Part shown: in pieces, positions 1 through 64,000 of the stretch
Position numbering within the stretch: position 1 is the first letter of the stretch
Layout of the letters: every line of letters starts with the position of its first letter
Assembly: GCA_963662615.2 (NCBI GenBank)
Contig: CAXXSR010000001.1
Location: 192,001-256,000 of the forward strand
DNA: 64,000 nt
Direction: 5' to 3'
Source of the DNA: Dehalococcoidia bacterium
Lineage (GTDB): Bacteria; Chloroflexota; Dehalococcoidia; Bin125
Position numbers and translations under genes: made by a program
The notes under the pieces: generated by a model
Told to the model about the DNA's origin: nothing
Seen by the model: only the letters and a program-made list of their open reading frames with translations
The model's database searches: none

Positions 1-461
1 GCCAGGGCGCTGTCCGAGCGGATGTCGCGTTCCTCGATTTCCAGGGAGTAGATCGTGTCGCCCACCTGGACTCCGCCGTCGGGGTGGCAGACGGCGCATT
101 CGCCGCGGTTGATCTCGTCAACGGCCAGATGCACGGCCTGCGAGGTCGGCACACCCCAGGGGATGGCCTTTCCGCTCAGCGACCCGATCAGGCCGATCTT
201 GATCACGCCCCTCTGCACTGCCGGAGCGGCGGCGGGCGCCGGTTCGGGCGCGGGGGCCGGAGCCGGCTCTGGGGCCGGAGCGGCGGCGGGCTCTGGGGCC
301 GGAGCGGCGGCGGGCTCTGGGGCCGGAGCGGCGGCGGCGGCCGGCGCAGCCTCATCGTCGTCATCGCCGCAGGCGGCCGCGAGCGCGAGCGCCAACACGA
401 TGAGGAGCAAAAACGGCAACGCGGCGAGGCGCCGCGCTCGGTGTAGGCGAAGCTTATACAT
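1..461 (-). CDS. ABC transporter solute-binding lipoprotein, branched-chain amino acid (LivK-like) family; N-terminal part, runs off the window edge
   Basis: Not in the ORF track (open-ended). Manual translation from ATG at 461: MYKLRLHRARRLAALPFLLLIVLALALAAAC (lipobox), GDDDD, Pro/Ala/Glu linker, then IKIGLIGSLSG...AVHLAVDEINRG...GGVQVG, the typical family N-terminus. Lies downstream of a LivM-type permease. Confidence 0.85.
   Translation of the reverse strand, partial: MYKLRLHRARRLAALPFLLLIVLALALAAACGDDDDEAAPAAAAAPAPEPAAAPAPEPAAAPAPEPAPAPAPEPAPAAAPAVQRGVIKIGLIGSLSGKAIPWGVPTSQAVHLAVDEINRGECAVCHPDGGVQVGDTIYSLEIEERDIRSDSAL
222..345. repeat. Coding tandem repeat, 24-bp unit (GGAGCGGCGGCGGGCTCTGGGGCC), encoding the APAPEPAA linker
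   Basis: Near-identical copies visible at about 265-330, degenerate copies on the flanks. Confidence 0.8.
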
Positions 462-744
462 CTCGCTGCTTTCCTCTCTCCTTCTCGCTTCTTGCTTGCT
501 TGTGTGTCGTCCCGGTGGCGGGAACGCCTCCTCGCTTTCGCAGGTTTCTTGAACCGTCGAACTCTTCCTCCCTTCCGGGACAGGGCGCCTGATCACGCTC
601 CTTGGACCCGGGCAACCGTCCCAAACGATAGGCGTAACAGATAATCCGGCACAAGGCAAGATCGTTGATTGGCGGGCAGCGCGGTCCGGAAGGCGGCAGG
701 CGATCGATGGGAACGGTCGAATCGTGAGTGCCGCACCGTGGACC

Positions 745-1854
745 TCAGGGGTCGCCGCGGTCGTCGTCCTCGCGATCGTCGGGCGCCGGCCCTTCGAGGG
801 CGAGGCGGGGGCGGAGCAGGCGGAGCGTCCACTCCTTGGCTTGCAGGTAGAAGGAGCGGATCCCGCCCACGACGCCCTGGGGCAGCAGCAGAATCACGGC
901 GATCAGGATCATGCCGTAGACGATCTGGCGCAGGATCGGATCGAGGTCGAGCACCTCGGGGAGAAACCAGACCACGACGGCGCCGGCGAGCGGCCCCAGG
1001 AGCCAGCGCGCGCCCCCGAGCAGCAACATCAAGACGATCAGGAGGCTGTCGAAGGCGTCAAACAGGCGCGGCTCAATATGGCGCAGGAAGTAGCCGTAGT
1101 AGACGCCCCCCACCCCCGCGAACAGGCCGCTGATCATGAAGGTGGAGACTTTGGTCCAGTTGACGTTGATGCCCAGGGATCCCGCCAGGGGCTCGTTCTC
1201 CCGCACCGCCCGCATGGTGCGCCCGAGCGGCGAGTGGGCGATCCCGTAGACGCCGAGCATCGCCACGCCCAGGAAGGCCAGGATCAGGAAGTAGGCCGGC
1301 CGCAGGTCCACGAAATGTTGCCCCAGGACGGACGGAATCCGTTCCGGGATAAAGAGCCCTTGGGCGCCGCCGGTGAGATCGCCCCCATTGGTGAGCACGA
1401 TGGCTAAGAGCTCGCCGGAGGCAAAGGTCAGGATCAAGAAGTGGTGCCCGCTGACGCGAATGGAGGGGAAGCCCAGCACGCCCGCGGCGAGGGCGGCGGT
1501 GATCCCGGCCAGGGGGAGGGCGGCCCAGAAGGAGATGCCGAACTCGCGCAGGAGGATGGCGCCCAGATAGGCCCCCACGCCCATGAGCGCCGCGTGGGCG
1601 ATGGAGATCATGCCGATCTGGCCGAAGAGGAGGGCGAGGCCGTAGAGCACCACGGCGTTGACGGCGGTGAGGATGGCGATGCTGAGCAGCCGCTGCGTGG
1701 GCAGGATCCAGGGCAAGAGGATCAGCAGCGTGGGTATGGCGATCAGCAGGACGATCCGCTCGGGGGAGGGGGTTAGCAGATCCTCGGGGACGAAGGCGCG
1801 CCAGCCGCGGCCGGCATCCGCGGGGGTGTCCCCGCGCCGCTCACTCTTCAGCAA
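745..1854 (-). CDS. Branched-chain amino acid ABC transporter permease (LivM type)
   Basis: Multi-TM protein; motifs GQIGMISIAHAALMGVGAY, TGGAQG, SPLGRTMRAVRENE, GPLAGA. Confidence 0.92.
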   Translation of the reverse strand: MLKSERRGDTPADAGRGWRAFVPEDLLTPSPERIVLLIAIPTLLILLPWILPTQRLLSIAILTAVNAVVLYGLALLFGQIGMISIAHAALMGVGAYLGAILLREFGISFWAALPLAGITAALAAGVLGFPSIRVSGHHFLILTFASGELLAIVLTNGGDLTGGAQGLFIPERIPSVLGQHFVDLRPAYFLILAFLGVAMLGVYGIAHSPLGRTMRAVRENEPLAGSLGINVNWTKVSTFMISGLFAGVGGVYYGYFLRHIEPRLFDAFDSLLIVLMLLLGGARWLLGPLAGAVVVWFLPEVLDLDPILRQIVYGMILIAVILLLPQGVVGGIRSFYLQAKEWTLRLLRPRLALEGPAPDDREDDDRGDP

Positions 1855-2062
1855 TCGTTGCCCCCTCCGCTCTCACTGCCACCCTTCCGACCGGTCTTGG
1901 ATGCGAGTCACGATGATAGGTCCCAGCAGCGCTGGGGGCGAGGATGGCGGCGCCCGCCCGCTTGATGCCACGGCGTCCTGGCCCCGCGGGAGCCGCCCAC
2001 GACGAGGAGGACTGTGGGGCGCCACCGCACTGTGTCTCGGGTGTGTGCCGCAGCCGTGTCCC

Positions 2063-3043
2063 TCAGAAGATGGCGATGGGGTTCACGGGCGACGCCGTGC
2101 CCCGCTCTAGGCGCAGCGGCCCCAGCGTGAGCAGGAACTCCCAGCGGTTGCGCTCCCGGCAGGCCGCGGCGAGCCGGCCCAGCTGCAAGTTGCAGAGCAT
2201 GTGCAGCCCCATGTAGACGATGCCGATCTGGTGGATGGGGCGCACCCAGCCGTCGATGCCGCTGGGGACGACGTCGGCCATGCCGTCGCAGCCGAAGATC
2301 GCAACGCCGTGTTCATGCAGCCAGGGGAGGCAGTCGGTGCCCAGGCCGGCGACGCCGTCTTCGGGAGCGTCCGACCCCTCGGCGGTCAGCTCCACCACCA
2401 GCGGCCAGGGGCCGCGCGCCTGGCGACGCGCGTCGCGGCCAATGGAGACAAACAGGACGTCGCCCTCCTCCACACGCACGCCCTGGCGGTCGGCCGCGGC
2501 CTGGAGCTCGTCGACAGTGATGCGTTCGCGCGGCTCCAGCCAGTCGACGCCGCGCAGGGCGGGGATGTCCAGGAGGACGCCACGGGTGAAGATGCCGTCC
2601 TTGCCGGACATAATGCTGTTGCGGTGGGCGCCGTTGCTCTTCACCTCACTGGCGTCGAAGCCGTTGTAAATCTTGCCGCCCACAATGAAGTGGCAGAGCG
2701 CATCCAGGTGGGTGTTGGAGAAGCCGTGCAGGTCCATGGCGAGGTAGTCGGCGCTGAAGGCCATGCCGGGGATGACAGCGCTCTCAGGCACGTCCCCGGC
2801 GATCACCATGCGATGCATCGCCGGCTCCGGATTGTCCACGGCCCGCGTCACGGCGATAGGGAGGGCGCAGCTCACCGTCACGCCCTCTTTGACCAGGGCG
2901 GCGGCGGCGAGGCGCTTGGCGTCCGTGATGAAGTTGAGGGTGCCGCGCTCGTCGTCGGGACCCCAGCGGCCCCAGTTCGATACCCGCTGCGCTATAGCGT
3001 CCACGTCGGCCTTGCTCAAGACAGCGGGGGCGTCGGCCATCAC
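2063..3043 (-). CDS. Cyclase family protein (kynurenine formamidase-like metal hydrolase)
   Basis: NWGRWGPDDERGTLN, HGFSNTHLDALCH, RGVLLDIP, C-terminal GTASPVNPIAIF. Confidence 0.9.
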   Translation of the reverse strand: MMADAPAVLSKADVDAIAQRVSNWGRWGPDDERGTLNFITDAKRLAAAALVKEGVTVSCALPIAVTRAVDNPEPAMHRMVIAGDVPESAVIPGMAFSADYLAMDLHGFSNTHLDALCHFIVGGKIYNGFDASEVKSNGAHRNSIMSGKDGIFTRGVLLDIPALRGVDWLEPRERITVDELQAAADRQGVRVEEGDVLFVSIGRDARRQARGPWPLVVELTAEGSDAPEDGVAGLGTDCLPWLHEHGVAIFGCDGMADVVPSGIDGWVRPIHQIGIVYMGLHMLCNLQLGRLAAACRERNRWEFLLTLGPLRLERGTASPVNPIAIF

Positions 3044-3078
3044 ACGTCCTTTCCAGTCCTGCCTGCGGCTTGAGCGGG

Positions 3079-3108
3079 AGTATAAGACTGCGCCGTCGTA
3101 GCGCTCAA
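3079..3108 (-). promoter_or_regulatory. Putative sigma70 promoter of the cyclase gene
   Basis: Minus strand TTGAGC-18 nt-TATACT, about 35 nt upstream of the start codon. Confidence 0.45.
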
Positions 3109-3153
3109 GGCGTCGCAGCTTGACTTGGCGCCGCGCCCCATCTCAGGCGGGTT

Positions 3154-3990
3154 CTACTCGTACACGTGGTTGGGAAGGAGCTCCATCTTCCTGAGCGCCA
3201 TCTGGCCGTTGGTGTATTTGATGCCCGTTTCATCATGGCCGGGAAAAATGAAGCCATCTCTCTCCCGCGCGATGCGCTCGATCTTTCCGGTGGAGGCGAT
3301 CAGGTTCTCAACGTTGTTGGCCACGGTATTGGCAACAGGCGGCGGACCGAAGGCGTCGTGCGTCTGGACGGCGTCAGCCACCAGCATGGCCCAGCCGGTG
3401 TGGTCGAGGCGAGTGAGCACGCCCATTGAGCCGGGCGTGTGGCCGGGCAGGCTGACGATCCAGAGATCCTTCAGGATCTCCTGGTCCCCGTACACCAGAG
3501 TGGGGCGCTTTTGCCCCAGGAAGTTCCAGTCCGCGCGAACGAAGAAATTCTCCGCCTCCCAGACGTTGCTGACGAACTTGTGCTCGTCCTCATGCACCAC
3601 GATCGTCGCGCCCGCGTCCTGGAACAGGCGCAGGCCGCCGGCGTGGTCGGCATGCAAGTGACTCACGATCACGTACTTAAAATCCTCCGGGCCCAGCCCC
3701 TGAGCCTTGAGGCCGCTTTCCAGCAACTTCTCCGGAGTGATTGCGCTGAGGTCGATTATCCCTTGCCACTCCGGGAGCCACTCCTCCTTGAAGTTGGTGG
3801 AGATTCCCGTGTCGAACAGGATCAGACCGTCAGGATGCTCGATCACAAACGCCATTGAAGGGCAGCGATACCATGTCCGCCGTCCCTCACCGCGGCCCGG
3901 CAACAAGATTTCGTTGGGGTTGGGGAACTGCAGGAGGTCGTAGTCGATCGCCATATACCCCAGATTCATTCCTTTGAGTCGAATTGCCAC
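3154..3990 (-). CDS. Metallo-beta-lactamase-fold hydrolase, N-acyl homoserine lactonase family
   Basis: LFDTG, SHLHADHAGG (HxHxDH), PGHTPG, ADA, FPGHD motifs. Confidence 0.9.
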   Translation of the reverse strand: MAIRLKGMNLGYMAIDYDLLQFPNPNEILLPGRGEGRRTWYRCPSMAFVIEHPDGLILFDTGISTNFKEEWLPEWQGIIDLSAITPEKLLESGLKAQGLGPEDFKYVIVSHLHADHAGGLRLFQDAGATIVVHEDEHKFVSNVWEAENFFVRADWNFLGQKRPTLVYGDQEILKDLWIVSLPGHTPGSMGVLTRLDHTGWAMLVADAVQTHDAFGPPPVANTVANNVENLIASTGKIERIARERDGFIFPGHDETGIKYTNGQMALRKMELLPNHVYE

Positions 3991-4188
3991 CTCACCACTC
4001 CTCTCTCGGCGGAGAACGTGCGAAACACGGGCGCTTCGGGACGGCCACGCTCCCGCCGGCCGGCCTCGCCGCGCCTGCGTATCTTAGATTCGGCCCGTCA
4101 ACGGGTCCAGGCGATCGCGACGATCGGCTCCGGAGCGCGGCAAGACTTTCGCAAGAAGTCCGTCTGGTGGATGCGCTAGCGTGTCGAT

Positions 4189-5514
4189 ATGCGCCACGAC
4201 CTAGCGTTGGCTCTCGGCGTATCGCTCCTTCTGCTCCTTGTGGCTTGCTCAGGAGGCGGCGACGCTGAGGCGCCTCGGAATGGGGCGCCACAGGCGGTGG
4301 CCGCGCTACAGACGGTGGCCGCGCCAGAGGGCGAGGAACCGGCAGCATCGGCGGGCGTCGTCCAGCAGCCCCAGGCGCCGTCCGGCGGGACGGCAGGCCC
4401 CGCGGAGGCTCCGCCAGCGGCCGGCCGCAGCGCGCCTCCGGATGACGCCGACCCGCGAGCGGAACCGGCGACCGCGCCGGCGCCGGCGGGGCCCACTCTG
4501 CAGACGCCCGAATTCGAGGGGCTCAGCGGGTGGATCAACAGCGATGCGCTCATCCTGTCGGCGCTCATCCAGCAGAATCGCGTGGTCCTGATCGACTTTT
4601 GGACCTACACTTGCGTGAACTGCGTTCGCACGCTGCCCTTCCTCCGGGAATGGCACGAGAAATACAGCGACCGCGGACTCACGATCATTGGCGTGCATGC
4701 GCCCGAGTTTGAGTTCGAGAAGGATCGCACCAATGTGCTCGGGGCGGTCGAACGCTTCCAGCTCCAATACTCCATCGCCCAGGACAATGAGATGGCCACC
4801 TGGCGGGCCTTTCGAAACCGCTCCTGGCCCGCCAAGTACCTCATTGGGACGGATGGCGCGCTCCGCTATCAGCACTTCGGCGAAGGGGCCTACGTGGAGA
4901 CCGAAAAGGAGATTCGCGGCGCCTTGGAAGATGCGGGCTGGGACGTGAGCGATGTGCCCCTGGGCACTGTGGACGTGCAAGAGGTCGACCCCAACCTCAC
5001 CGTCGTCACCCGCGAGCTGTATGGCGGCTACCAGCAGAATTACAACTCCGACGGCGTCTACGCGTGGCAACCGGAGTATTACCAGGGCCCCGACCGCGAG
5101 GTTCTTTACGAGGACACTCGGCCAGACTTACACGCGACCAACTTTTGGTACTTGCAGGGGCTGTGGCGGAACGAGGCCGAGGCGATCGTCCACGCCCGCG
5201 AGACCGAGGCGTACGAGGACTACATTGCTGTGCGCTTCGTGGCTCGCAGCGTCAACGTGGTCATTCAGCCCGTGCGCGACCAGCCGTTCGACGTGGTGAT
5301 TGAACTAGCAGGTCGCCCTCTCACTCTCGAGGAGCTGGGGGCCGACGTCAGCCACGACGATCAGGGCCGCAGCGTCCTTCATGTGGACGAGCCGCGGATG
5401 TATGCCATCGTCGAGCTGCCGGGGATCGGTGAGCATGATCTGACGCTGCGCTCCAACTCCGACAACTTCGCCGTGTTCGCCTTTACGTTCGGCGCCTACA
5501 CGGAGGGCCCCTAG
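4189..5514 (+). CDS. DipZ-like thioredoxin (redoxin) lipoprotein with C-terminal DipZ domain, no CcdA domain
   Basis: Lipobox LVAC, Pro/Ala linker, VLIDFWTYTCVNCVR (CxxC), GVHAPEFEFEK, HFGEG, C-terminal FAFTFG. Confidence 0.88.
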   Translation: MRHDLALALGVSLLLLLVACSGGGDAEAPRNGAPQAVAALQTVAAPEGEEPAASAGVVQQPQAPSGGTAGPAEAPPAAGRSAPPDDADPRAEPATAPAPAGPTLQTPEFEGLSGWINSDALILSALIQQNRVVLIDFWTYTCVNCVRTLPFLREWHEKYSDRGLTIIGVHAPEFEFEKDRTNVLGAVERFQLQYSIAQDNEMATWRAFRNRSWPAKYLIGTDGALRYQHFGEGAYVETEKEIRGALEDAGWDVSDVPLGTVDVQEVDPNLTVVTRELYGGYQQNYNSDGVYAWQPEYYQGPDREVLYEDTRPDLHATNFWYLQGLWRNEAEAIVHARETEAYEDYIAVRFVARSVNVVIQPVRDQPFDVVIELAGRPLTLEELGADVSHDDQGRSVLHVDEPRMYAIVELPGIGEHDLTLRSNSDNFAVFAFTFGAYTEGP

Positions 5515-5725
5515 GCCGCTCCGGCGGGCGGCGTCGTATTTGCCACCCGCGCGCCGCCGCCGGCGCATCCTGCGGCCCGTCTCGCCTTTCATGCTCCCGT
5601 GTCTGAACCGGGATCGCTCTCCCCGACGCCGAATCAACCGGCGATACTAGTCGCCCAGCCAGCCGGCCGAAATTCGGCATGGCATTGGCAACAGGAGCAG
5701 TGGCAACAGAATGAGGAGGAGAGTT

Positions 5726-6145
5726 GTGGCATCTATCGTGAGCAAGCCGTCGGTGAGCGCCGCGGCCGCTCAGCAGGCGATCGGCGCGGCCGAGGCGAAG
5801 GCGCGCGAGATCGGCATCGCGGCAGTGACCGCCGTCGTGGATGAATCCGGGGTCCTCAAAGCCTTCAGTCGCATGGACGGCGCTCCCGTGATTAGTGTGG
5901 ACATCGCGATGGACAAGGCCTACACGGCGACGTTCGGCCTTGCCACCGACCAACTCTTTGAGCGCATCAAGGACGACCCCGCGAATCTTGCCGGTCTGCC
6001 GGCGCTGCCTCGCATCACCGTGCTGGGCGGCGGTGAACCGATCCTGGCGGGTGAGACGCCGGCGGGCGCCGTTGGCGTGAGCGGCGGGACCTGGCGGCAA
6101 GACAAGGAATGCGCGCAGGCTGGGGTGGCGGCGATCGGTTCGTGA
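5726..6145 (+). CDS. GlcG/HbpS family heme-binding protein
   Basis: AVVDESG, RMDGA, AMDKAYTA, GAVGVSG motifs. GTG start at 5726 follows an AGGAG RBS. Confidence 0.88.
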   Translation: MASIVSKPSVSAAAAQQAIGAAEAKAREIGIAAVTAVVDESGVLKAFSRMDGAPVISVDIAMDKAYTATFGLATDQLFERIKDDPANLAGLPALPRITVLGGGEPILAGETPAGAVGVSGGTWRQDKECAQAGVAAIGS

Positions 6146-6196
6146 TAGGCGCCGCGTGATAGACGCCCCGTGACAGGAGCCTCGTAATAGGCGAAC
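6141..6196. repeat. Four degenerate 14-bp tandem repeats (consensus CGTGATAGGCGCCN)
   Basis: CGTGATAGGCGCCG / CGTGATAGACGCCC / CGTGACAGGAGCCT / CGTAATAGGCGAAC read directly. Confidence 0.75.
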
Positions 6197-6323
6197 CTGC
6201 AACACGTACACGGCTTCATCCCACGCCCGGACGCGCCGCGCCCCGCCGTCCGGCCATGCCGTATCATCCCAGCGCCCGTTCGGACCGCCCCGGACCGCGG
6301 CGGCCGGGGCCGAGAGGGAGAGC

Positions 6324-7589
6324 GTGATGCCAGAGAGCAACGGCAGCTCCGTCCTGCTCCGCTGTGGCCATCTCTTCGATGGCACGGGCCGGTCGCTGCA
6401 GCGGGACCAGGCGATCCTCATCGCCGACGGGCGCATCACCGCCGTGGGGCCGGCCGCTGAGGTCGAGCAACGGACCCCGCCGGCGGCCGAGCGGATCGAC
6501 CTTGGCGAAGCCTGCGTCATCCCTGGGCTCATTGACGGTCACACCCATACCAGCCTGCTCGGCGACCGCCAGCCCTACGTGGTGCAGTTCGCCGCCTCCG
6601 ACGAGCTGATGATCGCGATCGCCGCCAAGAACCTCCGCCGCCATCTCTTGGCGGGCGTGACCACGATCCGCGAGCACGGCGCCCGCAACATGGTCGGCTT
6701 CACCGTTCGCGAGGCGGTGCGCCGGGGCTACCTCATGGGCCCGCGGATGCTCGTCAGCGGCCGGCCGATCACGAAGCCGGGCGGGCACTTCCACTTCTGC
6801 AACGAGACGGCGGCGGACGCGGAGGCGGTGCGGCAGTCGGTGCGCCGCCTGGCGGAGCAGGGAGCGGACTACATCAAGATCATGGCGTCCGGCGGCGCCA
6901 CGGAAGGGACGGATCCCGGCGTCGCCTCCTACTCGCTTGAGGAGCTGCGGGCGGCCGCGCAGGAGGCACACCGGTTGGGACGCCGCACCGCCGTGCACAC
7001 CCGTGCCACCGAAGGGATGCGGCGCGCCGTCGCTGCCGGCCACGACCTGTTGGAGCACGCCGAGTTCAAAGAGCCAGACGGGGAGCAGCACTTCGACCCT
7101 GAGCTGGCGCGGGCGATCGCCGCGTCGAACATGTACGTGAGCCCTACGCTCCAGGGCCTTTCAGCCTATCCGCGCATCGTGGAGCTTGCGGCACGGCGAG
7201 ACACCGGCGAGCTGGGTGAGGAAGAGGAACGGGAGCTGGAGGAACGCCAGCAGCGACTCGAGGCCCGGCTCGCCGTCTTCCGGCGGTTTCTGGACGCGGG
7301 GATCGAAGATCGCATCGTGCCCGGAACCGATGCGGGCGTGTTCTGGGTAGAGTTCGGCCGCATTGGCTACGACCTGGAACTCCTGGTGCAGGCGGGCCTG
7401 GCGCCGGCGGACGCGCTCAGGGCAGCCACGCGCACCGCGGCGGAAGCCGTGGGGCTGAGCGATGAGATCGGCACGATCGAGGCCGGCAAGGTCGCCGACC
7501 TGGTCGCGGTCGATGGCGATCCAACAGCGGACATCGGCGCCGTCAGCCGGGTGCTGGCCGTCTACCAAGCCGGGAACCTGGTCACCTAG
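6324..7589 (+). CDS. Metal-dependent amidohydrolase family protein
   Basis: PGLIDGHTH (HxH), GADYIKIMASGG, AVH, LEH, PGTDAG, GTIEAGKVADLVAVDGDP. Confidence 0.9.
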   Translation: MMPESNGSSVLLRCGHLFDGTGRSLQRDQAILIADGRITAVGPAAEVEQRTPPAAERIDLGEACVIPGLIDGHTHTSLLGDRQPYVVQFAASDELMIAIAAKNLRRHLLAGVTTIREHGARNMVGFTVREAVRRGYLMGPRMLVSGRPITKPGGHFHFCNETAADAEAVRQSVRRLAEQGADYIKIMASGGATEGTDPGVASYSLEELRAAAQEAHRLGRRTAVHTRATEGMRRAVAAGHDLLEHAEFKEPDGEQHFDPELARAIAASNMYVSPTLQGLSAYPRIVELAARRDTGELGEEEERELEERQQRLEARLAVFRRFLDAGIEDRIVPGTDAGVFWVEFGRIGYDLELLVQAGLAPADALRAATRTAAEAVGLSDEIGTIEAGKVADLVAVDGDPTADIGAVSRVLAVYQAGNLVT

Positions 7590-7619
7590 GGCGCCAGGCC
7601 GCAGCGGTGACCGCCGTGC

Positions 7620-8246
7620 TTAGATCCCCGGCGATCGGAAGCCGTCGATTTCGAAACCGTACTCGCGGCCAGCATCGACGAGCGCGTCGAACAGGTATTG
7701 ACCGAACGAGCGCTCGCTGTGAAGCAGGTACGAGCGGTCCCCCCCAAGGTCATGTCGGACGATGTCCGTGACCACGCCGGCGACGGAGCTGCGCAGGGCC
7801 GCTCCATTGGGCGTGACCGAATCGTCGAAGTCGATGGCACACACCTTGGAGAGGACCGGGGCGGCACGGTCTCCGACGAGCCGGATCATGGCTCTGGCAT
7901 GTGTCACATCGACGGCGCTGACATCGTCCGAGTGACCGAGCTCCTGGACCTTCGCCGCAAGCGCAGGAGCCGTGCTGGGCGGGCCCAGCAGCAGCCATTC
8001 ACCGGGCCCGGAGCCAATGATGACGCCGCTGGACTCGTCGCGCCGCAATCGCCCGAAGGGCACGCCAAGCGCCTTTGCCACCGGGCCATTCGCAGGGGCG
8101 TGCACGAGCACCTTGGCGAGGGGCGTGCAGTCCGTGATTCGCTGCGCCGCAGTGCTTCGCTGCGCCGTGACCTCCCAACCGTCCACCACGACCCCCGGCG
8201 CGATGCAGGCGATGGGACTGCGGGCAAGAGGCACGGAGTCAGGCAC
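7620..8246 (-). CDS. soxG: Sarcosine oxidase / N-methylglutamate dehydrogenase gamma subunit
   Basis: GPGEWLL, VDVTHAR, LSKVCAIDF, RSFGQYL. GTG start overlaps the alpha-subunit stop. Confidence 0.85.
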   Translation of the reverse strand: MPDSVPLARSPIACIAPGVVVDGWEVTAQRSTAAQRITDCTPLAKVLVHAPANGPVAKALGVPFGRLRRDESSGVIIGSGPGEWLLLGPPSTAPALAAKVQELGHSDDVSAVDVTHARAMIRLVGDRAAPVLSKVCAIDFDDSVTPNGAALRSSVAGVVTDIVRHDLGGDRSYLLHSERSFGQYLFDALVDAGREYGFEIDGFRSPGI

Positions 8247-11142
8247 GGAGACGGGCGCCTTCCGGATCGAAATGGGCGTGCTGCGCCATGACGGTGACCG
8301 GGATCTCCTCTCCGTCCGGCAAGCGGACGCGAACGATCGTGCCGGCCGCGGCCAGATCTGGCGCAACGAAGCCGAGGCAGATGGAGCGACTGAGCGTGGG
8401 CGACATGCGGCTGGAGGTGATGCGGCCCACGATCTCGTCGCGCCGTCCGACGATCTGCGCTCCCTCCGGCGGCACGACCGTGCCGTCGACCGGCTGCAGG
8501 CCCACGAGGCGGGGGTAATCGGCTCGCTCCTTCTGCCAGAGGAGTTCCGGCTTGCCCACGAAGTCCTCTTTGTCCAGCTTCACCAGTCCGTCCAGGCCCG
8601 CGCCAAAGGCCTGCGTCAGGGCGTCGGTGTCTTGGCCGACGATCAGATGTCCTTTCTCCAGCCGCATGATGCGTTGCGCTTCCACACCAAAGGGACGGAT
8701 GCCGAGATCAGCCCCCACCTCCAGCAACGTCTCCCAGAGATGGAGACCGTAGCTGGCGGGCGCGTGGATCTCGTAACTCAGCTCTCCCGTGAAGCCAATG
8801 CGCCACATGAAGCAGTCCTGAATGCCGGCGATTCGTCCCGTGCGCACCCGCATGTAAGGGAAGGCTTGGGGATCGAGATCGATACCGTCCACGACCCGCC
8901 GCATCAGCTCTCGCGACTTGGGGCCGGCCACATTCATGCTGGCGTAAGCAGCGGTCATGGGGGTCACGTGCACCCGCCACTCGGGGTGGACGGTCTGGAG
9001 CCACTCCTCCATCCACTGCCAGACGGCCTCGGGGCCGGCGGAGGTGGTGGTCATCAGGTAGCGGTTCTCGCCCAGGCGACCGGTGACACCGTCGTCGATG
9101 ACGACGCCGTCTTCGCCGCACAAGACGCCGTAGCGGACGGAGCCAACGGCCAGCCGGGACCAGCGGTTGACGTACAGCAAGTTGAGGAGCTGGGGGACGT
9201 CGGGGCCGCGCAGGTCGAACTTGCCAAGCGGGGTGACGTCGATCATGCCCACCGTTTGGCGGACGTTACGGACTTCCGCCTCCGGATCGCCGTAGTGATC
9301 GGGACGGATCCAGTGGCCGGCGACGAGCGGTCTCGCCCCGTGCGCCTCGTGCCAGGGTTGCAAGGGGGAAAGACTGAGCGGCTCGAAACTCCGTCCGGCC
9401 AGGGCGCCCAGCGAGATGGGGGCGTAGGGCGGACGCCACGTCGTCGCGCCGGTCTCCTCCATCGTGCGGCCGGTGGCCTCGGCGTGAACGGCAATGGCGT
9501 TCACCAGCTCCAGCTTTCCCTGGGCCGCACCCATGCCCACCGTGGTGTAGCGCTTCGTCAGCTCCAGGGAGTCGTACCCCTCATGCACGGCCGTGACGAT
9601 GTCCTTCGATGAAACGTCCTCGGAGAAGTCGACAATGCCGTGGCTGGCGCCGCGGAACAGGGCGGGATGATCCTGGATGGGGAGGTCGGGGATCGGCACG
9701 GGTGAGCGGTCGGCCGTCCTGTCCGGGACCGCCGAAACGCCGGGATCGTCGGCAGTCAGCGTCCGCTGGCGCGTCGCAGCGCGGCCAGTCGAAGCGCGTT
9801 GTGTCGAAGCGCGGTGGGCCGCTTCCGCGCCCACGGCTCGCGCATGGGCGAGCAGCTGGTCCAGGGTGCCGTCACCCACGATGCGGCCGGTGGCGAGGAC
9901 GTTGTGCGGTGGTTCGGCGGGGAAAAAGCGAGCCGCCCTGCGGTTGTAGAGGGGGCGGTCCCCGGCCATGTTGAGGAGCGCCGTCGGTGCGGTCCAGCCC
10001 ACGGAGGTGACGAGGAGATCCGCTTCCACCGTTTCGCCGCCGGCTATTTCTACCTCCCGCACCCGTCCGCGGCCGCGGGCCCGCACAACGTCGCCGCCGC
10101 TGCGTGCGTCCACCACCCGCGCGATCTCCACTCCCGCACGCTGGAGATCGGCGGCGGCGGCGTCCCCTTCCTCATTGGCCGTCAGGACCACCGCCCGATC
10201 GCCGGGCTTCACGGCGTACAGGTTGATCAGCCGGCGCGCCGCCGAAGCCAGCATCACTCCCGGCTTGTCGTTGCCGTCAAAGACGTAGGGGCGCTCAATC
10301 AGTCCCGGCGCGACGATCAGCACCTTGGCGCGCGCCTTGATGAGACGCTCTTCAACGTTGGCGACGTGCCGCTGCGCCACCGCCACCCAGTTGTCGTCGT
10401 AGCGCCCGGTCACGACGGAGTTGCTCATCACTTCGATATTCGCGCTCGCCGCCACCGCGTCGCGGAGCGCTTGGAGGATCGCGAGCTCGGCCTCGCCTCC
10501 CCAGCGGAGATGGCCGCCCAGCTCGTGTTCCTCGTCGACGAGCAGCACCTTCGCTCCCGACTCGGCGGCGGCGATCGCGGCGCCCATGCCCGCGGGTCCG
10601 CCCCCCGCAATCAGGACATCCGGGTGCGCATAGCGCGCGTCGAAGAGCGCCTCGGGCCGGCGTGAGGGCGCGGTCCCGCCCGGCGTGAACCGTCGCAATA
10701 CCTTCTGATACAGGGGCCAGAATGCTTGTGGCGCCATGAACGTCTTGTAATAGAAGCCGGGGGGCAGGAAGCGACCCGCCGCCTGATTGACTGACTTGAG
10801 GTCGAAGCGGAGCGACGGCCAAACGTTCTGGGCCCGCACGACCATCCCCGGCTCCAGGCGCCGGTGAGCCCCGCGCACGTTGGGCTCATCGCCCACCTGC
10901 ACAAGGCATCCCGGGTCAATGAAGCTCGCCGTCAGCAGTCCCCGCGGACGGTGGTACTTAAAGCTGCGGGAGAAGACGCGCTCGCCGCAGGCGGCCAAGG
11001 CGGAGATGATGGTGTCGCCTCTGTAGGCCGGGTACTCGGCGCCATTCCAGGTGAACGTCAACGGCGCCCCCCGGTCGATTACCTCGCCCGGCTGCGGGCC
11101 CAAGCGCATGGTCATGCGGGACTCGATCGATGTGGTCGTCAC
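8239..11142 (-). CDS. soxA: Sarcosine oxidase / N-methylglutamate dehydrogenase alpha subunit (GcvT-like C-terminus)
   Basis: GDTIISAL, SRSFKYHRPRG, GGGPAG Rossmann motif, KRYTTVGMG..QGK, RIGFTGELSYEI, RLEKGH. GTGA overlap with the delta stop places the start at 11142. Confidence 0.93.
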   Translation of the reverse strand: MTTTSIESRMTMRLGPQPGEVIDRGAPLTFTWNGAEYPAYRGDTIISALAACGERVFSRSFKYHRPRGLLTASFIDPGCLVQVGDEPNVRGAHRRLEPGMVVRAQNVWPSLRFDLKSVNQAAGRFLPPGFYYKTFMAPQAFWPLYQKVLRRFTPGGTAPSRRPEALFDARYAHPDVLIAGGGPAGMGAAIAAAESGAKVLLVDEEHELGGHLRWGGEAELAILQALRDAVAASANIEVMSNSVVTGRYDDNWVAVAQRHVANVEERLIKARAKVLIVAPGLIERPYVFDGNDKPGVMLASAARRLINLYAVKPGDRAVVLTANEEGDAAAADLQRAGVEIARVVDARSGGDVVRARGRGRVREVEIAGGETVEADLLVTSVGWTAPTALLNMAGDRPLYNRRAARFFPAEPPHNVLATGRIVGDGTLDQLLAHARAVGAEAAHRASTQRASTGRAATRQRTLTADDPGVSAVPDRTADRSPVPIPDLPIQDHPALFRGASHGIVDFSEDVSSKDIVTAVHEGYDSLELTKRYTTVGMGAAQGKLELVNAIAVHAEATGRTMEETGATTWRPPYAPISLGALAGRSFEPLSLSPLQPWHEAHGARPLVAGHWIRPDHYGDPEAEVRNVRQTVGMIDVTPLGKFDLRGPDVPQLLNLLYVNRWSRLAVGSVRYGVLCGEDGVVIDDGVTGRLGENRYLMTTTSAGPEAVWQWMEEWLQTVHPEWRVHVTPMTAAYASMNVAGPKSRELMRRVVDGIDLDPQAFPYMRVRTGRIAGIQDCFMWRIGFTGELSYEIHAPASYGLHLWETLLEVGADLGIRPFGVEAQRIMRLEKGHLIVGQDTDALTQAFGAGLDGLVKLDKEDFVGKPELLWQKERADYPRLVGLQPVDGTVVPPEGAQIVGRRDEIVGRITSSRMSPTLSRSICLGFVAPDLAAAGTIVRVRLPDGEEIPVTVMAQHAHFDPEGARLRA

Positions 11143-11456
11143 GGCCGGCCCTCGGGGTCGGTCTCCCCTGCTCCCGCCGCGCCGTCCGGGTCCAGGCGGA
11201 GCTGGGCCGACGGCCGGCGGACGGCGCGAATCTCGTCGGACACGGTGTGACGCTCCATGACGAAGAAGCGCCTGCAACCGTCTCGGTGAAACCAGCGCTC
11301 GGTCGTCCAACCGGCTGGGTTCGACTGCATATACAGGTAGCGCCGCCATTCCTGCGGACGAGTCGCGTTCGGGTCCGGGCGCGACCGCTCCTCGCCGAGG
11401 TAGGTGAACTCCGCGGCGTTGCGCGGCCCACAATGGATGCAAGGGATGCGTAGCAA
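11139..11456 (-). CDS. soxD: Sarcosine oxidase / NMG dehydrogenase delta subunit
   Basis: IPCIHCGPR..EF and WFHRDGCRRFF zinc-binding motifs. Confidence 0.93.
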   Translation of the reverse strand: MLRIPCIHCGPRNAAEFTYLGEERSRPDPNATRPQEWRRYLYMQSNPAGWTTERWFHRDGCRRFFVMERHTVSDEIRAVRRPSAQLRLDPDGAAGAGETDPEGRP

Positions 11457-11473
11457 CGCTGCACCTGCCCCGA

Positions 11474-12772
11474 CTAGTGCCCGACCGACGCCGCCCCCTT
11501 CTCGCCGACGAGACGGCCATCGTCGAAGCGAGAGAGCGCGAATGGCTCAATGATTTCCGGCGTCCTGCCCGTGGCGATGAGGGCGGCCATCGCTTCACCG
11601 GCCACCGGTCCGGCCTTGAATCCGTAAGTGCCCCAACCGACGTCCACGTAGAAGCCGTCCACCGGCGTCGCTCCGATGATCGGGGAGAAGTCGGGCGTCA
11701 TGTCGCAGATGCCCGCCCACTGTCGGAGCACCCGCAGCTGGGCCAGCGACGGCATCAGTTGGAGGACGTGGCCGGCGAGTTCCTCGGTGAATTCCAGTGA
11801 GCCGCGAGTCGAATAGGAGGGGTACGGGTCCACGCTCGCTCCGAAGACCAGTTCGCCCCGCGTGGTCTGGTTCACATAGACATGCAGCGTCCCGGAGACC
11901 ACCACCGGATCGAGGAAGAACTGCACAGGCTCCGTGACCGCGGCTTGCAGTGGGAAGGTCAGGATGGGCAGCTCAACCCCTGCCATCGCGGCGATTCGGG
12001 ACGACCAACCGGCCGTGCAGTTGATCACAACGGGCGCGGCGATGGGCCCCTTGGTGGTGACGACTCCGTCCACCTTCCCGTCACGCGCGTGGACGCTGAG
12101 TACCTCCGTGTTTTGGTGGATCTGCACGCCCAGGGCGTCAGCGCCGCGAGCGTAGCCCCAGACCACGGCGTCGTGGCGGATAATGCCGCCGGGCGGGTGG
12201 TAGAGCGCCCCCAGGATCGGATAGCGTGCGTTTGCGGACACGTCCATGTACGGCACAAGCTTCTTCACGGCAGCGGGATCGATGACCTCGGATTCTACCC
12301 CCCGGATCTTGTTGACCTCAGCTCGCCAGAACATGGTCCGCAGGGAGGAGTCGTTGTGCGCGAGGGTCAGGTGGCCGCGTTGCTCGAACATCACGTTGAA
12401 ATTCAGCTTCGCGGCCAAGTGCTCGTACAGCTCCAGCGAGCGCTGATAGAAGTCCACCCCTTCGCCGGTGAGGTAGTTCGAGCGGATAATGGCCGTGTTG
12501 CGGCCGGAGGCGCCGCTGCCGATGTAACTTTTTTCCAGCACGGCGACGTTGCGGATGCCGTGGTCTGCCGCGAGGTGGTAGGCAGTCGCGAGGCCGTGCA
12601 CGCCGCCGCCCACAATGACCACGTCATAGGAGGCGGCAAGCTCATGAGTGGACCAGGCCCGCGGCCACTGCTCCCCAAAAAGACCGTGGCGGAACAAGCT
12701 GAGGGCCGAGTAGCCGGACGCGCCTTGAGGCCGGCTGCTCTTGCGCCGCGCCCGGCTCAGGAGAGATCGCAT
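11474..12772 (-). CDS. soxB: Sarcosine oxidase / NMG dehydrogenase beta subunit (FAD-dependent)
   Basis: YDVVIVGGGVHGLATAY, GRNTAIIRSNY, RHDAVVWGYAR, GWGTYGFKAGP. Start refined to ATG at 12772. Confidence 0.93.
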   Translation of the reverse strand: MRSLLSRARRKSSRPQGASGYSALSLFRHGLFGEQWPRAWSTHELAASYDVVIVGGGVHGLATAYHLAADHGIRNVAVLEKSYIGSGASGRNTAIIRSNYLTGEGVDFYQRSLELYEHLAAKLNFNVMFEQRGHLTLAHNDSSLRTMFWRAEVNKIRGVESEVIDPAAVKKLVPYMDVSANARYPILGALYHPPGGIIRHDAVVWGYARGADALGVQIHQNTEVLSVHARDGKVDGVVTTKGPIAAPVVINCTAGWSSRIAAMAGVELPILTFPLQAAVTEPVQFFLDPVVVSGTLHVYVNQTTRGELVFGASVDPYPSYSTRGSLEFTEELAGHVLQLMPSLAQLRVLRQWAGICDMTPDFSPIIGATPVDGFYVDVGWGTYGFKAGPVAGEAMAALIATGRTPEIIEPFALSRFDDGRLVGEKGAASVGH

Positions 12773-12898
12773 GGCGCCCCCGGATGGTCTTGCCGGCGGC
12801 ACGGTCGCAGCCGCGCTGCGGCGAGGTGGCTCAGGCAACGCAGCAGCGCGCCGCCTTGAGCCGTGCGCGCCGCCCAGGGACGGGGCGCGGTCACCCAT

Positions 12899-14257
12899 CT
12901 AGAAGAGGGTGAGGTAGCGATCAACTTCCCAGTCCGTCACCGTTCGGTGGAACTCAGCGAATTCTTCCCGTTTAGTCCGCACGAAGTAGTCGATGTAGTC
13001 CCCGCCGGGGACGGGACCGAGGGCGCGACGCAGCACGTCGTCGCGTTCGAGCACGTCGACGGCGTGGGCCAGCGTCTGCGGCATGATCTGAATCCCGCGC
13101 GCCTGCACTGCATCGAGCGGGAGATCGTAGAGGTTGTCGGCGTTCGGCTCTCCGGGATCGAGACAGCGGTCGATCCCGTCGAGCCCAGCCGCGAGCATGA
13201 CGGTGAAGGCGAGGTAGGGGTTGGCGGCGCCATCGACGCTGCGATTCTCGACCCGGCCCGGTTCCGGGACGCGCAACATCTGGGTGCGGTTGTTGCCGCC
13301 GTACGTCGCGTAGGCCGGGGCCCAGGTTGCGCCGGAAGCCGGCGGACCGACTCCAATGCGCTTGTACGAGTTCACCGTGGGATTGGTCACCGCCGCCATG
13401 GCTGTGGCATGGTCCAGCAGGCCGGCGATGAACTGGTAGGCCAAGCGGGAGAGTCCCAGTCCGCGTGCATCGGCGGGGTCACAGAAGAGCGGTTGTCCCG
13501 TCTCGGTGTCCCAGAGGCTGCTGTGCACGTGCATTCCGTTGCCGGTGAGATGCTGGAACGGCTTGGGCATGAATGTGGCCGCGAGCCCCACCTGGTCCGC
13601 CAGCGTGTGCACCATGTAGCGGAAGAAGATGGCGCGGTCCGCCGTGGTCAAGGCGTCGGCGTAGGCGAAGTTCTGCTCGAACTGCCCGTTGGCATCTTCG
13701 TGGTCGTTGGCGTAGTTGGACCAGCCCAGCGCATTCATGTACCGGGAGACCTTGGTGAGGTGGTCATACATGCGGGTGAGGCCTTTGGCGTCGTAGCAGG
13801 GCTGCTCGGCGGTATCGAGTGGATCGGCCAGAGCGATTCCGCCCTCCGGCCTCCGGCGCACCAGGAAGTATTCGGCCTCCACACCGCAGTTGAGGAGCAT
13901 TCGTCGCTCTTGAAGCTGCGCGAGCTGGCGCTTGAGGATGACCCGGGGTGCGTACGGCCAGGCCGCACCGTTGACGCGAATGTCGCAGTGAAGAACGGCC
14001 AGCCCCTTCTGCCAGGGGACGGGGGTGTAGGAGCTGGGGTCGGGGATGGCCATCATGTCGGGGTCGGCGGGGCTTTGGCCCATGGGACCCGCCGCGAAGC
14101 CCGCGAAGCCGACGCCCTCGGTCATCAGCGCATCGAAAGCGCCGGCCGGCACGAGCTTGGCGCAGGGCTTCCCGTGCATGTCGACGAACATCGCGAAGAA
14201 GAACTCGATGCCGTCCTCGGCGGCGCGACGCTGGAGATCGGCGTGGGCCTCGGCCAT
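12899..14257 (-). CDS. gmaS: Type III glutamate-ammonia ligase (GlnT), likely gamma-glutamylmethylamide synthetase
   Basis: AKLVPA, GFAGFA, EQPCYD, YANDHEDANGQFE, FMPKPF, GNNRT signature of the GlnT clade; flanked by mgs and mgd genes. Confidence 0.85.
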   Translation of the reverse strand: MAEAHADLQRRAAEDGIEFFFAMFVDMHGKPCAKLVPAGAFDALMTEGVGFAGFAAGPMGQSPADPDMMAIPDPSSYTPVPWQKGLAVLHCDIRVNGAAWPYAPRVILKRQLAQLQERRMLLNCGVEAEYFLVRRRPEGGIALADPLDTAEQPCYDAKGLTRMYDHLTKVSRYMNALGWSNYANDHEDANGQFEQNFAYADALTTADRAIFFRYMVHTLADQVGLAATFMPKPFQHLTGNGMHVHSSLWDTETGQPLFCDPADARGLGLSRLAYQFIAGLLDHATAMAAVTNPTVNSYKRIGVGPPASGATWAPAYATYGGNNRTQMLRVPEPGRVENRSVDGAANPYLAFTVMLAAGLDGIDRCLDPGEPNADNLYDLPLDAVQARGIQIMPQTLAHAVDVLERDDVLRRALGPVPGGDYIDYFVRTKREEFAEFHRTVTDWEVDRYLTLF

Positions 14258-14363
14258 AGCCCCTCCTCATCAGGCCTGAGTTCCGCGCGAGCGAAGGGCC
14301 CCAAGGATACGCCACCCGCCGGAGCGGGAAAACCGCCTGCCGCAACGGTCACGGGGAGTGCGC

Positions 14364-14398
14364 GCTGTGTAATATGGGCGTGCTGCCTGCCTTGCAAG
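14364..14398. promoter_or_regulatory. Putative overlapping divergent promoters between gmaS and mgsA
   Basis: Plus strand TGnTAATAT extended -10; minus strand TTGCAA-17 nt-TATTAC over the same A/T patch. Confidence 0.35.
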
Positions 14399-14426
14399 CG
14401 GCGAAGTGGGGGGCCCGGCTGCAACC

Positions 14427-15323
14427 GTGTGTGGAATCGTTGGGCTCCAACTGAAGAACCCCGCGCTGTATCCCCAACTCGGCGCGCTGCTCACGCCGAT
14501 GCTCCTGGCCATGAGCGAGCGGGGGCCGGATTCCGCCGGGCTCGCGCTCTATGAAGACGGGCTCGGTGAGGGCAGTTCCCGCTATTCGTTACGGGCGCCC
14601 GCCCCCGGGTTCGACTGGGAGCGTCTCGCCAGCCGCATTGAGAGTGCGCTCGACGTGAGGGCCGGCCTCCGCTGCGTCGCGGATGATGCGATCGTCACGG
14701 TCGACGCGGACCCCGACTTGATCCTGCAGTGGCTCAGCAAGGAGGCGCCGGAGGTGCGGGTGTTCGCGGTTGGCAGGGCAATGGAGATCTATAAGGACGT
14801 GGGGGCGCCCAGCGAAATTTGCCGCCGCTACGGAATCACGAGCCGCGCCGGCTACCAGGGCTTGGGACATACCCGCATGGCCACCGAGTCCGCCGTCACT
14901 ACGGATCACTCGCACCCGTTCGCCTCCGCGGCGGACCTCTGCCTGGTCCACAACGGGACTTTCTCGAATTACGCCACCATCCGCCGCCTCCTGATGGACG
15001 AAGGACTTCACTTCGACACGGACAACGACTCCGAAGTCGCGGCGCGGTTCATCGCGCGGCAAATGGCGAACGGGAGCGACCTGCGCGAGGCGCTTGAGCG
15101 TCTCCTGACGGAGCTGGACGGCTTCTTCACGCTGCTGGTCGCCTCCCGGGATCAGTTCGCCGTGGTTCGCGATGCCTTCGCCTGCAAGCCGGCAGTGATC
15201 GCGGAGTGCGACGACTACGTCGCCATGGCGTCGGAGTACCGCGCTCTCGCCGAGCTACCTGGAATCGATGAAGCGACCGTCTTCGAGCCGATGCCCGAGG
15301 ACATCCACGTATGGTCACGCTGA
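14427..15323 (+). CDS. mgsA: Class II (Ntn) glutamine amidotransferase, N-methylglutamate synthase subunit A (GlxB)
   Basis: GTG start then CGIVG (N-terminal Cys), RGPDSAG, GHTRMATES, VHNG, DSEV. Confidence 0.88.
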   Translation: MCGIVGLQLKNPALYPQLGALLTPMLLAMSERGPDSAGLALYEDGLGEGSSRYSLRAPAPGFDWERLASRIESALDVRAGLRCVADDAIVTVDADPDLILQWLSKEAPEVRVFAVGRAMEIYKDVGAPSEICRRYGITSRAGYQGLGHTRMATESAVTTDHSHPFASAADLCLVHNGTFSNYATIRRLLMDEGLHFDTDNDSEVAARFIARQMANGSDLREALERLLTELDGFFTLLVASRDQFAVVRDAFACKPAVIAECDDYVAMASEYRALAELPGIDEATVFEPMPEDIHVWSR

Positions 15324-15988
15324 GCTGCGCCGATCAGAGCACGCGCCAGATCAACGCAGCCCTGGCGCAGCTTCCCGAAGGCGCGCGAGTGACCATCGCC
15401 GAGCCCAAGGGACGGCACAACCTCGCGGTCGGGTTGGAGAACAAGATCCAGGTGGAAATCGACGGGAACGCCGGGTACTTCATCGGCGGACTGTGCGATG
15501 GGCCCCAGATCACCGTGAACGGCTTCGTGGGCTGGTCCGTGGGCGAAAATCTCATGAGCGGCACGGTCCGAGTGAAGGGGAACGCCTCGGAATGCGCCGG
15601 CGCCTCCAGCCACGGCGGCACGATCATTATCGAAGGCGACGCATCCTCCCGCGCCGGAATCTCGTTGAAGGGCGGCACCGTGCTCGTCGCTGGTGATGTG
15701 GGGCACATGAGTGGATTCATGGCCCAGGCGGGGATCATCTTGATCGGCGCGGACGCGGGGGAGGCGCTGGGCGATTCACTGTATGAGGCGGTGATCTACG
15801 TTGGTGGACGGATTCGATCGCTTGGTGCAGACGCGCAGGTAGAGGAGCTGACGGGAGATGACGTCGCCGTCGTGAGACGGCTGGCCGGCCTCGCGGGGTT
15901 CGCGCATATCAACCCGGAGAACGTGACCCGCGTCGGCTCCGCGCGCCGGCTCTATCATTTCGACTCTCTAAAAGATCACCAGTATTGA
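15311..15988 (+). CDS. mgsB: GXGXG-domain protein, N-methylglutamate synthase subunit B (GlxC)
   Basis: HNLAVG, GENLMSG, RAGISLKG, GHMSGFMAQAG, LGDSLYEA. Confidence 0.88.
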   Translation: MVTLSCADQSTRQINAALAQLPEGARVTIAEPKGRHNLAVGLENKIQVEIDGNAGYFIGGLCDGPQITVNGFVGWSVGENLMSGTVRVKGNASECAGASSHGGTIIIEGDASSRAGISLKGGTVLVAGDVGHMSGFMAQAGIILIGADAGEALGDSLYEAVIYVGGRIRSLGADAQVEELTGDDVAVVRRLAGLAGFAHINPENVTRVGSARRLYHFDSLKDHQY

Positions 15989-17358
15989 TGCCCGGACCGG
16001 AGGTCGATCGCCCCCCGCTTCCCATGGACGCCTGGAGACGGAGCGACACGTTCCCTCCCGAGACCATTGCCCATATCCAGCGCATGGCCGCCGAAGGGCA
16101 CTACGAGATCCGCGGCTGGGGGGCGAAGCGAGCGCTGCCCAAATTTGACGATCTCGTGTTCCTCACGGCGTCGGCGTCACGCTATCCCTTGGAGGGGTAC
16201 CGGGAGCGCTGCGAGACCAAGACCGTCCTCGGGACCCGCTTCGCCAAACGGCCCCTGGAGCTGGAGATTCCCATCACGATTGCCGGGATGAGCTTCGGCG
16301 CGCTCTCGGCGCGCGCCAAGGAGGCTCTGGGGAGGGGGGCGAGCGCGGCGGGGACCTCCACGACGACCGGCGACGGCGGCATGACGCGGGAGGAGCGCCA
16401 GGCCTCCACGCTGCTCGTCTACCAGTGCCTCCCCTCCCGCTACGGGTTCAATCCGAGCGATCTCCGCAATGCGGATGCCATCGAGATCGTGATCGGGCAA
16501 GGGGCGAAGCCGGGCGGCGGAGGCATTCTCCTGGGCCAGAAGGTGAGTGAGCGGGTCGCGGAGATGCGCACCCTGCCGCCCGGCATTGACCAACGGTCGG
16601 CGTCCCGCCATCCCGACTGGGTGGGACCCGATGATCTGCGGATCAAGATCGAAGAGCTGCGGGAGGCCACGCACTGGGAGAAGCCGATCTTCGTCAAGCT
16701 CGGCGCCACCCGCGTCACCAACGACGTGAAGCTCGTCGTCGCCTCGGGCGCTGACGTCGTCGTGGTGGACGGCCTGGAGGGTGGGACTGCGGCCACGCAG
16801 GATATCTTCCTTGAGCACGCGGGCATCCCCACCCTGGCCGCCGTGCGGCAAGCGGCCGACGCTCTCCGCGAGATCGGGATGGAGGAGCAGGTACAACTCG
16901 TGGTCTCCGGGGGCATTCGCTCCGGAGCCGACGTGGCCAAGGCGCTCGCCCTGGGCGCCAACGCCGTCTCGCTCGGGACCGCGGCGTTGATCGCGCTCGG
17001 CTGCAACAGCCGCACGTATATGCATGACGGCAAGCCGGTCGATGTGACCACCGATTATCACGCGCTGGGGACGGAACCCGGATCCTGTCACCATATGCAC
17101 ACGGGCAGGTGCCCGGTTGGCATCGCCACCCAAGACCCCCAATTGGAGCAGCGACTCGATCCGGACCTGGGCGCCGAACGCGTTGCCAACTACCTCCAGG
17201 CCTTGACCATGGAGCTGACAGCACTGGCGAGGGCCTGCGGCAAGTCGGACGTGCACAATCTGGAGCCGGAAGACCTTGTGGCTCTGACGATCGAGGCGGC
17301 GGCCATGGCCCGGGTCCCATTGGCGGGCACGAACTGGATCCCGGGTTGGCAGAGCTGA
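15988..17358 (+). CDS. mgsC: FMN-binding glutamate synthase family, N-methylglutamate synthase subunit C (GlxD)
   Basis: ASASRYPLEGYRE, GMSFGALS, GQGAKPGGGG, RHPDWVGPDDL. Confidence 0.9.
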   Translation: MPGPEVDRPPLPMDAWRRSDTFPPETIAHIQRMAAEGHYEIRGWGAKRALPKFDDLVFLTASASRYPLEGYRERCETKTVLGTRFAKRPLELEIPITIAGMSFGALSARAKEALGRGASAAGTSTTTGDGGMTREERQASTLLVYQCLPSRYGFNPSDLRNADAIEIVIGQGAKPGGGGILLGQKVSERVAEMRTLPPGIDQRSASRHPDWVGPDDLRIKIEELREATHWEKPIFVKLGATRVTNDVKLVVASGADVVVVDGLEGGTAATQDIFLEHAGIPTLAAVRQAADALREIGMEEQVQLVVSGGIRSGADVAKALALGANAVSLGTAALIALGCNSRTYMHDGKPVDVTTDYHALGTEPGSCHHMHTGRCPVGIATQDPQLEQRLDPDLGAERVANYLQALTMELTALARACGKSDVHNLEPEDLVALTIEAAAMARVPLAGTNWIPGWQS

Positions 17359-17443
17359 CTCGGACGGGCACTTCCGCGTCGCGCCACTTGCGAGCGGGCG
17401 CTTGAGCCGTCGACTATCCTTGTCGCCGGTCGGGAGGGTTGCC

Positions 17444-18142
17444 GTGCCGCCATCGCCGTTCACGCCGGACCTGTCCACACTGCTGGCGGCGCTCCGCCAC
17501 GGCGACAGCTTTTTCCCAAGCGGGGCGATGGCGTTCTCCCATGGCCTGGAAAGCCGGCACGCGGATGGGCGCCTGACGACGCCCGACGCCGTAGAGGCGT
17601 TCATCATCGGTCAGGTGCGCGGCCGCTGGGCGACGTGTGACCGCGGCGTCCTGGTGGCAGCCCACGACGCCGGCGACGACCTGGAGGCGGTAGAGAGCGC
17701 CGACCAGCTCCTGGAGGCGCTCACCTTGTCGAAGGAGCTTCGAGAGGGCTCGCGAAGGGCGGGCGCCGCCTTGCTCAGTGTGCACGTTGGCCTGGGCACG
17801 CGGAACGCACGGGCTTACGACGCCGGGACGGCGGCGGGCAGCGCGCCCAGGCACCTGGCGGCCATCCAGGGATTGGTTTGGCGCGGCAGCGGCCTGCCTC
17901 GCGATCACGCCTGCGCCATGAGCGGCCACAGCCTTTGCGTCGGCCTGCTGGGCGCGGCCTTGCGACTGGGAGCGATTGGACATGTGATGGCGCAACGCCT
18001 CCTCGCGACTACGCATCAGACTCTCGCTGCCGTGCTCCGATCCGATCCGCCGCCGCTGAACGAACTCCATAGCTATGCGCCCGCCGCCGAGATCGCCGTC
18101 ATGCGCCACGAGACGCAGCTCGGTCGCCTGTTCGCGAACTGA
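17444..18142 (+). CDS. ureF: Urease accessory protein UreF
   Basis: DSFFPSGAMAFSHGLE and C-terminal RHETQLGRLFAN. GTG start follows GGAGG. Confidence 0.9.
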   Translation: MPPSPFTPDLSTLLAALRHGDSFFPSGAMAFSHGLESRHADGRLTTPDAVEAFIIGQVRGRWATCDRGVLVAAHDAGDDLEAVESADQLLEALTLSKELREGSRRAGAALLSVHVGLGTRNARAYDAGTAAGSAPRHLAAIQGLVWRGSGLPRDHACAMSGHSLCVGLLGAALRLGAIGHVMAQRLLATTHQTLAAVLRSDPPPLNELHSYAPAAEIAVMRHETQLGRLFAN

Positions 18143-18161
18143 TCGTGTCAAGGGATGAACG

Positions 18162-18860
18162 ATGCTACTCACACCGACGGAGATGGAGCGCCTGACAATC
18201 TTTTGCGCCGCGGAGCTGGCCCGCAAGCGGCGGGCGCGCGGCCTCCAGCTGAATCATCCCGAGACCGTTGCCTACATCGCCGACGAAATCCTTGAAGGCG
18301 CCCGCGACGGGAAGTCGGTCGCGGAGCTGATCAGCTTCGGCGCGACTCTCCTGACCACAGATGACGTCTTGCCCGGCGTAGCCGAGATGACGCCGATTAT
18401 CCAGGTGGAGGGCAGCTTCGACGACGGGACCAAACTGGTTACCGTCCACGATCCGATCAGACCCGGCGCCAAGGCGGTGGAGCCCGCCGCTCGCATTCCC
18501 GGCGAAGTGATCACCGCCGAAGGCGAAATCGAAATTAACGCGGGGCGGCGCCGGATCGCCGTGGTAGTGACCAATACGGGCGACCGGCCGGTGCAAGTCG
18601 GCAGCCATTACCACTTCTTTGAGGTCAACCGCTTCCTGGAGTTCGATCGCGCCGCCGCCTTCGGCATGCACCTGGACGTTCCCGCCGGCACGGCGCTGCG
18701 CTTCGAGCCCGGCGAGAGCAAAGAGGTGACGGTGGTGGAGTTTGGAGGTAGCGGAGATCTGTTCGGCCTCAACAGTCTGACGAACGGGCCGTTCCGCCTC
18801 GCCGGCGTTCGAGAGGCGGCGGTCCAACGCGCGCGCGCGCGCGGATTCAAGGGAGCCTGA
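18162..18860 (+). CDS. ureAB: Urease fused gamma/beta subunit
   Basis: [28 protein letters not shown], then [19 protein letters not shown] and RFEPG. Confidence 0.95.
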
Positions 18861-18863
18861 GCG

Positions 18864-20576
18864 ATGGCCACGATCTCTCGCCGCCACTACGCCACGCTGT
18901 ATGGACCAACGACCGGCGACGCGATCCGGCTGGGTGACACGTCCCTCTTGGCCGAGATTGAGCGCGACCATGCCGTCCCCGGCGACGAATGCTTGCACGG
19001 CGGCGGGAAAACCCTCCGCGACGGGCTCGGGCAGGTCCCCGGGCTCACCAGTGCCGCGGGCTCGCTGGACATGCTGATCAGCAACGTCGTCGTGATTGAT
19101 CCCGTCCTCGGCATCGTCAAGGGTGATCTCGGTATCAAGGAGGGGCGCATCGTCGGGATCGGCAAGGCGGGCAATCCCGCCATCATGGACGGCGTGGATG
19201 CGCGCCTGCTGTGCGGCGCGGCGACCACGGTCCGCGACGGCGAGGGCCTCATCGCCACGCCGGGTGGCATCGACTGCCACGTGCATTTCGACAGCGCGCA
19301 GCTGGTCGAGCACGCGATCAGCTGCGGGATCACGACCATGCTGGGGGGCTCGCTGGGGCCGATCACCGTCGGCATTGACTCGGGCGGCGCCTGGAACGTC
19401 GGCAAGATGCTGCAGGCCGCCGAGCAGTGGCCAATGAACTTTGGCTTTCTGGGCCGCGGCAACTCCTCCAAGCCGGAGTCCCTGGTGGAACAGATCCAGG
19501 CCGGCTGCGTTGGTCTCAAGATCCACGAGGACTGGGGGGCCATGCCCGCTGTGATTGACTGTTGCCTCGCCGTCGCTGACGACATGGACGTGCAGGTCCA
19601 GCTCCATACCGACACGCTGAATGAGAGCGGTTTCCTGGAGGACACGCTGGCGGCGATCAAGGGCCGCACGATCCACATGTACCACGCCGAAGGCGCCGGC
19701 GGGGGTCATGCGCCCGACATCATCCGCGTCGCGGGCGAGCCCTACTGTCTCCCCTCGTCGACGAACCCTACGAACCCCTACACGGTCAACACCTTCGATG
19801 AGCACCTGGACATGATCATGGTCTGCCATCACCTCAACCCGGCCGTCCCGGAGGACGTCGCCTTCGCTGAGAGCCGCATCCGCCCGGAGACCATCGCCGC
19901 GGAGGACGTGCTCCACGACATGGGCGCCATCTCCATGCTGGACTCCGATAGCCAGGGCATGGGCCGGATCAACGAAGTGATCTGCCGCACTTGGCAGCTC
20001 GCCAGCAAGATGAAGGACCAGCGCGGCCGGCTCCCGGAGGAGAGCGGTCAGCACGGCGACAACGAGCGAATCAAGCGGTACATCGCGAAGTACACGATCA
20101 ACCCGGCGCGCACCTTCGGCATTGCCGCGGAGGTCGGCTCACTTGAAGCCGGCAAGCTCGCCGACGTGGTCCTCTGGCGCCCCGCCTTCTTCGGCGTGAA
20201 GCCCGAGCTCATGATCAAGGGCGGCTTCATTGTCTGGTCGGCGATGGGCGACAGCGCGGCGTCACTCATGACCTGTGAGCCGGTCATCATGCGGCCGCAG
20301 TGGGGCGCCTTCGGAGGAGCGCCGAAGGCCCTCAGTCTGAGTTTCGTCTCGCAAGCGGCTGTCGATCGCGACATTCAGGAACGCCTGCGCCTCGGCAAGG
20401 AGGTCGTGGCAGCGAAGGAGACGCGCCGGCTCGGCAAGTCTGCGATGCTGCACAACGACGCCTGCCCCGAGGTGCGCGTGAATCCCGAGACGTTTGAGGT
20501 TCACGTCGACGGGGAACTGGCGACCTGCGAGCCCGCCAGCGAACTGCCGCTGGCACGACGGTACATGTTGCGATGA
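18864..20576 (+). CDS. ureC: Urease alpha subunit, divergent subfamily
   Basis: [57 protein letters not shown]. All nickel ligands are present. Confidence 0.95.
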
Positions 20577-21208
20577 CAGGCGACTCGAATCCCCAAACTT
20601 CCCACCGCCCTCGGATCGGCATCGGCGGACCGGTCGGTTCCGGCAAGACGGCGCTGATCGAATCGCTGATCCCCCGGCTCGGCGCACGAGGGTATGAGCT
20701 GGCCGTCATCACCAACGACCTGGTGACCCAAGAGGATGCGGAGCGGCTGCGGCGCTCCGGCCTGATCGTGCCCGAGCGCGTGCTGGCAGTGGAGACCGGC
20801 GCCTGTCCGCACACCGCCATCCGCGAGGATCCCACCCTGAATCTGGAGGCCGCTCGCCTTCTCGAGCGCCGCTTCCCGTCCCTGGACCTCATCTTGATCG
20901 AGAGCGGCGGTGACAATCTCGCCTCCACGTTCTCTCGGGAACTCATCGGCTACTGGCTCTTCGTAATCGATGTCGCGGCGGGCGATGATATCCCCCGCAA
21001 AGGTGGTCCGGGGATCACGCAGTGCGACCTGCTGGTGATCAACAAGGTTGACTTGGCGCCGTACGTGCATGCGGATGTGCAGGCGATGGAGAGGGACGCC
21101 GCCGCCGGGCGCGACAACCGTCCCGTGGCGCTGACGAACTGTCTCACGGGCGAGGGGGTGGAGGCGGTGGCAGACCGGCTCGCGGGCGCCGTCCTCGCCG
21201 CGGTCTAA
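20573..21208 (+). CDS. ureG: Urease accessory GTPase UreG
   Basis: [33 protein letters not shown]. Confidence 0.96.
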
Positions 21209-21215
21209 GCCTGAC

Positions 21216-22055
21216 GTGGCCGATTCCTCAGATGCGCGCGCGGAGTTCCGCTTTCGCCGGAGCCCGTCCGGGGAGACCTACCTTGCCTCCCACTACGCTC
21301 CCTATCCGTTCCACATTGCGCGAGTGCTGCACCCCGATCCGGGCTGGCCGGACCTCCCGACACTTTGCCTCCAAAGCGCCTCGGGCGGCCTGTTCCAGGG
21401 AGACCGGCTCGCTGTGGCGGTCGAGATGGGGGAGGAGACGGTGGCCCAAATCACGTCCCAATCGGCAACCAAGGCCCACGGGATGCCTCGCCGCCCAGCG
21501 ATGCAGACCGTGGCGCTGAACTTGGATTCGGATTCGTACCTGGAATACCTCGCGGATCCCGTGATCCTCTTCCCCGCATCACGTGTCAGCAGCTCGCTGC
21601 GGATCCGTATCGCCCCCGGCGCCCGCGCCATCGCGCGGGAATCCTTCCTCCACCACGACCCGGCCGGGTCCTGCGACCCAGCCTTCGACCTCTTCGTCAG
21701 CGCCGTGTCGGTGGAAGACTCGGCCGGCGCACTCCTTGCCCTTGATCGACAGCGCATTGAGCGTCCGGGCGACCACGACGAAGTTCGTGAGGCGCTCCGC
21801 CACCATCGTGCCCAGGGCTCGATATACATTGTCGGGGCTGAGCCGACCCCAGAACTGCTGACCGCCCTCCGCGATGTCATTCCCCAGAATGACGAGCTGT
21901 ACGGCGGCGTGTCGAGCTTGCCGCACGGCTGCGGCGCGTATGCGCGCGTCTTGGCCCGCGACGGCCAAACCCTCCGTTCGGTGCTGGATCTGGCAGGCGC
22001 CGTCGCGCGTCGAATCATCACGGGGCGTTCGACCAAGGCGACCTGGCGGAAGTGA
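21216..22055 (+). CDS. ureD: Urease accessory protein UreD/UreH
   Basis: SGGLFQGD, TSQSATK, LEYLADPVILF; last gene of the urease operon. Confidence 0.88.
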   Translation: MADSSDARAEFRFRRSPSGETYLASHYAPYPFHIARVLHPDPGWPDLPTLCLQSASGGLFQGDRLAVAVEMGEETVAQITSQSATKAHGMPRRPAMQTVALNLDSDSYLEYLADPVILFPASRVSSSLRIRIAPGARAIARESFLHHDPAGSCDPAFDLFVSAVSVEDSAGALLALDRQRIERPGDHDEVREALRHHRAQGSIYIVGAEPTPELLTALRDVIPQNDELYGGVSSLPHGCGAYARVLARDGQTLRSVLDLAGAVARRIITGRSTKATWRK

Positions 22056-22248
22056 GTGGTCAGCGCCCCAATTGCGACTCCACCCGCGCGCCTGTCCGTC
22101 CGACCTGCCGGGGCGAAGTCGGCATGCCCGGTGTAGGCTAGGCCTGCGCCCCGATCACCGGCAGCCGACCGCGCTAGCCGCGATGAGAGGCGCGGCACGC
22201 TCGCTCCTGCCCACGATCCCGCAAGCGAGGCGGGAGGGGGATGACACA

Positions 22249-23529
22249 ATGCGGCGGTTCACGGGGCTCACCATTGCCGCGTTCGCGCTGGCGGCGCTGG
22301 CCCTATCGGCCTGCGGAGGTGGCACCGACGACGCCTCCGAGCCGGCAGCGAGCAGCGAGCCGGTGGCGGCGGCGGAACCGGCGATCGCCGAGCGTCCCGC
22401 GGAGAGCGGCGAATCCAGCAGCCCACCTTCGCAGGAGGTCGCCGAGCCGGCTGACCAGGTCCGGGCCGAGTCCGCCCCGGACGCATCGGCGGAGGCCGCG
22501 GTCGCGGAACTGCCGGAGCTACTTCAGGCGCTGCTCGATGCCGGGCGGCTGCGCCTGGGTGTTGTCGGCGCGGCGATGGCCGTGCGCGCGCCCGCGCTGG
22601 GGACGTGGGTGGGGGCGAGCGGATCGTCTGACCGCGACGGCAACATCCCCACCGAGCCGGACCACCTCTTCCGCGTTGGCGACATGTCAATCCCGCTCGT
22701 CGCCGCCCTCATGCTGCAGCTTGCCGAGGAGGGCGTGCTCAGCCTGGACGATCCGCTCAGCGCGTACGTTGCCGATTTTCCCAATGGCGACGAGATCACG
22801 CTGCGCCAACTGCTCAATCACACCAGTGGCGTCGTCGACCTCTTCGATGACCGCGTGGGCGTCGCCCGGGAGGTCAGCGAGAGGCCCAACAAGGTCTGGA
22901 CGGCCGAGGAAGTGGTGGCGAGCACGACGGCGGCGCCGCCGTACTTCGAGCCGGGGGCCGGCTGGCGCTTTTCACGCACCGGGTACATCCTGCTGGGGAT
23001 GGTTGTGGAGGCCGCCACGGGGTCGCCGCTGAGCGTGGAGCTGCGGCGGCGGTTCTTCGAGCCGCTCGAACTCTCGCACACATTCATTGCGGAAGCGGAC
23101 ACGGACCCCGGCAGTATCGTTGAGGGGTTCGACGTGTTCGGGCGGTTTTTCGGTCCCTACACCGCCTGGAACACCGCGCTGGGAGCGGCGACAGGCGCCA
23201 TGGTTTCCAGCGCCGGCGATACGGTCCGCTGGGTCGAGGCGCTCTTCAGCGGCTCCCTCCTGAGCGACGCGTCCAGCGCGGAGATGCTCACCTTCGTGGA
23301 GGAGTTTCTCCCGCCAGGATTCGGCTACGGGCTGGGGATCGCCAGATTGGAGACGGGGCTCGGGGTCATGTTGACGCATGTCAGCGAGGGGCCGCCCGGT
23401 TTCGCCTCCGCCATGAGCTATTGGCCCGAGCACGACATCGCCGTGGTGGTGCTCGCCAACACGGGGGACGCGAGCTTCATTGACTTCTTTGTCGAGGTCG
23501 CGGGGCTCGTGTTGCAGCAACAGGGCTAG
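22249..23529 (+). CDS. Serine hydrolase / beta-lactamase-fold lipoprotein lacking catalytic motifs
   Basis: Lipobox LSAC, acidic linker, LSLDDPL, ITLRQLLNHTSG, FEPG, GYGLG, VVLAN. The SxxK position reads DMSI. Confidence 0.85.
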   Translation: MRRFTGLTIAAFALAALALSACGGGTDDASEPAASSEPVAAAEPAIAERPAESGESSSPPSQEVAEPADQVRAESAPDASAEAAVAELPELLQALLDAGRLRLGVVGAAMAVRAPALGTWVGASGSSDRDGNIPTEPDHLFRVGDMSIPLVAALMLQLAEEGVLSLDDPLSAYVADFPNGDEITLRQLLNHTSGVVDLFDDRVGVAREVSERPNKVWTAEEVVASTTAAPPYFEPGAGWRFSRTGYILLGMVVEAATGSPLSVELRRRFFEPLELSHTFIAEADTDPGSIVEGFDVFGRFFGPYTAWNTALGAATGAMVSSAGDTVRWVEALFSGSLLSDASSAEMLTFVEEFLPPGFGYGLGIARLETGLGVMLTHVSEGPPGFASAMSYWPEHDIAVVVLANTGDASFIDFFVEVAGLVLQQQG

Positions 23530-23769
23530 CCGGCGCTCGTTTTCGTTGAAGAGCTGAGCGAGCGCCCTCCGCGCATGCGCCGCGTCGATGGCCCCTCATC
23601 GCACCGATGTGCTCGCCACGTTCGATGACACGCCGCCGCCGCCGACCGGCGAGCCCGGCCTCGGCGCGTCGAAGGCGAATCGGAGATATAGCGCGGCAAC
23701 GATCGTTCGTGTTGCGTAGCGGACCGCGCGGGGACGTGCGGCGCTGAGCACGCATCGATTTGTCCTTGC

Positions 23770-24156
23770 AGCGCCGTGTTGACTGCGGCCGCGACTTTGT
23801 CGCCCGCGCTAAGCGTATCGGCATCGAAACGGTGCTGATGCCCGTCCGGGCGCCCCAGGCAAACGGGGGCGCGGAGCGATGGGTCGGCGCGCTCCGCCGG
23901 GAGTGCCTCGACCACATCATCCTGCTCGGAGATCGCCACTTGCGCAGGGTGCTGGCCGAGTACGTCGCCTACGACAACGCGACGCGGCCGCACCAGGCCC
24001 TAGGCCAGGAGCCGCCCGCTGGCCCGCGTCGGCAGCGCCGCCCCATCGGCCCGGGGCAGATCGTCGCCGTGCCCATCCTCGGCGGCCTGCATCATGCCTA
24101 TCATTGGGCAGCCGCGTGCCGCCCAGGCGATGCAGACGGGGTTTTGCGCCGCTACA
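23770..24156 (+). pseudogene. Decayed insertion sequence: C-terminal integrase-core (rve_3 type) transposase fragment plus probable right end
   Basis: PVRAPQANGGAERWVGALRRECLDH...N..RPHQAL...LGGLHHAY. No N-terminus is present. Ends GGTTTTGCGCCGCTACA. Confidence 0.8.
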
Positions 24157-24261
24157 ACATCAGGATCCTGAAGCAAGTCTGCAGGTCCCGCGATCGACAT
24201 CCCTGACTGCTGGGGAACATTTTCAACTCGAGCGACACGGCTCCAGGTGCTTCCCGGTTCC

Positions 24262-26787
24262 CTAGCGTGAGGGTTGCTCCCATGTAGCCGGGGCACTCAT
24301 GTCGACCCACACGCCTTCCCCAAAATCGATCGTTGTCGCCGTGTTGAGGAACGCGGGCGCGCCAGGCCGGAACGTCAAGAACGATTGCGTAACGCGATCC
24401 CAGGCGAAGACGGCGTTGACCTGGTCGATGATGCTCTCAATGGCGTCCTCGATAGGGGTCCCACTCGGACCGGTCCAAAGGACCAAGTTGAAGCCGTCGG
24501 CAAGGGCGACCGTTCGAGGCGCCGCGAAGTCGGGTTGAGGCCAGAAGGTTCCGCTTGGCTCGGTAACGAAGATGAAGACCGCGTCCCCCTGCGAGATTTC
24601 GTCAAGCGTGTTGAGGAACGCCGGCGCTGACGGCCGGTAGCTGAGGAACTCGTCGGCGCTCGGGTCCCAGGTGAAGATCGAGTCGAATGAATCCAGGATG
24701 TCAGCGGACGCTTCCTCAACGGGAGTGTTGCCGAGCCACCCTACGAGGCTCCAGCCCGGAGTGAGGTTGTATCCCAGCTCGAACAAGGGACCATCCAATC
24801 CCGGCGGCGGCAGGCTTGGCGCGTCGGAACCGAGGTAGACGGGAGTCCCGGGACTAAGGGAGACGCCGAGCGCTTCCTCGGTGCCACTCGACGCAGTGAC
24901 CGCCGCGTTGAAGGGTCCGCCGCCAGCCGGCACGAGTAGAGCGTAGACCGCGTTGCCCGGAAGGGCGTCCAGCGTCTGCCGACCGCTTCCGCCGAACTGC
25001 GGATTCGAGGCCGTCCCCCCCGTCTGGAGGGGTACGAGCAACCCCGCTTGTCCTACGCCCAGGCGCGGTAGGGTGAGGGCGCTGTTGGTCAGATTGGCGA
25101 GAAGGAGCAAGTCGAAGCCGTCGAAGCTGGCATCGAGCCCCGGGGGGCCGGCCGCGAGGAGCAACAGGGCTGCCTCCGCATTCGCGGGCGCGTTCGTGAG
25201 CTGGGTGATGTCGCCGCGCGTGAGCGTGGTAATCCCGAAGATGTCGGCGCCGTCCAGGAGATTGGGAATGAACGGCGTCTCGGGCGAGCCGGCAATCAAC
25301 GGATTCGCCTCGCGTGGCCCAGCGAAGGTCTCCTGCACAGCGCCCGTGACGGCGCCGACCACGACTTCCGTGTTGCTGCCGATGAGATAGCGGCCGGTCC
25401 CGCCATTGGGGCTACCCCCGCTCGTGTCGACCGTTGCCTGGTCGGCGTGGAGGACTGAGGCGAAGATCTTGATGGTGCCACCGGCGCCACCGCCACCTCG
25501 GCCCCCGCCCGCCCCTGCGCCGCCTCGCTCGCCGCCGCCACCCCCACCGCCGCCGCCGCCGGGCACGCCGAAGACCACCAGGGGGGCGGACCCGGTTGAT
25601 CCGTTCCCGCCGTCCGCTCCAGGGCCGCCGCCGTCACCGCGCGCGCCGCCTGTTCCGCCGGCGTCAGCGCCCTTGCCGCCGTTTGCGCCGCCCGCGCCGG
25701 ACTGGGACGGGCCACCCATTGCGCCGGCCGTTCCCGCGCCACCGCGCGCGTGCGCCGTACCTTCGACCCGGGCCTCGCCGAGAACGATGAATTCGATCGC
25801 GCCGCCTCCAGCGCCTCCAGCGCCTCCAGCGCCTCCAGCGCCCCCGGCCCCGCCATCGCCACCGGCTCCGCCAGATCCACCGGAGCCGCCGCCGGTGAGG
25901 GTGCAGCCGGAGCCGCCACCGCCGCCGCCTGCGCCACCGCCCCCCCCGCCACCGGCGCCGCCACCCCCGCCGGCACCGCTCCCGCCGGCAGCGCCTGCCG
26001 TGAGCGCCTCGCCGCTGGACGCGTTCTGTCCGCCGCCACCACCGGTCCCCTGCGCACCGAAGGCGCCGGGGTTACCGGCGTCGCCACCGAGCCCGGGCCC
26101 ACCGCCTCCACACCCCGTGACGGTTTTGGGCCCGCCCGCGCCGCCCGTCCCCCGAGCGCCACCGTTTGCGCCTGTGACGGTCGCGCCGGTCGCGCCAGGC
26201 CCGCCAGGCGTCGTGCTGCCAAAGCCGGCGCGGCCGGTCGTGCCCGCCGATCCGGCGAGGCCATCGCCCCCCTTACCACCAGCGGTCCCACCACCGCCGT
26301 TGCCGCCTGAGGTGAAGGCGCCGCCAGCGGAACCGCCGCCGCCACCGCCGCGGCCGTTTCCGCCGGTCCCGCTCGTGCCACCGGTTCCGCCAGCCGGGCC
26401 GGCGCCACCACCCGGACCCGGGGCGGCCTCATTCGTGGAGATATCAATCACGACGTCCAGCCCGATAGTCAGATTGTTCGCCACCACGATCGATGCCGGC
26501 CGAGCGCCTGTCACCTCGACACGGAAACTGCCGGGGATGTCCAGATCTCCCGCGATGTAGAAGCGGCTGATGCCGTCCTCGACTGCTGCGGTGAACGGCG
26601 TGCCGCGGAACGCGCTCGCGTCCCCGTCCCCATCGCCACTAATGGTGAGGGCGTCGGTGTCGATCGCGATGACGTCTGCCTGGGCCTGCGCGGGGCTGAC
26701 GCCGCCGAAGATCGTCAGCGTCCCAAGGATCGCGGCCAGTAGGGCAGCCCGCGGGTCTGGCCTGATCGTCGTGCGCAGAGCATGCAT
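24262..26787 (-). CDS. Secreted glycine-rich surface protein with a duplicated C-terminal domain
   Basis: Signal peptide ending AQAQA, long GGx-rich core, two similar C-terminal repeats (GWSLVGW/GFNLVLW...RPxAPAFLNT). Confidence 0.8.
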   Translation of the reverse strand: MHALRTTIRPDPRAALLAAILGTLTIFGGVSPAQAQADVIAIDTDALTISGDGDGDASAFRGTPFTAAVEDGISRFYIAGDLDIPGSFRVEVTGARPASIVVANNLTIGLDVVIDISTNEAAPGPGGGAGPAGGTGGTSGTGGNGRGGGGGGSAGGAFTSGGNGGGGTAGGKGGDGLAGSAGTTGRAGFGSTTPGGPGATGATVTGANGGARGTGGAGGPKTVTGCGGGGPGLGGDAGNPGAFGAQGTGGGGGQNASSGEALTAGAAGGSGAGGGGGAGGGGGGGAGGGGGGSGCTLTGGGSGGSGGAGGDGGAGGAGGAGGAGGAGGGAIEFIVLGEARVEGTAHARGGAGTAGAMGGPSQSGAGGANGGKGADAGGTGGARGDGGGPGADGGNGSTGSAPLVVFGVPGGGGGGGGGGERGGAGAGGGRGGGGAGGTIKIFASVLHADQATVDTSGGSPNGGTGRYLIGSNTEVVVGAVTGAVQETFAGPREANPLIAGSPETPFIPNLLDGADIFGITTLTRGDITQLTNAPANAEAALLLLAAGPPGLDASFDGFDLLLLANLTNSALTLPRLGVGQAGLLVPLQTGGTASNPQFGGSGRQTLDALPGNAVYALLVPAGGGPFNAAVTASSGTEEALGVSLSPGTPVYLGSDAPSLPPPGLDGPLFELGYNLTPGWSLVGWLGNTPVEEASADILDSFDSIFTWDPSADEFLSYRPSAPAFLNTLDEISQGDAVFIFVTEPSGTFWPQPDFAAPRTVALADGFNLVLWTGPSGTPIEDAIESIIDQVNAVFAWDRVTQSFLTFRPGAPAFLNTATTIDFGEGVWVDMSAPATWEQPSR

Positions 26788-26949
26788 GATTCTCCCCACT
26801 CCCGATCGAGATTCGCGGCGTCCACGCAGGGAAGCGCGGAGGACGCGTACCGTCAATCGACGCGCCGCCAGCCCTAGCTCAGACACGATGTGCGTCGTCC
26901 CTGGGCAGAGGCGGCCAAATCCGCTGCTCGGCTAGGAGGAGGCGTGTTC

Positions 26950-27024
26950 TGGAGCGGGAGAAGGGGCTCGAACCCTCGACCCTCTGCTTGGGAAGCAGAT
27001 GCTCTACCGCTGAGCTACTCCCGC
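26950..27024 (-). tRNA. tRNA-Gly (anticodon CCC)
   Basis: GCGGGAGTAGCTCAGCGGTAGAGCATCTGCTTCCCAAGCAGAGGGTCGAGGGTTCGAGCCCCTTCTCCCGCTCCA folds into a cloverleaf with encoded CCA. TACAAT -10 at 27036-27041. Confidence 0.97.
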
Positions 27025-27075
27025 TCGCGCCTCTCATTGTAGCGGTCGCCGTTTCTCGCTTGCGGACTGGGGCGG

Positions 27076-28917
27076 CTAGCCCGCCGCCGGCCCCGGCCTC
27101 ACCAGCGCGAGTTCCAGCCGGTATCGCCCCGTTCCCGTCTCGTCAAACGACCGCATCCGGATCGTGAACTCCCCCGTCGACGGCAGCGCCACACCGTCGA
27201 TCAGAGGATTCAGATCGCCGCCACTGTCGTCATCGAACGCCACGATCATCCCTGCCTCGGTCAGCAGCTCCAGGGCGACGTCGAACTCCTCGTCGAGGGC
27301 GATGGCGGCCACCGTGACGATGTCTCCCTCCACACCCGCGAACGTCCAGTCGTCAACATCTCCTGGCTTGTCGATGGCCCCAAAGACCGTCTGATTGGGC
27401 GCGATCGGTCCGCCGTCCAATTCGGACGTCACCCGGATTTGCACGCTCCAGCGGTCGCATGAGCGCTCGTTGCATGACTCCAGCTCTACCGTGAACGCTC
27501 CCGCTTCTTCGAACAGGTACGGGACGGCCGCCGCCATGCCGATCTCCGTCCCATGCAGACGCCAGGTCCGCGTCGTTGGCCCGCCCAGCGAGACGTCTCT
27601 GAACGTCACCTCAACGGGCACCACGAACGACGTCGCATCCACGGCGACGGCTGCTCGTACGAGCGGCTCGGGTTCGATCGTCAGCGACAACGTGTATGCC
27701 CCCGTTCCTCCGCCGGGGAAGGCCTGTGCGTCAATGGCGTAGGTCCCGGTCTCGCTCAGGATCAGGTTGGCGATGCGCGCATTTGTTCCTGCCCCGCCAT
27801 CATCGTCCGTCGCGATCTGTTCACCATCCGGACCGAAGAGGAACAGCAGCGTGTCGAGCGCGTCGTCCGCCGCCACGAGATCGATCATCAGCTCAGCACC
27901 CGCCGGCGCTGCAAACGTGAACCGGTCAACGTCGTCCTCAAAGTCAACGCGATTGTTGAGTGGCTCGCCGGGGGTGATGGCTCCGCCGTCGTTCGCTTCT
28001 ACGGCAACGGCGCCGCGCGCTACGTCACAGTCGTCGCCACGGCACGCCGTCAAGGAGACGGAGTAGACGCCGCCGGCGGCGTACTGATGGACCGGCTCTC
28101 GGCGCTCGGACCGCCCGCCGTCGCCGAAGTCCCACAGGAACCGCGTTGCATTGCGCGTGTCATTGAGAAACGTCACCGTGAGCGGCGCTACGCCGGTGGC
28201 CGGCCGGAATCGGAACGCAGTGCGTACCGCATCCGCCGGCGCGACGTCGAGTGACAGGGCGTAGACGCCCACGGTATCGAGGAAGGCGCCCGCCTCGATG
28301 GTGTAGCGGCCCGACTGGGGCAGGGCGAAATCGCGGATCGTGGCGGTGGACGACTCGTCGGTGTCGTCGTTGAAGGCCGCCAGGACGCCGTCCGGCCCGA
28401 ACAGCCGCAGCACGGGGTCCACAGGGGACCCGGTGTCGGGCTCCATCGTGACGTCCACCAGGCTGCCCGCCACACCCTCAAACGTCCACTCGTCCACGTC
28501 GCCGGGCTGATTGATCGACCCGTATACGTGGCTCCCGCCGAGGATCGTGCCGCCGTCCAAGGCGTCGCGCCCCTCAACGTTGACCAGCCGGATCGCGCTG
28601 GCGCAGGACGCCATCGCGCAGGCCTCCAGCTCCACCACGAACAGACCCGGTCGCACGTACAGATGGGCGGGCTCGCGCTCGCTGCTGGTGGCGCCATCGC
28701 CGAAGTCCCAATGAAACCGTTCGGCGCCGCTCGAGCGGTTGCTGACGCTCACCAGCAATGGCGCCAGGCCGCTGTCGGCGCTCAGCTCGAAGTCCGCCAG
28801 CGGCCCCCCGACCTGCTGCGCCCCCAGCCGCGGCGATGCGGCGGCGGCGGCGATGAGCGTCGCCAGCAGCGCTAAGAGAACCGGCCTCGCACGGCGCGAA
28901 CGGCATGCAGAGTTCAT
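27076..28917 (-). CDS. Secreted protein with three alternating PKD and PPC (pre-peptidase C-terminal) domains
   Basis: WDFGDG PKD motifs; DVDEWTF...DPVLRL.GPDG...NDD PPC motifs three times; signal peptide; ATGA overlap with the amidase stop. Confidence 0.85.
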   Translation of the reverse strand: MNSACRSRRARPVLLALLATLIAAAAASPRLGAQQVGGPLADFELSADSGLAPLLVSVSNRSSGAERFHWDFGDGATSSEREPAHLYVRPGLFVVELEACAMASCASAIRLVNVEGRDALDGGTILGGSHVYGSINQPGDVDEWTFEGVAGSLVDVTMEPDTGSPVDPVLRLFGPDGVLAAFNDDTDESSTATIRDFALPQSGRYTIEAGAFLDTVGVYALSLDVAPADAVRTAFRFRPATGVAPLTVTFLNDTRNATRFLWDFGDGGRSERREPVHQYAAGGVYSVSLTACRGDDCDVARGAVAVEANDGGAITPGEPLNNRVDFEDDVDRFTFAAPAGAELMIDLVAADDALDTLLFLFGPDGEQIATDDDGGAGTNARIANLILSETGTYAIDAQAFPGGGTGAYTLSLTIEPEPLVRAAVAVDATSFVVPVEVTFRDVSLGGPTTRTWRLHGTEIGMAAAVPYLFEEAGAFTVELESCNERSCDRWSVQIRVTSELDGGPIAPNQTVFGAIDKPGDVDDWTFAGVEGDIVTVAAIALDEEFDVALELLTEAGMIVAFDDDSGGDLNPLIDGVALPSTGEFTIRMRSFDETGTGRYRLELALVRPGPAAG

Positions 28918-29756
28918 GGACGCTTGCTTTCCCCGATCCCTTGCACGATGGGCCGAGCCGCGAGGATGGCCGCCACCTCCGCGCGCGCGATTTGGCTGCG
29001 CCGCAACCCACCTTGGCGAATGGTGGGGACGAGCCGCGCTGCCTCCTCGGGATCGGTGATCACCACCGGCTCCAGAATCACGGCCGGAATGCCAATCGCC
29101 CCTCGTGCGACGCCCCAATCTTCGAAGAACAGGCCGAAGTTCACGAAGCTCTGTGACGCCTTACCGGGGCTGAGCAGGCTCCACATGGTTTCATGCACCA
29201 CTTGGGCCACTGCCCGGTCATGGTCGCGCTGGCCGGAGCCGGGGTCGCGGAAGAGCGTTACCAGGCCGTTCCCCGGCCCGTCCAGCGCGTTGTGATGAAT
29301 GGAGAACATCACCTCCGCGCCGGCGTCCACGCACAGTTTGCCCCGTGCCTCCAGCCCCTTCGGATCGTTCGGGCCGGGCGCGTCGGAGAGGAAGGGCGGC
29401 GGTGGCTCGTCGGCGGCGCCCGTCTCCGGCCAGCCCGCGGCCGCTCCGTCCCAAGTCATGATCACGCGCACGCCGGCTGCTTCCAGCCCTCGACGCACGG
29501 CATGCGCGACGTCCAGGTTCAGGTCCACTTCGCGAAGCGGCACGGCGTGCTTGCCGATGCTCGCTTCCGTCACCGCGCCCACGTCTCCGAGCAGCGCGTG
29601 CCCGGGATCCAGGCAGACGCTGTAGCCGTCAGCCGACGCGCCGGCTCCGGCGTGCAGCCACAGCCCGATCGCCACCCATGCCAGCGCCCCAGCGACGACG
29701 GCGCCCGCCGCACTCCAGCGATGCCGTCGCTGATGGCCACGGGTTCGGCTATCCAC
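28914..29756 (-). CDS. N-acetylmuramoyl-L-alanine amidase (Amidase_3), membrane-anchored; start uncertain
   Basis: CLDPGH, REVDLNL, FSIHHNA, PAVILE zinc/catalytic motifs; N-terminal TM segment. Confidence 0.85.
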   Translation of the reverse strand: MDSRTRGHQRRHRWSAAGAVVAGALAWVAIGLWLHAGAGASADGYSVCLDPGHALLGDVGAVTEASIGKHAVPLREVDLNLDVAHAVRRGLEAAGVRVIMTWDGAAAGWPETGAADEPPPPFLSDAPGPNDPKGLEARGKLCVDAGAEVMFSIHHNALDGPGNGLVTLFRDPGSGQRDHDRAVAQVVHETMWSLLSPGKASQSFVNFGLFFEDWGVARGAIGIPAVILEPVVITDPEEAARLVPTIRQGGLRRSQIARAEVAAILAARPIVQGIGESKRP

Positions 29757-29868
29757 AGGGGGAGGATACGCGTGGGCCCCGCCGGCACAAGGGCGAAGGC
29801 GCAGCAGGCGGGCGCGGCTCGATGCTGTCGTTCCCCGCCTCACGTCAAAGTCAGCGGCGGCCAGGGAG

Positions 29869-30882
29869 CTATCCGTCCGCGCGCATGTCCGCCAAGACGC
29901 TGCCGCGCCGCTCCCACATCCGCAGCGCCGTTGCCAGGCCGGCGGTCAGCAGTCCCAGGACGCCGAAAATCAAGTAGTTCCGCAACGCGACCCCGGCCGC
30001 ATCCGCGCCTATGTCCAGCAGCGCCGCGTTGAGGGGATCGGCGGCGCCGTCGGCGGCGCTGCGCAGGCCGATGCGCGCTCCCAGCGTCGCCACCGTCATC
30101 AGCGCCCCGGCTGCCGCCAGCGCCAGGCCCACGTTCTGGATCCGCACCAGGTCGCGACTCAGCGCTGCCACCGTCACGATCAACAGCACCGCGAGGCCCA
30201 ACAGCACGGCGCCGCCGATCTGCCAAGCGCCGTGGGCCTCCTCCGTGAGCTGCGCCATGGTGAAGCGGACCGCTCCGCTGCGGAAGAGGCCGCCGCCGGC
30301 CGCACCCGACTCGCGCTCGAAGGTGCCGGTGCCCTCGTCGTAGATCGCGGACGCGGACTCGGCCAGGATCCGCTCGCGCAGCTCTGTTTGCGACATCGTG
30401 GCCAACTCCTGCCCTGGGATCACGATGTCCAGGGGGTAGTGCGGGATCGCGACATCCGCCGCGCCGGTCGCCGCCGCCTCCCCTGCGTCCGCCACGAGCG
30501 ACTCGTAATCGCGATCGAGCAGGGCGTCGACTTCGGTCAGCGGCGCCAGGACGTCCTGCAAGATCCGTTCGGCGTTCTCGCGCTCGGAGATCTGGATAAG
30601 GGACCACACGGCGATGAGGACGGCGAAGACGGCGGCCAGCACCGCCATCGCAGCCCAGCGACCGGCCCGACGCCGGGAGGGCCAATCTTCGTCCCTGGGC
30701 GCCTGCCGGCGGATCCGGCGAACCCGACTCACCACCACCGACTCCGTGAGCCCTACGTCGATGGCCGGCGCGTCGACGAACTCCACCTCTTCCACGTCCG
30801 ATCGCCCGGTCCCGGGCTGCGGCCGGCGGGCAGGGTTGCTCTCTGAGGGGGGCTGCGGTTCGAAGGGTGAGCGTCCACTCAC
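29869..30882 (-). CDS. Hypothetical membrane protein
   Basis: One N-terminal and three C-terminal hydrophobic segments; GTGA coupling to the RDD gene. Confidence 0.7.
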   Translation of the reverse strand: MSGRSPFEPQPPSESNPARRPQPGTGRSDVEEVEFVDAPAIDVGLTESVVVSRVRRIRRQAPRDEDWPSRRRAGRWAAMAVLAAVFAVLIAVWSLIQISERENAERILQDVLAPLTEVDALLDRDYESLVADAGEAAATGAADVAIPHYPLDIVIPGQELATMSQTELRERILAESASAIYDEGTGTFERESGAAGGGLFRSGAVRFTMAQLTEEAHGAWQIGGAVLLGLAVLLIVTVAALSRDLVRIQNVGLALAAAGALMTVATLGARIGLRSAADGAADPLNAALLDIGADAAGVALRNYLIFGVLGLLTAGLATALRMWERRGSVLADMRADG

Positions 30883-31367
30883 GGCCTCGGCTCCGCGATC
30901 GCCCGGCCTTGCCCCTCCACCACCATCGTCCCTGCCAGCTGATCGTGGAGCGTGCGTCCCAGCGGATCGATCATGCTCGCCAGCAACCCCAATCCGAAGA
31001 GCAACGCCGACGGGTACATCAACGCCGACCGCCCCACGGCCCTCCGCAGCCCCACGGTGCGCCCCCCACCGTCAACGACGCGCAAGCCGAGCAGCCGCGC
31101 CCCTGCCGTCCCCGAGCCGACAGCGCCGATGCTGAAGTAGACCAACGGCGTGGCGAGCCACAGAGCCGCCACCGCGTATCCCCACGCCCACTCTGTCCCG
31201 GAGGGGTCCACGTCCAGCCAGTTCGTCTGTAGGAGCACCGTGAGTCCACCCAGTGCGACGAACAGCGGCAGCACCAGGATGAGCACCAGCCCGTCCACCG
31301 CGAGCGCCACCAGGCGCGCCTCGCGTCGCGCCGGCGCGGCCGGCTGGGTCAGGTGCGGATCCGTCAC
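30879..31367 (-). CDS. RDD family membrane protein
   Basis: RLVALAVD, GTAGARLLGLRVVD, RTLHDQLAGTMVV. Confidence 0.88.
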   Translation of the reverse strand: MTDPHLTQPAAPARREARLVALAVDGLVLILVLPLFVALGGLTVLLQTNWLDVDPSGTEWAWGYAVAALWLATPLVYFSIGAVGSGTAGARLLGLRVVDGGGRTVGLRRAVGRSALMYPSALLFGLGLLASMIDPLGRTLHDQLAGTMVVEGQGRAIAEPRP

Positions 31368-31423
31368 GAGCCCATCATAGGCGCGCGCGACAGGATGGCC
31401 GCGCGACGGCGTACCATCGCCCT

Positions 31424-32665
31424 ATGCGTCGCCGCATGCCTCCGCCACGCTGGCTTCCTCTCACGCTCCTTGCCGCTCTCGCGATCGCATCCATCGTGAC
31501 CGTGTCGGCGGGCGCAGCCGGCGTCGGCGCCGCAAGCTTGGGCGGACACTCGCTGAGCAGCGCCATTGACGACGCCGTCGCGGGCGACCGCTTCAGCCTC
31601 TTCGATTTCGAAGCGCGCAGTGTGTTCAACCGCTGGCTGGGCGAGGTGGGCGCTTTCGTCAGCGGCCGGCGCGATCGCGGCGCCGAGGCGGATCGCACCT
31701 TGGAGCGCTACTTCACCCTGGGCGAGCAGATCGTCGCCCGTGCGACCGCGGCCGGCGAGCCGCTGACGGACGCCCAGATCGAATCCTTGCGCGCGGAACG
31801 ACGCGAACTGGAGAATCGCATCGAGCGCATTCTGGAGTCGCGCATCGCCGACGCCTACCGCGAACTGGGCTTCAGCCGGCCCTTGCCACTCTTTGGCGCA
31901 CAGGAGATCCTCTGGCCGCCCGTGGACGCTGAGCTGGAGCGGCCGCCGCGGGTCCTCACCGTCTCCCCGCGAGAGGAGATCCGCCTCCTTCGCCTGGTCC
32001 TCCTGGAACCGGGCCTCTCCCTTGCCGAGATCGAGCGCATCGAGGCCGAGATCGAAGCCGACGGCCGCTTCTCCGCCATCGTCGCGAGCATCGGCGGCAT
32101 GGCCTCCTTCCCCGCCCTCGTCCGCGATAGCCGTTCGTACGCTTCCACGGTGGAGATCATGGCGCACGAGTGGCTCCACCATTACCTCTACTTCTACCCG
32201 CTGGGGCGCAACGTCTTCGCCAGCACGGAGCTTCGCTCCATCAATGAGACCGTCGCCGACACGATCGACGTGGAGATCGCCGCCCGAGTATTCGCGACGT
32301 ATCCCGGCGTCGAGCTTCCCGCCAGGCCGCCGCCCGACCGTCCCGAGGCCGACGCCCTCCTGCGCCGGCTCCGTGTGGACGTCGACGCCCTCCTCGCCGA
32401 AGGCGACGTGGAAGCGGCCGAGCGCCTCATGGAGCAGGTGCGGCTGGAGATCGCCGCCAGTGGCCGCCGCATCCGCCGCATCAATCAGGCCTTCTTCGCT
32501 TTCAACGGCGTCTACGCCACCCGGCCTGAGGGCAGCACCAATCCGATCGGTCCCCTGGTCCGTGAACTCCGCGACAGCTCGCCTACCCTGCTTGACTTCG
32601 TCGAAGCCGTTAGGGAGGTCGACTCGTTCGCGGAGCTGGAGGCGCTGCGCGAACGGCCGCGCTGA
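31424..32665 (+). CDS. Conserved hypothetical exported protein with zincin HExxH motif
   Basis: N-terminal hydrophobic segment; AHEWLHHYL followed by INETVA; RRINQAFFAF.G.Y. Confidence 0.7.
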   Translation: MRRRMPPPRWLPLTLLAALAIASIVTVSAGAAGVGAASLGGHSLSSAIDDAVAGDRFSLFDFEARSVFNRWLGEVGAFVSGRRDRGAEADRTLERYFTLGEQIVARATAAGEPLTDAQIESLRAERRELENRIERILESRIADAYRELGFSRPLPLFGAQEILWPPVDAELERPPRVLTVSPREEIRLLRLVLLEPGLSLAEIERIEAEIEADGRFSAIVASIGGMASFPALVRDSRSYASTVEIMAHEWLHHYLYFYPLGRNVFASTELRSINETVADTIDVEIAARVFATYPGVELPARPPPDRPEADALLRRLRVDVDALLAEGDVEAAERLMEQVRLEIAASGRRIRRINQAFFAFNGVYATRPEGSTNPIGPLVRELRDSSPTLLDFVEAVREVDSFAELEALRERPR

Positions 32666-32700
32666 GGGGGCCACTGTGCGAGCTAGGGCCACCACGTGAG

Positions 32701-35550
32701 CTAAGGATCGCCGACGTCCTCGACGTTTTCGGGGCCGATCTCTGCGCTCGTCTCGTCGCCGCCCGTCAACGGAGCCTGGGCGGGCTCCCCCGCGGTATTC
32801 GCGTCAGCGTCGACTGCGATCGTGACCCGTGATTCGACGATGATCGTGCCCAGGAAGTCGTCCTCCACTACTAGGCGCACGACATAAGGGCCGGGCGCGA
32901 GATCGCCTGTCGCCCAGCGGCCCAGCTGCCCCGAGGCGATGGGCGTCTCGCTGGTCGCGAACTCCTGAAAGTCCTCCTCCACCGGCTTCTCTCCCGGGGC
33001 GAACGCCAGCGACCATGTCAGCAGTTCGTCACTGTCCGCCCGTCCGCGTACCAACACGAAGCCGCGCCCAAGTTCCGCGCCGTCCGCCGGCAAATCGATC
33101 CGCGCCGGCACCGCCTCCTCGCTGGACTCCTCATCGCGGAGGTAGCGGACCTTGTTGCGCCGCAACCACGTAATGATCTGCTCCTCCGGCGCCTCCGCGC
33201 CCACTGCTACCGGCGGGATCAGGAAGTAGTCATGTGCCACGAACTGCTCTGGGGTGTTCGCGCCGGCCCGAAGCAACATCCGCGCGTCTACGTGCGTGCG
33301 GAAGCAGATGCCGTTGCCCTTCGCGGGTACGCCGACGTCGGCGACGAACACGTCCGACGTCACATTCGCGCAGGGGTTCTGCGGGTCAACGTCGCGACGC
33401 TCTTCGTCCGGGCCCAGGAGACGCAGGCGTGGCACGAACACCTCCGCCCTCGTCAGCCCCTGAGGGACGGCAAACGCCGTTGGCGGCACGCCCTCGTGTG
33501 CCGCCAGCATGAAGTCGTGCCAGATCAGTCCGGCCGTGCGCGACGACGAGCCCCCGGTCATAGGGCTGTTGTCGGCGTTGCCCACCCATACCCCGGTCAC
33601 GAGATCCGGCGTGTACCCCACCGTCCAGAAGTCGCGACGGACATCGTTGCGGCCCGGATCGCCGGCCGTTCCGGTCTTCGCGGCCACCGGCCGGTCCAGC
33701 ACCAGGTTGCTGTTGAGGCCGTAGAGGATGGAGCGCGCCTGGTTGTCGGAGAGGATGTGTGTGATCTGGTACGCCTGCGCCGCGGGCAGCACACGTCGCT
33801 CCTCCGCTTGGCCTTGCTTGAAGAGCAGCCTGCCGCGCGAGTCACGGATCTCCAGGATGGAGATCGGGTCCAGCTCCCGGTATCCCGGCGGGAGATCCAG
33901 CACGCTCCGCTGGCCGTGGACCAGACCGGTGTTCGCGAAGGCGCTGTAGGCGAAGACCATGTCGAGCAGCGCGACGTCGCCGCCACCCAACGTGATCGAC
34001 GGGCCGTAGTTGCGCGGATCCCGCATCGTGGTGATGCCCATTTTGTGCGCCATATCCAGCACCGTCGCCGTGCCCAGCGCGTCCGCCGTGCGGAAGGCGG
34101 CAATGTTGATGGAGTTCGCCAGGGCGCTGCGGATCGTCACGGGACCGCGTTCCACCCCATCAAAGTTCTGCGGCGAGAAGATCGTGCCGTCCAGCTCCTC
34201 GAACTCCAGCGGCACGTCCCAGATGATGGTGGTGGGGTTCCAGACCTTCGGATCTTGGACGAACGCCGCCACGTACGTGATCGGCTTGATGGATGACCCC
34301 GGCGAATTGGGCGCAGTGGCCAGGTTGACCTGGCCGTCGATGTCCTCGCGGAAGAAGTCGCGGCTGCCCACCATGGCCAGGATCTCGCCGCTGCCTGGAT
34401 CCAGCGCCACCAAGGCGGCGTTGTGCGCGCCCGTCTCCTCCTCCACGCTCGCCAGATCGGCGCGGAGGATGCGCTCCGCCCGCTCCTGTAGCGTCATATC
34501 CAGTGTCGTGGTGATGCGCAAGCCGCCCTCCGGCAGCAGCTCCGAACAGTCTTGGATCTCCGGCGGCAGCGGGATCCGTCCACGATTGCACAGCGCCTCC
34601 ACTTGCTCGCGCGCGTACAGAACGAAGTGCGGCGCCTTGATCTCAAATTGGCGGCTGCGGAAGTTCAAGGGCGCGCGCTTGGCGGCCTCCGCCTCGCCGG
34701 CGCTGACGTAGTCGTTCCGCACCATCAGGTCCAGCACCAGCGCCTGTCGATCCTTCGTCGCGGGCAAGTTCGTGAAGGGGTCGTAGATCGCCGGCGCCTG
34801 CGGGATCCCAACCAGCAGCGACGCTTCCGACAGCGTCAACTCCGCGGCCGGCTTGCCGAAGTAGCGCTGGCTGGCTGCCCCCACGCCGTAGGAGAAATTG
34901 CCGTAGAAGATGGAGTTCAGGTACCACTCCAAGATCTGCGACTTGGAGTACTTCTCCGTCAGCTCCACCGCCAGGATCGCTTCTTTCAGCTTCGCTTCAG
35001 CACGGTCGATGGTGCGGCCGCTGCGCTCCTCGGGCGGGATCAGCACGTTCTTCACCAACTGTTGCGTGATGGACGATCCGCCGGACCCGCCCAGGAAGTC
35101 GGCGTCGCCCAGGCCCAAGTTCTCCACCGCCGCGCGCGCCAGTCCGCGCGTGTTGATCCCTCTGTTCTCCCAGAACGAGGCGTCCTCCGTGGCCACGGTC
35201 GCGTTGATCAGGTGCTCCGACACGTTCCCGATCCGGACGGGATTGCGCAGCCCGGACAGGGGGTCGGCGAACTCGAACAAGAGCGTCCCCTCCGGCCCCC
35301 CGCGGTCGAAGACTTTGCTGGTGCCCAAGGCGCGCTGCGTCTCCAGGATCGCTTCCGGCTCCACCAGGTCGTTGGCGAAGGAGCGATAGACGCCGTAGGC
35401 GGCTCCGGCGCTGCCGCCCACGACAACCAGCAGCACGATCCCCAGGCCAATGGGCCCCCACGCCCAGCGCGGCATCCCCCCCCGACCGCGCTGGCGCCGG
35501 CGGCGCTGTCGCACCCGCCCGATCGCCTGCTTGGTCCGCCGGTTCGTCAT
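32701..35550 (-). CDS. Class A penicillin-binding protein (transglycosylase/transpeptidase)
   Basis: TEDASFW, GGSSITQQLVKN, YLNSIFYG; transpeptidase motifs SSIK, SIN and KTGT are intact. Confidence 0.95.
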   Translation of the reverse strand: MTNRRTKQAIGRVRQRRRRQRGRGGMPRWAWGPIGLGIVLLVVVGGSAGAAYGVYRSFANDLVEPEAILETQRALGTSKVFDRGGPEGTLLFEFADPLSGLRNPVRIGNVSEHLINATVATEDASFWENRGINTRGLARAAVENLGLGDADFLGGSGGSSITQQLVKNVLIPPEERSGRTIDRAEAKLKEAILAVELTEKYSKSQILEWYLNSIFYGNFSYGVGAASQRYFGKPAAELTLSEASLLVGIPQAPAIYDPFTNLPATKDRQALVLDLMVRNDYVSAGEAEAAKRAPLNFRSRQFEIKAPHFVLYAREQVEALCNRGRIPLPPEIQDCSELLPEGGLRITTTLDMTLQERAERILRADLASVEEETGAHNAALVALDPGSGEILAMVGSRDFFREDIDGQVNLATAPNSPGSSIKPITYVAAFVQDPKVWNPTTIIWDVPLEFEELDGTIFSPQNFDGVERGPVTIRSALANSINIAAFRTADALGTATVLDMAHKMGITTMRDPRNYGPSITLGGGDVALLDMVFAYSAFANTGLVHGQRSVLDLPPGYRELDPISILEIRDSRGRLLFKQGQAEERRVLPAAQAYQITHILSDNQARSILYGLNSNLVLDRPVAAKTGTAGDPGRNDVRRDFWTVGYTPDLVTGVWVGNADNSPMTGGSSSRTAGLIWHDFMLAAHEGVPPTAFAVPQGLTRAEVFVPRLRLLGPDEERRDVDPQNPCANVTSDVFVADVGVPAKGNGICFRTHVDARMLLRAGANTPEQFVAHDYFLIPPVAVGAEAPEEQIITWLRRNKVRYLRDEESSEEAVPARIDLPADGAELGRGFVLVRGRADSDELLTWSLAFAPGEKPVEEDFQEFATSETPIASGQLGRWATGDLAPGPYVVRLVVEDDFLGTIIVESRVTIAVDADANTAGEPAQAPLTGGDETSAEIGPENVEDVGDP

Positions 35551-36470
35551 TTCGGCAGCTCGCGTGTGCGCTCATCGGGAGGCTTCTCCAGGATTCGGAA
35601 GTGGCTCAGCCCAAAGACGCGTAGCGGCGTTCGTTCCGCCGCGTGCAGCGTGATCTGGAGCAGACGCCCCAGCCGCTCCTGGCGCGCGCGAATCCCGTCG
35701 AAGCCGGGATACACCGCGCCCCGCATCACGGTCCGCAGAGGCAGCCCGCGCAGCAGCCGGTTCAGATCACCCGCGGTGTACGCGCGTGCGTGCGGCACCA
35801 GCCGGTCGCGCAGCACCCGCGGGAGATAGTTCACGAGGGGGTAGTTGCCGAAGCGGTAGCGTCCCCGCCAATAAATGCCGTGCGTCTCGAAGGGGAAGGC
35901 GCGATTGGGCGCGAAGATGACCACGTGGCCTCCCACCGGCACGACCCGCGCCGCCTCTCGCAGCGCCTGTCGCTCGTCCTGGACGTGTTCGATCACTTCA
36001 TTGAGCAGGACCACGTCGAAGGAGCCGTCGCGGAAAGGGAGCGCCTGCGCTGACGCCACGAGCAGCCCCGGCACCTGCTGCGTTCCCTCCGCCACGCGCG
36101 CCGGGTCCAGGTCAACGCCGTACACCGTCGCGGGAAGCTCTCGCAGGTGCCGCACGTACTGCCCCACGCCGCAACCGACGTCGAGGATGCGGCGGCCGGA
36201 CAGGGGGATGTGTTCGCTGATTCGCCGCACCCGCCGCGCCTGCCCCGGCCCCCACGTCAGGCTCGGGACCCCCAGCTCCACCCGGCTTCCCGGCGCCGTC
36301 GCAAAATCCCGCGCCGGCGACGATGCGCCCGTGCCCTTGTGGCTGGGATCGTTTGGGTCGGCGAACGAGGATTGCGCGACGGCGGGGGGCTCTTCGCGTT
36401 GTGCAAGGAGGTCGCGCGGGCGGGCCAACTCGAGAGCGTCCCTCGATCGACAGTCGTGAGGCGGTGTCAT
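35547..36470 (-). CDS. Class I SAM-dependent methyltransferase; start uncertain, may be further downstream
   Basis: ILDVGCGVG, LPFRDGSFDVV, EVIEHV, APNRAFPFETHG. Confidence 0.85.
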   Translation of the reverse strand: MTPPHDCRSRDALELARPRDLLAQREEPPAVAQSSFADPNDPSHKGTGASSPARDFATAPGSRVELGVPSLTWGPGQARRVRRISEHIPLSGRRILDVGCGVGQYVRHLRELPATVYGVDLDPARVAEGTQQVPGLLVASAQALPFRDGSFDVVLLNEVIEHVQDERQALREAARVVPVGGHVVIFAPNRAFPFETHGIYWRGRYRFGNYPLVNYLPRVLRDRLVPHARAYTAGDLNRLLRGLPLRTVMRGAVYPGFDGIRARQERLGRLLQITLHAAERTPLRVFGLSHFRILEKPPDERTRELPK

Positions 36471-36665
36471 GCAGCCTCGCCGAGTTCGGCCCCGCGCCCG
36501 ATCCAGCCTACCATTCCGTATCCCGTCCTTCCCGCGCGCCCCGGTCCGGGCCGGCCGGCCGTCCCCACCCGGCCTGGACGCGACGGCGAGTCCATATACT
36601 GGAGCGAGCGCGTGTGGGGCGGCTCGCGCCCGCGTGGCGTAGTGCGACGGATGCGGAGCAACGCT

Positions 36666-36980
36666 GTGGCAGAAGAGACGTCCTCCCCTGATTCGGGCCT
36701 CAGTCTGGACGAGGTGCGTCATATGGCCGCCCTGGCCCGTATTGGCATGACGGACGCCGACCTGGAGAAGTTCCGTACCGAGCTGTCGAGCATTCTCGCC
36801 CACTTCGACGTGCTCGCCCGCATCGATACGACGGACGTCGAGCCGACCGCCAACGGCGCCGACCTCCTCAACGTGACGGCGCCCGATCGGGCGCGCCCCT
36901 CGCTCTCCGACAGCGACGTCTTTGCCAACGCCCCCGCGCAGGAGGGCTCCCTCTTTCGGGTCAAGGCGGTGCTGGAGTAA
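36666..36980 (+). CDS. gatC: Asp/Glu-tRNA amidotransferase subunit C
   Basis: [11 protein letters not shown]...IDTTDVEPT...NAP...FRVKAVLE; 1-nt overlap with gatA. Confidence 0.93.
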
Positions 36981-38518
36981 TGCCCCGCGATCCCCGCCCG
37001 GGCGATGGCGAGGGCAAGGGTGAAGGCGCCGGGGCATCGCAAATCGATCCGTATCCGACGCTCGCCGGCGGGGCGGCGGGGCTCCGCGAGGGCCGTTTCA
37101 GCGCGACCCAACTCGCGCAAGCCGCTCTGGCCCGCATCGCCGCCGTCGATGACGAGATCAAAGCGTTTATCACCGTGATGGAGGAGGACGCGCTCGCCGC
37201 CGCCGCCGCCGCCGACCGCTCCCTCGCCAACGGCGACGCGGGGCCGCTCACAGGCATCCCCGTCGCCATTAAGGACCTAATCGCCATCAAGGGCGTCCGC
37301 ACCACCTGCGCCTCACGGATGCTGGAGCAGTATGTGGCCGTGGAGGACGCGTTCGTGATCCGCCAACTGCGGCAGGCGGGCGCGGTCCTCGTGGGCAAGA
37401 CCAACCTGGACGAATTCGCTATGGGCTCCTCCACCGAGCATTCGGCCTTCTTTCCCACCGCCAATCCCTGGGACGTGGAGCGCGTCCCGGGCGGCTCCTC
37501 GGGCGGCTCGGCTGCCGCCGTCGCGGCTGGGGAGGCGATCGTCTCCTTGGGCTCCGATACGGGCGGCTCCATTCGCCAGCCGGGCGCGTTCTGCGGTGTG
37601 GTGGGGATGAAGCCCACGTATGGCCGGGTCAGCCGCTACGGCCTGGTGGCGTTCGCCAGCTCCCTGGACCAGATCGGTCCCTTCGCCCGCACCGTCCAGG
37701 ACGCCGCCACGCTGCTGCAGGTGGTGGCCGGCCACGACCCGGCCGATTCCATCTCCGCCGACCTCCCCGTCCCGGACTTCGCCGCCGATCTCGACAAGGG
37801 CCTCGACGGCCTCACCGTGGCGGCGCCGCGGGAATATTTCGGCAAGGACGGCTCCACGGAGCCGGAGCGCATGCAACCGGACGTCGCGCAGGCGGTGGAG
37901 AGCGCCCTGGAGACGCTCACCGGCCTCGGCGCCACGATCGACCGCGACGCCTCCCTCCCCACGTCGGCGGATGCCTTGCCCGTCTACTACGTCATCGCCC
38001 CGTCGGAAGCCTCCGCCAACCTCGCCCGCTATGACGGTGTCACCTACGGCTACTCCTACCAGGAGGGCGACTCCATGTGGGAGGACATGGAGAAGACCCG
38101 GCAGCACGGCTTCGGCGACGAGGTCAAGCGCCGCATCATGCTGGGCACCTACGCCCTCTCCGCCGGCTACTACGACGCCTACTACCTCAAAGCGCAGAAG
38201 GTACGCACGCTGATCCGACGCGAATTCGCGCAGCTCTTCCAGCGCGCCCAGCTGATCGTGACGCCCACGGCGCCCACCGTCGCCTTCAAGCTGGGCGCCG
38301 TCACCGACCCCTACGAGATGTACCTGAACGACATCTTCACCATCCCCGTGAACATCGCCGGGCTCCCGGCCATCTCCATCCCTTGCGGCTTCGGCCGCGA
38401 CGGGCTGCCCGTGGGGCTGCAGCTCATCGCCAACAGCTGGGACGAGCAGACGCTCTTCCGCGCCGCCTACGCCTACCAGCAAGCCACCGACTGGCACACG
38501 AAGCACCCGCAACTCTAG
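36980..38518 (+). CDS. gatA: Asp/Glu-tRNA amidotransferase subunit A
   Basis: [50 protein letters not shown]. Confidence 0.97.
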
Positions 38519-38525
38519 GTGTGTG

Positions 38526-39141
38526 ATGGACCAGAGACTCAGTGAGCTCATTTATCACGGTCGCGAGGAGCGTAACCTCGAAAACAAGACTGGCATGCCG
38601 TGGAACGCGGATCCGGACTACCGGGCAGAGGTCGCGGCGACGGCAATGGCAATGGCGAACATTCGCGACGGCGGAGTCATCGTGTTGGGGATCGGTCCGG
38701 ACACCTACCAACCAGCGCCTGGATCATGGGACACGTCTGGCTACACTCACGACATTATTGCCCGGTTCGTCAACGGCTACGCCTCGCCTGAGGTATCTCT
38801 GACGGTCACCGCCGTCCAGGATGATGAGCGACCGTTACCCAACGGGAACCTTCCAGACTTCGTCGTAATCGAGGTCCAGGAGTTCTTTGAGTATCCCGTC
38901 GTCTGTCGGCAGTCGGGGCAGGGTAAGCTTAAAGAAGGAGCGCTGCTCACCAGAGGCGTCGCTATGCATCAGACGCATGAGGTTTCACGAGAGGCCGAGA
39001 CACGCGAAATACTGGACCTAGCGGTTACAAAAGATGATGAGACGTCGGCGAGCTTGGCTGTCCGACGTTCAGCCTCCGCCCGATCTCCCCAGGCCCACCG
39101 ACGGCGAGCAATTCAATCGTGAACTTGAGGACTTCCGTTGA
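38526..39141 (+). CDS. AlbA_2 / Schlafen-like domain protein with an apparent +1 frameshift near 39030
   Basis: REERNLENK and AMAMANIRDGGVIVLGI are the AlbA_2 signature. As read it stops at 39122; the +1 frame continues to a TGA at 39139-39141 that overlaps the next gene's TTG start. Confidence 0.75.
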
Positions 39142-39836
39142 TTGAACTTGCGAGCATTAAGAATGAGCCTCACATGGCTCTTCGGATCCGCCCCCTGCCC
39201 TATCGCCGCGATCGTATGGAGGACATCGGCGAGGCCTGGCAAGTGGTAAAGAAGGCTCAGGTCAACTTAAGAGGATGGCCGTTCCCGTGGCTAACCGAAG
39301 GCGCGCGTGACGATCAGGGGGACGAAAAAGGGAATAACTACGTTGGCGCGTGGCTAGGTTGGACTCGAGAGGCAGGGAAATACAAAGAAAGTTGGCACTT
39401 CTACCTCTCAGGGCAGCTTGCTCACTATGCGACGTTGATGGAGGACGCAGTCGGCAAGTACCGCCGCAAGATCGAGACTATCGGACTTCTGTACACCATC
39501 ACGGAGTACTACGAGTTCGCGGCCAGGCTGGCGGAACAAGGAATTATCGATCAGGTGGCGCTGATCGAAGTGGCGCTGCGAAATGCAGACGGATACCGGC
39601 TGTTCACCCAGCACGGTATGCTGTCTCCCTATCAGTCTTTCTATGAACATGCGACGAGCAACCCGCAAATTGAGTTCGAGAGAAAAGTCGGTCGACAAAC
39701 ATTGCTCTCCTCACCACGAGAACCGGCTCTCAAGGATGCCGTGCGCATAATGCAACAGTTCGGCTTCAAAGAGCCGCCGATCCGAATCTTGGCGGAGGAG
39801 CAGCGGAAGCTCCTGGAGCGGCGCATCCTGGCGTAG
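39138..39836 (+). CDS. Hypothetical protein, partner of the AlbA_2 protein
   Basis: 232-aa ORF in an A/T-richer segment; LRGWPFP and SGQ motifs. Confidence 0.75.
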   Translation: MIELASIKNEPHMALRIRPLPYRRDRMEDIGEAWQVVKKAQVNLRGWPFPWLTEGARDDQGDEKGNNYVGAWLGWTREAGKYKESWHFYLSGQLAHYATLMEDAVGKYRRKIETIGLLYTITEYYEFAARLAEQGIIDQVALIEVALRNADGYRLFTQHGMLSPYQSFYEHATSNPQIEFERKVGRQTLLSSPREPALKDAVRIMQQFGFKEPPIRILAEEQRKLLERRILA

Positions 39837-39980
39837 GCAGGCGCACGCCCCTTCGTAGACGGCAGTCACCCCTCCCCATAGCATGAACGTCAGCGCTGCG
39901 GCCCGCGCTATCCCGCCCCCGTCGCTGCGGGCTCGTGCGACCCGCTCAGGCCGCGGTGCGGTTCGCGATTGGTGAAAAAC

Positions 39981-40460
39981 ATGGAACAGATCCTGCGGGC
40001 CCTGGAGCGCGACGGTCGCCTTACCCCCGCCCAGATCGCGGCGGAGACGGGACGATCGGAGGATGAGGTGCGCAACCTCATCGCGGAGGGAGAAGCGCGC
40101 CACTTCGTGCTCAGCTACGGCGCCAAGATCAACTGGGAGGCCGCCGGGCGCGACAGCGTCTACGCGCTCGTGGAGGTTCAGGCCCAGCCCGAGGAGAACG
40201 TCGGCTATAAGCCGGTTGCGGAGCGCGTGGCCCGCTTCGACGAGGTGCAGACCTGCTACTTCACGTCCGGCGAATACGACCTGGCCGTCATCGTCCGCGG
40301 CGAGTCCATGCACGAGATCTCGGACTTCGTGGGCGAGAAGCTGGCCACCATGCACGGGATCCAGCGCACCGTGACCCACGTGATCATGCGACGCTACAAG
40401 GAGGACGGCGTCAGCCTCCAGGGCGCCGACGCGAGTGACCGCCAGGCGGTCATGCTGTGA
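39981..40460 (+). CDS. Lrp/AsnC family transcriptional regulator
   Basis: ILRALERDGR HTH, SGEYDL, TVTHVIMRRYK; GTGA coupling to the aminotransferase. Confidence 0.92.
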   Translation: MEQILRALERDGRLTPAQIAAETGRSEDEVRNLIAEGEARHFVLSYGAKINWEAAGRDSVYALVEVQAQPEENVGYKPVAERVARFDEVQTCYFTSGEYDLAVIVRGESMHEISDFVGEKLATMHGIQRTVTHVIMRRYKEDGVSLQGADASDRQAVML

Positions 40461-41728
40461 GCGTCCCCCCGCCTCTCGATGGGGCCGAGCCCCTGCTGTC
40501 CAGCCCCGAGGCGACGACCAGCGGCCCGGCCGGCCCCGCGGGCTCTCGCAGCCGCGCCGACCAGCGCCTCTCGCAGCGCACCCGCGCCATCCCAGCTTCC
40601 GGCATTCGACGCTTCTTCGACATCGTCGCCTCCATGGACGACGTCATCTCGCTCGGCGTGGGCGAGCCCGACTTCGTCACCCCCTGGCCCATGCGCGATG
40701 CCGCCATCCGCGCCGTGGAGGCGGGCCACACCCACTACACCTCCAATTTCGGTCTGGCTGAGCTGCGCGAGAAGCTCGCCCTCCATCTGGAGCGGCTCTA
40801 CGGCCTGCGCTACGACCCCTACGGGGAGCTGCTCATCACGAGCGGGGTCTCCGAGGCGCTCGACGTGGCGATGCGCGCCGTCGTCGATCCCGGCGACGAA
40901 GTGATCCTGGCCGATCCGTCATACGTGGCGTACGGGCCCGCGGTCAGCCTCGCCGGCGGCATCCCCATCCTTGTGCCAACCCACGCCGGCGATGGCTTCG
41001 CCCTCGACCCAGCCGCCGTGGAGGCCGCGGTGGGCCCTCGCACCAAGGCGATCCTGCTCGGCTATCCCGCCAACCCTACTGGCGCCGTCATGTCGCGCGA
41101 GGCGCTCAACGCCGTGGCCCGAGTCGCCCTGCGGCACGACCTCCTCGTCATCTCCGATGAGATCTACGACCGCCTCGTGTACGGAGTCGCTCACACCGCG
41201 GTCGCCTCCTTGCCCGGCATGCGCGACCGCACCATCACCCTGGGCGGCTTCTCCAAGGACTACGCCATGACCGGCTGGCGCGTGGGCTACGTGGGCGCGC
41301 CCTACGGACTGCTCGACGGGATCGTGCAGATCCACCAATACGTGATGATGTCCGCCCCCACGGCGGCGCAGTACGCCGCGCTGGAGGCGCTCACGAGCGG
41401 CGAGGAGTACGTCGTCACGATGCGTGAGGAGTACGACCGCCGCCGCCGGCTCATGTACCAGGGCTTCAGCCAGATCGGGCTGTCCTGCGTAGAGCCCCTG
41501 GGCGCCTTCTACTGCTTTCCCAACGTCACCGCGACCGGCCTGGACGACGAGACGTTCGCCGAGGAGCTGCTGTTGCAAGAGCGGGTCGCCGTCGTGCCCG
41601 GTTCCACCTTCGGCGAGGGTGGACGGGGCCACGTGCGGGCCTGCTACGCCACCGCCTACTCCGACATTGAACGGGCGCTGGAGCGGATCCGGCGCTTCGT
41701 CAGCGCGCGCAGTCCCGGAAGCAAATAG
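40457..41728 (+). CDS. PLP-dependent aminotransferase class I/II
   Basis: SGIRRFFD, LGVGEPDF, PANPTG, SDEIY, GFSKDYAMTGWRVG. Confidence 0.95.
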   Translation: MSVPPPLDGAEPLLSSPEATTSGPAGPAGSRSRADQRLSQRTRAIPASGIRRFFDIVASMDDVISLGVGEPDFVTPWPMRDAAIRAVEAGHTHYTSNFGLAELREKLALHLERLYGLRYDPYGELLITSGVSEALDVAMRAVVDPGDEVILADPSYVAYGPAVSLAGGIPILVPTHAGDGFALDPAAVEAAVGPRTKAILLGYPANPTGAVMSREALNAVARVALRHDLLVISDEIYDRLVYGVAHTAVASLPGMRDRTITLGGFSKDYAMTGWRVGYVGAPYGLLDGIVQIHQYVMMSAPTAAQYAALEALTSGEEYVVTMREEYDRRRRLMYQGFSQIGLSCVEPLGAFYCFPNVTATGLDDETFAEELLLQERVAVVPGSTFGEGGRGHVRACYATAYSDIERALERIRRFVSARSPGSK

Positions 41729-41764
41729 CGGACACAGCGTTCGCCGGCCGGCTGCACGCTTCCC

Positions 41765-42670
41765 TCAGCCGCTCGCGCTGCCTCCGTCCGACCCGGCGCC
41801 TCCGTCCAACCCGGCGCCGCTATCCGTCCCGACGCCGAGGCCGCCCAGCCGGTCGGCCATGGAGCGGGCCACGTTCGCCAGCTCCATGGGGATCACCCAC
41901 TTGGTGCTTGCGCTCTCTCCCAGCGACCGCATCATGTCGAGGTACTGCAGGCCCATGGTGTTCGCGGCCGCGCCCTGCGCTTCGGCGTTGATCTTCTGCA
42001 GCGCCAGCGCGAACCCCTCCGCCTCCAAGATCTGCGCCTCCCGGCGGCCCTGCGCCGCCAGGATCCGCGCCTCCCGTTGGCCCTCCGCCTCCAGGATGGC
42101 CGCGCGCTTGTCCCCTTGCGCCACGTTGATCGCCGCGTCCCGTATCCCCTCCGACTCCGTAATCTGCGCCCGCCGCGTCCGCTCCGCCGACATCTGCCGC
42201 GTCATCGCTTCCTGGATGCGGGGCGGCGGAAGGATCTCCCGGATCTCCACCGCCGTCACCTTCACTCCCCAGCGGTCGGTCACTTCGTCCAGCTTTGTCT
42301 GCAAGATGCTATTGATGTACTCGCGCCGCGACAGCACATCGTCCAGCGAGAGGTCGCCGATCACCGCCCGCAGCGTGGTCGTCGCCAGCTGCCGTACCGC
42401 GAAGCGATAATCCGTCACCTCCAGCACCACCCGCTCCGCTACCGGCTCCATCACCCGCATGTAGACCACGAAGTCCACATCCACGTTCGCATTGTCTTTG
42501 GTGATGTTCTGCTGCGGGGGGACGTCAAACGGCTCTTCCCGCAGGTCCACCTTCTTCGCCTGGTGGATGATTGGGATGACGATCACGATCCCCGGCCCCA
42601 TCATCCCTAGATACTTACCGAACTTGAACTTCGCCAGACGCTCGTATTCCTTGACAATTCGCAGGACCAC
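41765..42670 (-). CDS. SPFH/Band 7 (stomatin-like) protein
   Basis: VKEYER, VDLRE, ITKDN, TTLRAVIG, TDRWGVKV, QMSAER. Confidence 0.92.
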   Translation of the reverse strand: MVLRIVKEYERLAKFKFGKYLGMMGPGIVIVIPIIHQAKKVDLREEPFDVPPQQNITKDNANVDVDFVVYMRVMEPVAERVVLEVTDYRFAVRQLATTTLRAVIGDLSLDDVLSRREYINSILQTKLDEVTDRWGVKVTAVEIREILPPPRIQEAMTRQMSAERTRRAQITESEGIRDAAINVAQGDKRAAILEAEGQREARILAAQGRREAQILEAEGFALALQKINAEAQGAAANTMGLQYLDMMRSLGESASTKWVIPMELANVARSMADRLGGLGVGTDSGAGLDGGAGSDGGSASG

Positions 42671-42816
42671 AGGAGCCCTCCTTCTCGATCCGCCGCGCCT
42701 CTCTGGGCGCGTGTCGCAGTGAGTGTACCCGTGCCCGTCAACCGGCGCCCCTCCTGATGCATCGCCGGCGCTTCTCTACAATGAAGCCGGTCTGACGGGA
42801 GCGCGCTCCACCCCCC

Positions 42817-43707
42817 ATGTCCAACGGTCCGCTCCGACGCCGTCCCTCTCGCATTCCCTTCCGCCGCCGGCGCGGCTGGGCCTGGGTGCGCCTGCTCCGC
42901 CCCGTCGCGACGCTCACCGGGACCGCCACCGCCGTCGCCTTCGCCTTTATCCTCGAGGACGGCACACCCACCTGGCACGAGGCGCTGCGCGTGGGCGTGG
43001 TCATGGCGGCGGTGCTCGGCTCCGCCGCCACTCTGAACGACATCCTCGATCTCGACCACGACCGTGACGCGCACATTTGGCGCCCCCTCCCCGCTGGACT
43101 GGTACGGTCAGAGCAGGCATGGCGCCTCGCGCTCGTGCTCGCCGTCGTTTCCGTGGCCGCCAGCGCGACGCTGGGCTGGCGCTCCTTCCTGCTCACGACC
43201 GCCGGCCTCAGCCTGGCCTACGTGTACAGCGCCCGCCTCAAAGCCACCCCCCTCTCCTGGCTGCCGCTGGCCCTGGCCTTCGCGATCGTCCCCGTCTGGG
43301 TGGCGGACTCCGTGGACCGCTTCGACGACGTGCTCTGGTGGTCGTTGCCCGTGGGCCTCGCAGGCGGCATCGCCATGCACCTCGCCCTGAAGCTCCCGGA
43401 CTACGAACGCGATGACGAGGAGAGGAGTCGCAACGTCCTCCACTGGTTTACCATTGACTACGCGTTGCCGGTTACCTGGGGCGCCGTGGGCGTCTACATC
43501 GTGGTCGCGGTCGCCTCGGCGAACATCGAGAATCTGCGCGTGGAGTGGCTGGCGCCGCCCGTCGCCATCGCCCTCTCTCTCACGCTCGCCATGATGGTGG
43601 CGCTCTCCTTTCGCGTCACGGAGCGGCGCTTGCTCGTGCAACGATGGCTCGTGGGCGGCGCGGTGGTCGCCCTCTCCTTTGGCTGGCTCGGCTCAATCAT
43701 CCCTTGA
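42817..43707 (+). CDS. UbiA family prenyltransferase
   Basis: LNDILDLDHDR, RPLPAG, YS..LK, LPDYERD; multi-TM. Confidence 0.85.
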   Translation: MSNGPLRRRPSRIPFRRRRGWAWVRLLRPVATLTGTATAVAFAFILEDGTPTWHEALRVGVVMAAVLGSAATLNDILDLDHDRDAHIWRPLPAGLVRSEQAWRLALVLAVVSVAASATLGWRSFLLTTAGLSLAYVYSARLKATPLSWLPLALAFAIVPVWVADSVDRFDDVLWWSLPVGLAGGIAMHLALKLPDYERDDEERSRNVLHWFTIDYALPVTWGAVGVYIVVAVASANIENLRVEWLAPPVAIALSLTLAMMVALSFRVTERRLLVQRWLVGGAVVALSFGWLGSIIP

Positions 43708-43821
43708 CTTGGAGCACGGCTTAATTGCGCTGAGTGCCCCTCGCTCGCGACGCGCACCGCTGAAAGATCGGCCGGCTTGGCTCGATCACCCCCCGACCGC
43801 CTATGTAATTGTTCTTAACAG

Positions 43822-44310
43822 TCACCGTAGCCGCAGGCCAAGCATACGGAGCACCTGATACAGGTTTTCGCGAGGTATGCCGAAGTGATCGCATACGTTT
43901 GGGATCTTCACCCTTTTCGCTCCGATTCCCTTCTTTACCTCAAAGGTTACGACTTGGCCCCCGTGTGTCAGCGCGTGCGATATCAGCCATGGATCTGCGC
44001 CCCTCAGAAACAGCGCCGCTTCAGGGGCCGCATAGCTGCTGTTCACATGGTCCGCAACTCGCTGAAACGATCTCTGAACGGATTCGTCAGGCGTTACAAA
44101 AAGGCCAATGTCTTTTCTCTGCTTCGCCCACTGAGCGAGTTCGTCATCCGCTTCCGTGACAAGCTCGTCATACACGAGCGTAGACGTTGCGATGATGCCT
44201 TCCGTCGCCTTTTGTTCAATGAAAGCCCAGAAACCAGGAGCAATGTCGAAGCCATACGAACCATTCTTTGAGCTGATGAAGATGTCCGCGTCGAGCCAGT
44301 AGTCAACCAT
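43822..44310 (-). CDS. DUF4411 family (PIN-like) protein
   Basis: YWLDADIFI..KN.SY.FD..PGFW, VYDEL, ADPWLI, VVTFE, KIPNVC. Confidence 0.85.
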   Translation of the reverse strand: MVDYWLDADIFISSKNGSYGFDIAPGFWAFIEQKATEGIIATSTLVYDELVTEADDELAQWAKQRKDIGLFVTPDESVQRSFQRVADHVNSSYAAPEAALFLRGADPWLISHALTHGGQVVTFEVKKGIGAKRVKIPNVCDHFGIPRENLYQVLRMLGLRLR

Positions 44311-45484
44311 GAGACGCGCCCCCGAAGAGGCGTTCCGCAATGCCGCTCAACGTGCCGGAGCTCACGTTCAGCAGGTGGGCAGCATCCCTGTGAAGGACGC
44401 TCCCCTCGGCCACTGCGCTCATCAGAGCTTGCGTCAATGTGCTGCTATTCCGGGCAAATAGCGTGGCGTAGAAATCGCCTCCACCCCCACCACTGGCCTT
44501 CCCGCGTTGCCATCGTTCCTGCAGCCGGTTGTAGTAATCCCAAAACGTAGATCTGCGAATCTTGTCAAGGTCATAGGCGCGGCGCAGCACCACCATGGAG
44601 CTCACCCGGTATCTGGCTGCCACAGATTGCACGTTTGTGTCAACGGGTGCGCCATCGTTCCATTGTTCCAAGAACTGACGGGCAGGCAGCAGCGTTTCCG
44701 CAGCGGCGCCGTTACAAACTCGTTCAGTGATGTTGTTCTGCTCAGCGGCGGTGCGGCGGTAGTCAGGGTTGGAAACCCCGCTGCTTCCAATCCAAAGGTG
44801 AGCTAACTCGTGCGCCAGAGTGAAGATCTGAGCCGCCTTGGCGTCCTGCCCATTTATGAAGACAAGTGGCGCAAGATCGTCACTTACCGAGAAGCCGCGG
44901 AATTCCTCTACGTTCAGCTTCCGGTGGGTATTGTTTTCAACTACGCCACTTCGGAGTACGAGTACCCCTCGCTCCTCGGCGCGCCGAATGACCAGGCGCA
45001 GGAAATCCTCCCAGCCCCTAGCCGCCTCGCGCAGGTCATCGTTGATCCCTAAGGTCTTACGGACATCGCTGGCAATCGTTTCGGGATCGTCCTGGAGCGA
45101 GTATCTGCCAATGAACGGTATGGGATCGGCTTCTTCAACCTCGAGATACTCGTGGTACCACTGCTGTTTCCTCAAGACGTCATTCAAAAGATCAGTCAGA
45201 TCGGAGCTTGGCGTTCCCGGCGGTTCGTCGGCAACCGTTCGCAGGTCAGGCAGGGGGAGCGCTTCGGAGGGGCGTGCGGAGAGGAAGAAGTAACCAAACG
45301 GGATGTTGAGTTTCTGCGCTAGATTCTTCGCCTGAACAAATGTGGGGCGTTTGGCGCCGTTCTCCCACGCTGCAAGCCTCTCCGGCTTAACCTTGACTCG
45401 TTCTGCAGCAGCTTCGGTCGTCAGGTGCTCCCGCTCAAGAGCCCAGCGCAAGATATCTCGGTTGATGAAAGCTTCCGTCGTCAT
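44303..45484 (-). CDS. XRE-HTH plus ImmA/IrrE family metallopeptidase
   Basis: N-terminal HTH (WENG..PT), LPDLRT, EFRGF, FTLAHELAHLW, E..CN..AAE.L. Confidence 0.92.
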   Translation of the reverse strand: MTTEAFINRDILRWALEREHLTTEAAAERVKVKPERLAAWENGAKRPTFVQAKNLAQKLNIPFGYFFLSARPSEALPLPDLRTVADEPPGTPSSDLTDLLNDVLRKQQWYHEYLEVEEADPIPFIGRYSLQDDPETIASDVRKTLGINDDLREAARGWEDFLRLVIRRAEERGVLVLRSGVVENNTHRKLNVEEFRGFSVSDDLAPLVFINGQDAKAAQIFTLAHELAHLWIGSSGVSNPDYRRTAAEQNNITERVCNGAAAETLLPARQFLEQWNDGAPVDTNVQSVAARYRVSSMVVLRRAYDLDKIRRSTFWDYYNRLQERWQRGKASGGGGGDFYATLFARNSSTLTQALMSAVAEGSVLHRDAAHLLNVSSGTLSGIAERLFGGASHG

Positions 45485-45654
45485 GATCGGACGGTTCTCC
45501 GCTTAGCAACGCGCACAGGCGCGTTTTGTCTCCTCAGTTGTCGCGACCAGCTGCACCGAGACGGCGGTAGGCCCATGCTCCTCCGCCGCGGCCAGCGTGC
45601 ATCCGGCACTGGTCCGTACCCCTTTGGCGCCCATGACTTCTGGCCAAACGGTTT

Positions 45655-46659
45655 CTAGAAGTAGTGCAGCTTCAGCGCGCTCCGCACTTCCGCCATCGTC
45701 TCTTCGGCCACAGCCTTGGAGTATTCGCTGCCTCTCCGCAGCGCCTCCTTCACCAACTCTGGGCGCGCCTCGTAATACTGGCGCTTCTCGCGGATCGGAT
45801 CGAGGAACGCGTTGAGAGCTTGCGACAACTTCTGTTTCACCTCCACGTCGCCCACCCGGCCGGCGCGGTAGCGCTCTTTCAGATCGTTCACCTCGTCTAC
45901 GTCCGGGTTGAACGCGTCGTGGTACATGAACACCGGATTCCCCTCCACGTGCCCGGGATCGGTCACGTGGATCCGAGTCGGATCGGTGAACATGCCCCGT
46001 ACTTTTTCGTTCACCGTTTGCGCGTCATCGCCCAGACAGATCGCGTTGTCCAGCGACTTGCTCATTTTCGCGCTGCCATCCGTGCCCACCAACCTGGCGA
46101 CTCGCCCCACGAGCCCTTCAGGCACCGGGAAGATGTCCGCGAACAGCCGGTTGAACCGTCGTGCCACCTCCCGCGTCATCTCAATGTGCGGCATCTGGTC
46201 TTCGCCCACCGGCACCAGGTGCGCCTTGGGCATGAGGATGTTGGCCACCTGCAAGATCGGGTAGGTGAAGAACGCCACGGGGATTGAGTCCGAACCCAAC
46301 TCCTCCATCTCCGCCTTTAACGTGGGGTTTCGCTGCAGCCGCCCCAGCGGCACCCACCAACTGAGCCACATCGCCAGCTCCGCGTGCTCCGGGATGAACG
46401 ACTCAACGGTGAAGTGGCTCTTTTCGGGGTCGAGCCCCACCGCCAGCCAGTCCAGCGCCACTTCAAATACCGACTCCCGCACCACGTCAAGGTCGTCCGC
46501 CTTGTCCGAGACCTGGTAATCCGCGATCAGGAAGAAGCACTCGTAGTCGTTCTGCAGCCGCACCCAGTTCTCCAGCGCTCCGCCGTAATGGCCCAGGTGC
46601 AGCGCTCCGGTGGGCCGTATGCCCGTCAAGATGCGCTTGCGGTCGCCGCCGTCCGCCAT
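45655..46659 (-). CDS. trpS: Tryptophan--tRNA ligase
   Basis: [25 protein letters not shown]. Confidence 0.96.
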
Positions 46660-48362
46660 CACATGTGCTCCGGCGCCGCGACACCGATCAGGCCCAGCGT
46701 GCGGGCCAGCACCGTCTTCGCGGCGACGGTGAGCTTGAGCCGGGCGCGGGAGAGTTCGGGCTGGTCCGGCTGCACGACCCGGCAGGCGCCGTAGAACTGG
46801 GTGAACTGTTGGGCCAATTCCAGCGCGTACGTCGTGAGATGATGTGGTTCCAACTTCTCCGTAATCAACTCAACGAGCTCCGGGAGCCGCAGCATCTCGT
46901 CGATCAAGGCCGTCTCGGTGGGATGGCGAAGCGCCTGGACGTCGCCGCCGGCCTCGAGACCGGCTTCCGCCGCCGTGCGGAGAATGCTGGCGCAGCGGGC
47001 GTGCGCGTACTGCACGTAGGAGGCCGGATTCTGCTTCGGGTCCTGGCTCATTGCCAGCTCCAGGTCGAAGTCCATCTGGGCGTCGGCCGAGCGTTGCAGC
47101 AGGAAGAAGCGCGTCACGTCCCTGCCCACCTCTTGCACCAGTTCGCGCAGCGTCACGATCTCGCCGGTCCGCTTCGACATTCGCACCCGTTCGCGTCCGC
47201 GACGGAGGTGTACGAGCTGATAGAGCACCACGTCCGGGCCGCCCGCCGGCCCGCCCACGGCCTCCGTCGCCACTTTCGTCCGCACCACGTGCCCCTGGTG
47301 GTCGGCGCCCCAAACGTCGATGACGCGGTCGAAGCCGCGCCGCACGAACTTGTCGAAGTGATAGGCGACGTCCGAGGCGAAGTAGGTCGGCTCGCCGGTC
47401 CGGCGGATCAGCACGTTGTCCTTGTCTTCACCGAGCTTGCGCGAGGCGAACCAGACCGCTCCTTCGTGCTCCTCCACGAAGCCGCCCGCCCGCAGCCGCT
47501 CCATGGCCGCGTCGTAGGCGGAGGCCCCAGCGGGCCGCTCCGCAGGCTCGTACAGCGATCGCTCACGGAACCAGCGGTCGAACTCCACCCCCAGCCGCGC
47601 CAGATCGTCCTGGACCTGCTCCAGCATGAGGTCGACGCCGCGCTTGCCCAACGCTGACGCAAGCGCCGCGGACGTCGCTTCACCCTGCGGCGCCAGGAAC
47701 GCCTCCCCGTCCTCCTCCTTGATCCGCGCGGCCAGCGGCACGAGATAGCTGCCCTGGTAGCCGTCGGCGGGGACAGGCACGTCGCGACCGAACTGCTGTT
47801 GGTAGCGCGCGTGGAGCGACTCGGCGAACGTCCGTACCTGTCCGCCCGCATCGTTGACGTAGTACTCTCGCTGGACCGCGTAGCCGGCGGCGGCAAGAAC
47901 GCTCGCCAGCACATCGCCGAGGACCGCGCCCCGCGCGTTGCCCACCTGCAACGGCCCCGTGGGATTCGCCGAGACGAACTCGACTTGGAGCGTCCGCCCC
48001 TCGCCGGCGTGGATGTTGCCCCAGCGCTCGCCGGTGGCCAGGATCGCATCCACCTGCGCGCGTTTCCAGGCATCCGCGAGCCGCACGTTGATGAAGCCGG
48101 GCGGCGCGACTTCCAGGGCGGCGATCATGTCGCCCGTCGCCACCCGACTGGCGATCGTTTCCGCCAGCTCCAACGGTTTGCGCTTCACCGTACCCGCGAG
48201 CCGCAGGGCGACGCTGCTCGCGTAGTCGCCGTGCTCGGGGTTCTGCGGCCGCTCGATGGCGATCTCGACCGCAGGGAGGCGCGGCAGCGTCCCGTCATCC
48301 TGCGCAGCCTGGAGCGCCGCTTCCAGGGCGTTGCGGACATCGTCGCGGGCGAGACCGCTCAT
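46659..48362 (-). CDS. argS: Arginine--tRNA ligase
   Basis: [44 protein letters not shown]. Confidence 0.96.
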
Positions 48363-48378
48363 CTTGTGCTTTGCGCCT

Positions 48379-48427
48379 CACATCCCTTGCGCCACATCTC
48401 GTGCACCACATCTCTTGCACCGATGTG
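48379..48427. repeat. Three 14-bp tandem repeats plus an inverted half-copy in the argS leader
   Basis: CACATCCCTTGCGC / CACATCTCGTGCAC / CACATCTCTTGCAC followed by GATGTG (reverse complement of CACATC). Confidence 0.78.
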
Positions 48428-48526
48428 ACGGGCCGGAAGGAAAAAGCCATCGTAGCCGCGCCGACGGTTGTGCGACAGGCGGGCGCGGGCGCCGGAGTGC
48501 CGTAGGGGCCGCTGACCGGCGTCGAT

Positions 48527-51054
48527 CTAATGAATGGCGCCGGCTCCGTCGACGGGGAGTTGACGAGCGAGGCGCGCCAGCGGTTGATGCTCGGGCGCGC
48601 GGAGGTTGGGGTCACGGTCCAGCATGCGCTCGGCGAAGTTGCGCGCCTTCAGCAGCAGGTCGTGGTCGGTGAGTTTGGCCACGCGGAGATCGGGGAGCCC
48701 CGATTGCCGCGTCCCGAAGTATTCGCCCGGCCCCCGCAGCCGCAAGTCCGCCTCCGCGAGCTCGAAGCCGTCGGTCAGGCTCTCCATGAGCGCGAGCCGG
48801 TCTCGCGTGACCGGACTCTCGCTGTCGGAGAGGAGAAAGCAATAGGATTGATGCCCGCTCCGGCCCACACGGCCGCGAAATTGGTGCAGTTGCGCCAGCC
48901 CAAAGCGGTCCGCTCCCTCAATGACGATCACGGTGGCGTTGGGCACGTCCACGCCCACTTCAATCACGGCGGTGGACATGAGGATCGCGGTGCGCCCCTG
49001 CCGGAACTCCTCCATCGCTGTGTCTTTCTCGGCGGCCGGCATGCGACCATGCAAGAGGCGGATGCGCTGGGAGAGGTCGGGGAAGACGGCGCTGCGCAGT
49101 CGCTCGAACTCCTGCACGGCGGCCTTCGCCTCCACCATCTCCGACTCTTCCACCAGCGGACAGATGAAGAAGATCTGCCGTCCCTTGCCGATCTCAGCGC
49201 GGACGCGCGCGTAGATCTCGGCGCGCTCGTCGGGCCCCGCGAATCTCGTCTCCACCGGTCGCCGGCCCGGCGGCATCTCATCGAGCCGCGTGGCGTCGAG
49301 GTCGCCGTAGACGGTCAGGGCCAGGGTCCGCGGAATGGGCGTGGCCGTCATCACCAGCAGGTGCGGACTCCCGCCCTTGCCGCGCAGGGAGTCGCGCTGC
49401 AGCACGCCGAAGCGGTGCTGCTCGTCCACCACGGCGAGCCCGAGCCGGGGGAAGGCGACTCGCTCCTCGATCAGCGCATGCGTCCCCACCACAATGTCCA
49501 GTTCGCCCGCTCGGATGGCTTGCTGCACTTCGCGCTTGCGGCTCGCCGTGGCGCTGCCGCTCAGCAGCGCCATGCGGACGGCACGCCCCAGAGCCGGCGC
49601 GACCGTGTAGTGGTGAAACACCGTGTCGCCGCTGACGCCGCCGAAGATGCGATGGAGGGTGCGGTGGTGCTGCTCCGCCAGCACCTCGGTGGGCGCCATC
49701 AGCACGCTCTGGTACCCCGCCGCGACGGCGCCGAGCATGGCCAGGGCCGCGACCACGGTCTTGCCGGAGCCCACGTCGCCTTGGAGGAGGCGGGCCATGG
49801 GCTCGGGACGGCCGAGGTCGGCGCGGATCTCCGTGACGGCGCGCATCTGCGCGCCGGTGAGCTGGAACGGCAGCGCGTCCACGAAGCCTTGCAGGAACTC
49901 TCCTTGGAGGATGACGACCGGCGCGTGGGCGCGGGCGCGCTCCTGACGCTTGCGTCGCAGCACGGCGACTTGAATAGCAAGGAGTTCTTGGAAGGCCAGA
50001 CGCTCGCGGGCGGCATCACGCCGTTCCAGCGAACTGGGGAAGTGCAGCTGGGCGATCGCTTCCTGCTCGGAGAGGTAGCCGGTCTCGCTGAGCACTTCCG
50101 GCGGCAACGACTCGGGGAGCGAGGGCAGGTGGCGGTCGATGGCGGCCCGAGCGAGTTTGCGGACCGTCCGTCCCGGCAAGCCCTGGGTCAGCGGGTACAC
50201 CGGGACGAAGCGCCCCACGTGCGTACCCTCACCGGCGCTGCCCGGGTCGGCCTCCTCGTCATCGCTGAGGCGCTCCCATTCCGGCGAATCGAACTGCGGG
50301 CGGCCGCGATAGGCGCCGACCTTGCCGGCTAGCGCCACCTGTGCGCCCGGCGGCAGCTGCTTGGCCAGATAGGGCTGGTTAAACCAGAGCGCGCGCACGC
50401 GTCCGCTTTCGTCTTCAATCGTGGCTTCGGTGGCGCGCTTGCGCCCGCCCCAAAATGCGACGCGAGAGTTGCGGACGCGCCCCACCACGGTCGCGCTCTC
50501 GCCGACCACGAGCGCCGCGATCGGTTTCACCTCGCTGAAATCCACGTGCCGGTGGGGGAAATACCAGAGCAGGTCCCGGACGTTGCGGACGCCGACGCGC
50601 TCGAGCTTGGCCACGGTCCCCGCGCGGATGCGGGCAAGGGAGCCCACGGGAGCGTCGAGGCCGTCGGCCGCAGTGCGAGCGGGGCGGGTCGGGGCGCGGC
50701 GCGCTCCCTTCCCTGCGGGAAGAGCTGGGCGCGGGGGGCTCGCCGCTGCCGGCCCCGCTGCCCCACTCCGTTGCCGCCCTGGACCGCTGCCGTTCCCGGG
50801 TCCCAACTGCGCCCGCGCCCGGCGGGCCCAGGCGGCTCGCTCCGGCCGGCCGAGGGAGGCGTAGCCGCTGCGTGGGAGCGCCGCCACCGCGGCGTAGAGG
50901 GGGCTGGTCGGGTCCGCCTGGGCCAGCGCGCCGCGTAAATAGGCGTCCAGCCCCCGGCGACCGCCCGGTTGTCGAAGCGTCGCCGCTGCTCCTCGTCGAT
51001 CATCTTGAGCAGGGTCGCAGTCGCCTCGGCGGACGGGCCGGCGGCCGTGCTCAC
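48527..51054 (-). CDS. recG: ATP-dependent DNA helicase RecG with an apparent frameshift at about 50951-50955
   Basis: LQGDVGSGKT, VDEQHRFG, MTATPIPRTL, QLHQFRGRVGR. The N-terminus (LLKMIDEEQRRRFDNRAVAGG) is in a different frame and starts at a GTG overlapping the DegV stop. Confidence 0.93.
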
Positions 51055-51893
51055 GCCGGCGCCTGCAGGACGGCGGCGCCCAATGCGCCCGGCCCCACGT
51101 GCGCTCCAATGACGGGACTGATTTGGACGACCGAGACGGGAACGGCGGCCAGCGTCTCTCGCATCCGCCCGGCAAGCCGTTCGGCGTCGTCCGGGGTCGT
51201 CGTATAGAGCACGGCGATGCGCTCCGCTCGGGGCGTGCTCACCGCCAAGGAGTGCAAGCGGTCGATCGCCTTCTGGCGTGTCCGCGGCCGCTCGATGGCG
51301 TCGATCTCGCCATCGATGAGTTCGAGCACGGGCTTGGTTCGCAACAGCGTGCCCAGGAACGTCCGTGCCCGGCCGATGCGTCCGCCTTTCTGGAGGTGTT
51401 CCAGCGTGTCGACGAAGAGCAGGACGCGCGCCCGCGCGGCGCATTCGCGGGCCGCGGCGACGATGCCCGCCGCATCGCTTCCCGCCGCCGCGGCTTCGGC
51501 CGCGGCCAGCACGGTGTAGCCGAGCCCCAGCGACGCCTGGTTGGAGTCCACCACCTCCACCGGCGGCGACCCGGCGGGAAGCAGCGCCGCCCCCGCCCGT
51601 GCCGCGTTGGTCGTTCCCGACAGTTTGGCACCGACGTGAATCGAAACGATTCCGTCGGCATCGCTCAGGGCCGCGTAGGCTTCCTGAAACGTCCCCGCAG
51701 ACGGTTGTGACGTCCGCGGAAAAACGCTGCTCTGGACGAGGTGCTTGTAGAAATCCGCTTTGCTCAGCGTCGCGCCGTCCTGGAAAGCCTCGTCGCCGAA
51801 GTGGACGAACAACGGCACTACGGTGATCTGGTGGCGGGCCGCCACGTCGGCATCCAGATCAGCCGCGGAGTCGGTGACGATGCGAATAGCCAT
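51051..51893 (-). CDS. DegV family fatty-acid-binding protein (FakB)
   Basis: IVTDSAAD, TSQPS, LSGT, L.KGGRIG, HVGPG. Confidence 0.93.
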   Translation of the reverse strand: MAIRIVTDSAADLDADVAARHQITVVPLFVHFGDEAFQDGATLSKADFYKHLVQSSVFPRTSQPSAGTFQEAYAALSDADGIVSIHVGAKLSGTTNAARAGAALLPAGSPPVEVVDSNQASLGLGYTVLAAAEAAAAGSDAAGIVAAARECAARARVLLFVDTLEHLQKGGRIGRARTFLGTLLRTKPVLELIDGEIDAIERPRTRQKAIDRLHSLAVSTPRAERIAVLYTTTPDDAERLAGRMRETLAAVPVSVVQISPVIGAHVGPGALGAAVLQAPA

Positions 51894-51956
51894 AGGCCGG
51901 CTCAGCGACCAGAATTGGGCAGGTGCATAGGCTCCTGACCAGTCGTCGCGGCCAGA

Positions 51957-53606
51957 TTACTCCAGCGATACCTGATAGGGGTAGTGAGGCTGGCCGCCTA
52001 TGACAAGCTCGACCTCGAGCGTGTCGGGCAGCGTCGCCGTCAATCGCTCCACCGTCTCCCGCGCTTCCTCGTCGCTCACCTCCGCGCCGCGATAGACCGT
52101 CAGCAGCTCGGCGGCCGGCCGGCTCTCGACCATGCGCTGAGCCAGAAACGCCAGCGCGCCCGAGACCGTCTCTGCCCCTCCCACAATCTCACCCTCCAGC
52201 AGCGCGAACGGCTGCCCTTGCCGGAGCGGCACTGGCTTCTTGATCGCTCGGGCGGCGCGCGTGACCTCGCCGCTCAAGAGATCTTGGGCCGCCTCCACCA
52301 TCCGTCGGCAGGCCGCCTCCAGGTCGGCGCCGGGCTGAAGCGCCGACAGCGCGACGATGGCAGCGGGCTGGCTGGTGACGGGCGCCACCTGGATGCGCAC
52401 GGTGTCGCTCAGTGCCGCCGCTTGCTCCGCGGCCGGGATGACGTTGCGATGGTTCGGCAGCACGATCACCTCCGCGGCGTGCGTGGAGCGCGCCGCCGCT
52501 AAGATGGCCTCAGCGCTGGGATTCTGCGTGGCCCCGCCGGCAACGATGGCGGCCACGCCGAGATCCTTGAAGAGGCGCTCGAACCCCTCCCCCGACGCCA
52601 CGGCGACGACGGCGACCGCGCCCGTTGCGCCCTGCCCCGACGCCAGCGCTTGATGCTGCTCCGCCATGTCCTCGGCTTTGTGTTGCTCCACGTCGCCGTA
52701 GCGCGCGCCCAGGCGGTAGGCGGTCTGGGGATCGGCGATGTGCACGTGGACGTGCAGCAGTGACGTCTCCCCCACGACCAGAACGGAATCCCCCAACTCC
52801 TGCAGCTCGCGGCGGATCTCCAGCGCGTCCAATTCAGCTCCCCGCAGCACGAACTCCGTGCACCAGCCGTAGGGGGCCTCCGCCCGTTGCGCCCCCGCCA
52901 GCCATTGGGGATCGATGCGCCCGCTCTCGGCGGCGGCGGGCGGCAGATCCTCGCCGGTGAGGCCGTGGTGCATCCCCTCCAGGACGACCGCCAGGCCGCG
53001 AGCGCCGGCATCCACCACGCCGGCCTCCGCCAGCATCGGCATCTGATCCGGTGTCCGCTCCACGGCGGCGTGGGCGCATCGCACTGCCGCAGCGGTAATG
53101 GCGGCCACGTTCGCGCCGGTCCCGCCCTGCTCGCCAGCGCGCTGGACTTGGTCGCAGTCCGCGACCGCCCGCGCCACGGAGAGGATGGTCCCCTCGGCCG
53201 GCTCGGCGATGGCGGCGTAGGCGGCATCGGCCGCCCCTGTCAGCGCGGCCAGCAGCGCCCCTCCGTCGGCCACTTCGGCGCGCGCGAACCCCTCGCCCAG
53301 GCCGCGCAGCCACTGCGACAGGATCACGCCGGAGTTCCCCCGCGCTCCCAAGAGGGCGCCGTGGGCGGCGGCCCCGGCAACGTCCGCCAAAGGCGCGTCG
53401 GCGGGGAGCTTCCCGCTCGCTTCCTGGGCCGCCCTCAGGGTCAGGCCCATGTTCGTGCCGGTGTCGCCGTCGGGCACCGGAAAGACGTTGATCGCGTCGA
53501 TCGATGCCGCATTCCGGTCCAGCCAGACCCACGCCGTTGTCAGCATTTGGCGCAGGAGCGGTCCGGTCAGTGCGGGCGCGGATCGCGCTGTCGATGGTCG
53601 CGGCAT
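51957..53606 (-). CDS. DAK2-domain fatty acid kinase subunit (FakA)
   Basis: INVFPVPDGDTGTNM, GARGNSGVILSQ, GVVDAG, CTEF, HVHVH, GGQPHY. Confidence 0.93.
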   Translation of the reverse strand: MPRPSTARSAPALTGPLLRQMLTTAWVWLDRNAASIDAINVFPVPDGDTGTNMGLTLRAAQEASGKLPADAPLADVAGAAAHGALLGARGNSGVILSQWLRGLGEGFARAEVADGGALLAALTGAADAAYAAIAEPAEGTILSVARAVADCDQVQRAGEQGGTGANVAAITAAAVRCAHAAVERTPDQMPMLAEAGVVDAGARGLAVVLEGMHHGLTGEDLPPAAAESGRIDPQWLAGAQRAEAPYGWCTEFVLRGAELDALEIRRELQELGDSVLVVGETSLLHVHVHIADPQTAYRLGARYGDVEQHKAEDMAEQHQALASGQGATGAVAVVAVASGEGFERLFKDLGVAAIVAGGATQNPSAEAILAAARSTHAAEVIVLPNHRNVIPAAEQAAALSDTVRIQVAPVTSQPAAIVALSALQPGADLEAACRRMVEAAQDLLSGEVTRAARAIKKPVPLRQGQPFALLEGEIVGGAETVSGALAFLAQRMVESRPAAELLTVYRGAEVSDEEARETVERLTATLPDTLEVELVIGGQPHYPYQVSLE

Positions 53607-53685
53607 CCTGGTATGATGGCACAGCGCCTCATTCGGCGCCTTTCCTCGCGCGGCCGTCCACGTTCAGCGGCGAAGGGCCAGTCCC

Positions 53686-53901
53686 GTGTCCGGATTATGC
53701 GATCTGTGCGGCAAGCGGACGTCCTTCGGCCGCAACATCCGTCACAAGCATTCCGGCCGCTGGAAGCGGAAGGCGCCGCGCACCTCGCGCACCTTCAAGC
53801 CCAACGTCCACCGGCGCAAATTTGTCATCGACGGCAAGACCGTCCGCCTCGACGTTTGCACGCAGTGCATGAAGACCATGCTGAAGCGGCTGGCCGCCTA
53901 G
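53686..53901 (+). CDS. rpmB: 50S ribosomal protein L28 (Zn-ribbon type)
   Basis: CDLCGK...R.FKPNV...VCTQCMK; divergent from fakA. TGnTATGAT extended -10 at 53609-53617. Confidence 0.93.
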   Translation: MSGLCDLCGKRTSFGRNIRHKHSGRWKRKAPRTSRTFKPNVHRRKFVIDGKTVRLDVCTQCMKTMLKRLAA

Positions 53902-53969
53902 CCTCCGCTCCCTCTCAACCTCAGCTGTCTTTGATCGCCGCGGTCCGCTTGGCCGTCGCGCCCCCGGCC

Positions 53970-54653
53970 CTAGCGCTCCCCGATCGCCCCCCGCAGCCGC
54001 GCCATCGCCGCCCCCACCGACTCTCGATCGTTAAACACCGCCGAGCCGGCGACCAGCAGCTCCGCCCCCGCCTCCACGACCGCCGCCGCCGTCTTCGCGT
54101 TCACGCCGCCGTCCACTTCCAGCACCGCGTTGAGCCCCAGCGCCTGAAGTTGCTCTTGCGTCGCCCGCAACCGCTCCAACGACTCCGGAATGAACGGCTG
54201 CCCGCCCCAGCCGGGCTGCACGCTCATGATCTGCAGCTGATCGACCTCCGCCAGCACCGGCTCCAGCGCCGCCAGCTCCGTCTCCGGCTTCAGCGTCACT
54301 CCCGTGCGAGCGCCGGCGGCCCGAATCTGCTCTAGCACCGCGCCTATCGTCGCGGTCGATTCGACATGCACGATCAGGGTGTCCGCGCCGGCGGCGATGA
54401 ATTCGTCGATGTGCTGTTCCGGCTCCTCGATCATCAAATGCACGTCCAGCGGCAGCGAGGTCACTCGGCGCACCGCCTCCACCATCAGCGGCCCGAAGGT
54501 GATCCGCGGCACGAAGCGGCCGTCCATCACGTCAATGTGGATCGCGTCGGCGCCCGCCGCCTCCGCCTCCCGTACCTGCTCGCCGAGCCGCGTCAGGTCG
54601 GCGGCGAGGATGGACGGTGCGATCTGGATCCTGCGCCCACCGCTACGCGCCAT
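53970..54653 (-). CDS. rpe: Ribulose-phosphate 3-epimerase
   Basis: IAPSILAAD, HIDVMDG, DVHLMI, MSVQPGWGGQ, EVDGG, VAGSA. Confidence 0.95.
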   Translation of the reverse strand: MARSGGRRIQIAPSILAADLTRLGEQVREAEAAGADAIHIDVMDGRFVPRITFGPLMVEAVRRVTSLPLDVHLMIEEPEQHIDEFIAAGADTLIVHVESTATIGAVLEQIRAAGARTGVTLKPETELAALEPVLAEVDQLQIMSVQPGWGGQPFIPESLERLRATQEQLQALGLNAVLEVDGGVNAKTAAAVVEAGAELLVAGSAVFNDRESVGAAMARLRGAIGER

Positions 54654-54657
54654 CGAT

Positions 54658-56088
<1,431 letters not shown>

Positions 56089-56327
56089 AGGGGACGGCTC
56101 CGCGCCGTCCTCAGGCGGGCCGGCGGCGCCGGCAGGCGCTCCTCGCTTGGGCACGTCGGCTACAGCCCTGGCTCCGTCCTTGGCGCCGCCACCCGCGACG
56201 TCCGTCGTTCCGGTCCGTTCTCGCGCGGTGGCGCGTTCATGTGGCGCCAGCATCGCATATCTCGGACGCGGCGGCTTCCCACTGGGCGCGGCGTGCAGTT
56301 CAGGGAACACAGGCGCCGGCGCCGGAG

Positions 56328-56711
56328 TCAGCCGCCGCCCGCGACGGTCTCGCTCAGCCCGGCTTCACTCAGAATCGCCGCCACGTCCGCCGGGTCGACG
56401 TCTACTCGCCGCCGCAGGGCGACCGCAGGAATCTCGCGCCCTTCCGCCACCAGGCGGCGATAGAACGTCGCGGCCAGGACCCGCAGGATCGCCTGCAGGC
56501 CATCCTCGTCCAGGGGGCCGCCCCCCCGCGCCGCCAGCGTCTCCCGGAAGAGCGCTTGCGCGTCCACCGCCAGCCCCAGGTTGCATTCCAGCGCTCTCTG
56601 ATGCGGCTGCCGGAGGATGAAATCCGCGGTCACGGAGCCGCCGAACGTCAGGCCGCGACCTTCGTAGCCCACATCGAGCTCTGGCACGTCGCTCCCGGCT
56701 GGCCCCGTCAT
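56328..56711 (-). CDS. Hypothetical protein within the arg operon
   Basis: 127-aa ORF filling the argG-argH gap on the same strand; GAGG upstream. Confidence 0.6.
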   Translation of the reverse strand: MTGPAGSDVPELDVGYEGRGLTFGGSVTADFILRQPHQRALECNLGLAVDAQALFRETLAARGGGPLDEDGLQAILRVLAATFYRRLVAEGREIPAVALRRRVDVDPADVAAILSEAGLSETVAGGG

Positions 56712-56745
56712 GGCAATCGGTTTGGAAGCACCCTCGTCGATGCCG

Positions 56746-58014
56746 TCACCGCACCGCCTCGTCGATGTTTCCGCCCCGGCTCACCGCGAGTGGATCACCG
56801 GGCTGTCGCAACAGCTGCGTCTCCGCCTGCAGCCGCACCGGCAAGCCCCAGATCTGGATGAAGCCCAGGGCAGCCGACTGATCGAAGCTGTCGCCTTCAG
56901 CATATGTAGCCAGCGACCGCTGGTACAGACTGGAGGGACTGGTCTGGCCCACAGCCCGGACCGTCCCTTTGTGCAGTCGCAGCCGCACCGTCCCGCTGAC
57001 GTGCCGCTGCATGGACTGCGTCAACGCCGCCAGATCCTGGTGGTGCCCGCTGAACCAGAGCCCGTCGTAGATCAGGTCGGCGTAGTCCTGCATGAGCCGC
57101 TGCTTCAAGCGCAGCTGCTGCTTGCTCAGTGTGAGCCGCTCCAACGCCTGATGCGCCTCCAGCAGCGCCACCGCCGCCGGCGCCTCGTACACCTCCCGTG
57201 ACTTGATCCCCACCAGCCGGTTCTCCACCATGTCAATGCGGCCCACCCCGTGCGCCCGCGCCGTCTCGTGCATCCGCGTGACCAGCGTGACCGGGCTCAA
57301 CTCCTCACCGTCCAGCGACACGGGCATCCCGCGCTCAAAGCCCACCTCCACGTAGAGCGGCTCGGCCGGCGCCGCCTCCAGCGACTGCGTCCATTCCCAG
57401 ACGTCGTCCGGCGGCTCCACAGCAGGATCTTCCAACGCACCCGCCTCCACGGATCGCCCCCAGAGGTTCGCGTCCACGGAATACGGCGTTTTCTTCCCTG
57501 CCCTGAGGGGAATCTTGTGTGCCTGTGCGTAGGCCAGCTCCGACGCGCGCGTCGTCAGCTCCCACTCCCGCACCGGGGCCAGGATCCGCAGCGCCGGCGC
57601 CAGCGCCCCCACCGACACGTCAAAGCGCACCTGGTCATTGCCCTTGCCGGTGCACCCATGCGCCACGGCGCCGGCGTTCTCCGCGTGCGCCGTGTCCACC
57701 AGCAACTTCGCGATCAGCGGCCGCGCCAACGCCGTTGCCAAGGGGTATTTCCCCTCATAGAGCGCCCCCGCCATCAGCGCCGGGAAGATGAACGACCGCG
57801 TAAACGTCTCCCGCGCGTCCTCCACAATCAGCCGCGACGCGCCCGCCGCCAGTGCCCGCTGCTCCAACTCCGCTCCTTCGTCCAGGAATCCCAAGTCCGC
57901 CGTGAGGCAGATCACCTCCCAGCCGCGCTCTACGAGCCAACGCGTGGCCACCGACGTGTCCAAGCCGCCGCTGTAGGCCAGCACGACCTTCTTGGGGCGC
58001 TGGGATCTCGGCAC
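56746..58014 (-). CDS. argG: Argininosuccinate synthase
   Basis: LAYSGGLDTS, HGCTGKGNDQVRF, ENRLVGIKSREVYE. Confidence 0.97.
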   Translation of the reverse strand: MPRSQRPKKVVLAYSGGLDTSVATRWLVERGWEVICLTADLGFLDEGAELEQRALAAGASRLIVEDARETFTRSFIFPALMAGALYEGKYPLATALARPLIAKLLVDTAHAENAGAVAHGCTGKGNDQVRFDVSVGALAPALRILAPVREWELTTRASELAYAQAHKIPLRAGKKTPYSVDANLWGRSVEAGALEDPAVEPPDDVWEWTQSLEAAPAEPLYVEVGFERGMPVSLDGEELSPVTLVTRMHETARAHGVGRIDMVENRLVGIKSREVYEAPAAVALLEAHQALERLTLSKQQLRLKQRLMQDYADLIYDGLWFSGHHQDLAALTQSMQRHVSGTVRLRLHKGTVRAVGQTSPSSLYQRSLATYAEGDSFDQSAALGFIQIWGLPVRLQAETQLLRQPGDPLAVSRGGNIDEAVR

Positions 58015-58040
58015 GGCTGGGATATCCCTCCGCGACGCGC

Positions 58041-59240
58041 TCAGCCGGAGGCGGCCGCGACGACGGCGCTCAGCGCCTCGTCCACGATCTCCACCGCGCG
58101 GTCCAGCTCCGCCTCCGTCACCGTCAAGGGCGGAATGAACCGCAGCGCCGTCGCCTTCACGTTGTTGATCAGCAGGCCCCGCTCCCGACAGGCGCCGACA
58201 AGGTCCGCCGCGATCGCCGAGGAGAATTCGATCGCCACCATCAGCCCCTGACCGCGCACCTCCACGACCTCCGCCTGGCGGTCCTCCAGCGAGCGCAGCT
58301 TGGCCATCAGGTGGGCGCCTTTCGCCTCCACCTGCGCCGGGATGTCCTCATCCAACATCGCCCGCACCACCGCCAACGCCACCGCCGTGGCGAGCGGCTG
58401 GCCACCGAAAGTGGTCCCGTGCTCGCTCGGCTCGAAGGCGGCCAAGCGATCGTTGGCCAGGAACGCGCCAATGGGCACACCGCCGCCCAGCCCCTTGGCC
58501 AAGGCCATCACGTCCGGTGCGAAGTTGTAGTGCTGAAAGCCGAAGAGGCGGCCCGTCCGCCCCATCCCGGTTTGCACCTCGTCCAACACCAGGGCCAGGT
58601 CGGCGTCGTCACAGAGGCGGCGCACGGCCGGCAGGTAGTCCGGATCCGGCACGTTGACGCCGCCTTCGCCCTGGACCGGTTCCAGCAGGACCGCGCACGT
58701 CTTGCTGGTGACGGCGCCCCGCAGCGCCTCAATGTCGTTGTAGGGCACGTGCAGGAATCCGGGCGGCAGCGGCTGGAACGGCTCGCTGTACTTCGGGGTG
58801 CCGCTGGCGGTGACCGCGGCGAGCGAGCGCCCGTGGAAGCCGTCCTCCATGGCGATGATCTCGAACGAGCCGTTGCGCTGGGTGCGGCCCCACTTCCGCA
58901 CCAGCTTGATGCAGCCCTCGTTCGCCTCAGCGCCGCTGTTGCAAAAGAAGATGCGGCTGAGGCCGCTCTCGCGCACCAGGATCTCGGCCAGCTCCACCTG
59001 CGGCACGGTGTAAAAGATATTGGAGACGTGCATCAGGGTGTCGGCTTGCGCCTTCAACGCCCCCACCACCGTGGGGTGCGTGTGGCCCAGGCTGTCCGCG
59101 GCGATGCCGGCCACGAAGTCCAAGTACTCCTTGCCGTCCTCATCCCACACGCGCGTGCCGCGGCCCCGCACCAGCGTGACCGGCTGGCGCACGCCCGTGC
59201 GCATGAAGACGGCGGCCTCCCGCTCGGCAATGCTCGCCAT
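58041..59240 (-). CDS. argD: Acetylornithine aminotransferase
   Basis: NSGAEANE, FHGRS, EPVQGEGG, DEVQTGMGRTG, AKGLGGG, HGTTFGG; arg operon context. Confidence 0.93.
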   Translation of the reverse strand: MASIAEREAAVFMRTGVRQPVTLVRGRGTRVWDEDGKEYLDFVAGIAADSLGHTHPTVVGALKAQADTLMHVSNIFYTVPQVELAEILVRESGLSRIFFCNSGAEANEGCIKLVRKWGRTQRNGSFEIIAMEDGFHGRSLAAVTASGTPKYSEPFQPLPPGFLHVPYNDIEALRGAVTSKTCAVLLEPVQGEGGVNVPDPDYLPAVRRLCDDADLALVLDEVQTGMGRTGRLFGFQHYNFAPDVMALAKGLGGGVPIGAFLANDRLAAFEPSEHGTTFGGQPLATAVALAVVRAMLDEDIPAQVEAKGAHLMAKLRSLEDRQAEVVEVRGQGLMVAIEFSSAIAADLVGACRERGLLINNVKATALRFIPPLTVTEAELDRAVEIVDEALSAVVAAASG

Positions 59241-59281
59241 GGCTCCTGCTTCCTTCGCCGGCGCCGGCGCGCGCCTTGGCC

Positions 59282-62200
59282 TTAGGGCGGCGCGCGGCTC
59301 TCCGCCGTTAGCTGATCCAGGGCCCGCTCCAGCCGTTCAAGTTCCTTACCATATCCGGCGAAATCGCCCGCAGCAAGACGCGCTTGGGCGTCCGCGAAGG
59401 CGTCCTGCGCCTCCGCGATCAGGCCCGCCAGGTCCTCCGACGCCTCCCCAGACGGGGGCGACGCGCGCGGCTCGGCCTCCCCGTCCGCGGGCGGTTCCAC
59501 GGTTGCCGGCGGGGAGGGAGCGGTTGGGGCCGGCTCCCCCACGCTGGCCTCGCCCAGCACCTCCGGCGGGACGGTGAAGCCCAGGGCCACAGTGGCCGCC
59601 TCCGCCAACGTCTCCTCCAAGGCGACGCGGTCCCCGTTGACCATGACCACGAACTTCAGCTGCGGGAACAGGGACGTCTCCGCCTGCACGTAGAGCGGCT
59701 CCACGTAGATGAAGGAATCGCCCACGGGAATGAACAGGAGGTTTCCGCGAATGACCTCACTGCCCTCCTGGCCCAGGAGCGTGAACTGGCGGCTCACCGC
59801 AGGCTCTTGGCCAATGCGCGCTTCCACTTGCGCCGGGCCGACCACGTTGCGGTCGGCCGGGAAGCGGAAGGCAAATAAGCGGCCGTAGTGCTCGCCGTCG
59901 CTGCGGCCCGCCATCCAAGCGATCGCGTTCTGACGGATGCGCGGCGTAAACGGCAGGATCAGGAGGAACTCCGGCTCGTCGCCGTCCGGCAGACGCAACG
60001 TCACGTAGTAGGGCTCCACCGGCACCGACTGCTCACGCAGGACCTCCTGCGGAATCGCCCAGATGGCCTCGCGGTTGAACAGGGTTGTGGGATTGGTGAT
60101 GTGGTAGGTCAGGTACTGGTCAGACTGGATCTGGAAAAGGTCCTGGGGATAGCGCCAGTGCTCCCGCAGGTCGGCCGGGAAGGCGCTGCTGGGCCTAAAC
60201 AGCTCTGGGAAGATCTTCTCCCAGACCCGGACGATCGGATCGCGGGGGCTGCCCTGCACCACATCGTCGACGATGTACAGGTCCACCGTCCCGTCGAATG
60301 TGCTGATCACCGCCTTCACCGAGTTGCGGATGTAGTTGACGCCGCTCGAGTGCGGCTGCGAGTAGGGCATGCGATCGCTGGTGGTGTAGGCGTCCTGAAT
60401 CCAGTAAAGACGCCCATCAAGGCCAATGACAACGTAGGGATCGGCGTCCAGGGTCAGGAAGGGCGCCAGCTGCCGCACCCGCTCTTGAATGTTCCGCCGG
60501 AACAAGATCCGGCTGTCACCGTCGATCGCCCCGGAGATGAGGATGTTCGTGTCGGCGAATTCCCAGGCGAAGGCGAGACGCTTGAAGAAGCCGCCCACCT
60601 TGACGCCGCCTGATCCGTCATAGCGGTTGCGCGCTTGGCTTTCCAGCGCCAGCTCCTCCTCCCCGCCGCCGCCGCCCGACAAGGGAAAGTCGAACTCCTC
60701 CTCTTCTGAATTCACGATCACATAGGAGTTCGTTGCCTCACCAAAGTAGATCCGCGGCTGCGCTGTCGCGTCCGCGAACCGCGCCAAGGCGCTCCCTTCG
60801 TTCGCGGCGACACCGTCCAGCTGGGGCGGGATGTTGGAGACCACGAACTCCGGCTGCCCGGCGCCGGTCACCGCATCCACGGGATTCACCGTCACGCCAA
60901 ACCCGTGGGTGAACTGCAGGCGGCTGTTGACCCAGCTCTCTTGGCCGGGCGGCAGGTTGCCCTGGGACAGCTCCCGCGCCGCCAGGAACACCTGCCGAGT
61001 CTCCCCGCCGATCTCGTAGCGGTCCACGTCCACGTCCGGAAAGACGTAGAGCGGCCGGATCGTCTGGATCGTGTTGAGCGTGTCGTTCAGGGGCCGATGA
61101 TCCCAGAGGCGGAGGTTGCGCAGCGCCTCCGGGTTGGTCTCCACGTCGGCAGGGGTCACCGCGTCGTTGGCGGGGAATTGGCGCTCCTCAATGGCGTCCA
61201 GCCCAAAGGCGAACCGCGTGGCCTCAATGTTCCGCGCAATGAACTCGCGCTCGCGCGACAGCTCGTTGGGCTCCACGGTGACGCGCTGGACAATGGCGGG
61301 GTAGATCAGCAGCCCGCCAATGCTCACCAGCACCAGCAACCCCAGCGCGCCTCCGGGCACCAGCAGCCGACGGTGAAAGGGCCAGCTCAGCAGCGCCAGC
61401 CCCACAACGCCGCCCACCGCCATCAGCACCAGGAACACCACGCTGCGCGCATTCACGTCCGTAAATGTGGCGCCGAAGACGGTCCCGTTCTCGCTCACCG
61501 CCAGCTCGAACCGTGCCAGCCAGTAGCCCCAGACGAACAGCCCGATGATGACGGTCAGCAGCACGGCGAGATGGATACGCACGGGGCGTGTCGCGCTGAC
61601 ATTGCCGCCGTAGGTCAGATAGCGATACCCATAGACGGCCACGGTGGCAAGGGCCGTCACAATGGTCAGCCCAACCCCCCATCCCTTGATGAACTGCAGC
61701 GCTTCCAGCTTGAACACATAGAAGCCCACGTCGCGGTTGAACTGCCTGTCGAGTAAACCGAACGGTTCGGCATTGATGAACTGCAGGATCCGTTCCCACT
61801 GCCCCGACGCGATTGCGCCCAGAATGATGCTCATGAACGCCGCCGCCACGACCGTGACGATGATCATCACCCGCCGCACCGCGCCCGGCGAGAAGTCTCG
61901 CAGGGGACTGCGCGGCTCCCCCGTCGCCTCCACGGGAAGGCGCCAGGCGAGCGTCATGCTGCCCAGCAAGTACACCAGCGCGATCCCAAAGCCGGCGAAG
62001 AAGAGCCAGAGGCGCGCCCCAATGCGCGTGTTGAAGACGCCGCGATAGTCCAGCTCGCTGAACCACAGCCGGTCGATGTACAGGCCAATGGCGATATTCG
62101 CCACGATCAGCGCGAGCATCAGGATGACGACGAGAATGAGAATGCGTGGCCACCAGCGCCGGCCCGGGCCCCCGCGCTGGCTCGCCTCATAGGGCGGCGG

Positions 62201-62407
62201 CGGCTCGCGGTCCGGGCCGCCGCTCCCGGTCAGGTCGCGGAAGACCGGTGGCGGCGGGCCCAGATCGCCACTGCGCCCCTCCTCGGACGGTGGGACGTCC
62301 TTCGGCGACGGCTCCTCCGGGCGCTCAGCGTTCGGGTCCCTGCTCTGCGCCCAGCCTCTCCGGCTCCCGCCCGGCACCAGCACCAGCCACCTCCCTCGGG
62401 CGCTCAT
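59282..62407 (-). CDS. UPF0182 family membrane protein
   Basis: LWFSEL.Y..VF, GATFTDV, RLWDHRP, DVDVDRY, THGFG, PRIYFGE, NYIRNSVK, VEPLY. Confidence 0.93.
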   Translation of the reverse strand: MSARGRWLVLVPGGSRRGWAQSRDPNAERPEEPSPKDVPPSEEGRSGDLGPPPPVFRDLTGSGGPDREPPPPYEASQRGGPGRRWWPRILILVVILMLALIVANIAIGLYIDRLWFSELDYRGVFNTRIGARLWLFFAGFGIALVYLLGSMTLAWRLPVEATGEPRSPLRDFSPGAVRRVMIIVTVVAAAFMSIILGAIASGQWERILQFINAEPFGLLDRQFNRDVGFYVFKLEALQFIKGWGVGLTIVTALATVAVYGYRYLTYGGNVSATRPVRIHLAVLLTVIIGLFVWGYWLARFELAVSENGTVFGATFTDVNARSVVFLVLMAVGGVVGLALLSWPFHRRLLVPGGALGLLVLVSIGGLLIYPAIVQRVTVEPNELSREREFIARNIEATRFAFGLDAIEERQFPANDAVTPADVETNPEALRNLRLWDHRPLNDTLNTIQTIRPLYVFPDVDVDRYEIGGETRQVFLAARELSQGNLPPGQESWVNSRLQFTHGFGVTVNPVDAVTGAGQPEFVVSNIPPQLDGVAANEGSALARFADATAQPRIYFGEATNSYVIVNSEEEEFDFPLSGGGGGEEELALESQARNRYDGSGGVKVGGFFKRLAFAWEFADTNILISGAIDGDSRILFRRNIQERVRQLAPFLTLDADPYVVIGLDGRLYWIQDAYTTSDRMPYSQPHSSGVNYIRNSVKAVISTFDGTVDLYIVDDVVQGSPRDPIVRVWEKIFPELFRPSSAFPADLREHWRYPQDLFQIQSDQYLTYHITNPTTLFNREAIWAIPQEVLREQSVPVEPYYVTLRLPDGDEPEFLLILPFTPRIRQNAIAWMAGRSDGEHYGRLFAFRFPADRNVVGPAQVEARIGQEPAVSRQFTLLGQEGSEVIRGNLLFIPVGDSFIYVEPLYVQAETSLFPQLKFVVMVNGDRVALEETLAEAATVALGFTVPPEVLGEASVGEPAPTAPSPPATVEPPADGEAEPRASPPSGEASEDLAGLIAEAQDAFADAQARLAAGDFAGYGKELERLERALDQLTAESRAPP

Positions 62408-63183
62408 GGAGTTTCGATCCGCGTGCCCGTTGCTCCGTCCAAGGCCGCCAGCACCGCCCCACCCTTCCGGCCATCTACAATGCGCGCCGGCGCGCCCGCT
62501 GCGGCGGCCGCCCGGCCCGCCTCAACCTTTGGAAGCATGCCCCCCACCAGCGTGCCGCTTGCGCGCAGCGCTTCGATTCCCGCGCCGTCCAAGGCCGCGA
62601 TCACGCGGCCGTCCTCGTCCAGGATGCCCGGGACGTCCGTGAGGAAGACGAGGCGCTCGGCTTGAATCGCGGTGGCGATGGCGCCGGCCGCGGCGTCGGC
62701 GTTGATGTTGATCAGCTCGCTCCCGTCCGGCGTCAGCCCAATGGGCGCAATGACCGGGAGCCAGCCGGCCTGCAGCAGTGTGAAGAGGATGCTGGGATCG
62801 CAGGTGGGCGCCTCACCCACGTAGCCGAGTCCGCGGCTGCTCAGCGGCGAGCGGATGAGGCCGGCGTCAACGCCGCTGAGGCCGATCACTCGCGCCCCCA
62901 GCCGCGTTAGGCGCTGCACCAACTCCTTGTTCACCAGCCCGGCCAGCACCGCCACGACCGCCGACCGGCTCCCGGCCGTGGTTTTGCGCAGTCCGTCCAC
63001 GAACTCCGTGGGCTCATGCAGCCGCTCCAGCCAAGCAGAGACCGTCGCGCCGCCGCCGTGGACCAGCACCACGGCGAAGCCTTGGCGCTGGAGTTGCGCG
63101 CAGTCCTCCAGCGACGTGTCGCCGGCTCCCAGCGTGCTGCCGCCGATTTTCACGACGATGGGCCGAGACGGGGCGGATATCAT
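62404..63183 (-). CDS. argB: Acetylglutamate kinase
   Basis: VVKIGGS, VHGGG, DGLRKT, NINAD, LTDVPG, GGMLPKV. Confidence 0.95.
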   Translation of the reverse strand: MISAPSRPIVVKIGGSTLGAGDTSLEDCAQLQRQGFAVVLVHGGGATVSAWLERLHEPTEFVDGLRKTTAGSRSAVVAVLAGLVNKELVQRLTRLGARVIGLSGVDAGLIRSPLSSRGLGYVGEAPTCDPSILFTLLQAGWLPVIAPIGLTPDGSELININADAAAGAIATAIQAERLVFLTDVPGILDEDGRVIAALDGAGIEALRASGTLVGGMLPKVEAGRAAAAAGAPARIVDGRKGGAVLAALDGATGTRIETP

Positions 63184-63227
63184 TGCCCCCCAGCCTACGC
63201 GATCGCGCCGCTCCGCCAAAGCCACGG

Positions 63228-64000
63228 CTAGGTCACGTAGTCCGCGTTGAAGCGGACGTACTCTTCGGTCAGGTCGCAGCCCCAGGCTGTCGCCTCCGCC
63301 TGGCCCTGCCCCAGGTCGATGCGGATGCGCACGGTGTCGCCGCGGATCGCCGCCGCCGCCGCGCCCGGCGCCACGCCGGCGCCGGCGCCGTGTTCGAACA
63401 GGAGCTGCTCTCCAAGCCACAGCCGCATGGTCGCCGGGTCGAAGCGTACCCCCGCGTAGCCCGCCGCCATCAAGACTCGGCCCCAGTTCGGATCGCCCTT
63501 GCTGAGGGCGGCCTTGAGGAGAGGGGAGCGCACGACCGTGCGCGCAACTTGCCGCGCCTCCTGCCACGACGCCGCGCCGGTCACCAACGTCTCAATCAGT
63601 TTCGTTGCCCCCTCGCCGTCGCGGGCGATGTCCTGCGCCAGCTTCGTACAGACCTCCAACAGCGCCGCATCGAACGCCGCGATCGCGTCGCTATCGCCGC
63701 CGTCAATGGGCGGCCCGCCGGCCACCCCGTTCGCCAGGATTAGCGCCGTATCGTTCGTGGACGTGTCACCGTCCACGGTGACCATGTTGAACGTGCGGTC
63801 CACGGCGGCGCCAAGGCGCATCCGTAAGACGTCCGCCTCCACGGCGGCGTCCGTGGTGAGAAAGGCCAGCATGGTGGCCATATTCGGGTGGATCATGCCC
63901 GCGCCCTTGCAGCAGCCACCCAAGCGGTAGGTGCGCCCGTGGGCCTGGAACTCCGTCAGCGCTTCCTTGGGGAACGTATCGGTCGTCATGATTGCGCGCG
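63228..64000 (-). CDS. argJ: Ornithine acetyltransferase ArgJ; C-terminal part, start lies outside the window
   Basis: IMTTDT, KGAGMIHPNMATML, DGDTSTND, DGEGATK, DPNWGR, WGCDLT. Confidence 0.96.
   Translation of the reverse strand, partial: RAIMTTDTFPKEALTEFQAHGRTYRLGGCCKGAGMIHPNMATMLAFLTTDAAVEADVLRMRLGAAVDRTFNMVTVDGDTSTNDTALILANGVAGGPPIDGGDSDAIAAFDAALLEVCTKLAQDIARDGEGATKLIETLVTGAASWQEARQVARTVVRSPLLKAALSKGDPNWGRVLMAAGYAGVRFDPATMRLWLGEQLLFEHGAGAGVAPGAAAAAIRGDTVRIRIDLGQGQAEATAWGCDLTEEYVRFNADYVT

What the first reader, a model, noticed from the sequence alone, without database searches (positions are those of the whole stretch)
14427..22055. Urease with a remodelled substrate pocket co-located with methylamine-assimilation genes: candidate N-methylurea catabolic pathway
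Seen: ureF starts 85 nt after mgsC on the same strand, so mgsABC-ureF-ureAB-ureC-ureG-ureD looks like one operon, divergent from gmaS-soxBDAG. UreC keeps all Ni ligands (HxH, carbamylated K in GLKIHEDWG, two further His, Asp) and the flap CHH. Two substrate-contacting segments differ: canonical GGGTGPAxGTxATTxTPG is replaced by the shorter [15 protein letters not shown] (about 19341-19397), and SDSQAMGR reads SDSQGMGR (about 19942-19968). Established: backbone carbonyls of the alanines in these two segments contact urea in canonical ureases; GmaS/MgsABC/MgdABCD consume methylamine. Inference: this enzyme may hydrolyse N-methylurea or a related substituted urea and release methylamine directly into the N-methylglutamate pathway. 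Similar 'second' ureases exist elsewhere, but I do not know of an assigned substrate.
Basis: partly seen in the sequence, partly recalled or inferred. Interest (0 to 1): 0.8.

Follow-up and report, generated by a model that had tools for sequence, protein, structure and literature searches.

The report
Variant urease tied to methylamine genes
A complete nickel-urease gene set with a rebuilt substrate pocket sits directly behind methylamine-assimilation genes, and across bacteria this urease type occurs almost only in genomes that carry those genes, so a methyl-substituted urea is a testable candidate substrate.

Summary
Observation confirmed. mgsABC, an 85-nt gap, then ureF, fused ureAB, ureC, ureG and ureD lie co-directionally, divergent from gmaS-soxBDAG. 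UreC keeps every nickel ligand and the flap Cys-His-His. It carries a loop three residues shorter than normal ([15 protein letters not shown]) and SDSQGMGR.

This is a real clade ("V"). 79 of 80 relatives (76-86% identical, several phyla) share both motifs; 15 of 15 canonical UreCs do not.

Adjacency to gmaS is rare outside this family (5 of 80 loci). The usual neighbours are a second Urt-type importer, often with AmiC/AmiR-like regulators where I looked, aliphatic amidase, or DmgH-like hydrolases.

New here: at genome level the clade occurs almost only with GmaS.
- 29 of 29 holders in three taxon samples (centres excluded), against 126 of 721 non-holders.
- 56 of 60 further holders.
- 5 of 5 in the window's own family, where ureF follows mgdD within -10 to +63 nt.

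A functional tie to methylamine assimilation is therefore well supported. N-methylurea as the substrate is still an untested inference (about 0.4). Ordinary urea hydrolysis is the main rival (about 0.38).

This scan had noted the urease lineage before on other DNA, but not the GmaS link.

The parts
7620..8366 (-). soxG/mgdD-like gamma subunit (start uncertain; ORF overlaps the end of soxA)
   Evidence: PF04268 29 bits, PF01571; TIGR01375 65 bits, below its cut-off
8239..11142 (-). soxA/mgdC-like alpha subunit (the open frame runs on to 11598, but family matches begin at residue 171)
   Evidence: GCV_T, SO_alpha_A3, Fer2_4; TIGR01372 848.9 bits, below cut-off 1164
11139..11456 (-). soxD/mgdB-like delta subunit
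   Evidence: PF04267 94.2 bits
11474..12898 (-). soxB/mgdA-like beta subunit
   Evidence: PF01266 262.9 bits; TIGR01373 501 bits, below cut-off 529
12899..14257 (-). gmaS (gamma-glutamylmethylamide synthetase type; NCBIfam name: type III glutamate--ammonia ligase)
   Evidence: TIGR03105 624.6 bits, cut-off 469.6
14258..14426 (.). divergent intergenic region between gmaS and mgsA
   Evidence: sequence read; no sigma-70-like site found
14427..15323 (+). mgsA (class II amidotransferase-like subunit of N-methylglutamate synthase)
   Evidence: GATase_6/7; GTG start giving MCGIVG
15311..15988 (+). mgsB (GXGXG subunit)
   Evidence: PF01493 43 bits
15985..17358 (+). mgsC (glutamate-synthase FMN-domain subunit)
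   Evidence: PF01645 330 bits
17359..17443 (+). 85-nt mgsC-ureF gap with GGGAGGG before the ureF GTG
   Evidence: no terminator-like site; fold z-score 0.23
17444..18142 (+). ureF
   Evidence: PF01730 95 bits
18162..18860 (+). fused ureAB (gamma-beta)
   Evidence: PF00547 + PF00699; NF009671 353 bits, cut-off 243
18864..20576 (+). ureC, clade V urease alpha subunit (P0001)
19344..19388 (+). rebuilt loop [15 protein letters not shown], three residues shorter than the canonical loop
   Evidence: found in 79 of 80 relatives
19944..19967 (+). SDSQGMGR (Gly in place of the canonical Ala, next to the Ni-ligand Asp362)
   Evidence: found in 79 of 80 relatives
20573..21208 (+). ureG
   Evidence: TIGR00101 258 bits, cut-off 204
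21216..22055 (+). ureD
   Evidence: PF01774 136.6 bits

Best explanation
The ure genes encode a complete, assembled-by-UreDFG nickel enzyme of the urease family. It belongs to a distinct, highly conserved and horizontally spread clade (V) whose substrate pocket is rebuilt. In this lineage the gene set was placed directly behind the N-methylglutamate (NMG) pathway genes and is most likely co-transcribed with them.

The clade's function is tied to methylamine assimilation. The most likely mechanism is that the enzyme hydrolyses N-methylurea, perhaps other small N-alkylated ureas, and probably still urea. It would use the normal urease chemistry: carbonyl O on Ni1, free NH2 on Ni2, attack by the bridging hydroxide, and the flap His as proton donor. 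The products would be ammonia, CO2 and methylamine. GmaS would then ligate the methylamine to glutamate, and MgsABC/MgdABCD would process it.

Shown:
- gene content, intact catalytic residues and the fixed pocket changes;
- clade membership;
- tight linkage to the NMG genes in this family;
- near-obligate genome-level co-occurrence with GmaS.

Inferred:
- co-transcription;
- the identity of the substrate;
- release of methylamine.
For: 1. Pocket. The loop is three residues shorter and more hydrophobic. Ala is replaced by Gly in SDSQxMGR, and further segments next to the Ni ligands differ. These changes are fixed in 79 of 80 clade members and absent from 15 of 15 canonical UreCs. The canonical clade is separated with 100* support.

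2. A parallel system. 9 of 9 cultured holders also have a canonical UreC at 57-60% identity. In 3 of 3 Pseudomonadaceae genomes looked at, each urease has its own UrtA-type gene, scoring 592-600 bits beside the canonical one and 536-539 bits beside V. AmiC-like and ANTAR/AmiR-like regulators accompany V loci where I looked.

3. The dependence runs one way: holders of V have GmaS, but most GmaS genomes lack V. This is the pattern expected of a feeder enzyme. GmaS (TIGR03105 over cut-off) is found in:
- 14 of 14 V holders against 59 of 387 non-holders in Alphaproteobacteria, and 25 of 99 holders of other UreCs;
- 5 of 5 against 44 of 166 in Pseudomonadaceae;
- 13 of 13 against 23 of 168 in Burkholderiales;
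- 56 of 60 holders reached through loci, including 32 of 34 with Urt-type neighbours.
In 10 of 12 holders looked at, gmaS sits beside mgsABC.

4. Linkage.
- In the window's family, 5 of 5 urease holders have V directly behind the NMG block, in two arrangements.
- The window's UreC is nested among alphaproteobacterial rows (95*), so the set was acquired and ended up at this place.
- Independent adjacencies occur in L024, L062, L066 and L086.
- L066 reads gmaS-mgsABC-amiR-urt-ureE-F-AB-C-G-D on one strand.

5. Methylureas are natural end products whose fate is undescribed: the caffeine C-8 pathway (PMC4408171, passages) and creatinine via 1-methylhydantoin (PMC11970497, passage).
Against: - Neighbours point to urea. 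The commonest neighbours are Urt-type importer genes that pass NCBIfam's urea-transporter cut-offs (UrtA-like in 33 of 80 loci, UrtB in 27, UrtC in 28).
- DmgH context. In 8 of 80 loci V follows close homologues of metformin/dimethylguanidine hydrolase (596 bits to 8snf_D). The studied DmgH releases urea plus dimethylamine, with urease genes downstream (PMC11399263, passages). That gives urea as substrate and also explains a link to methylamines without methylurea.
- Sole urease. V is the only UreC found in this genome, in 4 of 4 related holders and in 5 of 14 alphaproteobacterial holders.
- Every residue needed for urea hydrolysis is kept.
- Direct adjacency to gmaS is rare (5 of 80 loci).
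- The co-occurrence counts treat related genomes as independent, and the taxonomy of the handles is hidden.
- No other accessory gene was run as a control for the co-occurrence.
- There are no biochemical data, no structure and no RNA data.
Confidence: 0.4

Rival explanations
1. An ordinary urease isozyme. Clade V hydrolyses urea like any urease, and the pocket changes alter only affinity, regulation or stability. It travels with methylamine genes for one of two reasons. Either both belong to nitrogen-scavenging repertoires, or urea and methylamines arise together from methylated guanidines, creatine and similar compounds.
For: - All catalytic residues are kept.
- UreC scores above the curated urease cut-offs.
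- Urt-type importers are the commonest neighbours.
- DmgH/MefH-like genes lie directly upstream in 8 of 80 loci, and DmgH makes urea plus dimethylamine (PMC11399263, passages).
- V is the sole UreC found in this genome and its relatives.
- Allantoin-catabolic genes lie upstream of the V locus on the Aminobacter plasmid.
Against: - The canonical pocket motifs were identical in all 15 canonical UreCs compared here and match those of the jack-bean and K. aerogenes chains, yet they are consistently rebuilt in V.
- Holders of a canonical urease alone have GmaS in only 21 of 92 cases, against 14 of 14 for V.
- The association also holds in Urt-linked loci without DmgH (32 of 34).
- Cultured holders already have a canonical urease, and in the Pseudomonadaceae genomes checked a canonical Urt as well.
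Confidence: 0.38
2. A urease-family hydrolase for another small compound: a short amide, hydroxyurea, biuret, ethylurea, or an N-methyl amide or carbamate.
For: - Aliphatic amidase (AmiE, NF009802, 724 bits) lies between urt and ureF in 17 of 80 loci.
- AmiC/AmiR-type amide-sensing regulators flank V loci.
- Sister short-loop clades carry quite different pocket residues, and several lack the flap His. The wider group has therefore diversified in substrate.
Against: - V keeps the flap Cys-His-His and every urea-type contact residue, unlike several of the sister clades.
- A substrate that releases no methylamine would not explain the GmaS dependence.
- An amidase is already present in the amide loci.
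Confidence: 0.12
3. There is no functional link in the window. A horizontally acquired urease cassette merely landed behind an expressed nitrogen operon and was inherited with it.
For: - The window's UreC is nested among proteobacterial rows.
- The 5 holders in the family belong to 3 genera and may reflect a single event.
- One relative (G014) has the NMG block without a urease.
- An integrase fragment lies 1.7 kb downstream.
Against: - Genome-level co-occurrence is seen in three other taxon samples.
- Adjacency recurs independently in L024, L062, L066 and L086.
Confidence: 0.08

Closest known systems
Canonical nickel ureases (K. aerogenes-type UreABC chains such as 1ejw_C/8hcn_C, jack bean 3la4_A, S. 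pasteurii 5a6t_C)
   Same: About 60% identity over the full length. Same Ni ligands, carbamylated-Lys motif, flap Cys-His-His, His/Asp/Arg substrate residues and UreD/F/G accessory genes.
   Different: The loop is three residues shorter ([15 protein letters not shown]). Ala is replaced by Gly in SDSQxMGR, and four further segments near the metal site differ. The gamma and beta subunits are fused. No ureE was found in this genome. The substrate is untested.
Helicobacter-type two-chain urease (fused gamma-beta UreA plus UreB)
   Same: Fused gamma-beta chain plus alpha chain. NF010592 scores 258 bits and NF010591 754 bits.
   Different: Both scores are below those models' cut-offs (353 and 1083). 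The Helicobacter alpha chain has the canonical pocket motifs (recalled, not tested here). The gene order ureF-AB-C-G-D differs.
Urease genes downstream of dimethylguanidine hydrolase DmgH in Aminobacter niigataensis (PMC11399263, passages read)
   Same: In 8 of 80 loci a DmgH/MefH-like alpha/beta pair directly precedes ureE-ureF-ureAB and a V-type ureC. One example is L007, 596 bits to 8snf_D. This context also ties V to methylated amines.
   Different: The window has no ureohydrolase gene. Its upstream partners are the NMG genes. I did not check the paper's own urease sequence against clade V.
N-methylglutamate pathway genes gmaS-mgsABC-mgdABCD of methylotrophs (as named in PMC9699525 and PMC5017803)
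   Same: All eight genes are present in the usual divergent layout.
   Different: Only 44-50% (GmaS) and 65-72% (MgsC) identity to the proteobacterial versions compared here. A urease set is fused on downstream. I found no report of that in the papers searched.
Brucella ure2 cluster (PMC2868824, passages read)
   Same: A second, transcribed urease gene cluster that contributes no measurable urease activity.
   Different: It has separate ureA, ureB and ureC genes, with ureT and nik genes attached. I did not test whether its UreC belongs to a short-loop clade, so this is only a lead.

Membership tests
Urease alpha subunit (TIGR01792 / NF009686) | Profile score over the curated cut-off | tested here: met
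   TIGR01792 836.6 bits (cut-off 680); NF009686 894.8 bits (cut-off 354)
Urease alpha subunit | Six nickel-site residues (His, His, carbamylated Lys, His, His, Asp) | tested here: met
   H139, H141, K219, H248, H274 and D362 align with the K. aerogenes-type chain. Their roles are recalled from the urease literature.
Urease alpha subunit | Mobile-flap Cys-His-His, plus the substrate His, Asp and Arg | tested here: met
   C321-H322-H323, H221, D223, R338
Urease alpha subunit | Canonical pocket segments GGGTGPAxGTxATTxTPG and SDSQAMGR | tested here: not met
   Replaced by [15 protein letters not shown] (three residues shorter) and SDSQGMGR. 15 of 15 canonical UreCs keep the canonical forms.
Urease system | Accessory genes ureD, ureF, ureG and ureE | tested here: inconclusive
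   ureF, ureG and ureD are present. No UreE_N match in the genome at 93.6% completeness. 52 of 80 related loci have a UreE-like ORF.
Urease system | Hydrolysis of urea | not testable with these tools
   No assay and no coordinates for docking are available.
N-methylglutamate pathway | GmaS-type ligase | tested here: met
   TIGR03105 624.6 bits (cut-off 469.6)
N-methylglutamate pathway | Three-subunit NMG synthase (amidotransferase, GXGXG and FMN subunits) | tested here: met
   GATase_6/7, PF01493 and PF01645 in three overlapping genes
N-methylglutamate pathway | Four-subunit SoxBDAG-like NMG dehydrogenase | tested here: met
   Four genes with DAO, SoxD, SO_alpha/GCV_T and SoxG domains. Their scores fall below the sarcosine-oxidase cut-offs. 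That fits a relative of the oxidase rather than the oxidase itself.

The most novel reading that the evidence does not exclude
Clade-V 'ureases' are N-methylurea (small alkylurea) amidohydrolases that feed methylamine into the N-methylglutamate pathway. They would be one branch of a wider, unrecognised radiation of nickel urease-like enzymes. At least six further short-loop clades were seen here, several without the flap His. Each branch may be specialised on a different substituted urea or amide.
Probability: 0.3. Interest if true: 0.85.

Novelty: new variant of a known kind. Interest (0 to 1): 0.7.

Why it matters
Urease is a textbook enzyme with essentially one accepted physiological substrate. 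A widespread, strongly conserved paralogue with a rebuilt pocket would change that picture.

- It could add a new activity to the family and fill a gap in known pathways. The fate of methylureas from methylxanthine and creatinine breakdown is described only as 'assumed' in the passages I read (PMC4408171).
- It would affect genome annotation. Every member seen here with a source name is called 'urease subunit alpha', so counts of ureolytic potential based on ureC may include it.
- The one-way dependence on GmaS, found in every sample tested, gives a concrete and cheap experiment in cultured holders (Methylobacterium, Aminobacter, Stutzerimonas).

If the enzyme proves to be a plain urease, the dependence itself still needs an explanation.

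Tried and rejected
- Adjacency as the test. Only 5 of 80 loci hold a GmaS-type gene (at least 40% identical) within the fetched flanks, and 3 of these also hold mgsABC. 54 of the 80 loci have more than 8 kb upstream and 50 have more than 8 kb downstream. I therefore moved to whole-genome co-occurrence.
- Gammaproteobacteria class sample. Of 300 scored genomes only the centre held V, so this sample gave no replicate. The tally includes one genome flagged unpublished (G589), and one genome could not be scored (G691). Family-level (Pseudomonadaceae) and order-level (Burkholderiales) samples were used instead.
- Transcription. No RNA holder was listed for the stretch. The promoter scan found nothing, which means little in a genome with 66-70% G+C. 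The fold of the gap is unremarkable.
- Pocket modelling. No structure job was run, because the structure tools return no coordinates. The position of the 3-residue deletion is also ambiguous: HMMER and MAFFT place the gap differently.
- Literature. Searches for methylurea with urease or methylamine, dimethylurea with N-methylglutamate, 'second urease'/ureAB, Methylophilus urease, and dimethylguanidine with urease found no assigned substrate for this clade and no methylurea hydrolase. The library lacks most subscription journals. PMC4018867 is not held. The supplements of PMC11399263 (substrate table) and PMC5017803 were not opened.
- The tree is the quick search, not the finished careful one.

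Full report
**1. What is in the window**

- On the minus strand lie gmaS (TIGR03105, 624.6 bits against a cut-off of 469.6) and then soxB, soxD, soxA and soxG homologues.
- On the plus strand lie mgsA, mgsB and mgsC, then ureF, a fused ureAB, ureC, ureG and ureD.

The mgsC stop and the GTG start of ureF are 85 nt apart, and GGGAGGG precedes that start. No terminator-like site lies in the gap, and its fold is unremarkable (z = 0.23). Co-transcription therefore fits but is not shown. No RNA data set holding this DNA was listed.

**2. The UreC protein**

UreC (P0001, 570 aa) is about 60% identical to solved ureases. It scores above the curated urease cut-offs. By the alignments it keeps:
- H139, H141, K219, H248, H274 and D362 (the nickel site);
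- H221, D223 and R338;
- the flap C321-H322-H323.

The roles of these residues are recalled from work on the K. aerogenes and S. pasteurii enzymes.

[15 protein letters not shown] (nt 19344-19388) replaces a loop that is three residues longer in canonical enzymes. SDSQGMGR (nt 19944-19967) has Gly where canonical enzymes have Ala. Four more segments beside catalytic residues also differ.

**3. A clade, not a one-off**

A scan of species-representative genomes confirmed 475 relatives and kept the best 80. These are 76-86% identical to the window's UreC. Their record titles name Alpha-, Beta- and Gammaproteobacteria and one Dehalococcoidia-labelled MAG.
- 79 of the 80 carry both variant motifs.
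- The exception, L031, has a changed flap as well.
- 15 of 15 canonical UreCs taken from the same or sampled genomes carry the canonical motifs.

In a quick maximum-likelihood tree the canonical rows form one clade (100*). 27 of 28 variant rows form another (support 92), which I call clade V. The window's protein is nested among alphaproteobacterial MAG rows (95*).

The gene order (ureE)-ureF-ureAB-ureC-ureG-ureD is conserved. A UreE-like ORF is present in 52 of 80 loci. It is absent from the window, and no UreE_N match was found anywhere in its genome.

**4. The window's own genome and family**

The genome (2.66 Mb, 93.6% complete) has only this urease. It has no UrtA-type gene over the cut-off.

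Among 36 other genomes of the same family, 4 have a UreC, and all four are clade V (85-86% identical). GmaS over the cut-off occurs in 6 of 41 family genomes: the five urease holders and G014.

In the four related holders the order is mgsCBA, then divergently gmaS-soxBDAG-ureF-ureAB-ureC-ureG-ureD. The soxG stop and the ureF start lie between -10 and +63 nt apart. In the window the whole NMG block is inverted, so mgsC precedes ureF instead. G014 has the NMG block without any urease.

The urease set was therefore acquired, by its place in the tree from a proteobacterial source. It sits in operon-like contact with NMG genes in all five holders of this family. These five are kin and may reflect a single event.

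**5. Neighbours elsewhere**

Outside this family, direct adjacency to NMG genes is uncommon. A GmaS-type gene at least 40% identical lies within the fetched flanks in 5 of 80 loci (L024, L026, L062, L066, L086). mgsABC is present too in 3 of these.

L066 (Pararobbsia alpina) is striking. It reads gmaS-mgsABC-amiR(ANTAR)-urt genes-ureE-ureF-ureAB-ureC-ureG-ureD on one strand.

The common neighbours are different:
- UrtA-like genes in 33 loci, UrtB in 27, UrtC in 28, and UrtD/E-like ATPases in 41, with the representative of each of UrtA-D passing NCBIfam's urea-transporter cut-off;
- aliphatic amidase in 17 loci;
- an agmatinase-family pair in 8 loci;
- HypB in 6 loci.

The agmatinase-family gene of L007 scores 596 bits against metformin hydrolase subunit A (8snf_D). 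A second such gene follows it, and then ureE-ureF. The paper on that family reports that DmgH splits dimethylguanidine into dimethylamine and urea, and that urease genes lie downstream (PMC11399263, passages read).

In Pseudomonas asturiensis (L038) and on an Aminobacter niigataensis plasmid, the V locus has an AmiC-like binding protein beside or upstream of the urt genes. The Aminobacter locus and L066 also carry an ANTAR/AmiR regulator.

**6. A second system beside the normal one**

9 of 9 cultured holders also have a canonical UreC at 57-60% identity. In three Pseudomonadaceae genomes the canonical urease has a UrtA scoring 592-600 bits nearby, and the V urease has its own UrtA-type gene scoring 536-539 bits.

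V is not always a second urease, however. It is the only UreC found in 5 of 14 alphaproteobacterial holders and in the window's family.

**7. The new result: V holders carry GmaS**

I asked whether genomes with V also carry GmaS (TIGR03105 over its cut-off). The results were as follows.

| Sample | V holders with GmaS | Non-holders with GmaS |
|---|---|---|
| Alphaproteobacteria, 401 genomes drawn evenly | 14 of 14 | 59 of 387 |
| Pseudomonadaceae, 171 genomes | 5 of 5 | 44 of 166 |
| Burkholderiales, 181 genomes | 13 of 13 | 23 of 168 |

- Within the alphaproteobacterial sample, 25 of the 99 holders of other UreC types have GmaS, as do 34 of the 288 genomes without a UreC.
- Leaving out the three centre genomes, which were chosen because they hold V, the pooled figures are 29 of 29 against 126 of 721.
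- One-sided Fisher tests give 1.5e-11 (Alphaproteobacteria), 1.7e-3 (Pseudomonadaceae) and 1.0e-10 (Burkholderiales). These treat kin as independent and so overstate the case.
- Of 60 further holders reached through their loci, 56 have GmaS. The four without it are MAGs of unknown completeness.
- The link holds among loci with Urt-type neighbours (32 of 34) and among DmgH-type loci (8 of 8).
- In 10 of 12 holders looked at, gmaS lies beside mgsABC, so the marker stands for the pathway.

The relation runs one way. Holders of V almost always have GmaS, but most GmaS genomes lack V.

An independent hint comes from Methylobacterium. The group in which every member has the NMG pathway is also the group with the most urease gene copies, on average three (PMC5017803, abstract and passages).

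**8. Reading the evidence**

A one-way dependence of a peripheral hydrolase on a downstream pathway is what a feeder enzyme shows. Three further observations make a substrate that releases methylamine the best single explanation:
- the pocket is rebuilt and fixed across the clade;
- V has its own importer, and in the loci I looked at its own sensor;
- V is repeatedly fused to NMG genes.

N-methylurea is the simplest such compound that still offers a free NH2 and a carbonyl to the two nickel ions.

Methylureas do occur naturally. They are named as end products of the caffeine C-8 pathway, where they are 'assumed' to enter central metabolism (PMC4408171). They also arise from creatinine via 1-methylhydantoin (PMC11970497).

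The evidence against is substantial:
- the Urt-type neighbours pass the urea-transporter models;
- the DmgH context supplies urea and gives another route to a methylamine link;
- V is the sole urease in some genomes;
- nothing needed for urea hydrolysis is missing.

A dual-specificity enzyme, acting on both urea and methylurea, would reconcile most of this.

I put the methylurea-type reading at about 0.4, a plain urease at about 0.38, another small substrate at about 0.12, and no functional link at about 0.08.

**9. Relation to what is known**

The enzyme works like a urease and passes the family's profile and catalytic-residue tests. It fails the canonical pocket motifs, and its activity is untested. 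I therefore file it as a new variant within the urease family rather than as a proven urease.

My searches of the held library found no paper that assigns a substrate to this clade or describes a methylurea hydrolase. The library lacks most subscription journals.

Earlier agents of this scan had noted the same urease lineage on other DNA: as a second, biochemically untested cassette in an amide-sensing operon, and as the urease behind DmgH-type genes. A word search of the scan's notes found none that linked urease with the methylamine genes.

**10. Limits**

- Taxonomy of the sampled genomes is hidden, so I could not correct for phylogeny.
- No unrelated accessory gene was run as a control.
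- The tree is the quick version.
- No structure was predicted, because the tools return no coordinates.
- Supplements of the cited papers were not opened.
- The Gammaproteobacteria class sample held no V genome besides its centre and gave no test. Its tally includes one genome flagged unpublished, and one genome was not scored.

Noticed in passing
L115-L120 and L127-L130 (UreC genes fetched from sampled Alphaproteobacteria): At least six further UreC-like clades share the short loop but carry different pocket residues (for example GPLFAIDSGG, PGCWAVDSGG, GPHFDVSSSG). Several replace the flap His or Cys (MTAHQM, MACHLL, MLCHEL, MLCHIL, ITCHNL) while keeping the nickel ligands. One genome (G114) holds clade V plus two of these and no canonical UreC. 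This looks like a radiation of urease-like enzymes with new substrates.
   Followed up: partly
L031:10001-11710: This UreC is 80% identical to the window's, but its flap reads MVAHRL and it has SDSEGMGR. It falls outside clade V in the tree. It may be a recently changed or decaying derivative. Its locus also holds a DmgH-like gene.
   Followed up: no
window 23760-24206 (+), and 24262-26886 (-): An integrase-core (rve_3) fragment of 148 aa lies 1.7 kb downstream of ureD. Next to it is an 874-aa open frame with no Pfam match and doubtful coding signal. This hints that the NMG-urease block lies at a mobile-DNA scar.
   Followed up: no
L066:1-13300 (Pararobbsia alpina): gmaS-mgsABC, an AmiR/ANTAR regulator, Urt-type permease and ATPase genes, ureE and the V-type ure genes all lie on one strand. 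This is the clearest proteobacterial case of NMG genes joined to this urease.
   Followed up: partly
L143 (Aminobacter niigataensis plasmid NZ_CP132960.1, locus 7236-23888): The V-type locus (AmiC-like, ANTAR, binding protein, urtBCDE, ureE-F-AB-C-G-D, HupE/UreJ) lies just downstream of annotated allantoinase PuuE, allantoate amidohydrolase and an ArgE/DapE deacylase. That is a ureide-catabolic setting.
   Followed up: no
window 36980-38518 (+): An amidase-signature enzyme (PF01425, 536 bits) stands alone, 15 kb downstream of the urease genes. Its substrate is unknown.
   Followed up: no
G000 whole genome: No UreE_N match and no UrtA-type gene over the cut-off were found in the window's genome (93.6% complete). 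Nickel delivery and substrate uptake for this enzyme are therefore unexplained.
   Followed up: partly
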